64,000 bases of DNA from Auanema rhodensis (taxonomy: Eukaryota; Animalia; Nematoda), in assembly GCA_964057225.1 (NCBI GenBank), contig OZ059897.1, positions 6,820,001-6,884,000 on the forward strand, in the 5' to 3' direction. Positions 1 to 64,000 of this stretch are shown piece after piece. The translations under genes and the position numbers were made by a program. The notes below the pieces were generated by a model. That model was not told where the DNA came from and made no database searches. It saw only the letters and a list, made by a program, of their open reading frames with translations. The first letter of the stretch is position 1, and each line of letters begins with the position of its first letter.

Positions 1-1289
1 GGAGAAGTGCGGTAAAACGATCTACGCTAACGCTAAAGTTCTCGAGGCTATTCGTGATCAAGATGTTGAAATAACAGTTTCAGTGCCTAAAGCAAAAGCA
101 AAAGTCGTCGTTCTCGGCAACTCAGGTAATCTTGTTGCATTCTTTTTCTCTCATTTTAACCCGTATTCTCTCTATCTATTGCCAATGTTAGGGGGGGGGC
201 TATAAACGAGAGGGTAGAGACGACACTATTCCTGGAAATAAGACAATTGTGATAGAATATTTCAAGATGACCTAGCACATTGACCAAACATAAGATATAT
301 CTATAATAAGGATCGGCTCATCAATCATTTTTCTGGTTGACCAACAATTTTATGAAATTTTGATTTATTCCTAGCAATCTATGACCAAAAATGACTCTCA
401 CTCTTGTAAAATATTTTTTTTAAATATTCATTATTACAGGAGTTGGAAAGACTTCAATCATATATCGACATCGTTTTGGAGAACGTTCAACTCCATTCAA
501 TGCTACCATCGGTGCTTCTTTCGTGACAACTGATATGTAAGCTGAATGCCAAATATCTGTGAATCCTTCTCATCAGAAATATTTATTACAGAGAAACACC
601 AGGTGAAGAAATGCGTCTTCAAATCTGGGATACTGCTGGGCAGGAGCGGTTCCGTTGCATGGTATGATATCAAGCTCTTTCATGCACAAACTTCATTTTT
701 GTATTTACTTTCAGGTTCCGATGTACATGAGAAATGCAGCTGCAGCAATAATTGTGTTTGACGTCACTAACAGACAATCATTTCTTGATATCGACAAATG
801 GGCTAACGGTAAGAGAAGAGAAATGGGAATAATGCAACTTCAACAACATGTTTTTCAGAATTACAGCGTTGTTGCGGAGATTCTGATCCCGTACTCGTAT
901 TAGTTGGCAATAAGGTAGTTGAAATGCTTGAGTTAAATGATAATCGAGCATGTTTTCAGACTGATTTAGTCGAAAAAAGACAAATTGCTAAAGGAGAAGG
1001 TGTCAACAAAGCTTTGCGTCTTAACGCTAGATATTATGAGATTTCATCTAATAATCATGCTGGTATGTTTTTACCGAATACGCTCAATTCTCAATTGCTG
1101 TTTCTAGTAATTTACATTATTTTTTAAGTTTTCAACGATGTTCTTGAGGATTTGGCGCAGGACGTCCAATCCAGAGGACTAACAAGTGAGCAGCAGCGAG
1201 ACAAGATGATATCACCAAGAATCTCTCCGGAATTGGAAATTATCGGAGATAAACGGGTCAACAAGAGGAGGTGTTGTTCTCTCCTGTAA
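1..1289 (+). CDS. Rab-family small GTPase, divergent; 5' end lies outside the window; 7 exons visible
   Basis: Spliced translation gives KVVVLGNSG|VGKTS (G1), TIGASF (G2), LQIWDTAGQERFRCM|VPMYMRNA (G3) and LVGNK|TD (G4), ending RRCCSLL* (prenylation motif). All introns are GT-AG. Confidence 0.93.
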
Positions 1290-3002
1290 TAGATAATCTA
1301 TCAGATATTATATAATTTTGATTATTTTTCAGTCTTTTCCCTCTTACTTTAACTATTCAATCTGCCCCATCCATGTTATTCCGCTTTCTCTATCTTTCTT
1401 TACACACTCAAACACTTCTCTCTCTCTTTCTCTCTCTCTCTCTGAATTTCTCCCTAAATACCTACCTGCTTAGCTATATTTATATATTTTCTTCTTCTCA
1501 CACCTTTTGAACTATCCATATTCATGTCTTTCGTCTAATACTTTATTAATAACTTTTTTATATTATTTTTTACAAAGATCTCTACCCAAATCAAACTCAC
1601 CTATTCTTCATACACTGTAGCTTTTAATCTGATTTTGTTCATGTTCTTGTATAATTCAACAACTTTCCAAAATTTTCCATCAAGTAAGTTCAGGTATCCC
1701 CCTCAATATGTGATTTTCAAATTATTTTTCTGGTCGAATTCGCCCATTTCTGTCCATAGAACTGCTGAAATGTTGCCAAAATCTATAACTCAGTCTTTCT
1801 TTTCCACAAATACCAAAACCTAAGCGGGGTTATAACTTTTGTTATCTATATATAGTTTTAAGTTTGTTAGATTGTTTTTGTTAACTGATTTGCTCACTAA
1901 CTATACGTATAGCTTGTGAAATATTCGAAGAAACTATTGGAAATATCCTTCTCCAGCTTGTACGTTCGTGTTTAAGCATATCAGCTGTGTCAGAACTCTA
2001 GCTTAGTTTAGAGATAAATCTAGTTTTTCACCTTCTTTACTTCCAGTGTCTACTTATCCGAGTATTTCGTAGTTGTTCATATGATCATTTTCTACAGTAA
2101 GCTTACTTGCTCTGAACAATGAAATTTTGAAAATCCATACATCTTAGCTATTAGTCAGCTATAGCTCATATACATGTTCTTTTAATTTTTATTTATTTTA
2201 CTATAAAACTTTTATTATATGCAACGCTTTTAACTATCTATTATATATTTAAGAGCTCATGAAAACAGAAAAGAAATGTCAAGATATGAAAATATGAGAT
2301 ATTGAGATGAGATCGACTGGCTTTCATTCAAAATTCAAAATCTTAACATGAAGGTTCACGGATTGGATAGGTAGTTGTGTGCACGACGATGAAAAGCCGT
2401 GTTAGTTGATGTCAATAGCCACTCGAGGTTCAGCATGAATGAGGACAAACAACCTGAACATCTGACCTTTATAATCCTCAAGTTTCATTGGTTCATTTGC
2501 ATAGCTTCGTGAAGAAAAATGCTTCTTTTTCTTTGATTTGTTGTTCTGCCCCAGAAACCTATTTTTAAATTTAACAACTGTTTCCCTATTCCTATGGCAT
2601 AACTAGAAACCATCTGTATAAGTTGTTTCAAATCATGCTGATTGGATGAACTAGCTATTGTAATCCAAAAAGTTAGATTTATAAACATGCGTATGTACAT
2701 TTACCTTTTTCGGAATAGTTCTACCTAAAGATATTTCTGCATAACCTGTAGTAAATCCACTTGTTTCTGGTTGGTAGGGAAGTTACTACCTAGGGGTACA
2801 TCAAGATAATTACATAGGATGGCTAACATAACCGGTTATTCCAGACTACTTTAACAAACTTTTTGAAAAATGACCAGAGAAAGCTTCTTTGAACTACTCT
2901 TGTATTCTTTACTTCCAATTTTTTTCTTTGTTTTTTTATCAATATCCTATTAAGAATGAAGGCATTTTTAGCGATTATCTTTACACTTTCTATGCAATTG
3001 AC

Positions 3003-5361
3003 ATGAAGTTTTATTATATAATATTATTAGAATTATGCTTAGCTAATCAATTTTTGGATATACAGGTAAACAAGAAGTTTATTTTGATACAAAACTTAAT
3101 AAGTAACTTCTATTCAGCTTGTTCCTGATTGTGATGAAGAGTTTGGAGCAACTGCAATGTCTCTGTTAAGATCTCATATACCTGACCTCGTGCGATTGGA
3201 GCGCATTAATGCTATTTTATCCTCTTGGTATTGTTTGATTTACATATTTTTCTACAATAATATTATTGTTTATTTCAGTAATAAAGCTATGATTCAGAAA
3301 CTAACTGAAGTTTCCATATTTCTTATGCAAAAAGATGGATTTGATGCCAAACTATTTGAGAGCTTGACCAAGCTGTCCCATGCTGCTTTAGAACAAAAAG
3401 CCAGACAGCTTCAACAAAAGACCTACCAAGCTCCAGATAGTGTTAGACATGTGATAGATTTTATAATTATATTTTTAGTACATTAACTTCAATTTAGATA
3501 ATGAATCAAATAGTTTCTATAAATTTAAATAAATCACTTAGTGGAAATGAGAAGATCTCTTGGATCACTACATCATTAATTGATTTACAGCCTGAACAGA
3601 AGAAAACAATTCAAAGGCTTCTTAATCAAGACATTTTGGTAATTTTGCTATACAAAGATGCCAAATATATTTTTCTTTTGTTTTTTAATAACAGATTTCA
3701 ACAACACCTAGTCCGATCAAGCCGATTATTCGCCCAAGCTTTCCAATCAAAGCTAATTCATCAGAGGAAGAGGATCTAGGAAAACCATCAGCTGTTCGTT
3801 TTGTATATATTTTTTTCTGATGGCCATACTACAAGTGATTAATGATAGATTGTATACTGATTTACGTATTATATATCTTTTTTTTTCAAATCTTGAAGCT
3901 TTACTCAAACCCCTCAAACCCTTTGAACTACTAGCCAATCATTCATTCAAAAATTCGTTACAGATTCATCCAGACGTACCGCCATCTTTCGAAATCAAAA
4001 AGGATACTGATGCTGCTGAAATTGTTTTTGCTACTGCTACCAGAATTCCACCTCGCAACGAAAATACTTCTGAAAGTAAGAAAAATATTATTATGAGGAG
4101 AATAAATTTATTTATTTAATTATAGTGCCAACCAAAAAAGATAGTCCTTTATATGGTGTTTCTAATCAACATATGATACTTCCAACATTGTACAACAAAA
4201 ATGATCCTGGTAGTAGATATATCGACTTAATGACTAAGGTTAATTATAATTAGCATATGCATATTTCACTTATTATTTTTCACGTAACTGCTCAGCCATA
4301 TAGTTCATTTCCATATTAACAATTATAAGAATCGGTTGCATTACCTAATCTATTCATATCATTTTATTCATTTTTATTACTTCTAGAATTCGAAGAATGT
4401 AGAAGAATCTGCAACTTCCCATATGGGAAATTTTGGTACTCCTATACAACCAATTGTACATTCTCAAGGAAGACCACTAACGGTTGGAACATCAATACAA
4501 TCAAAAGTAAACATAGTAAAACAATATAGTATATCAATGATTTTTTATTAAGACGGTTGAAACTGAGTTGCTTAAAGCGAGAAATATGTTATGGAGGGAT
4601 GCTGTTGATTTCTTAGACAGAACTGATGGAATTCCCGATGTATTAAAGAAATTGATTCATACCAGCTTTGTACCTAATGGCGTTCCTGCAGAGTCACAAC
4701 CAATGAACAAGTAAATATTATACATTGTCTTCAATATTAGAAATTATTATTTACAGCCAATCACCTTCGAATACTTTTCCACTTCCATCAGCCGCGTACG
4801 AACAAATAAGAAAATTAAGAGGTAATTCTCTTTTCAAACAAGTATTAGATTAACTTTTTTTTTGCAGAAAGTGATCAAGAAGCAGCGAATCAAAATGCTT
4901 TCCTGCCATCATCTGATGATCCAGGATCTATAGTTCCAGTTAATACATATAAGTCTCTTGATCGCTTTGACACACAAGTTGGTCGTTTTGATAATTCCGG
5001 TCCTTCCAATAGGTAATTTCTCAACATTATAGTAGATTAATCATGAATTGTTCAAGAATTGTACTATCAGCATCACCAGCTCAGCACATTCCTGCTCTTC
5101 CCATGCAAGGCATGGAAATAAATCAAGAACAAACGATATCAAATAAACATCTTCTGCCAACTATAGCCCCACAAACTCCAACTGATCAGATGAAAACCTA
5201 TCCCAATTACAGGTTTTATCATATCAATTCTAATGAGACATTAAACTTATGTTTAGAGAAGGCTTGTTCCCTTTACATGAAAACCATGCCCGACCTACTT
5301 CTCCACAATCTAGAACTATTATTCCAAGAGAGGGTGGGGAAGTACACGCCGATATAAATGA
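3003..5361 (+). CDS. Multi-exon, probably secreted protein of unknown family, with a helical N-terminal part and a Pro/Ser/Thr-rich C-terminal part; 3' end uncertain (may extend to about 5960)
   Basis: Signal-peptide-like MKFYYIILLELCLA. Successive phase-compatible exons with short GT-AG introns (LVPDCDEEFGATAMSLLRSHIPDL..., NKAMIQKLTEV..., IMNQIVSINL...). First in-frame stop after the last clear acceptor is TGA at 5359-5361. Confidence 0.7.
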
Positions 5362-6375
5362 TCAAGTAAATGGAAAGGGCAAAGGCTTGTTGATAAAAAT
5401 TCTAAAAACAATAATAATATGAGTATAGGAATGATAATAACGGATCCTGCTCAATACGCCAACGGAGGTACAGTTGTGTTAGAAAATTTCCCCGGTCAAC
5501 CATATAGTACACAACCCAAACCGAAACAAACGATAGGTGACGATTTATCCGAATCTGATCCGATTGGTTCATTACCAATGGGCAGGTGGGCAAACAAATC
5601 TTTTGAATTTTTAAATAAACTATCAAACTCTAGGTCGGACAAAGAATTTCCACGCTATCCACCACCACCCCCATTAGTTTTACCAACCACAACAGTTATA
5701 TCAAGTTAGTACATCAATGATAGGTTCAGAACCTGATGTATCTGGTTTCAGTTATTCAACCAACTAGGCATACAGAGAGTACAGGAGGCATTGATCGTAG
5801 ATTCCCTTATTTTCCAAACATAGGTTTTACTTTCAAATCAATAATGTTAGAAACGATAAGAGTTTTCAGACACGCCAATGAATACAATTCCCGACTTTCG
5901 CCCTTACCGAGGTCCAGAAGAAATTACTGGAAGCCACATAATGCTTCGAGAAATATATAACGTAAAGCATCATGGACAAAACAAATTCGTCAAAATTGAT
6001 TTACTTAATGAATAAATATACTACATTTGTATTTACAAAATGTTGGGTCTATGTCGACTGGTACCTGTACCAAATGTGAAAACACTGGGCTCCTCTGTAG
6101 TACTAAACCGTGAAATTCTAGAGTTAGGGGTAGCTCGGATTGTAGCTGTGTAAGGGGTTGAAGCTGAAGAGCAAATCGATGAGTATAAATATTACTTCGA
6201 CAAGATGAAATAATGTTTGGCAAAAAATTTGCAATATATAGCGTGGACATTACATGAACACAAATACTTAAAGCTAGGTTAATATTTCGAGATCTAACAT
6301 ATCGAGCTCTACTTTGACAATGGTAAAGTGGTAGCAACATGAACAATGTACAGAATGACTATGACAATTTTGAAA

Positions 6376-7033
6376 CTAACAGCAATCTGAATCAACTCCA
6401 CTCAATAAAGGAGTCCCAGTGAAGAGAAAATATCCTAAGGCTTCTCCGACAACTACACTGAGAATCAGATTCCCATTAAAAGTCATAACGATCAACATAA
6501 GAACATAAGCAAGTAACGCCTAAATGAAATCAACTGAATGAAAAATAAACATTTTCTATTCAAACTCACTTGTAACCCATATAAAACAGCTTGAAAGACT
6601 CTAAACTTTGAAAATAATCGTTTTGTATATCTGTAAAGCATTATCAGGTGAAAATAATTTCAATTTTTCTTACCCTTGTAACAATGGAGAGAACATAGCA
6701 CTATCTGTTGAAGCTGTTTCAGCCATAGAAGAATTTGAACGAATCGCAGATTGTTCTCTCCTTGCCTGAAACAATAAAAATAATTAACACTATTATATAG
6801 ATAAAAATAACCTTATTATGCGAAACAGCAAGAATTACCCGGAAACCTTTCAAGGCTTCGTACAATAAGCAAAGTAAACAAGTAATAACCATTGAAGCAG
6901 TCATTCCTATAAAGATAATTAATTGAAAACCACTAAAGGATATAAATGTTTTACCCCAGAAAGATCCTGTCTTCCAAAATCGAAATAAAATAATTTCATG
7001 TTCTCCAAAATGTATAATCATATTCATATCCAT
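6376..7033 (-). CDS. Ctr/SLC31-family copper transporter, 5 exons
   Basis: Met-rich N-terminus MDMNMIIHFGEHEIILFRFWKT; TM1 ...LLYEALK; TM2 with the MxxxM motif (YVLMLIVMTFN); TM3 with GxxxG (GEALGYFLF); C-terminal DCC*. Confidence 0.93.
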
Positions 7034-7694
7034 TATGCTGTGTTAACTAAAAGAAACGTATGCACTAAAACTATAAAAATAAAAAGAAAATCAAGCACAT
7101 GAATAGGAATATATCAAAGAGTGCATAAAAACTACTATGTTTCTTTACACGCGCAGGCTGTTACTTTTCCCGCTGTAAAGTGTACAACATGCGTAAGAGT
7201 TTTTACCTAGACGTCATTGAAAAATGTTTTTAAATATTTTTTAAGTGCTGATTGAAATGTTAATGATTGATGGTTCTGTATAGTTAAATATGATAGTTTT
7301 CATTATGAAAAATATAACTTCTCCATATTAACAAAGGAAATCTTTTATGTTTAGGGTTATGCCAAATCATATTGGATATTAAGCAGAGTAAAGCCAAGTT
7401 CCCCAGATCTCCCATTTATCGTTATATTTATCTCTGTAGTGTGCTTCACTCTTGTTTTTTTTTATAAAATATTTAAACATATATCCCATATTCGCTAATA
7501 ATGACACTAGAGCAGCGAACCGGGTTAAACTAATTCTTGAATGAACAAGCATTTTAGTCCACACGCCAGGTGTTCTTGAAACGACGCCGTAATTTTCTAA
7601 GATTTTCTTTAACTGTTCTTGACAGATTTTCTTTTCAGGATTTCTCAAAATTTTATTTCGTCTATAGACCTTATTCATTTCAATTCTTTTTAGA

Positions 7695-9605
7695 ATGTCT
7701 GATAAAGAAGAACAAAAGAATGAAGAAAGTTCTGATACTGTAGTAAACGATTCCTCCAAAAAAAGAAAGCTAAATGAAACTCAACCTGTAAACATACCCT
7801 CTACTTCGCAAGAAGCTGCTCAAATACCTCTTTGGGTTGCTGGTTAGACTTGATTCTTGTTTTATTTTTATTGTATTCTTTGCAGGAGGATCACCTGCTA
7901 AATTTTGTACTCAAAATGAGTTACTCAATATGTCTAAAGAACTGGAAAACCTGGCTCTTGTTCATGAAATAGCTATAGATCCTTCATTTTCAATTCCTGA
8001 AACACCGCAAGATCCTATAAGAAACGCGGTTCAGTATGGTTTTATTTCTAAGGCTCGTTTAAATGTTTATAATTCAGAGACTCCATGAGACGAGCCTTTT
8101 GGGATTTATTACGCGATGATTTAGCCAAAACACCTCCAACATTTGTACATGCTTTTAATTTATTACTTGAAATCAAACAGGTGAGGAATTTCCATTTATT
8201 TCATAATTTATCCCCACATATGTAGATTATATTGTCCGATATATTGACTGAACAACATGTAAGATTAAAGTCGGAAATTGAAATACAATTGAATGAAGGT
8301 TAGAATATTGCTTAACATAGTTTTAATAATCTAGTCTAGATAATCTTCGAAATAAGATGGAACAGGAATGTCTTCTCATTGAACCTATTGCTCAATTTAT
8401 CTTAGAATTTTTAAGTCGTTTATGTTCGCCTGCTCGCGACACAACAATTGAAGCTTTAAGAAAAGAAACAGGAATTGTAGAACTGTTGAGGTATGTTGCT
8501 AATAGAGTTATTTTTACCTAGTTGCTTGTAGGGGTATTATGGAACTATTGGATGTTATGAAAATTGATATGGCTAATTACACCATATCAGTTAATAGAGC
8601 AGCTGTTGAGCAACATAGTGAAAAGTTGGAATTTGATGTTTTCATGAAGATGTTGGAAAAAGCTCCAGGTTTTACACATGGTTTTTTTTGTTTATATCAA
8701 AATCATCTAGATGGCGCTGAACTAACTAAAAAATGGATTGGCAACGCTTTCAAGGAAGTGTTTCCTCCAGAGCCTGATGTTGCTGAAGGCGCAGCTAAAA
8801 GAGAACGAGTTGAAAATGATGATACTGATGAGCTTACGAAGACTACAAGTAATGGCTATGTAACGTAAGTGATGTGGTTGATATATTGATTAGAAACTAA
8901 TTCAATTACAGTTTGATAACCACTGAACATCCATCTCCTTTCCCAGAAACTTTAGCTATTGATAAAAGTCGGCTGAGAGGTTTGGCCGAAAAATATCTAC
9001 AAGTTGCTATTGTAACAACATCTATATTCGTTACTTGCAATATTGCCGGAAAAGATGTTTCCCAAAGTGAAGGATTTAAGCAACAACTCAAATCGAAATT
9101 AGTTATAATAACTAACGATATAGAAGAGAGGTTTCGAATATATTTATCTTCTTTTTGGGCAAAATAGAATTTTAGTACTTTGGGTGATTCCATTGACGCT
9201 ATAGCCGAACAGTGTGTTAAAGAAGTCAAAGAACAAACAGGTAAATTAGGACAAGAGTTTCTTCCTGAACACGAGCAAACTCTACGTGCTCAGTTGAAAT
9301 CTATTAAAGATACTGATCAATCTGTTCGAAAGCTAGTCGGTATGTGTTCACTTTTTATATGATCAAATGTAACTTTCTTTTTTCCAGAAACAAGAATACG
9401 GACTTTTATTGAAGGTGTTCTCCGTGCTCCAACTGCTCCTCAAAGACTTCTACCTGGTCTCTCTGTTGTGCAATCTGAATTATATGCATTTATTTCTAAA
9501 TTCTTGAGAATTTGCTTACATAATAGAAAAACATTTAACAGCTTTTATGCGAAATTGCTGGACGAAGTTAAAAATGACAGGTCTTCTGGTGCTACCTCTG
9601 CCTAA
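7695..9605 (+). CDS. TCP11/TCP11L (T-complex 11 / Sok1 family) protein
   Basis: Family motifs LALVHEIAIDPSF, MRRAFWDLLRDDL, LCSPARD, IMELLDVMKIDMANYTI and CLHNRKTF across about 9 exons. TTTTAG trans-splice-like acceptor lies 1 nt before the ATG; AATAAA near 9685. Confidence 0.9.
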
Positions 9606-10094
9606 TAATCTGCCAAGCAGTTCATATCACCTAATAATCTGCTTAGCAGTTTCATATCTACCTCAATTATTTATTACATACATTAATAAACTCATTTTAT
9701 TTTTGTTTTGTTTTTGATTTGATATCGTTTACAACGATGTGATATATAAATTTTTATTATGGTGCTAGTGTACAGTATTCCTAACTTTATTTTTGTTCCA
9801 AACATAATTTTTATCTATTGGACAGTTTTTCTAAATTCAAGTTGTGATATCATTGTAATAATTGTTTTTAAAGATATCAAGGCAAAAATTCTGCTTAAGT
9901 TAGAATATAATGTTCAACTTCGAACACCTTTTGAAAACAAAACAAAATAAAGTTTAAGATGGGCATGGTTTTCTAAAAATTTAAGTATTTAAAGCTTAGA
10001 GTTTCCGAAAATTAGACTATATACCGATTCCTAAATTTATTACTTGTCATATTTCTTTGAAACTATTTATGCATGTTCACATATTTATGCTCAG

Positions 10095-10500
10095 ATGTCT
10101 GCCCCCCGTCATCCAAATGCCGTTGTTATCAACCCTCCCACCCAGACTGTAAGTCCTCTGATCAGATTCGGAAGGTTTGTTTAACGTAGCCATTTTTGGA
10201 TTGATTTTCGCTTCCAGATACACTGCCCTTGGTCTTGGAGTTGCTTATGGATTCATTCGTCTTCGTCAGATCCGTGAATATCACGCTGATATTAGAGAGT
10301 GGGAGCACGAGAAGGCTGTTGCTAAAGCTGCTGAAGCTGCCCAACAGAAGAAATGGTTAGCCAAGGAAGAAATGAAATACCTTATGAAGGTTTGTTCAAA
10401 TCATATAGAGTTATATATGTTTCAAATGTCTTAGGTCGTCAATATTCCATTCGAAGAAGGAGTAGCTCAATTTGGAGTTGAGGAACTCTACCGCGAATAA
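10095..10500 (+). CDS. Mitochondrial ATP synthase Fo subunit e (ATP5ME/ATP5I family), 3 exons
   Basis: VSPLIRFGR|YTALGLGVAYG matches the subunit-e N-terminal signature (VSPLIK..RYSAL..G..YG) and is followed by a coiled-coil-like helix. Confidence 0.92.
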
Positions 10501-10613
10501 ATTTTGTCAATTAGTAGCTTTAGAGTATGTTGTAATTTTAGATAAATAGATAGATTTATTACTAAATATTTTGTGACATGCTATGTACGAGGAAGATAAG
10601 TACAAATTTATAA

Positions 10614-13069
10614 TTACAATTTAGACTTCATGGCCTTTTCTTTCAACAGTCTTCTTAAAATTTTTCCGGCTGCTGATTTAGGAATCTCAGTTAAAAATTC
10701 TACTCCACCTGCAAGCTGTTTGTAATGAGATACTTTGCCTAAAAAAAAATAATTAAATTTCAATTCATGCTTTTTGGTGTTACTTTTTACAAAATCTTTA
10801 ACTTCTTGTTCGGTAAGTTTATCATCGGCTCTAACAACGAAAGCTCGTGGCAGCTCTCCAGCCTTGGCATCAGGAATACCAATAACAGCAGCATCTCTGA
10901 TACGGGGATGGGATAAAAGTAAATCTTCAAGCTCGGCAGGAGCAACCTGTTATTTATTTTCATTTTAAAAGACCATATTAAGAAAATACTCACTTGAAGT
11001 CCCTTAACTTTAATTAATTCTTTAAGTCTATCAACAATGAAAAGATTTCCTTCCTTATCTACGTAACCAATATCTCCTGGAAATATCAACATTTAAAATG
11101 ATTTAAAGAAGTTTGCAAACCTGTATGGAGCCATCCGTCAATCACAGTGCTATTAGTAGCATCTGGTCTTCCTAAGTATCCAGCCATAACAGTTGGTCCA
11201 CGAATACAGATCTCTCCACGATCTCCTAGCTTGACTTCTTTTTGAGTTTCGACGTTAGTAATCTAAGATTTGAGTTGTTATTTCAAATCGAAAAAATAAT
11301 TTCTTACTCTCATTTCGAGATTAGAAGCTAACTTTCCGACACTACCGAATGGTTGGCCAGATGTGAGATCAGGGATATGAGAAGCCATAGAGCTTTCAGT
11401 CATACCGTACCCTTGTTGAATATACTTGATGTTCTTATATCTATTAGATAATTCTTCACAAATATCACGTCCAGCTGGAGCAGCTCCACAAATGACCAAT
11501 TCAACAGAGGAGAGATCAAATTTATCGCAAATAGGATGCTTAGCAAGGAAGACCATAATAGGTGGTACCAATGGAAGCATTCTGATCTGCAAGTTTTGTC
11601 TAGTTTATACCAATAGTTCTATGTTTGCTTACTTTATGATTCTGAATAGCATTACAGAAAGATTGAGGCTCAAACTGACTAAGAATAATTCCAGTACTAC
11701 CTTTCATAAGATTCACTGTGAGTAATCCTGTAAAATTACAATATTTCTGTTTGTAGAGTAAGAAATACATACCAAATCCATATACATGATAGAATGGCAA
11801 TAAGAGGATGAAAGATTCTTTCTCGTAATCCCAATCCTTATCCAATACATGACAGTTGTATTTAGTATCATGGCTTAAAAGTTTAAATTCTATTTCAACA
11901 AAAGAAGAATGGAATTTTAAATTTATAGTTATCAGAGAACAAAAATGAAAGGGACAGATAACGATAGGCAAAAAGATCAGTAAGATGAACAGCGGGTTTG
12001 AAAAGATGAAAATGTCAACATTTTCGCGTTTTCCCTCTTATATAGTTGTCAAAGTAACTGTACCATACTAGATTTCAAAATAGAAAGAGGTGATTTTTTT
12101 TCCAAAGGATATCTCACCCTCGGAGCAGCTTGGGTTTTCGCTCTTTACTTTTTAACGTTTTTGAAAAATGACTTACGATGTGTAAATGTGAAGCATCATA
12201 GAATAGTTGAAATGAGTAAGCATAACTCCCTTTGGTGGTCCAGTGGTTCCACTGTAATTATTGTTGTAACAAATAATCAAGCATGAATATTTTTTTTACC
12301 TAGAATATGGAAGCATAACTAAATCCTCCTTGATGTTCAAGTCAGGCTTTGGCAAATTGGGATCAGCTGGAGTTTGAATGATGGAGCTAAAGTTCAAAAC
12401 CTCTGGTGGAAGAACAGAGTTAGCGGATTTTGGAATGGCAATAATGATCTTAAAGAGATATTCTCATTTTGATTATAATATGAGCTATTACTTTGACTGT
12501 CTCGCTTTCTTTAGCAGCCTTGATAACTTTGGGAAGAAAATCTTCAGTTGTAATCACAGCTTTAGCTTTTGAGTCAGAAAACTGACGCTGAAGTTCATCT
12601 GAAAACAAACATATCAGGTTTTTTTATCCTGTACATTCATTCATACAATCAGTGAACAAGGCACTGGCTCCAGATACAACTCCTCCAGCACGCGTAACTC
12701 CCAAGAATCCTACAGCATATTGCCACATATTTGGAAGAACAAAGCAACACACATCTTTCTTCTAAATGATACATTAGCTATTTAGAGGAAAGCTGAGAAC
12801 AAACCCCGAATCCTCTTTGATGAAGATAAGTGGCTACTGAGTGAGTGTAATCATAGAGTTGTTGATAGGTAAGTTTGTCATTAGGGTTATGACCGTTAAT
12901 CTGAATTAATGAACATATGTTAGAAGAGGTGGGATCAGAAGATGTTTGGACTTACGAAAGCAATCTTGTTCTTTCCTTCATCAGCATGTCTCTTAATTTT
13001 GTTCAATACTATTTCGTGGAATGGAATAGTTGTATCCGGAACAGAGGCATAAGGTGACTTTATGACCAT
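10614..13069 (-). CDS. 4-coumarate-CoA-ligase/luciferase-like acyl-CoA synthetase with C-terminal PTS1 (SKL); C. elegans acs-14/acs-7-like group
   Basis: AMP-binding P-loop PYSS|[13 protein letters not shown], plus [22 protein letters not shown]|[20 protein letters not shown] and [11 protein letters not shown]; ends KAMKSKL*. Confidence 0.95.
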
Positions 13070-15543
13070 TTTAGATCTGAAGTTGAAATTAAAATACTGA
13101 AACTGACAAAGAATTCATTATAAGAGAAGCTGTAGTCATTGGAAGAGGAGAAAAGAATTTTTTTGAAAACTTATATAATAGAAAACCGGACAAAGCAGTC
13201 ACACGACTGATATATGAATAGACTGCTGATCACAGAAGGCGAATAGTAAATCTGATATAATTGATAGTCGTGACTCCGGGTTCTTATCATTTTCGAAAAA
13301 GAATAGACCATGAGACTAGGATGAAGAGATTAGGGCCTAGTAAGCTAGATAGGCAGTTTAAGAGTCAAACAGTTCTGATTTAAGCTTGAACTAATCAATG
13401 ACAAGCCAGATACGTCTGCTCAAAAACTGAAAAGACATGTAAATGAAGACGAGCTGTGTGGGGACGGTGATTAAATGCAAAACACAAGATAGGTTGATGT
13501 TCATTGCAAAATAAAAAAAAGAAGGAAATCTGTGATCAAGACTGATACAGATCAAATGTGATACTTGTTGCGGAAGCTAGAGTGTGGCCTACGTGATTCG
13601 TCATATAATTTGATAAAAGAATAAAGAAAAGGTCATACACATGTAAATAGAGTTCAGAAGAAATTTTGTAAAAATACATTTAGAAAGTAATAAAAGTTGT
13701 CGGTTTCTTTATAATACATAGATATATACATGTATATGCAATTGATTATATCTATAATTTTATATAATTATATTATTCATCTTATAAACTGATTTTAAGA
13801 TATTGACTGTATTTAATAAAACAAATTAATAGATTTTGAAGATTTTTATTTTACTGCACGTGAACGCTCAGACCGGTTGTTTCTTTTTCATTGAGTAATG
13901 TATTTTTCTGTTCAAACATGTAGTATAGTCAACGTTCATTAATGATAACATATGTTATTGCATCTTATTACATATCATTCAATTAGGCACCAATGAACTC
14001 AGGCTACAACGTCAAAAAGAGGCTTATCTCATTATCATGGACAAAAAAGTTTGTTTCCTTATCTTTTCTTGCAAATTTGTCATTATAAATGATACTAAAG
14101 CTTATCTCATATTCATATTTTCAAATAATTCGGATTGAAAAACAAATATTTCAACATTTTCAACTTCATTAGGTTTTTCAATACCATTTTCTTCTGTTTT
14201 AATATGTTTCTTTTCATTTTTTTTTCTCTAAAAAATAAGTATTATACATATATTTTTATATAATGTAGTTACATAAGTTTTTCAAATTAACTGAAAGAAA
14301 ACAAATTTTCCATTTTTTCACAACTGTGTTCTTGAATTTTCAACTTTCTTCTGACCGCCTTTTATGATGTTCTATTCTCCAAACTGTTTCCGATTTTAGT
14401 TGTTCATTTGTTTTAGTTATTCTACATATTTCATCCCAACTTCAGAGTTGTAACGTCTTGGGAAGAGGAATCACATCGATACTTGTATTATATTATGTAA
14501 AGCATGTAGTGCTGGAACATTTAGTGAATAACATGCCAATATAGTTTTAAGAATATAGAACAGAAGCAAAGACAAATGAAAAGTAACAATGAAAACCAAA
14601 ATATTCAAAGATAACGTATCGCTTAGACATAAGGAACAATTTAATTTTTACAATAAAATTATGAGTGGTCATTAGTTATCATTAGAAACATTTTTCCTGC
14701 AAATATTATACATGTCTGTAATTCTACTAACAAATTTAAAAAATCATTATCACAGTTGTATGGTAAGCTTCATCCTCATAGATTTGAAAAAACAGACAAT
14801 TCTAGAATATATATTGCTAAAATGCTTTATTAACCAGCTTTATCGCACGATAGAATATGTAGAACATACTCCGTAAAACCAAAAAAAGCAAACAATCACA
14901 TAGTTAAGATGAACACAAACTAATTTAAAAATTAATCAGGTTAATATGTAAATTGATCGATGATATACACTTCTTCTGGTTCTGGGTATGAATTCCAAAT
15001 AAACGTTACGATTTTGAATAAATTACAGGTTACTTCACCAAACAATTGAAAAGCAAATACCGAGAATATTAATTTGATTACGTATATTATCATTTGAAGT
15101 TTAAAATTGGATTTGGAGTGTTCTCTGTGTTGCTTGACTACTTAAAGATAAGCAAATGGAAGATATCGATCACAAGAATTGTAGATTCTAGTAAAATACT
15201 AACATAACAATACAAATTATTTTATATTTCGAAGAACTAATAAATTGGAAGAAAGTTTAAAGAGAAGGCAAACCTTTATCTGTGAAATAAACAACTTCAT
15301 TAGATAAATTATAAACGGGTTGATAAGGATTGTGAACATAGCTTAAACTCATTATGAGCTTTGAAAAAGTAACTTTTAAGCTTACTTTTTTTAATTTTTG
15401 GAAAAATTTTCACGTGAAAGTTCACGTAACCTAGAAATGAGCGGAAGTACGTAAATTATGAAAGTGGGTAGTGAATTAAGAAAATTTATAATCAAAAACA
15501 AATAATATAATATATTTGAACGGATTAAGAGAAAGTTCAATCC

Positions 15544-16929
15544 TCATGTAAGTACAAAAATATTTGTGCTGACTGGTACGAACGGTGATTTGAAGAAAAA
15601 CTTTTGTTGTACGCTTCTTAAGTTTAAAAAATCTAAAAGAAAAGAAAATATAAGATAATATTAAAGAATTGAAGCTTGCTCTATGTACTACTTACCCTTT
15701 TTAAACTTAGTTAAAATATGATTGTTGAAGACGATGATTCCAATTGTTGTGGCTAAACTATGCAATTGTATAAAAGTTATTAATATATGTGAAACATCTG
15801 AAATATATACACAGTGAAGTTATGTTATCTCTCAACATACCTAATGATACTGGAAAATCAAAAAACAGAATGAAATGCATGATTATCATAGGGCAAGCCA
15901 AAAAACTTGAAGGTATTAAAGTCTAAACATGTAATTTAGTATCTGGTTAATATCAATCGGATTCAAAATTGAAGCTATTCAATCATACAAATAGTATTTT
16001 ATCTTATTTATCAGCTATTTATCAGTTAAGGCTATACGAATTACCTGAAACTCGAGAGCCCTAAGTGATTTCCTGTGAAGTAGGCATGTTCTATTGGACA
16101 TAGATAGTTTATGTTTGTTCAGATTCCATATAATTAAGTATTTGAGGAGAAGTAGTGATGAAATAAATACTGTACTACTTATAAAAAAAAGAAATATTTC
16201 AATGCGTACAGAAAATTCCTGAGAATAACGTCCTATATTTGTGAATTTGGAATATGCAAAAGTACAGCATAAGATATACAGGACTGCAATAAGCATAAAA
16301 GGAAAATGATTATATGTATATCTGGAGTTCATTAACCAACCTTAACTAAACTTTCCATACTGGATGAAGTATGAGGAATACTTGTCATAGTAAACACAAA
16401 GGGAACTGTGTACAACAGAATAATCACACAAATTCCAGAACGAAAAAGCTTTGTTGAACCATTGGATTTGTCACCACATACTAGCCAATACCGATAGAAA
16501 AATAAAATGATACACATGGCAAAGCTAATAAAATGAAGAAATACATCGATGTCAGTTTGATAATAAAAGGAAATTCCCAACGAATTAAGAGGGCCAATGC
16601 TATATCCAGATAACAGCGGCAAGTAATATACAGGAATCTAAGATAAATTTGTTTATTTGTTGCTTCTGTTTCTAATGTATTACTGATAATAAGGTTACAC
16701 ATGCACCAGAAATTAAGCAGGAAATATGATAAACATAGATGTAATACTTGTATGATCCATATTCATCTATGAATGTTTTACTCATCAAATGAGAACAATA
16801 TATTCCAAAGATTAAAGTTATTGCACCAATAACGTATGAAACAATTATAAACCATAGTTTGGCTTCAGGAACAGAAGTGCCTGGACAATAAGCTAGCTCA
16901 TATTTGGAAATGTTGACCGCTGTCAACAT
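15544..16929 (-). CDS. Serpentine 7TM chemoreceptor (Srh/Sri/Str superfamily); one internal splice junction is ambiguous
   Basis: YKYYIYVYH, P.YYLPLLSGYSIGPLNSLGI...Q, LFFYRY, MSNRTCLLHRKSLRALEFQ and QLHSLATTI resemble Srh-type motifs; multiple hydrophobic segments. Confidence 0.8.
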
Positions 16930-17810
16930 CTGTAGAATACTTGATGACAACTCACGGAAGTACACGAAAAATAGTCCTAATACGACATTTATATATACTT
17001 ATGTATACTATATTTAAATTAATCGTAATGAGATACAATTAACTTCTTGTACTAAATATGTTCATAACTTGACATTTATTTCAGAAGTACACAATATCTT
17101 ATTGAATCGTATCAAATTCTTACATTGAATTTCCGTGAAACAATCATGAAAAACAAATTTAGATTATTATTATTCATAAATTTTAATTTAATGACAATTA
17201 GAATGATTGATTTGAAAAAAAAGTTAGAGAAAATGAGATATTTAAGAAAATCAAATAAATAGTTATTAAATTTGAAAAGTTTTCAGACATGTATCACGGA
17301 TATCAGTTGATGAAATTAGTTTTTCTCATTATAAAGAAAGAAATATATGTACCCAAAAATCATTGTGGACTGAAATTTAAAGAAAAAAATGGATCTGAGA
17401 CTTTTGCTGATGATTTTATGTTTTTGTCTGTTACTGAACCTAAAATTAGTAAAATAATTGAAAAAAAAAATTAGTGATGTAGCGTTTCTTCAAATATATT
17501 TTCGAGTTTTCTAAATTCTTTAATATGATAAGTAACTTATATGCATTATATTATATTTCCGATCACCAAGTTTGATATGTTGTTGTTTCATCAGTCAAGT
17601 CAAGTAATTGCATAAATTCTTTTAACTTCCATTGCTCCATAGCAGACTTTCATTTGGAAAAATGCTTTGAGAGAAGTGTTTACTATTGAAATTGTATAAT
17701 GTTTGTTGGTTAATGTATTATATACATAAAATGTTAAGCGAACAAATAGTTACAATTTAAATTTTGAATTTTAAAGATTTTCTTTAAATTTTGCATTTTT
17801 CTCTGAATGT

Positions 17811-17861
17811 ACGTTTGAAATGTTGGCACGTGAGCGCTTCACGTGCCAACATTTTAAACGT
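17811..17861. repeat. Near-perfect DNA palindrome (23-bp arms, 1 mismatch, 5-nt loop) containing two CACGTG cores
   Basis: acgtttgaaatgttggcacgtga-gcgct-tcacgtgccaacattttaaacgt. Confidence 0.9.
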
Positions 17862-18359
17862 GTATTTTATGCTAATTAGATAATAAGTGAGCATGACATA
17901 GAGAGTAAAAGAAACGGAATAACTATGATAAAACATTAAATTGAATAGCTTTTAAATATATTTTTATTTATTTAAGAGATTGTAGAGAATAAGTTACAAC
18001 ACAAGTTTACAAGTTAATTTATCTATCTCGCTCTCTACCTCATCTACCTCGCATACGTTATACATACTATGTACATATATAATATAGTATAATATTTATA
18101 TATTTATATGTATGTGAGTTAGATGAATTAGGTTTCTAGATTATAAAATAAGCTTTTATTGCGAGGAGAAAGGGTGTGGCTAGTGCTTACGGAAGAGCTA
18201 CTGATTTGGGAAAGTTCAAAAAGCAAGATAATGAACTGAAAATTCAATATTTTCACAAAAAATCAATTGATGTTTGTACAACTGAAATCATTGAATTAGA
18301 TCTCATTAATGACACTTTCCAATTGAAATGATCGTATTGCTCCTTTGCCACACCCTTTG

Positions 18360-18725
18360 TGATAAGCTTGTTCATCATAAAGATCAAACTAATATTTTTA
18401 AAAAAGATCACAAGATTAAAAAATACAAAGCAATATATTTGAATATATTATTCGAACTTAGTGATAATACAATTGATATGAATGTATATGATGTGTGTAT
18501 ATCCAAAAATTAATATAAATATACATATATATCTTCCTATAGTAAAGTTATAACATACAAAGTTCGGATGTGATGTACTATCTGGAGGCTTATGTTTCTG
18601 TTAAACGTTAAAACCAATTAGCTAATCTAATATACTAGATGCAAGATTAGATAGCAGTTGAGATTTCTATACTACTGATATCATGCAATTTTTATCAAAA
18701 CATATTCTAAGATGAGTATATATAC
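18360..18725 (+). promoter_or_regulatory. Putative intestinal-type promoter of lysA (GATA sites plus TATA-like element)
   Basis: TGATAA at 18360 and 18462, TTATCA at 18692, TATATATA at about 18717; ATG at 18775. Confidence 0.45.
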
Positions 18726-18774
18726 CAAAGTTTGAAGCTAGCTATTAACAAGCTGTCATACTTTGTTCTAAACA

Positions 18775-19784
18775 ATGAAACTCTTCATCTTGGTCAACTT
18801 CATCCTTATCGGATATGCCGCAGCTCAGGTATTTCCATTCTTCTCAGCTTCTTTCTTATTCATTTTTAATATTTCAGTATAAGATACAAGGAATTGATAT
18901 TAAACAACCAGTAACAGAAGCACAGGTTCGCTGTTTAAAAGCTGAGAATGTCATCTCGCTTTACATCAGGTTACTTCGTAGTTAAAGATTTTTCATTCGA
19001 ACTGATGTTGCTTTCAGAGCTTATATGTCTTTGAATGGGGGAATGTTCGACCACAATGCTTGTGCTAGTTACAAAAGTTCTTCCCAATGTAAGATTTTCA
19101 TGTTTTACCTGAACAACCACCACTGCTCTTCGTAGTCTGAAAAGGAAAAATGAAAAATTGAAAAACGCGCACTTTCTTACAGATGCTATTACTCATGTGT
19201 ACATGGACCCAGCTCCTATTGGATCGAAGACTGGAAAAGATCAGATTGAAGAGATGTTTACCGGATTAGCCAAATGTAGTTTAGATTCTTACATCAAATT
19301 CTTCTGGATTTCGGTAGAAAACCCATAGCAATTGATGAGAAATTATGTAATTCAGGTTGTATCTCCATCTATTTGGAGTCATAATAGCAATCAGAATCTC
19401 AACTTTATCAAAGACTTGGTTAGAACTTCTGAAGCAAAGGTATAGAACTTTCAATGTCAATTCGGATTTTTTTTATTAAGAATGTTTCTATCGGAATTTA
19501 TACCAATGAACATGATTGGAATGCTATTACTGGAAGTGCCAATCATACTATATTAACCACCGGAACAGAGCCCATTGCATTATGGTATTTCTTACAATTT
19601 TCAAATTTAATTTAATTTTAACTATTTGAGGTATGCTAATGCTCCTCAGTCTGGAGAAGCCGCTCAGAATTTGGACAACTTCAAGCCTTTTGGTGGATGG
19701 GAATCAAAATTGGTTAACACAGTACAGTATGCTAAGAGTGCAACTGTTTGTAAAATTTCTTGTAACAAGGATTTCTTTGTATAA
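18775..19784 (+). CDS. Protist-type (GH25-related) lysozyme, lys-1/2/7/8-like ('lysA', parental copy), 7 exons
   Basis: Signal peptide MKLFILVNFILIGYAAA; motifs GIDI..PV...QV.CLK, YIR|AY...GG.FD.N, VYMDP, K.GKDQI.EM, FWIS|VVSP..W, IGIYTNEHDW..ITG, LW|Y, NFKPFGGW, VQY and CNKDF*. Confidence 0.93.
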
Positions 19785-20767
19785 TTTTTATTATACATAT
19801 ATTCATTTGAAAAAAAATATTATTATTTAAATAAAAGTTATTTTGTTCTTTATTCTTGTAAATTTTTCTAATAATTTTACGAAATCACAATTATAAATGT
19901 AACATTTATTGAAATTAGTTTATCTTTTCAATGTAGAGACGGTTTTCATGGTATACTGTAATGATACAGTACATCACTCTTGTCCAGTTTTGCGAGTTGC
20001 CAACCTATGATATACTGGTTCGGGTAGAAAGGTTAAAAAAGTTTTTAAAAGTAATTAGAATATTCTATCTATCATCTGGATATAGCTTTGAAATGATAAT
20101 TTCCTTAAAAAAATCGTTCTCAACAATATTTTTACTCATTTTTTCTATTTATGTGGCGTTCAAATTTAAATTTTTCATTTAACAAACTTTTAAAATCTAA
20201 AACATATTTTAAAATAGAAAAATACTCATTCAACATATTAATCATGTAAAGCAAATATTGTAAAAACATTGAGATCTAATATCATTAGTTATACTTAAAG
20301 CATGTTCTACAGCATGTATGAAATTGAAATTTAATTTTTGATTGTAAACAAATAAAATCGGTTGCTTCTTACTTTGATGTCAACACACAAATTATACATT
20401 AATAATACAAATGAACATATTTAATAAACAAGACAATATCCTGACAAAAAGAAAACAATGGTTTGAATTAATAAATCCAATTTTAGATAATCAATCTGTA
20501 AAGATTGATTTTTTTTGCGATAAGAAGAGTGTTGCAACTAACTGTTTTCCGTTATCACAGAATGAGGAAGAGATTGCAGAGTGAATAGAAATATGATATA
20601 CGAGAGACAGAGAGAAAGAAAGAGGGAGAAAGAGAGAAAGAAAGAGGGCGAAAGAGAAGAAAATAATTTTTGTCTCTAAAAATTGTTCTGAAAACCGAAG
20701 GAAAATTATAATCAATTCCCAATAAATTGTCACTCTCTGTCATTTTACCTAGAAATTCTCTTTAAAA

Positions 20768-21788
20768 ATGCGGCTTTTCGCACTCTGTTGCATCTTGGTA
20801 GGCATAGCTAAAGCGAAGGTATTTTTTTTACAAATATCAGTTGTTTTTTATAATTTTTAAAAATGTTTTAGGATCCTTTTCAACAAGAAATTGATATTAA
20901 ACAGCCTATAACTCAAGCACAGGTAAATTGCCTAAAAGCCAACAATATCTCCACTGTTTATGCCAGGTATTTCCAGAAATGAAAAATTGCTATAAACTAA
21001 ACATTTGAGAGCCTACACCTCAGCAAATGGTGGAATGTTTGATTATAACATCTGTAACACCTACAAAGCCGTGAGCCAGAGTATGTATTACTTGTTCTTT
21101 CATCAAAGATAAAACCGATTAGCATCTTATGAACGAGATAAATAATCATTACAAATGTTGTATTACAGCTAATATATTTCCTGATCTTTACATGGAACCT
21201 TCTGTTAGTGGAGGAAAAACAGCTAAAGATCAATTCAACGAGATGTATTCAGGTTTAACTAGTCCACAATGTAATTACCATGCAAACTATTTTTGGCTTT
21301 GGGTATACAACTCTATCGTATGTGCCAATGTATCATTCACTTTATAGGTTGTATCTCCGCAAAATTGGAAGAAAGATCCAACAGTTAATGTGCGGTTTAT
21401 CAAAGATATTATTGATGCTGCTTTGGCTAAAGTGAGAAACTTGAGTTTGAACTTGAGCGTTTATATTATTTTGTTTTCAGTTGGTTTTTGTAGGCATCTA
21501 TACAAATGAAAATGATTGGAAAACTATAACTCAAAACACTGACCATCATGAACTGGGAGCTGGTCGTTATCCATATGGATTATGGTATCTTGTAGATTAA
21601 ATTATTTTAGTTTTACTTATATTATTTTCAGGTTAGCAAATGGTACAAAAAGCGGACAAGATCCACATAGTTTAAATGGATTTAATCCTTTTGGTGGATT
21701 CACAATTAATGATATTTGTTCTGTACAATATTCCCAAAACGAAAATATTTGTGGAATAGCTTGTAATAGAGATTTTGGTCCAAGCTAA
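20768..21788 (+). CDS. Second protist-type lysozyme paralog ('lysB', the only complete copy), 7 exons
   Basis: Signal peptide MRLFALCCILVGIAKA; same exon structure and motifs as lysA (EIDIKQP, YAR|AY, LYMEP, FWLW|VVSP, VGIYTNENDW, FNPFGGF, CGIACNRDF). Confidence 0.92.
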
Positions 21789-22347
21789 GTGAACTGTCTC
21801 ATAGTTTACGGATTTAAATTGAAATCCAACAACTTTCATATGTAGATTTTGAACATAAAGCTGATGTAGACCACTATATTCTTTTTTTTCTCCATTTGAT
21901 TGCTTAATCACTTATTGGTTTCTCAGATCCAATAGTGTAGATTTAGAGTTTGTGCTGTTTAGAATAGAATTCTATCCTCTACGGGTAATATTCTAAGTCA
22001 AAATCTAACTTATACAGTTTGGTTTCTAATGTAAACCATTTGAAGATTGTCATTTCGACCGGAAAAGCATTAAATGAAGCAGTTGAGCTTTTAAAAACTA
22101 AGAAAATACAGTTTTGAATCTATATTATATCATATTCATATTTTTATATTAGAAAATAAGGAGAGATGTCGAAATCATAGGTCTTCTCTGACTCACTGCA
22201 ACCTGGTACAAGAGGGACCGACAATGGAGAAGCTTCCAGACAACCTCATAAACCATTAATTGCTGGCAAACAAGCATAACACGAGTTGTAACACAACCAA
22301 TGAGCTATTGAAAAGAAATGGTCCAACACCAACATATTAATGGTTGA

Positions 22348-22516
22348 ACTGTTAAGAAAGCGAAATGATTCAACGAGAATGAACTTGATAAACACCATTT
22401 TACGTATGTATATGACTAGTTAAACCTGAATACATCTCGTTGAATTGATCTTTAACTGTTTTTCCTCCACTAACAGAAGGTTCCATGTAAAGATTAGGGC
22501 TCAACTTTGTAGATCA
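22348..22516. repeat. 169-bp junction element X (7 direct copies: 22348, 27187, 28239, 32493, 33545, 38384, 39436) containing an inverted 85-bp piece of lysB exon 4
   Basis: actgttaagaaagcg...tttgtagatca recurs. 22414-22498 is the reverse complement of 21180-21264 with 2 mismatches. Confidence 0.93.
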
Positions 22517-22598
22517 AACAAAAGCAAAAAATTATTTATTAAATATAACAAAGATAGAAGAATCACCATATACATCAATCGTACATGTGTATTTGGAA

Positions 22599-24600
22599 TT
22601 ACTGCAATTCTTCTTTTATTTTAACTCCATCATGATTATCATCGACATCAGCTTCTGTATCTTCTGAAAATTGAACTTCTTTTTTAACTTTAAAAGAAAA
22701 AATTCTCACCTGCTTCTTCTTCTCTTTTAAATCTTTGATAAGTTGCTCCAACATTGGCAATGAAAATAGGTTTCATTTCATCAAAACTGTTATAATTAGT
22801 AACATTATCACCAATTGTAAGTTGATAAGTAAGCCCTTGATGAGAAAATTCTTCTGAAAATTAACTTTCTTTTACTGCAATCACATAACACTTACTTTCA
22901 TAATCTATAATATATTGTATAGCATCTTCTATATGTTCGAAACCTTTTAAATTCTTGCGAGAAAATCTAGTAGTCTGTTGTTCAGCGGTAGCCCAGCTTG
23001 TGAAGACTCCCATTTTTTTACCATGAGCAACAGCATAATAGTTTTTTAGTACATTTTTGTTTAATTTAGCCATTTCTTCTGTTATTTCTTCAATTTCTAT
23101 TGGTTCCTATAATATTTTGAAAACTAAAAAATTATCCAACAAAGACTAACCTTCTGAATATCATCAGTTAAACTCGAATCTTCTTTTTTCTTTTCCGAAG
23201 AGATTTCATTGGCATCATGATTATCATCGACATCAGCTTCTGTATCTTCTGAAAATTGAACTTCTTTTTTAACTTTAAAAGAAAAAATTCTCACCTGCTT
23301 CTTCTTCTCTTTTAAATCTTTGATAAGTTGCTCCAACATTGGCAATGAAAATAGGTTTCATTTCATCAAAACTGTTATAATTAGTAACATTATCACCAAT
23401 TGTAAGTTGATAAGTAAGCCCTTGATGAGAAAATTCTTCTGAAAATTAACTTTCTTTTACTGCAATCACATAACACTTACTTTCATAATCTATAATATAT
23501 TGTATAGCATCTTCTATATGTTCGAAACCTTTTAAATTCTTGCGAGAAAATCTAGTAGTCTGTTGTTCAGCGGTAGCCCAGCTTGTGAAGACTCCCATTT
23601 TTTTACCATGAGCAACAGCATAATAGTTTTTTAGTACATTTTTGTTTAATTTAGCCATTTTTTCTGTTATTTCTTCAATTTCTATTGGTTCCTATAATAT
23701 TTTGAAAACTAAAAAATTATCCAACAAAGACTAACCTTCTGAATATCATCAGTTAAACTCGAATCTTCTTTTTTCTTTTCCGAAGAGATTTCATTGGCAT
23801 CATGATTATCATCGACATCAGCTTCTGTATCTTCTGAAAATTGAACTTCTTTTTTAACTTTAAAAGAAAAAATTCTCACCTGCTTCTTCTTCTCTTTTAA
23901 ATCTTTGATAAGTTGCTCCAACATTGGCAATGAAAATAGGTTTCATTTCATCAAAACTGTTATAATTAGTAACATTATCACCAATTGTAAGTTGATAAGT
24001 AAGCCCTTGATGAGAAAATTCTTCTGAAAATTAACTTTCTTTTACTGCAATCACATAACACTTACTTTCATATTCTGTAATATATTGTATAGCATCTTCT
24101 ATATGTTCGAAACCCTTGAATTTATTGTGAGGAAATCCAGTAGTCTGTTGTTCAGCGGTAGCCCAGCTTGTGAAGACTCCCAATTTTCTACCAACAGCAA
24201 CAGCAAAATAGTTTTTTGGTACATTTTTGTTTAATTTAGCCATTTCTTCTGTTATTTCTTCAATTTCTATTGGTTCCTATAATATTTTGAAAACTAAAAA
24301 ATTATCCAACAAAGACTAACCTTCTGAATATCATCAGTTATCTTTTCCGAAGAGATTTCAGGAAAATTGTGAGTTTTGCTTGATTCAGTCCTTGCGTCTC
24401 GGCTAAAAAAAAGAAATAGTTTAATATAATTTAATTATAATAAAGCAAATCACAAAGAATAATTGATGTAATCGCACGATATGGGAAAACTTTCAAATTT
24501 CTACAATTAGTGAAAACTGTTAACGACTAGTAGTACCAGCTTCTTCTGACAAATACGTTACTTTCATACCCTTATATACAAAAGAAAATTCTAATTTCAT
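22599..24600 (-). CDS. Tandem RNase H1 hybrid-binding-domain (Cauli_VI) protein, copy 1: 3 HBDs, about 489 aa, no catalytic RNase H domain
   Basis: NYFAVAVGRKLGVFTSWATAEQQTTGFPHNKFKGFEHIEDAIQYI matches the HBD pattern YAV..GR..GVF.TW......Q...FP...FK.F. Each 585-bp unit has 3 exons (211+144+98 = 453 nt, 151 aa, frame preserved) and 3 GT-AG introns (42, 46, 44 nt). Ends DGVKIKEELQ* with AATAAA about 60 nt downstream. The first two small exons are less certain. Confidence 0.82.
22628..24340. repeat. 585-bp intragenic tandem repeat, about 3 units (also 28519-29646, about 2 units; 33825-35537, about 3 units)
   Basis: ORFs at 22861/23446/24031, 28752/29337 and 34058/34643/35228 are spaced exactly 585 bp apart. 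Confidence 0.97.
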
Positions 24601-24835
24601 ATAGTTCTTTTGAGAATTGATAAAGAATGAGTCGGATTGAGCTTGAATTCAAGATGAATATATAAGAAATATAAGACGAGGAGAGCTATCATGGGCGGTA
24701 CAATAACAATGATGCCTATAGCGCGAATGTCAGCTTTAAGTATATGAGGTGGGTGGTTCTAGAAGGTGCGAATGTATGAAACTCCTACCACATGACGTCA
24801 TGCTTCCAGACGGTTCCCTAAGAAATTATGAAATT

Positions 24836-24950
24836 GATTTAAAAGAGAAGAAGAAGCAGGTGAGAATTTTTTCTTTTAAAGTTAAAAAAGAAGTTCAATT
24901 TTCAGAAGATACAGAAGCTGATGTCGATGATAATCATGATGGAGTTAAAA
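24836..24950 (+). repeat. 115-bp inverted copy of the HBD gene 3' end (22619-22733), including an intron; also at 30142 and 36033
   Basis: gatttaaaagagaag...catgatggagttaaaa is the reverse complement of 22619-22733 and carries the terminal-unit-specific GGAGTTAAAA. Confidence 0.93.
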
Positions 24951-24952
24951 AG

Positions 24953-27160
24953 TTTCAGAACAATTTTTAGAGACAAAAATTATTTTCTTCTCTTTCGCCC
25001 TCTTTCTTTCTCTCTGTCTCTCGTATATCATATTTCTATTCACTCTGCAATCTCTTCCTCATTCTGTGATAACGGAAAACAGTTAGTTGCAACACTCTTC
25101 TTATCGCAAAAAAAATCAATCTTTACAGATTGATTATCTAAAATTGGATTTATTAATTCAAACCATTGTTTTCTTTTTGTCAGGATATTGTCTTGTTTAT
25201 TAAATATGTTCATTTGTATTATTAATGTATAATTTGTGTGTTGACATCAAAGTAAGAAGCAACCGATTTTATTTGTTTACAATCAAAAATTAAATTTCAA
25301 TTTCATACATGCTGTAGAACATGCTTTAAGTATAACTAATGATATTAGATCTCAATGTTTTTACAATATTTGCTTTACATGATTAATATGTTGAATGAGT
25401 ATTTTTCTATTTTAAAATATGTTTTAGATTTTAAAAGTTTGTTAAATGAAAAATTTAAATTTGAACGCCACATAAATAGAAAAAATGAGTAAAAATATTG
25501 TTGAGAACGATTTTTTTAAGGAAATTATCATTTCAAAGCTATATCCAGATGATAGATAGAATATTCTAATTACTTTTAAAAACTTTTTTAACCTTTCTAC
25601 CCGAACCAGTATATCATAGGTTGGCAACTCGCAAAACTGGACAAGAGTGATGTACTGTATCATTACAGTATACCATGAAAACCGTCTCTACATTGAAAAG
25701 ATAAACTAATTTCAATAAATGTTACATTTATAATTGTGATTTCGTAAAATTATTAGAAAAATTTACAAGAATAAAGAACAAAATAACTTTTATTTAAATA
25801 ATAATATTTTTTTTCAAATGAATATATGTATAATAAAAATTATACAAAGAAATCCTTGTTACAAGAAATTTTACAAACAGTTGCACTCTTAGCATACTGT
25901 ACTGTGTTAACCAATTTTGATTCCCATCCACCAAAAGGCTTGAAGTTGTCCAAATTCTGAGCGGCTTCTCCAGACTGAGGAGCATTAGCATACCTCAAAT
26001 AGTTAAAATTAAATTAAATTTGAAAATTGTAAGAAATACCATAATGCAATGGGCTCTGTTCCGGTGGTTAATATAGTATGATTGGCACTTCCAGTAATAG
26101 CATTCCAATCATGTTCATTGGTATAAATTCCGATAGAAACATTCTTAATAAAAAAAATCCGAATTGACATTGAAAGTTCTATACCTTTGCTTCAGAAGTT
26201 CTAACCAAGTCTTTGATAAAGTTGAGATTCTGATTGCTATTATGACTCCAAATAGATGGAGATACAACCTGAATTACATAATTTCTCATCAATTGCTATG
26301 GGTTTTCTACCGAAATCCAGAAGAATTTGATGTAAGAATCTAAACTACATTTGGCTAATCCGGTAAACATCTCTTCAATCTGATCTTTTCCAGTCTTCGA
26401 TCCAATAGGAGCTGGGTCCATGTACACATGAGTAATAGCATCTGTAAGAAAGTGCGCGTTTTTCAATTTTTCATTTTTCCTTTTCAGACTACGAAGAGCA
26501 GTGGTGGTTGTTCAGGTAAAACATGAAAATCTTACATTGGGAAGAACTTTTGTAACTAGCACAAGCATTGTGGTCGAACATTCCCCCATTCAAAGACATA
26601 TAAGCTCTGAAAGCAACATCAGTTCGAATGAAAAATCTTTAACTACGAAGTAACCTGATGTAAAGCGAGATGACATTCTCAGCTTTTAAACAGCGAACCT
26701 GTGCTTCTGTTACTGGTTGTTTAATATCAATTCCTTGTATCTTATACTGAAATATTAAAAATGAATAAGAAAGAAGCTGAGAAGAATGGAAATACCTGAG
26801 CTGCGGCATATCCGATAAGGATGAAGTTGACCAAGATGAAGAGTTTCATTGTTTAGAACAAAGTATGACAGCTTGTTAATAGCTAGCTTCAAACTTTGGT
26901 ATATATACTCATCTTAGAATATGTTTTGATAAAAATTGCATGATATCAGTAGTATAGAAATCTCAACTGCTATCTAATCTTGCATCTAGTATATTAGATT
27001 AGCTAATTGGTTTTAACGTTTAACAGAAACATAAGCCTCCAGATAGTACATCACATCCGAACTTTGTATGTTATAACTTTACTATAGGAAGATATATATG
27101 TATATATATATTAATTTTTGGATATACACACATCATATACATTCATATCAATTGTATTAT
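24953..27160 (-). repeat. Inverted duplication of 18464-20693 (lysA with 311 bp upstream and about 900 bp downstream); further copies at 30259-32466 and 36150-38357
   Basis: Reverse-complement match to the parental block. Differences seen: a 22-bp deletion in a GA-rich tract and one SNP in an AT run. Confidence 0.96.
25840..26849 (-). CDS. lysA lysozyme, inverted intact copy 2
   Basis: Reverse complement of 18775-19784; ATG, splice sites and stop preserved. Confidence 0.9.
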
Positions 27161-27371
27161 TAATGTATAATTTCATTTGTTAAGTGACTGTTAAGAAAGC
27201 GAAATGATTCAACGAGAATGAACTTGATAAACACCATTTTACGTATGTATATGACTAGTTAAACCTGAATACATCTCGTTGAATTGATCTTTAACTGTTT
27301 TTCCTCCACTAACAGAAGGTTCCATGTAAAGATTAGGGCTCAACTTTGTAGATCATTTCCTTTTTATAAAG

Positions 27372-27679
27372 TTGGTTTTTGTAGGCATCTATACCAATGA
27401 AAATGATTGGAAAACTATAACTCAAAACACTGACCATCATGAACTGGGAGCTGGTCGTTATCCATATGGATTATGGTATCTTGTAGATTAAATTATTTTA
27501 GTTTTACTTATATTATTTTCAGGTTAGCAAATGGTACAAAAAGCGGACAAGATCCACATAGTTTAAATGGATTTAATCCTTTTGGTGGATTCACAATTAA
27601 TGATATTTGTTCTGTACAATATTCCCAAAACGAAAATATTTGTGGAATAGCTTGTAATAGAGATTTTGGTCCAAGCTAA
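27372..27679 (+). pseudogene. 5'-truncated lysB (exons 6-7 only)
   Basis: Matches 21481-21788 (one synonymous SNP seen); no upstream exons. Confidence 0.85.
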
Positions 27680-28489
27680 GTGAACTGTCTCATAGTTTAC
27701 GGATTTAAATTGAAATCCAACAACTTTCATATGTAGATTTTGAACATAAAGCTGATGTAGACCACTATATTCTTTTTTTTCTCCATTTGATTGCTTAATC
27801 ACTTATTGGTTTCTCAGATCCAATAGTGTAGATTTAGAGTTTGTGCTGTTTAGAATAGAATTCTATCCTCTACGGGTAATATTCTAAGTCAAAATCTAAC
27901 TTATACAGTTTGGTTTCTAATGTAAACCATTTGAAGATTGTCATTTCGACCGGAAAAGCATTAAATGAAGCAGTTGAGCTTTTAAAAACTAAGAAAATAC
28001 AGTTTTGAATCTATATTATATCATATTCATATTTTTATATTAGAAAATAAGGAGAGATGTCGAAATCATAGGTCTTCTCTGACTCACTGCAACCTGGTAC
28101 AAGAGGGACCGACAATGGAGAAGCTTCCAGACAACCTCATAAACCATTAATTGCTGGCAAACAAGCATAACACGAGTTGTAACACAACCAATGAGCTATT
28201 GAAAAGAAATGGTCCAACACCAACATATTAATGGTTGAACTGTTAAGAAAGCGAAATGATTCAACGAGAATGAACTTGATAAACACCATTTTACGTATGT
28301 ATATGACTAGTTAAACCTGAATACATCTCGTTGAATTGATCTTTAACTGTTTTTCCTCCACTAACAGAAGGTTCCATGTAAAGATTAGGGCTCAACTTTG
28401 TAGATCAAACAAAAGCAAAAAATTATTTATTAAATATAACAAAGATAGAAGAATCACCATATACATCAATCGTACATGTGTATTTGGAA

Positions 28490-29906
28490 TTACTGCAATT
28501 CTTCTTTTATTTTAACTCCATCATGATTATCATCGACATCAGCTTCTGTATCTTCTGAAAATTGAACTTCTTTTTTAACTTTAAAAGAAAAAATTCTCAC
28601 CTGCTTCTTCTTCTCTTTTAAATCTTTGATAAGTTGCTCCAACATTGGCAATGAAAATAGGTTTCATTTCATCAAAACTGTTATAATTAGTAACATTATC
28701 ACCAATTGTAAGTTGATAAGTAAGCCCTTGATGAGAAAATTCTTCTGAAAATTAACTTTCTTTTACTGCAATCACATAACACTTACCTTCATAATCTATA
28801 ATATATTGTATAGCATCTTCTATATGTTCGAAACCTTTTAAATTCTTGCGAGAAAATCTAGTAGTCTGTTGTTCAGCGGTAGCCCAGCTTGTGAAGACTC
28901 CCATTTTTTTACCATGAGCAACAGCATAATAGTTTTTTAGTACATTTTTGTTTAATTTAGCCATTTTTTCTGTTATTTCTTCAATTTCTATTGGTTCCTA
29001 TAATATTTTGAAAACTAAAAAATTATCCAACAAAGACTAACCTTCTGAATATCATCAGTTAAACTCGAATCTTCTTTTTTCTTTTCCGAAGAGATTTCAT
29101 TGGCATCATGATTATCATCGACATCAGCTTCTGTATCTTCTGAAAATTGAACTTCTTTTTTAACTTTAAAAGAAAAAATTCTCACCTGCTTCTTCTTCTC
29201 TTTTAAATCTTTGATAAGTTGCTCCAACATTGGCAATGAAAATAGGTTTCATTTCATCAAAACTGTTATAATTAGTAACATTATCACCAATTGTAAGTTG
29301 ATAAGTAAGCCCTTGATGAGAAAATTCTTCTGAAAATTAACTTTCTTTTACTGCAATCACATAACACTTACTTTCATATTCTGTAATATATTGTATAGCA
29401 TCTTCTATATGTTCGAAACCCTTGAATTTATTGTGAGGAAATCCAGTAGTCTGTTGTTCAGCGGTAGCCCAGCTTGTGAAGACTCCCAATTTTCTACCAA
29501 CAGCAACAGCAAAATAGTTTTTTGGTACATTTTTGTTTAATTTAGCCATTTCTTCTGTTATTTCTTCAATTTCTATTGGTTCCTATAATATTTTGAAAAC
29601 TAAAAAATTATCCAACAAAGACTAACCTTCTGAATATCATCAGTTATCTTTTCCGAAGAGATTTCAGGAAAATTGTGAGTTTTGCTTGATTCAGTCCTTG
29701 CGTCTCGGCTAAAAAAAAGAAATAGTTTAATATAATTTAATTATAATAAAGCAAATCACAAAGAATAATTGATGTAATCGCACGATATGGGAAAACTTTC
29801 AAATTTCTACAATTAGTGAAAACTGTTAACGACTAGTAGTACCAGCTTCTTCTGACAAATACGTTACTTTCATACCCTTATATACAAAAGAAAATTCTAA
29901 TTTCAT
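28490..29906 (-). CDS. Tandem HBD (Cauli_VI) protein, copy 2: 2 HBDs, about 338 aa
   Basis: As copy 1 minus one 585-bp unit; frame intact. Confidence 0.8.
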
Positions 29907-31145
29907 ATAGTTCTTTTGAGAATTGATAAAGAATGAGTCGGATTGAGCTTGAATTCAAGATGAATATATAAGAAATATAAGACGAGGAGAGCTATCATGG
30001 GCGGTACAATAACAATGATGCCTATAGCGCGAATGTCAGCTTTAAGTATATGAGGTGGGTGGTTCTAGAAGGTGCGAATGTATGAAACTCCTACCACATG
30101 ACGTCATGCTTCCAGACGGTTCCCTAAGAAATTATGAAATTGATTTAAAAGAGAAGAAGAAGCAGGTGAGAATTTTTTCTTTTAAAGTTAAAAAAGAAGT
30201 TCAATTTTCAGAAGATACAGAAGCTGATGTCGATGATAATCATGATGGAGTTAAAAAGTTTCAGAACAATTTTTAGAGACAAAAATTATTTTCTTCTCTT
30301 TCGCCCTCTTTCTTTCTCTCTGTCTCTCGTATATCATATTTCTATTCACTCTGCAATCTCTTCCTCATTCTGTGATAACGGAAAACAGTTAGTTGCAACA
30401 CTCTTCTTATCGCAAAAAAAATCAATCTTTACAGATTGATTATCTAAAATTGGATTTATTAATTCAAACCATTGTTTTCTTTTTGTCAGGATATTGTCTT
30501 GTTTATTAAATATGTTCATTTGTATTATTAATGTATAATTTGTGTGTTGACATCAAAGTAAGAAGCAACCGATTTTATTTGTTTACAATCAAAAATTAAA
30601 TTTCAATTTCATACATGCTGTAGAACATGCTTTAAGTATAACTAATGATATTAGATCTCAATGTTTTTACAATATTTGCTTTACATGATTAATATGTTGA
30701 ATGAGTATTTTTCTATTTTAAAATATGTTTTAGATTTTAAAAGTTTGTTAAATGAAAAATTTAAATTTGAACGCCACATAAATAGAAAAAATGAGTAAAA
30801 ATATTGTTGAGAACGATTTTTTTAAGGAAATTATCATTTCAAAGCTATATCCAGATGATAGATAGAATATTCTAATTACTTTTAAAAACTTTTTTAACCT
30901 TTCTACCCGAACCAGTATATCATAGGTTGGCAACTCGCAAAACTGGACAAGAGTGATGTACTGTATCATTACAGTATACCATGAAAACCGTCTCTACATT
31001 GAAAAGATAAACTAATTTCAATAAATGTTACATTTATAATTGTGATTTCGTAAAATTATTAGAAAAATTTACAAGAATAAAGAACAAAATAACTTTTATT
31101 TAAATAATAATATTTTTTTTCAAATGAATATATGTATAATAAAAA

Positions 31146-32155
31146 TTATACAAAGAAATCCTTGTTACAAGAAATTTTACAAACAGTTGCACTCTTAGCA
31201 TACTGTACTGTGTTAACCAATTTTGATTCCCATCCACCAAAAGGCTTGAAGTTGTCCAAATTCTGAGCGGCTTCTCCAGACTGAGGAGCATTAGCATACC
31301 TCAAATAGTTAAAATTAAATTAAATTTGAAAATTGTAAGAAATACCATAATGCAATGGGCTCTGTTCCGGTGGTTAATATAGTATGATTGGCACTTCCAG
31401 TAATAGCATTCCAATCATGTTCATTGGTATAAATTCCGATAGAAACATTCTTAATAAAAAAAATCCGAATTGACATTGAAAGTTCTATACCTTTGCTTCA
31501 GAAGTTCTAACCAAGTCTTTGATAAAGTTGAGATTCTGATTGCTATTATGACTCCAAATAGATGGAGATACAACCTGAATTACATAATTTCTCATCAATT
31601 GCTATGGGTTTTCTACCGAAATCCAGAAGAATTTGATGTAAGAATCTAAACTACATTTGGCTAATCCGGTAAACATCTCTTCAATCTGATCTTTTCCAGT
31701 CTTCGATCCAATAGGAGCTGGGTCCATGTACACATGAGTAATAGCATCTGTAAGAAAGTGCGCGTTTTTCAATTTTTCATTTTTCCTTTTCAGACTACGA
31801 AGAGCAGTGGTGGTTGTTCAGGTAAAACATGAAAATCTTACATTGGGAAGAACTTTTGTAACTAGCACAAGCATTGTGGTCGAACATTCCCCCATTCAAA
31901 GACATATAAGCTCTGAAAGCAACATCAGTTCGAATGAAAAATCTTTAACTACGAAGTAACCTGATGTAAAGCGAGATGACATTCTCAGCTTTTAAACAGC
32001 GAACCTGTGCTTCTGTTACTGGTTGTTTAATATCAATTCCTTGTATCTTATACTGAAATATTAAAAATGAATAAGAAAGAAGCTGAGAAGAATGGAAATA
32101 CCTGAGCTGCGGCATATCCGATAAGGATGAAGTTGACCAAGATGAAGAGTTTCAT
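31146..32155 (-). CDS. lysA lysozyme, inverted intact copy 3
   Basis: Same sequence as 25840-26849 at +5306. Confidence 0.9.
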
Positions 32156-32677
32156 TGTTTAGAACAAAGTATGACAGCTTGTTAATAGCTAGCTTCAAAC
32201 TTTGGTATATATACTCATCTTAGAATATGTTTTGATAAAAATTGCATGATATCAGTAGTATAGAAATCTCAACTGCTATCTAATCTTGCATCTAGTATAT
32301 TAGATTAGCTAATTGGTTTTAACGTTTAACAGAAACATAAGCCTCCAGATAGTACATCACATCCGAACTTTGTATGTTATAACTTTACTATAGGAAGATA
32401 TATATGTATATATATATTAATTTTTGGATATACACACATCATATACATTCATATCAATTGTATTATTAATGTATAATTTCATTTGTTAAGTGACTGTTAA
32501 GAAAGCGAAATGATTCAACGAGAATGAACTTGATAAACACCATTTTACGTATGTATATGACTAGTTAAACCTGAATACATCTCGTTGAATTGATCTTTAA
32601 CTGTTTTTCCTCCACTAACAGAAGGTTCCATGTAAAGATTAGGGCTCAACTTTGTAGATCATTTCCTTTTTATAAAG

Positions 32678-32985
32678 TTGGTTTTTGTAGGCATCTATAC
32701 CAATGAAAATGATTGGAAAACTATAACTCAAAACACTGACCATCATGAACTGGGAGCTGGTCGTTATCCATATGGATTATGGTATCTTGTAGATTAAATT
32801 ATTTTAGTTTTACTTATATTATTTTCAGGTTAGCAAATGGTACAAAAAGCGGACAAGATCCACATAGTTTAAATGGATTTAATCCTTTTGGTGGATTCAC
32901 AATTAATGATATTTGTTCTGTACAATATTCCCAAAACGAAAATATTTGTGGAATAGCTTGTAATAGAGATTTTGGTCCAAGCTAA
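32678..32985 (+). pseudogene. 5'-truncated lysB (exons 6-7 only)
   Basis: Same as 27372-27679. Confidence 0.85.
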
Positions 32986-33795
32986 GTGAACTGTCTCATA
33001 GTTTACGGATTTAAATTGAAATCCAACAACTTTCATATGTAGATTTTGAACATAAAGCTGATGTAGACCACTATATTCTTTTTTTTCTCCATTTGATTGC
33101 TTAATCACTTATTGGTTTCTCAGATCCAATAGTGTAGATTTAGAGTTTGTGCTGTTTAGAATAGAATTCTATCCTCTACGGGTAATATTCTAAGTCAAAA
33201 TCTAACTTATACAGTTTGGTTTCTAATGTAAACCATTTGAAGATTGTCATTTCGACCGGAAAAGCATTAAATGAAGCAGTTGAGCTTTTAAAAACTAAGA
33301 AAATACAGTTTTGAATCTATATTATATCATATTCATATTTTTATATTAGAAAATAAGGAGAGATGTCGAAATCATAGGTCTTCTCTGACTCACTGCAACC
33401 TGGTACAAGAGGGACCGACAATGGAGAAGCTTCCAGACAACCTCATAAACCATTAATTGCTGGCAAACAAGCATAACACGAGTTGTAACACAACCAATGA
33501 GCTATTGAAAAGAAATGGTCCAACACCAACATATTAATGGTTGAACTGTTAAGAAAGCGAAATGATTCAACGAGAATGAACTTGATAAACACCATTTTAC
33601 GTATGTATATGACTAGTTAAACCTGAATACATCTCGTTGAATTGATCTTTAACTGTTTTTCCTCCACTAACAGAAGGTTCCATGTAAAGATTAGGGCTCA
33701 ACTTTGTAGATCAAACAAAAGCAAAAAATTATTTATTAAATATAACAAAGATAGAAGAATCACCATATACATCAATCGTACATGTGTATTTGGAA

Positions 33796-35797
33796 TTACT
33801 GCAATTCTTCTTTTATTTTAACTCCATCATGATTATCATCGACATCAGCTTCTGTATCTTCTGAAAATTGAACTTCTTTTTTAACTTTAAAAGAAAAAAT
33901 TCTCACCTGCTTCTTCTTCTCTTTTAAATCTTTGATAAGTTGCTCCAACATTGGCAATGAAAATAGGTTTCATTTCATCAAAACTGTTATAATTAGTAAC
34001 ATTATCACCAATTGTAAGTTGATAAGTAAGCCCTTGATGAGAAAATTCTTCTGAAAATTAACTTTCTTTTACTGCAATCACATAACACTTACTTTCATAT
34101 TCTGTAATATATTGTATAGCATCTTCTATATGTTCGAAACCTTTTAAATTCTTGCGAGAAAATCTAGTAGTCTGTTGTTCAGCGGTAGCCCAGCTTGTGA
34201 AGACTCCCATTTTTTTACCATGAGCAACAGCATAATAGTTTTTTAGTACATTTTTGTTTAATTTAGCCATTTTTTCTGTTATTTCTTCAATTTCTATTGG
34301 TTCCTATAATATTTTGAAAACTAAAAAATTATCCAACAAAGACTAACCTTCTGAATATCATCAGTTAAACTCGAATCTTCTTTTTTCTTTTCCGAAGAGA
34401 TTTCATTGGCATCATGATTATCATCGACATCAGCTTCTGTATCTTCTGAAAATTGAACTTCTTTTTTAACTTTAAAAGAAAAAATTCTCACCTGCTTCTT
34501 CTTCTCTTTTAAATCTTTGATAAGTTGCTCCAACATTGGCAATGAAAATAGGTTTCATTTCATCAAAACTGTTATAATTAGTAACATTATCACCAATTGT
34601 AAGTTGATAAGTAAGCCCTTGATGAGAAAATTCTTCTGAAAATTAACTTTCTTTTACTGCAATCACATAACACTTACTTTCATATTCTGTAATATATTGT
34701 ATAGCATCTTCTATATGTTCGAAACCTTTTAAATTCTTGCGAGAAAATCTAGTAGTCTGTTGTTCAGCGGTAGCCCAGCTTGTGAAGACTCCCATTTTTT
34801 TACCATGAGCAACAGCATAATAGTTTTTTAGTACATTTTTGTTTAATTTAGCCATTTTTTCTGTTATTTCTTCAATTTCTATTGGTTCCTATAATATTTT
34901 GAAAACTAAAAAATTATCCAACAAAGACTAACCTTCTGAATATCATCAGTTAAACTCGAATCTTCTTTTTTCTTTTCCGAAGAGATTTCATTGGCATCAT
35001 GATTATCATCGACATCAGCTTCTGTATCTTCTGAAAATTGAACTTCTTTTTTAACTTTAAAAGAAAAAATTCTCACCTGCTTCTTCTTCTCTTTTAAATC
35101 TTTGATAAGTTGCTCCAACATTGGCAATGAAAATAGGTTTCATTTCATCAAAACTGTTATAATTAGTAACATTATCACCAATTGTAAGTTGATAAGTAAG
35201 CCCTTGATGAGAAAATTCTTCTGAAAATTAACTTTCTTTTACTGCAATCACATAACACTTACTTTCATATTCTGTAATATATTGTATAGCATCTTCTATA
35301 TGTTCGAAACCCTTGAATTTATTGTGAGGAAATCCAGTAGTCTGTTGTTCAGCGGTAGCCCAGCTTGTGAAGACTCCCAATTTTCTACCAACAGCAACAG
35401 CAAAATAGTTTTTTGGTACATTTTTGTTTAATTTAGCCATTTCTTCTGTTATTTCTTCAATTTCTATTGGTTCCTATAATATTTTGAAAACTAAAAAATT
35501 ATCCAACAAAGACTAACCTTCTGAATATCATCAGTTATCTTTTCCGAAGAGATTTCAGGAAAATTGTGAGTTTTGCTTGATTCAGTCCTTGCGTCTCGGC
35601 TAAAAAAAAGAAATAGTTTAATATAATTTAATTATAATAAAGCAAATCACAAAGAATAATTGATGTAATCGCACGATATGGGAAAACTTTCAAATTTCTA
35701 CAATTAGTGAAAACTGTTAACGACTAGTAGTACCAGCTTCTTCTGACAAATACGTTACTTTCATACCCTTATATACAAAAGAAAATTCTAATTTCAT
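33796..35797 (-). CDS. Tandem HBD (Cauli_VI) protein, copy 3: 3 HBDs, with chimeric second and third units
   Basis: Same structure as copy 1; the B-type units end ITEYE instead of IIDYE. Confidence 0.8.
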
Positions 35798-37036
35798 ATA
35801 GTTCTTTTGAGAATTGATAAAGAATGAGTCGGATTGAGCTTGAATTCAAGATGAATATATAAGAAATATAAGACGAGGAGAGCTATCATGGGCGGTACAA
35901 TAACAATGATGCCTATAGCGCGAATGTCAGCTTTAAGTATATGAGGTGGGTGGTTCTAGAAGGTGCGAATGTATGAAACTCCTACCACATGACGTCATGC
36001 TTCCAGACGGTTCCCTAAGAAATTATGAAATTGATTTAAAAGAGAAGAAGAAGCAGGTGAGAATTTTTTCTTTTAAAGTTAAAAAAGAAGTTCAATTTTC
36101 AGAAGATACAGAAGCTGATGTCGATGATAATCATGATGGAGTTAAAAAGTTTCAGAACAATTTTTAGAGACAAAAATTATTTTCTTCTCTTTCGCCCTCT
36201 TTCTTTCTCTCTGTCTCTCGTATATCATATTTCTATTCACTCTGCAATCTCTTCCTCATTCTGTGATAACGGAAAACAGTTAGTTGCAACACTCTTCTTA
36301 TCGCAAAAAAAATCAATCTTTACAGATTGATTATCTAAAATTGGATTTATTAATTCAAACCATTGTTTTCTTTTTGTCAGGATATTGTCTTGTTTATTAA
36401 ATATGTTCATTTGTATTATTAATGTATAATTTGTGTGTTGACATCAAAGTAAGAAGCAACCGATTTTATTTGTTTACAATCAAAAATTAAATTTCAATTT
36501 CATACATGCTGTAGAACATGCTTTAAGTATAACTAATGATATTAGATCTCAATGTTTTTACAATATTTGCTTTACATGATTAATATGTTGAATGAGTATT
36601 TTTCTATTTTAAAATATGTTTTAGATTTTAAAAGTTTGTTAAATGAAAAATTTAAATTTGAACGCCACATAAATAGAAAAAATGAGTAAAAATATTGTTG
36701 AGAACGATTTTTTTAAGGAAATTATCATTTCAAAGCTATATCCAGATGATAGATAGAATATTCTAATTACTTTTAAAAACTTTTTTAACCTTTCTACCCG
36801 AACCAGTATATCATAGGTTGGCAACTCGCAAAACTGGACAAGAGTGATGTACTGTATCATTACAGTATACCATGAAAACCGTCTCTACATTGAAAAGATA
36901 AACTAATTTCAATAAATGTTACATTTATAATTGTGATTTCGTAAAATTATTAGAAAAATTTACAAGAATAAAGAACAAAATAACTTTTATTTAAATAATA
37001 ATATTTTTTTTCAAATGAATATATGTATAATAAAAA

Positions 37037-38046
37037 TTATACAAAGAAATCCTTGTTACAAGAAATTTTACAAACAGTTGCACTCTTAGCATACTGTACT
37101 GTGTTAACCAATTTTGATTCCCATCCACCAAAAGGCTTGAAGTTGTCCAAATTCTGAGCGGCTTCTCCAGACTGAGGAGCATTAGCATACCTCAAATAGT
37201 TAAAATTAAATTAAATTTGAAAATTGTAAGAAATACCATAATGCAATGGGCTCTGTTCCGGTGGTTAATATAGTATGATTGGCACTTCCAGTAATAGCAT
37301 TCCAATCATGTTCATTGGTATAAATTCCGATAGAAACATTCTTAATAAAAAAAATCCGAATTGACATTGAAAGTTCTATACCTTTGCTTCAGAAGTTCTA
37401 ACCAAGTCTTTGATAAAGTTGAGATTCTGATTGCTATTATGACTCCAAATAGATGGAGATACAACCTGAATTACATAATTTCTCATCAATTGCTATGGGT
37501 TTTCTACCGAAATCCAGAAGAATTTGATGTAAGAATCTAAACTACATTTGGCTAATCCGGTAAACATCTCTTCAATCTGATCTTTTCCAGTCTTCGATCC
37601 AATAGGAGCTGGGTCCATGTACACATGAGTAATAGCATCTGTAAGAAAGTGCGCGTTTTTCAATTTTTCATTTTTCCTTTTCAGACTACGAAGAGCAGTG
37701 GTGGTTGTTCAGGTAAAACATGAAAATCTTACATTGGGAAGAACTTTTGTAACTAGCACAAGCATTGTGGTCGAACATTCCCCCATTCAAAGACATATAA
37801 GCTCTGAAAGCAACATCAGTTCGAATGAAAAATCTTTAACTACGAAGTAACCTGATGTAAAGCGAGATGACATTCTCAGCTTTTAAACAGCGAACCTGTG
37901 CTTCTGTTACTGGTTGTTTAATATCAATTCCTTGTATCTTATACTGAAATATTAAAAATGAATAAGAAAGAAGCTGAGAAGAATGGAAATACCTGAGCTG
38001 CGGCATATCCGATAAGGATGAAGTTGACCAAGATGAAGAGTTTCAT
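37037..38046 (-). CDS. lysA lysozyme, inverted intact copy 4
   Basis: Same sequence as 31146-32155 at +5891. Confidence 0.9.
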
Positions 38047-38568
38047 TGTTTAGAACAAAGTATGACAGCTTGTTAATAGCTAGCTTCAAACTTTGGTATA
38101 TATACTCATCTTAGAATATGTTTTGATAAAAATTGCATGATATCAGTAGTATAGAAATCTCAACTGCTATCTAATCTTGCATCTAGTATATTAGATTAGC
38201 TAATTGGTTTTAACGTTTAACAGAAACATAAGCCTCCAGATAGTACATCACATCCGAACTTTGTATGTTATAACTTTACTATAGGAAGATATATATGTAT
38301 ATATATATTAATTTTTGGATATACACACATCATATACATTCATATCAATTGTATTATTAATGTATAATTTCATTTGTTAAGTGACTGTTAAGAAAGCGAA
38401 ATGATTCAACGAGAATGAACTTGATAAACACCATTTTACGTATGTATATGACTAGTTAAACCTGAATACATCTCGTTGAATTGATCTTTAACTGTTTTTC
38501 CTCCACTAACAGAAGGTTCCATGTAAAGATTAGGGCTCAACTTTGTAGATCATTTCCTTTTTATAAAG

Positions 38569-38876
38569 TTGGTTTTTGTAGGCATCTATACCAATGAAAA
38601 TGATTGGAAAACTATAACTCAAAACACTGACCATCATGAACTGGGAGCTGGTCGTTATCCATATGGATTATGGTATCTTGTAGATTAAATTATTTTAGTT
38701 TTACTTATATTATTTTCAGGTTAGCAAATGGTACAAAAAGCGGACAAGATCCACATAGTTTAAATGGATTTAATCCTTTTGGTGGATTCACAATTAATGA
38801 TATTTGTTCTGTACAATATTCCCAAAACGAAAATATTTGTGGAATAGCTTGTAATAGAGATTTTGGTCCAAGCTAA
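38569..38876 (+). pseudogene. 5'-truncated lysB (exons 6-7 only)
   Basis: Same as 27372-27679. Confidence 0.85.
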
Positions 38877-39620
38877 GTGAACTGTCTCATAGTTTACGGA
38901 TTTAAATTGAAATCCAACAACTTTCATATGTAGATTTTGAACATAAAGCTGATGTAGACCACTATATTCTTTTTTTTCTCCATTTGATTGCTTAATCACT
39001 TATTGGTTTCTCAGATCCAATAGTGTAGATTTAGAGTTTGTGCTGTTTAGAATAGAATTCTATCCTCTACGGGTAATATTCTAAGTCAAAATCTAACTTA
39101 TACAGTTTGGTTTCTAATGTAAACCATTTGAAGATTGTCATTTCGACCGGAAAAGCATTAAATGAAGCAGTTGAGCTTTTAAAAACTAAGAAAATACAGT
39201 TTTGAATCTATATTATATCATATTCATATTTTTATATTAGAAAATAAGGAGAGATGTCGAAATCATAGGTCTTCTCTGACTCACTGCAACCTGGTACAAG
39301 AGGGACCGACAATGGAGAAGCTTCCAGACAACCTCATAAACCATTAATTGCTGGCAAACAAGCATAACACGAGTTGTAACACAACCAATGAGCTATTGAA
39401 AAGAAATGGTCCAACACCAACATATTAATGGTTGAACTGTTAAGAAAGCGAAATGATTCAACGAGAATGAACTTGATAAACACCATTTTACGTATGTATA
39501 TGACTAGTTAAACCTGAATACATCTCGTTGAATTGATCTTTAACTGTTTTTCCTCCACTAACAGAAGGTTCCATGTAAAGATTAGGGCTCAACTTTGTAG
39601 ATCATTTCCTTTTTATAAAG

Positions 39621-39865
39621 TTGGTTTTTGTAGGCATCTATACAAATGAAAATGATTGGAAAACTATAACTCAAAACACTGACCATCATGAACTGGGAGC
39701 TGGTCGTTATCCATATGGATTATGGTATCTTGTAGATTAAATTATTTTAGTTTTACTTATATTATTTTCAGGTTAGCAAATGGTACAAAAAGCGGACAAG
39801 ATCCACATAGTTTAAATGGATTTAATCCTTTTGGTGGATTCACAATTAATGATATTTGTTCTGTA
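39621..39865 (+). pseudogene. lysB fragment truncated at both ends; right boundary of the amplicon
   Basis: Exon 6 plus part of exon 7; homology stops after ...gatatttgttctgta and the frame ends in KD*. Confidence 0.85.
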
Positions 39866-40631
39866 AAGGATTGAGCCAGAAAGGGCATATCTATTTTAGT
39901 ACGAAGGCATGTAAGCCGATTCAATAAATTCATATAAATATTCCATATTATCTTAAATGATTTGACTCTATTAGTCTGAAAATTTACTTAAATATACAAC
40001 TTTCTATTATAAATGTTTTATATAATGTAAAATGATAATGAAGACCATTTTGTAATTACATATATCATTGTTCATATGACCTAAAGACTCTATTTCTCTT
40101 TTCGCTTGATATATAAGAATCTGAAGAACAATATGTCATTTGATTTGACTTTTCATTCTTTTCTTCTAATTTCTTTCAACAATTCTTTTTTTGTCCTTTT
40201 CCAGTGTTTCATTTCAATTTCTACACATTTTTGACATCTAAAAATTGCTTTTCTAATCATTAAAAAGTAAAAAAAAAGATAGAATTGCTTATAATTATAT
40301 TCTTCAACTCATCAATGACTTGTTTTTCTGAACTTTCTAAGATTGCTGTCAAGCTGTGCCGAACTAAATGTTTCATTAATTACTATAATTATGTGACAAG
40401 TGACGTAAATAAAATGAACGTGCCACATAAGCAACATTAACTAAAAGATCGTTTTTTCAGGTATTTTCTCCAAATAACGTTGTTCAATTCTTTTTTTCTT
40501 TTTTGAAACAAAAATAATTTTTGTCGTAAACATTAAAATAATAACAACCACTTTTTTTCCTGAACAATCGTTGTCATTTACTTTCTTTTAAATATATTTT
40601 TTTTTATTTCTTAAATATTTCTATTTCACAG

Positions 40632-40719
40632 TTGGATGTCGAAAATGATGATCGATTAACATGCTGTCGTCGTCTGATGACCGTGTAGATCGTCGACTAT
40701 CGTCGTAATGGGTCGGAAG
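40632..40719 (+). other. Candidate 5' exon (TTTCACAG acceptor, AAG|GTAAG donor) with two uORFs and a terminal ATG GGT CGG AAG
   Basis: Strong splice signals around a GC-richer island. The phase-0 donor is compatible with the osta-2 exon at 50558 or a candidate exon at 41746. Confidence 0.4.
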
Positions 40720-41430
40720 GTAAGATGACAATGTGGAAAAGCCAGATGACGATCATTCTTGTTTTCCAGTCAAGACTTTGCATTTCTTGTCTTAACGAAC
40801 AAGACTAGATGTCGTTCATCAGATGCCAGGCATTTCATACACACTGTCATCAGGGGTATTGGGAGAGGGGGGGGGGGGAGGAGACGACGCATACATGCAT
40901 ACACACACACATGACAATGTTTCTGTAGTATGCTTTCATACTCTTAAATTCTGTCATTTTCGGCTTCGAAGGTCACACTTCTTCACTAAGTCTGCCTGAC
41001 CACGGTGTGATGAACATAACATGTGTGTTCGAGAGGCAAGAAAATTTAAAGAAAGTTCGAGAGCTAGAGAAACCCATCAAAGCTATTCAGTCCCAATACA
41101 CATATAGAAAGAGTGAGAAATGGAGAAAGAGAGAGAAAGAGAGAGGGGGGGGACTGCAGATTATTCTTTACTTCAAGACATCTGACTGACCTCTTCAGAA
41201 TCGTTTTTTTCTTTTTTCTTTCTCTCACTCTCCTTGCTCTAATTTTTTTCTGACAGCTCTTGGCCTTCATCACTCCATCTGTAATCATTTCATTATTTTT
41301 CATATTTTTTTGATCAAAGGAAATGTTTTATTGAACTGTTTTTAACATTTTTTCATTATATCTTCTCTTGTTCTGATGTGATCATACTTACTACTTACCC
41401 TCCATAATTTCCTCACCCTCCCCCCGACGT

Positions 41431-41440
41431 CTCTCTCTCT

Positions 41441-41480
<40 letters not shown>
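41431..41480 (+). repeat. (CT)n microsatellite; similar tracts at 1417-1443, 42012-42051, 44817-44866, 45749-45800, 60652-60688 and 62821-62889
   Basis: Dinucleotide runs visible directly. Confidence 0.95.
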
Positions 41481-41483
<3 letters not shown>

Positions 41484-42008
41484 ATACGCATCATCAAATA
41501 ATTTCTTTTCCTAATCCTTTTATTGTTTGTTTGTGATTGTCATCACTTTCCCGGATATTAAATTCATTACAAATCCTATATTTGGGATTTTCATTAGAAA
41601 TCAAATCCGAAAAAATCGGATTTGACCATATTAAATTGAACATTATATACACATATTTTATATTTTTGTATATATATATATATATACATTAATATATAAT
41701 TTTATTTTCATGTATTGAATAGTTAACGGTTTACGTGTTGTTCAGATAATTTTGCGTTCAAACGACAAGCATTTCAGCCGGTTTTTCGAAGAGACTGATG
41801 ACTACATAGCATGCTAAAGATCATCTTCTATAGCCATTTCAATTATATTCAAGAAACAATCTAAATGCTTACAATTCTATTAAAATCAATAGATTGACAA
41901 ACTTTTATTCGCAAATTCCCTTTTTGAATTTCATTTAGAAGAACAAACCGTTTTTTCAATTAGACTTATAGTTTAAAAGGAAGCCATATTTATACTCCGT
42001 TCAAATCT

Positions 42009-42054
<46 letters not shown>

Positions 42055-45000
42055 CTCTTTCTCTATTTATTCCTCTCTCTATCGCTAACATCTCTATTAA
42101 TCTCAACTCTATCTTATTTTCTATTTCTACATCTTCTTCATGATTGTTCAAATTCCAAATAACTATATCTTCCTTTTAATTCACAGTGTGATTTTTAATT
42201 TTAAAATAAAAAAGGTGAAATGTTCTTTTCTTTTTTTTTCTTTTCTCAACTTTTTCTCTATCTTTTCATCTTTCATTCCTCTACTCTCTCTTCCAATTCT
42301 ATTTCTCTGTTGGGGAGCTTTTCTTCATTTTGTTCTCTCCATCTTCATTCAAGCCTTGTACAGCCAACACACTGCTAGAGAAGAATTGATCGGCCCATGG
42401 GCCGCATGCAATACGAAAATAGCAAAACGTTCTTTTTCTGTTGCAAAAATTCTTTTTTTTTCTGTTGTTTATATGAAAAAGCTTACTTATCGTCTACGTT
42501 TCATTTCCGTTATACCAAACATCAAGCTGATATTTGACCTGCAACCTCATATGTGTCAAGAATCATTTGTATTTGCATGGAGATATTGTGTTGTTATTTC
42601 AGAAGAAAACTGCCATTCCATTGAATTCTCCTTGAATCTTTCAATCTGTTGTTCCTTTTTTTATTTATTTTTCTATTCTTTAACTATAATATGATGAGAG
42701 TTAATTATATATTCTTGGATGCTAGGATACAATTCATCCATTAACTGAGACCCAAAGTTGTTTATTAAAGGATTTCCATTCATTGTCATTATAGAATTCG
42801 TGCTAACCTGGGAAAAAAAGAATTTTAAATCGCAAAAACTATTTCATATTCGTCGTCTTCGTCGTCGCAATTCTCTTCATTCATTCATTCGTTCATTCAA
42901 TTCTCTTTTCCTTTTGATAAAGAAACAACAGAATCGTAATTTTAAATAATTTGCTTTCATCATTTACGTGAGGGGATAAGAAATGTTCACGTGAAATCAA
43001 TTACGTTATTTCAGTCTTGATGTGGTCACTATGTGAACGGTTGTGCTCATCCCCTCAGGGGCGAATCTCTTTTCTCATTATCTCGTTATCTCTAATTCTC
43101 TCTTAATGCGTTTATATTTATTGGATATTTTTTTGTTTTTTATCTTTTCCTCTCTTGGTTCTTTTTCACATTCAATGTTCCAGTTTTTTTTATTGGTTTA
43201 TATAGTGTCAACAAGTTGAGTCCCAAATAAACCATTATATATATAGTATATAGTATATATATAGTATCTATATATTTATATAATTAGTGTATTTATAATA
43301 TTTTAACAAAGCCATACGTTTTTTTTTCTTTTCCTTCATGCATGTTTTAATTTATTTTGTTAATTAACTAGCGTCTCATATCTTTAACAATCTATATTTA
43401 TCTCTCATTTTTTTGTTTAATGTACTTGTGAAAATAATAAGAAAAGATATTGATCAGCATGATTTGTAATAACTTTTCTTATTTTATTTCTCTATTTTTC
43501 ATTTTTTTATTATTAGGTAAGGATATACTCATATAATTATTTTCTATCTATTACTATATTTCATTTTTAATTTAAAATTTCAATTATTGAATATTTTTTT
43601 TTATTTCCTTCGCTTGATAGATATATATGAGATATCTATCTGATTTTACCATCACATTTTTTCTTTTTACTCTTTGTCTCATTTCCTTCTACCTCCCTTT
43701 ATTCTCTTTTTCTCTCTCTGTCTCTCTTCTTCTCTCTCTTCATTTTTCTTATTCAGTTTTATATGATCATTGCTCTTTTACTATATAGATTAGTTAAAAT
43801 ATTATAGATTATATATAAAAATTGTTTTTACTATATATTACTTTACACATAATTAAAATTTGTACGTATTTAATTTTAAATTAAGATCCTTGTACCATTA
43901 TCAGTAGTTTGAACTCATTAAGTGATCAAGAATAGTAATTTCTAATTTTGATATGATTTCATTATGATTATGTATGGGATAAATTATAAATTTTATAACT
44001 TTATACTAATACTATTTCAATTTATTTTTATTTTATTTAAATATATTTGATAATAGTTCTTTTGAATGATTTGTCTATCCTCTTCTTTTGATTTCATTTC
44101 TCATCACTTCATTTGTTCATTTCAATTTATTGACATTGAATACTTTTAAAAGAGAAAATCTTTTTCTCCTTTTTTGTTCTTCAATTTATCACTTTGAGAT
44201 ACTTTCTTTTAAGCACAATTTACAAGAAAACAAACAGATACCATACATCGTGATGTACTATTCCTACGTTGCATTATCTCTTGCTCTGTGAAATTGATGA
44301 AAAAGACAAAAAAAAAACAAAGAAAAAGCTTCACCTTTGTGCTTCACATCCTCTCACATTCTGAGTATATCTTTGCTTTCTTGTTGAATTTTCAATAGAT
44401 TTGTCGCTGATTTACTTCAATTGTACTTAAAGAATCGGCGAGCCGTTGACGGTCAGTTTTAGCTCCCTCCTCCCCTTTCTCTCTATTGCTACCTCTCTAT
44501 CCCTCGTTCTGTACATCGTACTTCTCTTTGCATTCGTCTACACGAGTTTCGTATCAGCGTCTTTCTCCTAGTTTTGAAATTTTTGTTTGTCAAACTGACC
44601 ACAAACTCTTTTCCTTTCTCGTCCCTCTATCTGTTATTCTCTTCGTCTCCTACAACGTCTTCTCTTTATCTCTTCTCGCCATATTTCGTTTCCTTCATTC
44701 TCAAATAGCTTAGAAGAAGAATATAGCGACAAGACAACAACTACTTGTCTTCTATGTGATTCTTCTTCTTGAAAAAAGTTTTTTTTAACAATCCTGCATT
44801 ATATACTCATTTACTTTCTCTCTCTCTCTCTTTCTCTCTCTCCCTCTCTCTCTATCTCTCTCTCTATCAATCTAAATTTTTATTTTAAAAGGTTGGCAGT
44901 CAGTCGAAACTCTTTTTACTTGTTTCTCAATCTCTTCTCTCGCATCTATCTGCATAACTGGTTTCTAACTCTAAGCTCAAATGTCATCAACATCATCTTG

Positions 45001-45744
45001 TGTCCATCGCGTTATACTTTCAATTTCAATTTTTTCCCTCAATTCTAATAACCTCTCGTACTTTGCTGTTTATAAATGTTTCTTCAATATCTATCTTTGA
45101 CTATTCTTCTACGAACAAAACGTTTCTTCCCAGACAATTCAATAAGGTTTTTTCATTCTCATTTTCTATTTTCAACCTTAATCGTCTCGCTGTCATTTTT
45201 CACCGAGTTTAAGGAGAGTTTTCATATAAGTACAAGAATTTCACGAATCATCGAATCTAGTTTCAAATCCAAATTGTTCGCTCCACCTTTCAGTACTAGC
45301 AACTGAATTGCCATGAACTTCGTACATCCGAAAATTATTCAGTGACACCGTGAGAAGAATAGTTTTAAATTGACGGAATAAAACTAAAAAGAGAGGGAGA
45401 GAAGGAGTAGGAGAAGAAGAAGAAGAGTAAGTGAGTGAAAGTTATAGAGAGATGAAGGAAGGGTTTGGATAGAAAGGTACATAGAAATAGAAAGAGTAAG
45501 CACTATTATTCTCATTTTCATATCTTTGTATAGAAACTGATACGATGCTGACAACTGATTAGGGATGTTTTGTATACATAACAACAGAATAATATGAAAA
45601 ACTATTGAATATTGCCCCTTTAAACTCTTGTTCTTTCACTTTTCTCTCGATCTCTCTCTTTATATCGTTTTTCTTTCCAATCTTTCATTGTCCATCTAAC
45701 TAATTCTTATCACATTCTCTATATAATCCAACGAAGTTTTGCTC

Positions 45745-45776
<32 letters not shown>

Positions 45777-48700
45777 CCCCCTCTCTCTCTCTCTTTCTCT
45801 TTGCTCTTGTTCAGTGTTGGACGATGGTCATAACTAAAGAAAGCATTCACGTATGCAATGGTTCGCATGATAATTCATACAAAACGAGCCAACTACACAT
45901 ATGGTCATGACTGGAAATATGAATTGTAGATAGTATAAAAAGCGAAAGTGCAGAAAAAGCATATAAAATATACAAGAAAGAGAGGGAAAGTGAGATAAAC
46001 GGAAGAAGTTATAAGAGTAGGAGAGAAAGGAGGGAGTTGGAGTGGAAGAAGATTGTGAATTCCCAGCAGCGGTATGAAGAGGATGAGAGAGGTATTTCGC
46101 TGATGCTGCTGCTGCTGCTGTTTCTATTTCAAGTGACCAACACAATCTGATTGTGGTCTTAGCATTCTAGTTTTTGAGATGTGCTTCTTCTGTTTCGTCA
46201 TCATCATCTACTCTACTGTGTTGACCGCAGTTCTTTGCACCTTTTCAATTTCTTCAAATCAAGTCATTCGTTTTCAACAAAACGTTCAGTTTTTTTTTGT
46301 TCAAGACCCACTGTTTGTCCTCGTCGTGAGTAATGTTTTTGGTTTGTAAAAAGTGTTTTTCTCACTCCTTATAGCTAAACTGATTGAAACTGTTTCAAGT
46401 TGTTTCGTTTCTGATTCATCTTCCGGTCTATTTGACTTGAAATTATTTTCTCGCTTGCCAAATGCTCTTCATATTTACATGTTTTATCTTCCGGAAAATA
46501 TGCAACAAAATTTAATCGCTGCTATGTACAACGACAAATTCTAAAAAATCAATTTATCTGATTTGCTACATTATCATTTCTATTTTAACCTGCTTAGCTA
46601 TCTGCTGTTCGCTACTATTCTCCTCAGGCTATGACTCAATCTGTTATTTCAGTGGCTTGAACTGGATAGGAGGTGGTGGTATGAGGAAAGAGAGAGAAAG
46701 AGGGAGAAGCGGAGGGTGTGAAGACAGGAAAGCAAGTAGCGGTAGGGTGGAGGACAAACTTGGAGTAGGACTAGATCCTGTTCCCGTAGATGGCGATCCC
46801 TCCATCCTCGCAATTCCTTCGTATCTCTGTTGCCTCTCTCGATGTCACCATCTTTTTCCTTTAATTCGACGTCACTTTGCCCATCTTGTCGTCATCGTAT
46901 TCATCGCTTACTTTCAGTTATTCATGCCCCTGCGAAACTATAGCAACAGTTCATAAAGCCTTCAGTTTGAAACATTTTCGAACTTTTCTTCTAATTTCAT
47001 CTGAAAATTCTTTCCAAATTACAAATAAACATCTCTTAATAAACTATTGAATAACTTCTTATTGTCATTCAATGCCCGACGGTTGTAATGAACGGTTGCT
47101 TTTTTGATTTGTCTCTTGTCCTTTGTCGTTAATATGAAGAAACAAGGAAGCATTAGACTTTTATATAAGATTTCTAGTTTCTTTGCTAACATCATACTTT
47201 GCTTTTTCATTTAAATTTTCTCAATTTACTTGATACCTTACGTATAGAATACAAACATTTTCAATTTGCTACACTGTTCATTGTCATCGATGACTGTCTT
47301 GGCATTAGCCCTCCTTCCCCCTGCTAATTTCTACCAACCTTATTGCTTAATTTCTTTCAAGTTCCAAGTTTTTTATGAAATAATATAAAATTAGGAAGCA
47401 GCGTTTGACAAGGATCAACAGAATTGGAAAAGAACAAGCTTAAGTACGTTTTTGCTTTTGTCTTCTTCATTCTTCTTATCCATCTCGGATATCTATGCAG
47501 TGTTCTATCGGCTCTGGTTTAAATGCATTTTTTCAACAAAAGTTTATTCAGATCTCAGTCTGCTTTTTCTTTAAAATCTCTATTTCAAAGAGTACTTTTT
47601 CTTATGAACTTAGCGAACAATTTAAATTTTAATTCAAAAAGGAGAATAGTTAGAAATAGAGAAAAGAACAAGTTACATATACTATGTGTATGTGTGTATG
47701 TATCTGTGTGTATGTGCTTCGATTCATTTCAATAGTACTATAAAGGATACAACTTCAGTATTGCTTTGTTATTCTAATAAAGCTTATGTTTTTCAAATTT
47801 CAAACTAATACATCACATACACACATACATACGTATACATAGACATCCTTATGTATGTCTGTACAGACGTATATTTAATATAGTAAACTATATACACATA
47901 GTATATCTCTCTATATATATATTTTTTTATTTTGTCATAAAAGACTTCTTTTTGCAGCTTCACTATTCCTATCATCTTCCTTTTTCTCTTTCCTCTACAT
48001 TCATTCATTATTTCTTTTCTTCCTTCATTCATTTCGCTTAAAACCAACGAATCACAGCTGGCTATTGAGAATGTTACTTGATGAAGTCCTTCCATACCCC
48101 ACTTTGCCTTCAGGCAGATTCTTCACTTCAGTTCATCACAACATCTGTCCACGATGACACTTCGCTCAGCATCACCCAGCCGGCCATTCATCCAGCCAGC
48201 CTTTCTCATTCCCTCCTACTTCTCCATTTTCTTTGTATCTTTTCCTCTCGTCGCTATATTTCCTATTAACTTGTATATTTCTCTTTCTCTCTATGTGTCT
48301 GTGTCTCGTACTCTTGTCTCTGACACCACCAGTCTCATCATCATTCTCTCTCTAGCCTAACTCGCTAACCTATCATTGTTCGAAGCGTCTGTTCATATTT
48401 ACATAAATTGTCTTCGAACCATATTCTAGTTATTCTCGTAAATGGTGTAAACCTATTGAAAACTTTATTTTCATCATAATCTATCAAATATTTTTATATG
48501 TTTTTTTCCATTAATTATTATATTTCTATTTGAAATTCGTCTCATAATCTTTCATCGACACATCTCTTTCCACTAATAAGCTCTTTTTCCAACTTTCATC
48601 TATTCATCACACTGAACAAGAACCGAGCGCGTTTCCGGTTTTTAGATCTGAAAACCTTTGAGTCGAAGCATAATTGCTTACCTCATTGCAATCTTTTTTT

Positions 48701-50572
48701 GTTATGACCATAACTGGAAAAAAAACATATTTTTCTATGGTTGTTGAGAGAAACATTTGAGATTGCTACACGGAAGACTAGCATGTCATTCATAGTTCAC
48801 CAAACTTTATTCAATCATCTCGTTAATTTTTCAGTTATTCTTCAAATTATTTATATATCCAGTATTCTCTTAATCTCGTTTTTTCTTTGATTTTTTTTAA
48901 AAAATATATATATGTAAACTATTTCCTTTTATTTCTAGAATAGTTCCTCAATCACAAATGAATATCTGATAAACATTATCAGCAGCTTTTTCATAACATA
49001 TTACTTCTTTTTACCTTATAAATAACTAATTATTTTTTAATAAGTTTATTCTTTTTCAAACACATCTTTTTTTTATAATCAGCTTATATCTTTAAAAATA
49101 AGATTGAAAATGTTTTTTCTCTGTAATTCAATAAGTGAGACTTCATCCCGCCCCCCTTGATTCTTTAATCTTCTGCTTATCCTACAAAACATTAGATTAA
49201 TTACTTTTAGTTGCAAGTTCTCATGTTTTAAGCGCAGAGTTCTTTTTCATATTCGTCGTCTTCTTCTTCTCCTTCATCTTCTTCTTGAAAATAAAATATT
49301 TTTATGAATAAAAAGAATTTATTCTTTAGCTTCCTAACCATAACTAGAAACTCGTTTGAATGATTTTTTGAGATTTCTTTGTTAAAGAGGGAAAAAAACT
49401 GATTTGTAGTTGACTACGAATACACTGACTGACTATAAAACATCATCAATTGTCTTATAATTATCATCTTCCTCTTCTTAACCTTCCATTTTCACATTTA
49501 CAAACTCTCATGATGAGCACTTTGGGGCAGTCTAGTCTCTTTTTCCAATCATCATGTTGTTTGTCTATCCTTTTTCGGATGCTTCAGCTGTTCAAATTCT
49601 AACATCATCTTTATAAAACAGTAGGACGAATAAAACATCCTTTTCAAGCTTCATTGAGTTTTAGCCAGTTCATTTACCTTTATTCTTGTTCATTATTCCG
49701 TTCAAAATAGTTGTTAAATCCTCTTGCAAATACCAAATTAATATTTTTTTCTCATCATCACATCTCATTCTTCTCAATTTTTTTCATTTTATTTGTTCAA
49801 ATTGATTAGAACTTTTGAGGTTTTTTTATTAAAAACAGAAATAATTATTAAATATTATCTACATATAGTACAATCTATTTTACATATTAAGACTATTATC
49901 TCATTTGTCACGTACGTGAAAAATCACGTGAATTTCACGTGCAATAAGCATAATATAATCCATGTTTGTCAACTAAATGAATCTTTCATAAATCCGTATG
50001 TTTTAACTATTTCACTTTCTTTTTCTTTTTCTTTTTTGGTGGGGTGCTTGTCAACTTTTTATACAGCATAGTTTAAACTTTTTACTATTCCAACATTTTC
50101 ATTTCTAAGTTATACCATTTGTTTACAATCAAAGAAGGAAAACATATAATATCAAATAAGACGATTAAAGACTATTTTATGATATTCATATAATATAATA
50201 TTTATCCTTTTTCAATGAATCAAATAAAATACAAATCTTATTGAATACTAATATCTCTATTATATTATTCAGACAGTTTAATAAATAATTTTTTTTTTAA
50301 TATATATTATTGCTTATTATTTATTTTATATTATTATATTAATTTTAACTATATTATTATAATATATAATCAAAAGTTATTAGATCATCTACATATAGTA
50401 TATAGATAACTATTTTCTCTCATATAATATTATTTTATATTTTATCATTTATATCTTTTTTGATTCTTATTATATTTAATTTTTCTTTATTATAATTAAT
50501 TTTTTAAATTCACTATTTACTATATGAACTAATTATAATTATAATTAATTATTATAGGTTAATGAAACGAAG

Positions 50573-51926
50573 ATGACCTTGTTTGATACTTTAACAAAGC
50601 TTTTAACTGATTCGCTATTGAACTGTACTACGGTGGATATACCTCATTCAGATTTTTTTCTGAGAAGTATGTCATATTGTATTATTCAATTTATATGTAA
50701 AATTTTCGTTATTTCAGATCTTCCACAACCATTTCTCGTAGGCTTAACTATAGCAACAGCAGTATGTCTAACAACCGTCTCATTGGGTGTCTTACATATT
50801 CTTTATATTTCTATGTATGTTACACAATCAGATCGAAAATTATTTATAGTATATCTAGCTAGTACTGCTCCGGTAAGTTATATGTAGATGTACATCTTAA
50901 TTATATATTATATTAATAGTTTGTCTCGGTATTATCACTAATTGCTATGTATATGCCACGAGTATGGTTCCTCTCGCATTTACTCAGTTTCTTGTAAGCT
51001 TAATCTTTTATGCAAATTTTTGAAAAACATATTAATTTCAGCTATTTTTCTGTTGCCCTTTGGGTTATCATATGCTTGTTAATGCAAATATTCGAGGGAC
51101 ATCATTCGTTAGTCTCAAAAATGAGCGAAAGATTACAGCATATTGAAGTAGCAACTCCACCATTCTGTTGTGTTTTCCCTTGTTTACCAAAAGTAGCCAT
51201 GGAAAGGTACGGCTTCCTGTTCAGCTTTCTAAAGCTTAATATTGTGTTTTTCTAGCCGAAAAATTCGAATTTGTGAATGGATGGTTTTACAAGCTCCCTG
51301 TATTCGTCTTCTAGCCACTCTTGTATCACTTGTTATCTACTTTGAATATCAAGACAAAGGATTAATGTATGTTTTATCATAATTATATGACAAATCATAT
51401 ATTTTCAGTCCACTGAAGGTTCTTGACTTCATCACTCTACCTTCTATTCTTGCTGGAATCTATGGAACACACATTCTCGTCACAACCGTATCTCGTTTGG
51501 TGAGTTCATGCTCCAGCTCTTTTTAATAAAATTTTGATTTTTATAACTATTAGCATATAAATTATAGGATGAGCTATTAAGCTATAGATATATCGTTGTA
51601 TTTCGATTACTCGATTTCTTCTTCATGCTTTTCGGTTTACAACAGCCAGTTTTTGATTTCTTAGCCCGTTATGGTGCATTTGGATGTGGATCCATCTTAC
51701 CAGCAATTGAGACATCATTCTGTATGTTTATGTCATTTCAACTTTCTTATAAAACTTTATATTTTCAGTTTGGAAAAACTTCTGTACCATATTAGAATCA
51801 TTCTTTGTCACATTAATTTCAACAATTCTTTTACAACCATCAAAGTCATCATTCTTCGACAAACATCCATCATGTCGATCTAGCTCAGCTGCACCAAGCC
51901 ATAATACTTTAGAAACAGAAGCATAA
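50573..51926 (+). CDS. osta-2: Organic solute transporter alpha-like protein (TMEM184/OSTalpha family), osta-2 orthologue; the exon begins at 50558, so an upstream exon is possible
   Basis: LTKLLTDSLLNCT, AMYMPRVWFLSHLLSFL, ATPPFCCVFPCLPKV, YFEYQDKGL|VPLKVLDFITLPS, FRLLDFFFMLFGLQQPVFDFLARYGAFGCG and LLQPSKSSFFDKHPSCRS closely match C. elegans OSTA-2 as I recall it (not searched). Confidence 0.9.
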
Positions 51927-53857
51927 TTCTCTTCTATAATCTTTATATTTTCTATTTTTCTATTTCATCGTGAATTATAATGTTTTAATCGTTTTTTTAA
52001 AAAGCAACTTTATCCTTTTAATCATAACAGGAAATAGTTGCAAAAACTAGATTAATCAAACATCATTCACAATGATATTAAGAAGCTTGTTAGTTTCAAT
52101 AAGTTGAAAATCATCTAAAGTAGTATCTAGAACAAGATATCAATTTTTAAAGATTTAACCTCTATCAAATAGAATATATATTTTATATATATATGTATAT
52201 ATTTACATATGTACATATACATATATAGCCTTTCAAATACAACTTTTGGTTTGACAGAAAGAGACATTTCAAAGAAATCGCCCTGTCTGTTTACATCGAA
52301 TGCAAAGAAAAAAAATCATAATTTCATTCAAATATGTTATTATTACTATAAAACAAATTTTTTTTCTTGTATTTGAAGGGCTTTACTATATTTATATAGT
52401 GTATAGTTTTTTTTTTAGAAATAAAAAAGAAAATAAGAAAGAAGATATTGAATTGAACTTATGCAATTTCTTCTTCAACTCGTTGTGCGCCGTCCCATCC
52501 CTAATGCTTATGCTAGTCGAATGATCACATAACACAAAAAAACAAAACAAATTCATTTACATTTTTCTTTCAAATTCATGTTTTAGGTATTTCTTCTTCT
52601 ATTTTCACAGATGAACCTAATTATGAACTTTTAAACAATATTGATCTCACTTATATAATAATTACTTGTATATTATACCATTGGCCTTTTATCTTTTATT
52701 ATTATTTTTCTTCTTTTAAAGTGCCAATATCATTTCACGAATACCTGTGGTGCTGATTAAAAACAAAATTTTTTTAACATAAAAAACACACACGAAATGG
52801 TCAAAAGACGAGTATATTATTATAATTTTTATTTCTTTTATTTTTCTTTTTTTTTATGATTATTATTGTAATATTTTCATTTTCTTTTAATTTTATCTTC
52901 TCATTTTATTTTGTATTAAGAGAAAGATGTTGATTAAAGTGAAATAAAAATATTTTATTTACTATTATGATTACAAATAATAAAAATATATTTAATAATA
53001 TAATCAATATTGCAAATATATATATATAATATATAAAATAAATTAATAATATACTATATACTATAATAATATAATATATACTCTATATGTACATATTATT
53101 TTGATTTTATTTAAATAAAAATAAATATAATTCTGATATTTACAATATAAATATAATCAATAATACAACTTCATTAGCATATGCGTGAAGTTCACGTGTA
53201 GTGCTATTATGAAGTAAAAATTAATTTTTAATAGTTGAAGCGTATAAGATGAGTTGCATTCATGTGATCGTTCATTCAGTTTATTCATATTATTGAATTT
53301 TCATTCTTATAGAAGTTTGATCTTATGATGTTAAATATCTACATATTGTATATGTAGATATAACAAAAGAGATGTTATTCATAAGATATATGAAAAATTG
53401 TTATTTTAACTAATATATATATTATATAATATATAATTTTTTTCTTTGATGTATCTGTTATACTTGATATTTCAATAATACATTGTTATTTGTAAGAAAA
53501 ATAAAAAGAAAATCTCTAAAGCTTATTGAAAGCTTAAACAGTTCAGAGATTTGTGAGATAGTCGTCGGATATTGTTCTAACTCATGTGACCAATATATTT
53601 GTATTTTCTATGTTTTTTCATCATTTTCTAATAATCATATATATATATATATATATATATAGTTTGTATATTAAGCTTATAATCATTTTGAAATTATAGA
53701 AGAACAATTGAAAAATACAAAAAATCTGTTTATTTTCGATAAAAAATCTCGTTATCAATAATAATACTGATCAACGACGATAAATAAGATTGCAATGGCG
53801 ATCGCTTTGTACAGACATGGGCCGTCGATTCATAATCAACTTCTTCTCAACTGTTGT

Positions 53858-55783
53858 TTACTGAAAATTTAGAAGTTTCACTGTTACTGATCATCTTCAG
53901 ATGCTTCAATGCCTTAATTCAATCTTACCAATTTGGATTGTCTATCCATCCATCCGTTGATGAGTGATCCAATCTTATCGTCTTCCTTCTCCTTGTTTTC
54001 ATCAGTAGAAACTGGCTGAAAGAGAAAACGGTTGTTATGCATTTGACGTCTGAGAAGTCTTGATTTCATACCTTACGGGCTTTAACTGGAAGAGCAACAG
54101 CAGCAGCAGGCCAGTTAGCAGTTACCTTAGCAACATCAGGCCAGTTAGCTGGCATTGGTGGGACGTAGTTGAAGAATGGGGCAGCTGGTCTCCAGGCAGC
54201 TCCGTAAGTAGACCCTAAAATCAGGAACCATCATGAGAAGAAAAAACTATTCAAAAATAAAATTTGAAAAAAAAAATTGTCTTGTCTTTTCAACTACTTA
54301 GTCCGAGAATCAGCTGCATCAATCTTTGGACAGCGTATTTGCTGAGCAGCATTAGAATAGCTTACGGAAAACATTGCACAGCTCAAGAACTGTGTGCAAT
54401 CACCTGGAGGCGATACAATGCTCGTGTGCCTTTCGTCTCTTTTTCTCGACTTATTGCCGGTCATCAGTCAGTGTATAGCATCCGGTTAGATGAGAAACTC
54501 TCACTCCAGAGAACTATGTGACTGTTCAGCTTCTGTTCTTCTCACTCTCGTCATTGTTATTCATACATCACTGTTCCTATTTAACTATCCTCTCTCATTG
54601 AGCTATCACTTTTTCGTACTCTTTCATATACCCTGACCATACAATCCGGTTTGCGATTATGTTGGGTAGCGGAAAAAGGACAAAGAAGAAGAAAATCAAA
54701 GGAAACTCAATGTATGAAGAAATAAAAAAGAAAACAAGAGAGAAATCGAGTCAAGATGATTGAATGTAGCTTGTTCTCAGTTTTCTATTCAAACAGTTAC
54801 ATGTCCGGTCTTCACAATTGAACTTCGATAGAAGAACATAATACACGAAAAGATCATTTTGAGCATTAATTCTCAATTTCTCAAGTCTTATGGGTTTCTG
54901 AAGTCGTTGAACTCAGCAACAACCAAGCTATTCAATCATTTCTATTGTATTTCACTTACAGATTGGGCAACAGAAATAAGGTCCAATATCGACGGAGTTG
55001 GTGGCATAACAGTAAGATTGTGGTGGACACTGTGGCCATGGGCGCTTAGGGTCACATTCGATTGGGAGAGATGGTCCTCCTGGGCATTGTCCAACTGGAG
55101 CTACAACAGCTGGTTGCATAACTGGAAAGGATACAATAGTATACATTAGCAAAACAACGCAAGGTGACGTTGTAGACGTCATTGAATTTGACTCATACCG
55201 GGGACAGCTGGAGCAGCAAGAACTGGAGCAGCGGCAACTGGAACAGCAGGACGAAGAACTGGAGCAGCAGCCATGGGAATAGCTGAAATTGAAGAAATTT
55301 GTAAAGCTGATATGGTTACAAGTATTGAAAGATAAGCCAGTCTCTCTGACTCATGTGCACTAAATCACAACTTCGTGGAAACAGAAGTTGAAACTAGCAT
55401 TGATGTATGAATAAAATTAATAGTATTACTGTACCTGGGGCAGCAAGAACAGGAGCGCCAGCAACTATGGGAATGTTACGAGGAACTTGAGCGGCTCCGG
55501 CCATGGGCTGGATGTATTGTCGGCGTTTCTCACTCTTTGGAGAACTTTCTTCTGTAATTTTCAATAATTAATAATAATATAGGAGTCGTGAAAGGGGTGT
55601 TGCTGAATCGGAAGATTCCAATTTTCAAATATTAGAATGAATGAATCGAGAGAAATCTGTATGATTTCTTAGTTCGATGATGGGAATTCCGATACAAGTA
55701 AACGATAAAAGCTTACCATTGACTGGAGAAGCGAAGGCGATTGCCAGGCAGGCGAAACCGAGGAAGAGTTGCTTGGAGAGCAT
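53858..55783 (-). CDS. Secreted Ala/Pro/Val-rich (AAPV-repeat) protein with a Cys-rich WR1/lustrin-like module; probable cuticle/apical-ECM protein
   Basis: Signal peptide MLSKQLFLGFACLAIAFA; KRR|QY basic cleavage-like site; AAPV/AAPA repeats; CPGGPSLPIECDPKRPWPQCPPQSYCYATNSVDIGPYFCCPIW. 7 exons, the last contributing only the TAA. TATAA about 35 nt upstream; AATAAA near 53730. Confidence 0.85.
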
Positions 55784-57660
55784 GATTGCTGTGCTTGGAA
55801 AACTGTCAACCTTCAGCTTATAAAGGCTTCAGAAACTCAGGTGGGAGGGTAGGAGCCACGAAAGATGATGGAGGTGGAGCCTGAACGGAAAAGCCAAAGA
55901 GCGCACTGTCCTGATCGCACTGTAACCTAGTCTCTCGCCTCGGGCAATGTCTGCTCTCTCCGATGTCATAAGTTTCTGCATCCTATCTATCAGTGAGAAA
56001 CTCATATTTTCTCTTCTTCTATCGTATTTCTATCAATCTCTACGAGCCTCATAGTTCGTCATTCTTCTCACCTTCCCCCCATGTCCAGTCGTTCTGTTTT
56101 CTCTTTTTCATCTCCGCATCTGAATGCTCCATCAGCGACCGGTCAACGTGCCGTGTGTGCGAAGTGCGACGCGAAAAACTTTCGAAAAGCCGCCTTTCTG
56201 TCGTTCTTCCCCTTTTTCTCTTGTAAGAAAAAGAAATTTCAAAAAAGAGTGGTTCAGGGAGAGTAAGAGGGAACAGTGAAGACATAGAGAGATAGAGATA
56301 GATAGCTAAAGAGAGAAAGAGAAAACGAGATAAGTTAATGAGTTGACTCTCTATTCTCAATTTCTTGAGATTACAAAAGTTTTTTCCATATTCAGTGCTT
56401 AGGTACAGTACTTATAATACAGTAATACAGTAGCTTGCTCATAATTTTCAAGATTAGAAACTATTACTTGTAGCTTAGATGTTAGTTTTTAAAAATCTGA
56501 ATAAAGCAATAAGAATATATTTAATGAAAAATTAAGAAAACAAATATTTAATCTTTGTTCAAAATGTTGCTGGCTAGATGCTTGTAGTTTGAACAGTTTG
56601 AATTTAATTTCTTCAATCTTTGTCTTCATGTTTTTCATGAAAGAATATGTCAATTAGAGAAATTATTGTTTATAAAGAGTTGTATTTCACAGTTCATATT
56701 TCAATGTTTTCAAATTAGTACTTGATATAGCCTTCTCCTTCTCCTTCTTCTTCTTGTTTCAAAATCAAAATAACCTCTGTGTTCTTGCTGCGTGGTGCAT
56801 CCTTCCCACTGTTCTTGCTCCTTGTTTAGACAAGATTTCAAAAATAGGCCTGTACACCTGTTGCAACAGAGTTCAGGAAAAAAAATTTTCTCAAAGAAAT
56901 TTCAAGAAATTCCGAAGATGAGCATTGCTCTGAAATTCACGAACAGCATGATTAGAAACGTTTAACAAGAAAGAACTTGAGCTGTTGCAAACCAGTCCAA
57001 GTTCACAGCGAAGTTTCTTTTCACCTCAACGAAAACGTTTTTATAAGTTTTCTGCTAAAATACTTGATCTATAATCATTAAAAATCTTGAACGTACTATT
57101 CCCTTCTTTAAATTTTGAATTCAATTGTTTTTTTGTTGTTGTTAAAATCGCCTAAGGCAAGTGTTTGAGCAGAATGTAACCAAAGTCACAACTTATTTGA
57201 TCTATCGAAACAGTTGAGATGATGACTCGTCGTTTTCATCTCAAATTTCAAAATATTTCTTCATGGAAACGAAAAGCTAAGGTTTTAATCTTCTTCCTCT
57301 TATAGGAACAGGAATTGAATGTCAATCAAATACTATTTTTTCTGTTTTCTCATTGTATTTGTTTGTCAGATTGTCATCTTTGAAACGGAAACTTGTAATG
57401 AATTCTCTCTGAATGTTTCCTTTTCTAAACTTCTATAATCCTTTCTCTCTTGACATTGGCCTTTGTTGCTTTCGTCTTGTTTTGTTTCATTATGAGCAAC
57501 AGCAGGCCTCAATGTATCAGACGATCATTGTTCAAACAGTTCCTACAGCCATTTACGTCGTTTGGAGCAAATTCCAAATCTGCTGCAACGACAGCTCAGC
57601 GCGAATGTCATCGTGGCTGAACTTCACTGCTGAATCTCTGCTATTAGCTGAATTCAAGCA

Positions 57661-57888
57661 TTACATTTCCACAAATGCAAGAAGTTGCCAAAAGACATTA
57701 GAGGCAGAAGTGATCATTAATCCCTCTGCATGCCTTCTCATCACCATATGCTCCTTGAATCTTGAGAAGGTCCAGTCTGAATGAGAGCTGTCAAGCAGAT
57801 CGGACAGCAAAGTATCATTTCCGATCTTGATCGCTCTCCGCAGAAAGATCTCCAATTCATCCGACGATCTAATAGCTTGAAGTGGCAA
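57661..57888 (-). other. Coding-like segment (orphan exon or degraded gene/TE relic)
   Basis: GC-richer island with open frames on both strands in the same codon register (SSDELEIFLRRAIKIGNDTLLSDLLDSSHSDWTFSRFKEHM...); no family recognised. Confidence 0.3.
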
Positions 57889-58759
57889 TCAAGATACCAG
57901 AAACGAACTGTTGAAACTAATTCCTCATCCTTGATTCAGCTTCAAACGTAATGCTTTTTGATCCAAGGGGATATGACGAAATCAAAAGCTCAAAGGAGAA
58001 GATCGAATACTTCATTATTACGAATTGTATTCAGCTTTCATAGTTTTTATAGTTGAAGCTGCATTTCATAGAAATTTTACCATATTTTCACAAGAAAACA
58101 AACTATTTGTTACAGATCTTCTGTTCTAGTTTGATCATTCAAGAAGCATACGTGTATTCAAACGCATAGAGGGAAAATGATTATTGCTCTCGATCAAACA
58201 TATGTAAGACCACGTTCAGGACGTTTTCATCAAGCCTGATTTGCTTGCGGAGTTTCCGGTCAGAGAAGTGTGTGAAAATGTAAATAGAAAGGCCGTGTGA
58301 ACCGGTGACCGAGACCGGACCCGATCATCTTAATTCAGGGAGCAATTCGCCCTTGTCTTTGCAGCTTCCTATACAATCTTCTTATTCTTCTCAATAGCTT
58401 ATAAAAAGGAAAATAGAACAAGAAGACAATTAAAAAAGAAAAATGAAAAAGAAATAATAAAAATAATGAAATGAATAGAAAAATAGAATTACTAACACAC
58501 TGTGAACATTGCTCTTTGAACTTTGAAAAATTAGCATATTTCCTACTAAAATTAAAGAAATTAGAATAACAACATCTTGAGAAGCTCACGTAATCACGTG
58601 AGTAATTATTCACTTTAATAGATCTTTCTTACAATGAACGGTTGTATCCATTAACTTCTCAGCTATGCATCCTGTTTCCGATGATGCTTCTCTTTAAGTT
58701 TGAACAGACGAGCTTGTTGCAATGAGTATTATTTTTCAAATATAAGTGTATATATAGAC

Positions 58760-58765
<6 letters not shown>

Positions 58766-58794
<29 letters not shown>
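58766..58794. repeat. (AT)n microsatellite; another at 53638-53661
   Basis: Dinucleotide run visible directly. Confidence 0.95.
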
Positions 58795-58799
<5 letters not shown>

Positions 58800-59808
58800 A
58801 TTATAATGATCTCAATATATCCATTTGAGATACTAGACAAGAAGTCACAAGCTGTCATGTTGTCCTCTACGACGTCTTGGCTATAATAAGCAGAAACTCA
58901 AACAAATTTGGATCAGGATTGCTTCATTCATTCCAGCTTTCTCCGGACATTAACGGATCCAAGGCATCGTTGGAATTAACAACAGAAAAAAAAAGGACAA
59001 ACAGCTTTCAAACACAACATTTTAAAAATGGAAGACCAAAAAAAATTTTTTTTTGTTGTTGCAAAATTCTTGATGAAGATGTTGCTTGCATCATCTTTTA
59101 CTTTTGATATAGAATAATGCTTAAATCGGTATATTTATAGGGAATATTTTCAAATTTTTGACTAAAATGATAAGTCTTTTTAGATTTTTAAATCAAAAAA
59201 AAAGAAGAATTTTACAATACTCGTTCTATAATATTTATTTGTAGAGAATTGTGGCTACGTGTGGGGGAGAGAAGGAGGGAGGGAGTGAGTGGAGCCCCTG
59301 TTTTTCACCTTCTATGTATGTTTCAAATGACTGGCATTGCTAAGCCGAAAAAAAGTCATATTTTTACTTCTATCTACTTGCTTTGGAATATTTTTTTATA
59401 TTCTAACTCTTTAGAATCTTATTTAGTTCCTTCATGAAAATTTTCAATATATTTTTAAAGTTTTATTGAAGTTCTTTGTAGTGAAAACTGACCAACCAAG
59501 TAAAATTTACTATGACTTGGACGGATGTGATGAAACTGACGTCATGTTTTAAGGAAATGTAGATGAGAGATAGATAGAAATATCCAAATATACTCTTTTC
59601 TTCTCATTTGTCTTGCCCCTCCTGCATTCTCTCCATCTCCTTAATTTCCTGGAAGTGCTAGGAACGATAGCTACGAAGTAGAGAAAGATCTTCCTCAATA
59701 TCACTTGCACGTAAGCTTTCACGGTTTCCCTCACATACATACACACATAGACAGATATACACATACACAGTCTCACTCACAATCACACTTCAGATCACAT
59801 ACCCACCA

Positions 59809-59839
<31 letters not shown>

Positions 59840-60655
59840 AGAGAGACCGGAGCTGATTGAGAGAAATTAATCCAGTCGTTGTGGGTGCAGTCAGCCGGTT
59901 TGATTGGATGGCCAGCCTGTTTGCCTTTCAAAATTTGAAACTTTTACCCGGCAGTTCCAAATATTTGAACAGGCTGTTTCATACTTGAGAAAACAATTAT
60001 GGATAACAGACATTTTTTGAAGGGAACTTATTTCCAATCTATTTCTAATAATAGTTTTTCGAACAGCAAAGCCTATTGTTGATATTTAAATGAGAAAATT
60101 TAAGCAAAAGTTCAATCTCTGAGCAGTTGTAGCACAAGTTCAAAATCCGATTTCTTCAATTTCTTCTTCTTCTTCTTCTTCTCTAGAGTTCAATAAATCC
60201 TTGGTCTTGCTTGCTTGCTTCAGGCAACATTCTACAGTCTAAGAGCTGAACAGACTAACAAATGGTTTTTCTTGTCAATTCTAAAGCCAAATTTCAAAGG
60301 TGAGAGCAATTGAAACATATACATAAGTGGTGTATGCATAGACTTGAAATGATATTTTTCTTAAAAAAAGAAAAAAAAACTTTATTTGTCAAGCAATATG
60401 CTGGTCTGGTCATTGGTGAATGTCTGAAAATAGTTTTATTACAGTATCTTAAGTATGCGAACTATCCGATTAAAATGAATACAAATAGTCAAAAAATGTT
60501 TCTCATCCATAGAAGAGGGAGATTCAGATGAATAGTTAGTAAGTAATAAGTGATGAGTTATGAATTGAATATTAGTAAACGATATCTCTCTATCTCAATG
60601 ATATCTCTCTTTTTCTCTCTCAATGAAACCTCTTTCTCTTCCAATGAACCATCTC

Positions 60656-60688
<33 letters not shown>

Positions 60689-62817
60689 TTATCTCAATAA
60701 AAGCTCTTTTCTCTCTCTCTTCCATTATTTCACAACTAAAAAATGTCTGTAATAGTAGGAACTGAGATCGAAAATAAAGAGGTTGAAATGCTTTGTTTGT
60801 CAAACTCAACTGAACTGTTCATTCAGTTTCATTCATTTCTTTGTTTCTTTTTTTTTTGATTTTTTTGTAGTACAACAAGTGTGTTTTATTCAATTTCGTC
60901 AACTAGGTTCAAATTGTTCTGAAAGAATATTTCCCAAGACATATACACACACTGAGAGACATATACACATACATACAAAGCTTGTTGAATGAGTCAATCC
61001 ATTAACAATATTTCGATTTGAAAACAAACGTTTGTTTCTATATAACATGTTCTATAATGAGAAGAAATAACTTTATTTACTATATAAGCTTTTTGATTTG
61101 AGCGCTCGAACGGCCGAAAAAATGAGAAATGTGTGTCTACTGTGATCACAAGCAACATAAGTTAAAAGTTTCATGAAATCATTGAGGAACTTCTTTAAGC
61201 GATCATTAATTTTGTCCAAAAGATACAACGAATTGATCAAAGATTATCTTCTTTACTATAACAACTTTTCTGTTAAATTCTATTGTTTGCAAGTGCACGT
61301 ATAGCCTTAAAGATTTTCAAGGAAATTAGTATGATATACTAAGAATCCATTAAAAGAATTTCCTTTCGTTGAGTCAACCCTTCTTCCTCAATTTTCAGAG
61401 AAAAAAAAACAGAAAACTTTTTTTTTCTTTATCTCGTACATAGAAAATTGCTGCTTATGACATATCACATATGTGTATGTATCCTTAGCAGCATCAAGCA
61501 GCAGTCGCATCAGCAGCAGCGATGAGGACGATGGCACTCATCTTAACTGTTATTACTACTCTATTTTTCTTGCTTTTTTCATCATTTTTCCAGCATAAAA
61601 ACATCAAGAAAGGAGAAAAGAATTGTAATGTTTCTTAAGCCTTTTTTCCTTCTTTATATATATTATAATCTTTGAAACATGTGTACATACATACACATAT
61701 ATACTTACTTCTTTCTAAGGCTAATACATCTATCTTTAACATCACAATCAAAGCAAAAAAAATACTTTTCGTTTTAAAAAAAACAAGAAAAGACAAAGAC
61801 AAAAGTTGATGCAAGTACTGCTTCTCGACCACATGAATTGCATTTATTTCATTTTCTCTTTTTCAAAATCTTTTATTTTATATTCTTCTTTCTTCCTTCT
61901 TCTCCTTTTTTTTCCATCTTCTATTTTTTTATTTTTTTTTACTTATTCCTATCTAGCAATTATTTTAAAAGTTTTATAGTTTTTAAACAATAGTAATTCA
62001 GTCTGTCCTTACTCTCTTGCTAGATTTTGCTCAGATTCAAAATCCAATATCTGCATTAAGTACTCTCGTAAAACATTTTTCACGTAAAGGTCATTTGACG
62101 TGAAATTTATTTTGATTTTCTACTCTGACTGCATGGCTGCATTTCATATTTTTCCCCTCAAAACTTTTTTTCCTTAAAATAAGCTTACACTATGCTAATT
62201 TAAAGTTTTCTAATTTCAGATTGTATCTACTGGGGGACTATTCGACGTTCAAGCTTTCATCGTACTGTCAAATGTTCTAAAAATACTGTTTTCACTTAAT
62301 TAAATCTAAAAAAAATATAATTTATATGAAAAACTAATAGTTTCGAATTAAATATTATTGAAGAACAAGAAACTATTATCATTTCTTTTCTCTCATATTT
62401 GAGCTAGAGCTTATTAAATTATGTGAATTTTAACATCAAAATATTACATTTTGTTTGAATTTGTTATATTTGTATTTTTTTTTGAGAAAAAGAGAATATA
62501 CTGAAGCTTCAAAGATCTTTATCCAAATTCATTTGTCCTCTTTTTTCTGTTTTTTTTTAATTTTAAACGATAGAGATTCAATGTCTCTACTGCTGATTTG
62601 CAACAAGTCGTTGATGGGGAAAAGCTTCTTCAACAAAAAACCGGAAGGAAATGCTAAACCTGCATAGATAGGAAGAAATATCTATTGTTGCTCGGAACTA
62701 AATTAACCCTTTACTTTTGAATCGTTTTCATCAGGGAACTCTGAACTAGATATTTCCAGGCTTATCGAGTGTAGTTTCATCCTGGCTAACAACTTAACTT
62801 CTTACTTCCTTACATCC

Positions 62818-62865
<48 letters not shown>

Positions 62866-62965
62866 CTCTCTCTCTCTCTCTCTCTCTCTAATTTGCATTC
62901 TCTCCATCCATCATTTTTTCTTTTCTTTTCTTCATTTTTATATTTTTTTTGATTCCTGGAGATAG

Positions 62966-63114
62966 GTGAAGCTTCCAGAGCAATATCTAGCATGTTACAT
63001 GATCGTAAAGTCATGGCTGTGTTTGATGAAACAATAACGGAAATGCAGGATAAGTTGAAAAGCGGCAACATCGTCCTACTTCCCTCCAAGCTGATTGAAA
63101 ATTTCTTCGAATAA
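62966..63114 (+). other. Candidate terminal coding exon of an unresolved + strand gene
   Basis: GEASRAISSMLHDRKVMAVFDETITEMQDKLKSGNIVLLPSKLIENFFE* follows a pyrimidine-rich tract and AG; GC content is higher than in the flanks. Confidence 0.3.
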
Positions 63115-64000
63115 CAGAAAGTATGTCGATAAGTTTGTTTTTTGTTTTTGTTGTATCTGTTAGTAATTATAAAAAAAAATACAAAATGGTTTTTTCTTGA
63201 AATAAAAAGAAGAAAAGAATTTTTTTTGTGAAAAAAAAAGTTCCAAAAACTCATACGATTGTTAAAAAAATGCTTTTTTTTTCTTGTCAAACTGAGCAAG
63301 GCATATTGAGATTGAGAATCAGGTTCAAGTATTTATATTTTTAATCCCAAACATGATTGATAACCAAACAACATGAGTTATATTAAACGATCTTGAAGAT
63401 GGCTTAAAAGAACGGAAATAAACGATTGAAGAGACAGAGAGAGGACGAAGGGATAGAAGAGAATAAGAGAGAGAAAAAGAGAGAAAAAGAGAAAGTTAAA
63501 AGATAAATGCAATCCGGAAACACCGTCCTCCCGTAATGGTAATTCACTTTAATTCGGTGATAATGTATAAATTAGCTGATTTACCATTCAAAGTTTCTAA
63601 GATTTATAATGAACTAAATGTTATTTTCCAAATGCTTCTCCAAGAAAAAAAATGATTTGAGGGAAGCATACGATTACTTGAAATCTTTCTTTTTCTTCTA
63701 TAAGAAATTATTTGAATCAGAAAAATATTTTTCCTCATCATAATCAAAAGCATCATCATCAGCATCATAGTTAGCTTTTGCCTGATATATAGGTCTTCTC
63801 AATCGACAATTTTTTTTTATTTTTTTAATATATGGTCATTACTTTTCTTTTTTTTTCTTATAATTCTTCGTATTTTTTTTTGAAATTCAAAATTGGTGGA
63901 TTTGACCTGTCAAACGAGTACCCATTCATTCTGTTTTATCTCAGCTTTGACTACTTTCAGTCACGCTATTCATCTTGAATTATCACCAAATTTCAACAAA

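Follow-up and report, generated by a model that had tools for sequence, protein, structure and literature searches.

A spliced gene of repeated RNase H1-type hybrid-binding domains without a nuclease domain in a recently duplicated nematode locus

The window analyzed here, a 64-kb stretch of nematode DNA, contains a tandem segmental duplication in which each cassette carries one copy of a gene built from repeated hybrid-binding domains (HBDs), together with a lysozyme-like gene (Table 1). The copies of the HBD-repeat gene together comprise 8 units of 585 bp (at 22628, 23213, 23798, 28519, 29104, 33825, 34410, and 34995), which are 99–100% alike, and the cassettes are spaced 5891/5306/5891. The two genes had been described as co-amplified, and both do lie inside the duplicated block. 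The near-identity of the cassettes indicates that the amplification is very recent. All cassettes also hold a short inverted piece of the HBD-repeat gene, 434 nt upstream of the upstream exon (exon U).

Table 1. Features of the duplicated locus (positions within the window)
Feature	Position	Strand	Remarks
Tandem segmental duplication	21479–39604		~3.2 cassettes of 5.3–5.9 kb; cassette identity 99.7–99.9%
HBD-repeat gene, copy 1	22599–24402	−	3 units, 430 aa
HBD-repeat gene, copy 2	28490–29708	−	2 units, 279 aa
HBD-repeat gene, copy 3	33796–35599	−	3 units, 430 aa
Copy 1, exon U	24402–24321	−	RNA contigs terminate at its AG acceptor
Copy 1, unit 1 exons	A 24276–24066, B 24023–23880, C 23833–23736	−	A: unit-1 type, acidic lead-in and canonical Cauli_VI/HBD; B: 47-aa module, identical in 8/8 units; C: acidic linker, net charge −9
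Copy 1, unit 2 exons	A 23691–23481, B 23438–23295, C 23248–23151	−	A: unit-2 type, canonical HBD variant
Copy 1, unit 3 exons	A 23106–22896, B 22853–22710, terminal exon 22663–22599	−	
Copy 1, first in-frame ATG	24243	−	yields 430 aa
Copy 1, stop TAA	22601–22599	−	
Presumed 3′ UTR with AATAAA	22535–22598	−	conserved with 3′ end of C3 paralog
Copy 2 exons	29708–29627, 29582–29372, 29329–29186, 29139–29042, 28997–28787, 28744–28601, 28554–28490	−	
Lysozyme-like gene	25840–26849	−	7 exons and signal peptide, read by eye
Further lysozyme-like copies	+5306 and +11197 relative to 25840–26849		
Extra inverted copy	within 18464–20639		lysozyme-like segment
Inverted piece of HBD-repeat gene	24836–24950	+	exon B end, next intron, and terminal exon start; 100% identical

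The short minus-strand open reading frames in this region had been proposed to be exons of one gene per cassette, with three canonical introns removed per 585-bp unit to leave 453 nt (151 aa), and this is what we find. All three copies splice in frame and stay open to one terminal stop. They have nine, six, and nine introns, respectively, every one of them GT-AG and 44, 42, or 46 nt long, and a spliced unit joins exons A, B, and C (211 + 144 + 98 = 453 nt). We compared the HBD-repeat gene, and this gene only, with assembled RNA contigs from four runs (X1–X4), all of one study. In these contigs the exons are joined, and the skips of 44, 46, and 42 nt match the predicted introns exactly; the 44-nt intron between exon U and exon A is skipped as well. 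The splice borders read CT..AC on the plus strand, and the joints of copy 2 are present. Contig depths are ~300–1400, and the gene appears to be abundantly expressed.

The RNA settles the first exon only in part: the joint between exons U and A was seen, but the contigs end at the acceptor of exon U and the 5′ end is missing. Neither transcript end was found in the contigs of the four runs, and contigs of this gene do not cover its terminal exon or 3′ UTR. Exon U contains no ATG; in frame, the first one (MAKLNKN) lies inside exon A, and a 7-codon uORF crosses the junction between the two exons. Exon U is probably a 5′ leader reached via trans-splicing, and the start codon and 3′ end in Table 1 are predictions. 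The stop and AATAAA described previously are both present, and their support comes from a degenerate, expressed paralog on another contig (C3), located within a palindromic SL1 gene cluster, which has lost most of its HBD and shares the conserved stop and 3′ UTR. In exon C, the first part of the terminal exon appears to have been fused to the last part of exon U.

The three copies could also be read as one giant read-through gene of eight units, with a CA/GTAATT donor in the terminal exon spliced to exon U of the next copy. The frame would be preserved, exon U of the window resembles the internal type and has no ATG, and the RNA shows the homologous CG/GTAATT of the C3 paralog joined to a U-type exon. 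However, the intron would be ~4.1 kb long and would contain the lysozyme-like gene, which lies on the same strand and has a poly(A) signal of its own, the exon U contigs never enter terminal-exon sequence (0/4 runs), and AATAAA comes after the stop. We consider a read-through gene very unlikely and describe one gene per cassette.

Each 151-aa unit was said to contain a Cauli_VI domain, and exon A gives a full-length match to this Pfam family (PF01693) in 8/8 units. The match covers profile positions 2–44 of 44, with scores of 54.6 and 49.9 bits (cut-off 21) and E-values of 1.3e-14 (unit-1 type) and 3.7e-13 (unit-2 type); in a six-frame search of the genome, all eight copies of exon A exceed the cut-off. 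Exon A also matches the HBD structures of human (3BSU) and yeast (1QHK). In the human domain, Y29, W43, F58, K59, and K60 are nucleic-acid contact residues. Relative to 3BSU, the unit-1 type keeps W43, F58, and K59 and carries Y29F, R52G, and K60G, while the unit-2 type keeps Y29, W43, R52, and K59 and carries F58L and K60G. Thus, Lys60 is replaced by Gly in 8/8 canonical HBDs and Phe58 by Leu in 5/8, with Trp43, Lys59, and an aromatic residue at position 29 retained. In the human HBD, W43A or KK59/60AA abolishes binding (PMC10639055). The canonical HBDs are nearly neutral, with charges of 0 to +2, versus a strongly basic human HBD by our own count on the 3BSU alignment.

The two unit types differ at 16 nucleotides, all of which fall in exon A and 15 of which are non-synonymous. 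If differences were spread evenly across the 585 bp, the chance of finding 16/16 in the HBD exon would be ~8e-8. Seven of them lie within 24 nt, in the loop aligned to human residues 52–58. In units 2 and 3 of copy 3, ITEYE replaces IIDYE.

A Pfam search of exons B and C returned zero matches, and the preliminary description had listed exon B as a 47-aa module beside the HBD. Our results point to a second, divergent HBD. Alignment by hhalign against 323 HBD segments places exon B in register with HBDs (columns 10–48 versus 6–44) at a probability of 86.7% and P of 4.4e-6, and its HMM score of 10.2 bits was exceeded by 2 of 2000 shuffles. AlphaFold modeling of exon B with an HBD alignment gave a β-β-α-β topology with a core pLDDT of ~86; this model depends on that alignment, which was chosen by the analyst, and single-sequence AlphaFold gave a hairpin and one long helix only. 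For the guided model, 3BSU was among the best structural matches (TM 0.59–0.67), with non-significant E-values. By profile and model, exon B is a predicted distant and divergent member of the HBD fold. The earlier count of two to three tandem HBDs per gene therefore holds for the canonical domains but not for HBD-like folds in total, which number four to six with exon B.

The encoded proteins have a pI of ~4.8, and the net charge over the whole protein is −34. Neither a signal peptide nor an enzyme domain is present in the HBD-repeat protein. The predicted protein is soluble and very acidic, with two or three repeats of an acidic lead-in, a canonical HBD, a divergent HBD-like fold, and an acidic linker. 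A profile search for the RNase H catalytic domain (PF00075) found no match in the 64-kb window, which agrees with the earlier reading, and a stop with AATAAA after it marks the end of the gene. The only RNase_H matches of the genome are at C5:5477684–5478271 (C5:5.478 Mb), 1.34 Mb from the window, and adjoin its only other Cauli_VI match.

The eukaryotic RNase H1 HBD is similar to the worm domain in its length of ~44 aa and in Trp43, Lys59, and the aromatic residue at 29, but in the worm gene no catalytic domain follows, Lys60 is Gly, and the HBDs are almost uncharged. The HBD occupies a single exon in the repeat gene, whereas it is split by an intron in the genome's own RNase H1, to whose HBD it is ~39% identical by hand count. 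The preliminary description knew of no described nematode gene with this architecture. However, uncharacterized multi-Cauli_VI proteins exist in Phytophthora ramorum (H3H652, eight domains), P. idaei, Sanchytrium, Rozella (EPZ32932), and metagenomes, and like the worm gene they combine tandem HBDs with no PF00075. Multi-domain nuclease-free Cauli_VI proteins thus pre-exist in oomycetes and other eukaryotes, and the worm gene is a variant of them. It does not appear to be an ortholog: likeness to the oomycete-type proteins is within the HBD only, at 37–48% identity at most, and the linkers are unrelated. Those proteins repeat canonical HBDs, whereas the nematode gene, which repeats a cassette of three exons, alternates a canonical with a degenerate HBD and has long acidic linkers.

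A divergent HBD-like fold after a conserved HBD is also found in Drosophila RNase H1, where the conserved HBD has tight affinity for hybrid and a second, cryptic one lowers the binding strength and facilitates release (PMC7657459). The fly has one such pair on an active nuclease; in the worm, as known from sequence, the pair is repeated two to three times with no nuclease. In the nematode RNase H1-type entry KAK6047150 of Cooperia oncophora (170 aa), two HBDs are separated by ~13 residues, just as the canonical HBD and the exon B fold are in the worm protein. In Cooperia both HBDs are of the canonical type; the identity is 43%, and this record may represent part of an RNase H1 gene model. That the worm gene arose from such a two-HBD N-terminus is only a conjecture.

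The host is an SL1-bearing nematode, whose genome contains 3451 exact copies of the SL1 22-mer, and the HBD-repeat gene seems to be lineage-restricted. A search of 1.84 billion representative proteins turned up no relative with more than 48% identity. The gene's dN/dS is ~1.2 against the C3 paralog (1.7 for exon B), its only paralog and one short of most of its HBD, so no purifying selection is visible in this comparison. Together with the very recent amplification, these values would suit a young, fast-evolving duplicate of unsettled function, its expression being due to an inherited active promoter and its amplification to neutral unequal crossing-over. Against this, the frames are open and the splice sites perfect in 8/8 units and 3/3 copies, all four RNA runs give deep contigs, and confinement of the unit-type differences to the HBD exon is unlike neutral decay. 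We regard a young duplicate of unsettled function as quite improbable.

The neighboring gene proved hard to place. Its single exons had no match in Pfam, a six-frame search of the genome with PF01183 had none, and neither did a PDB sequence search. By eye, the GH25 D-x-E motif is missing, with FFWISVV presumably in its place; we take the gene to resemble C. elegans LYS proteins. The preliminary description suggested that the HBD gene and this lysozyme form a nucleic-acid-sensing defense module or a toxin-antidote-like selfish locus. The two genes are co-duplicated, and a piece of lysozyme is likewise found after the C3 paralog. Yet no functional, regulatory, or transcript link between them was seen, the RNA comparison being confined to the HBD gene. 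A lysozyme-like exon does occur in RNA, but its 97.6% identity and different flanks assign it to a paralog located elsewhere, and the gene itself has neither a family match nor a D-x-E motif. Co-duplication is accounted for by unequal recombination, because lysozyme-derived repeats lie at the cassette borders. The shared segmental duplication is probably the whole of the tie, and the lysozyme-like gene would be its passenger. No sequence feature suggests a toxin-antidote system, and we give the defense and selfish readings hardly any credence.

We favor, with moderate confidence, a role for this spliced, nuclease-free protein in multivalent binding and shielding of hybrid or dsRNA duplexes. 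Binding to R-loops or dsRNA is plausible. The targets of the canonical HBDs would be A-form or hybrid duplexes, mainly RNA:DNA hybrids, with weaker binding to dsRNA, and several HBDs per chain would provide avidity, as in RHINO. In RHINO, a live-cell sensor, three human HBDs were engineered into a tandem that binds R-loops specifically (PMC10639055). Like the worm protein, RHINO has several nuclease-free HBDs per chain, and its binding to RNA:DNA hybrids is specific and slower-exchanging; it is synthetic, with basic human HBDs and K59/K60 intact, whereas its worm counterpart occurs naturally, is acidic, and carries K60G. With no nuclease, the worm protein would occupy, shield, or compete for duplexes but would not remove them. 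The divergent HBD and acidic linkers may keep affinity and non-specific binding in check, much like the cryptic HBD in Drosophila RNase H1.

Alternatively, the HBD folds may have been re-used for protein binding, or as an acidic decoy or chaperone, with no nucleic-acid binding in vivo. The K60G change in all units, F58L in five, the near-neutral HBDs, and the net charge of −34 fit this view, and the human HBD has a known protein partner, P32 (PMC3750045). A changing protein partner could account equally well for the mostly non-synonymous unit-type differences, seven of which fall in loop 52–58. However, the domain still has Trp43, Lys59, the aromatic residue at 29, and its overall Cauli_VI signature, and multivalency can offset weak single-site affinity. 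We consider this alternative rather unlikely and prefer duplex binding.

As a bolder and rather doubtful extension of duplex binding, the protein could be a natural analogue of engineered multi-HBD R-loop sensors. It would be abundant and, having no nuclease, would read or shield RNA:DNA hybrids or dsRNA through multivalent binding. Its binding-surface loop would be diversifying between units, its dosage would have tripled recently, and it would act in genetic conflict with viruses, retroelements, or RNAi triggers, or antagonize RNase H1.

HBD-only proteins are in the databases, yet our limited literature search found no study of them, and the sole well-understood nuclease-free multi-HBD molecule it found is a laboratory sensor. 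An abundant natural version in an animal could reveal uses of hybrid and dsRNA binding that are uncoupled from cleavage, with protection, sequestration, and competition with RNase H1 as candidates. The worm HBDs could also provide new binding modules of altered specificity.

Eight 585-bp units lie in the window in groups of 3, 2, and 3, one group in each of three tandem cassettes (spaced 5891/5306/5891) that pair the HBD-repeat gene, named for its RNase H1 hybrid-binding domains (HBDs), with a lysozyme-like gene. The units are 99–100% identical over their last 300 nt, and the duplicated block as a whole is 99.7–99.9% identical, with an additional, inverted copy of the lysozyme-like segment. 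Each minus-strand unit comprises exons A, B, and C (211, 144, and 98 nt), with GT-AG introns of 42, 46, and 44 nt, and every gene copy also has an 82-nt upstream exon (U) and a 65-nt terminal exon. Splicing leaves the reading frame of each of the three copies open from U down to one TAA. The repeats, introns, and open frame thus bear out the minus-strand spliced gene with 585-bp units of the preliminary description, whose structural part is supported with the corrections described below. Each cassette also holds a 115-nt inverted repeat with 100% complementary arms. One arm covers the 3′ part of the HBD-repeat gene (end of exon B, intron, and terminal exon); the other lies 434 nt upstream of the first exon and is without any RNA contig. 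A 31-codon ORF, considered as an upstream coding exon, was rejected, as its stop precedes any usable donor. Downstream of the duplicated block are two regions in which several (TC)n microsatellites of 22–35 repeats occur and both GC skew and AT skew are strongly negative.

Positions of the HBD-repeat gene, its neighbors, and related loci (window coordinates unless a contig is named)
Feature	Position	Strand	Remark
HBD-repeat gene, copy 1	22599–24402	minus	3 units
HBD-repeat gene, copy 2	28490–29708	minus	2 units
HBD-repeat gene, copy 3	33796–35599	minus	3 units
First in-frame ATG	24243	minus	MAKLNKN
Seven-codon uORF	24243–24330	minus	ATGATATTCAGAAGGAACCAATAG
31-codon ORF	24597–24692		rejected as coding exon
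Inverted repeat arms	22619–22733; 24836–24950		same in other two cassettes
AG acceptor of exon U	29708–29710	minus	copy 2
Duplicated block	21479–39604
Lysozyme-like gene	25840–26849; 31146–32155; 37037–38046	minus	by eye
Lysozyme-like segment, inverted copy	18464–20639		gene copy lies within
Lysozyme fragment	28305–28389
(TC)n/skew regions	41430–45800; 60587–62889
Diverged HBD-repeat paralog	C3:14129287–14135237
SL1 array (example)	C3:6741531–6766485
Canonical RNase H1 gene	C5:5476184–5480208

RNA evidence consisted of contigs assembled from four runs (X1–X4) of a single study, in which roughly half the words sampled from the HBD-repeat gene were present. When contigs were aligned to copy 2, their exon joints coincided exactly with the predicted introns, with CT..AC ends on the plus strand and 44, 46, and 42 nt skipped. 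Exon repetition makes the 42-nt joint read as either "skips 627" or "goes back 542." The contigs likewise lack the 44-nt intron that separates U from exon A. These intron-less contigs show that the runs hold spliced RNA. Contig depth, which is a rough guide to abundance only, was ~300–1400 for the HBD-repeat gene versus 20–87 for a contig from a lysozyme paralog and 3–6 for unspliced upstream sequence.

We infer both transcript ends. In the runs listed with U-exon contigs (X1–X3), the high-depth contig stops at the AG acceptor of exon U, and in X3, it is followed by three letters without a genomic alignment. There are 3451 exact copies of the SL1 22-mer genome-wide, in tandem arrays with periods of ~252 and 341 bp, which marks a nematode genome with very large spliced-leader gene arrays. 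Given where the contig ends and the number of SL1 copies, the simplest reading is that trans-splicing at the U acceptor creates the putative 5′ start. At the other end, the terminal exon and 3′ UTR had no contigs of their own in the four runs, and contigs of exon A from unit 1 were missing in two. Contig building often drops short dead ends and minority branches, so the terminal-exon gap is no evidence of absence; both gaps are most likely dead ends or variant branches lost in assembly. A 58-letter loose end at the terminal exon in run X4 was considered as an alternative 3′ exon and rejected, as it belongs to the spliced mRNA from a paralog located on contig C3.

Tracing that loose end led to a diverged HBD-repeat paralog at ~14.131 Mb, at the center of two SL1 RNA gene arrays in opposed orientation, arranged about an inverted repeat of 99%. 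This paralog is degenerate and weakly expressed. Its HBD exon has an internal truncation, and its exon-B-like exon is 48% identical to exon B. The last copy ends in ELR-TAA; behind it come a 3′ UTR and an AATAAA with homology to the window's own, and then the same lysozyme fragment. This arrangement supports the stop and AATAAA originally assigned to the window gene. The paralog's U exon carries an ATG (MSDSSKTHH...), and comparison shows the window's exon U to be of the internal type. Since the window has AGG at this position, the first in-frame ATG is that of MAKLNKN, giving proteins of 430, 279, and 430 aa. The short uORF straddles the U/exon A junction directly before this ATG. The terminal-type exon of the paralog is joined in RNA, at CG/GTAATT, to an internal U-type exon, and the equivalent CA/GTAATT of the window could be spliced, with the frame kept, to exon U of the following copy, forming a single 8-unit gene. 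We regard this as a minor alternative to three separate genes, given the 4.1-kb gap between copies, the same-strand gene that intervenes, and where the contigs end.

Exons were submitted one by one to family, homology, and structure tools. Exon A is a full-length match to Pfam Cauli_VI (PF01693; E 1.3e-14 and 3.7e-13), and a protein-atlas search with it returned the same assignment and no more; exons B, C, and U had zero Pfam matches. Across the 181-Mb genome, Cauli_VI occurs at the eight window sites and at C5:5.4786 Mb, and nowhere else. The genome's sole matches to the RNase H catalytic domain (PF00075) share this ninth site, which is therefore the true RNase H1 gene and lies 1.34 Mb off. 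No nuclease domain was found within the window, in agreement with the preliminary description. An intron splits the HBD of this only canonical RNase H1 of the genome; the HBDs of the repeat gene are single-exon. An Rfam search of the whole window detected no RNA family.

Exon B, originally described as a 47-aa module, is itself HBD-like by HMM and hhalign. Many multi-HBD proteins have HBDs that align with it in register (Y-x-L-x-x-G ... Y-x-S-F-x-E ... G-A-x-Y-x-R-F-x-x-E-E-A). With an HMM made from 323 HBD segments, exon B scored 10.2 bits, exceeded by 2 of 2000 shuffles, and the C3 version 9.4 bits; hhalign aligned exon B to HBDs over the whole domain (probability 86.7%, P 4.4e-6). From the single sequence, AlphaFold gave a β-hairpin and long helix that are only partly HBD-like (pLDDT 73); guided by an HBD alignment, it gave β-β-α-β with a core pLDDT of ~86, a model that depends on the chosen alignment. 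Foldseek placed 3BSU, the human HBD, among the best matches to the 47-aa model (TM 0.59–0.67), with E not significant. We conclude that exon B is a divergent second HBD, such that each unit comprises a canonical HBD, an HBD-like fold ~13 residues on, and an acidic linker (exon C). A Cooperia protein has equal HBD-HBD spacing, but both of its HBDs are canonical. Drosophila RNase H1 also has a cryptic second HBD (PMC7657459).

Of the 585 nt, 16 distinguish unit 1 from unit 2. All of them lie inside the 210-nt HBD exon (chance if evenly spread, ~8e-8), and 15 of these differences are non-synonymous (pN 0.088, pS 0.025). Seven of the 16 map to a 24-nt stretch corresponding to the loop aligned to human residues 52–58, which in the 3BSU structure reportedly contacts the hybrid. 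Either gene conversion homogenizes the rest of the unit while two HBD types are held apart, or diversification of the HBD surface is under way. Comparison with the C3 paralog gave a pS of 0.16 and a dN/dS of ~1.2; therefore, the family is young, and purifying selection is not visible in that comparison, although simple decay of the paralog may account for this. In a set of 1.84 billion representative proteins, the best identity is ≤48%, and the top matches owe their rank solely to carrying many HBDs.

Aligned to 3BSU, all eight canonical domains keep Trp43 and Lys59 and have Gly in place of Lys60. The unit-1 type keeps Phe58 and has Phe for Tyr29; the unit-2 type has Leu for Phe58 and keeps Tyr29. 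In a 3xHBD sensor, W43A or KK59/60AA abolish hybrid binding (PMC10639055). Net charge is 0 to +2 for the canonical domains, −3 for exon B, −9 for the linker, and −34 for the 430-aa protein (pI 4.8). With contact residues partly lost and near-neutral domains in an acidic protein, nucleic-acid binding is plausible but not assured, and the earlier functional interpretation as a non-catalytic reader of hybrids or dsRNA is likewise plausible. A rival reading is that the protein binds protein instead, as the human HBD is known to do with P32 (PMC3750045).

The lysozyme-like gene, one per cassette, has by eye seven exons and a signal peptide, and each cassette also carries rearranged pieces of a second such gene. 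Its exons had no PDB sequence match, one exon had no match in the protein atlas, and no tool used assigned a family. GH25 lysozymes have a catalytic D-x-E; at its place, "KFFWISVV" is read by eye, and the gene may encode a dead enzyme. The sole lysozyme exon seen in RNA, in contigs of 650–910 nt, is 97.6% identical to the window's lysozyme fragment (A>G at 28346), with flanks unlike the window on both sides. It comes from an intact, expressed paralog elsewhere, and the window's own fragment is probably a dead remnant. Lysozyme-derived repeats on both sides of the HBD-repeat gene allow unequal recombination, which explains the co-duplication; nothing supported the proposed joint defense module or the toxin-antidote or selfish locus.

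Our literature search found no characterization of any multi-HBD nuclease-free protein and no description of a nematode gene of this kind. Nuclease-free multi-HBD "hypothetical proteins" are already in databases, from Phytophthora (H3H652, 8 domains), Sanchytrium, Rozella, and metagenomes; therefore, the architecture class is not new. Particular to the A. rhodensis gene are its units of alternating canonical and degenerate HBDs with acidic linkers, the three-exon cassette repeat, the high RNA contig depth, and the recent triplication.
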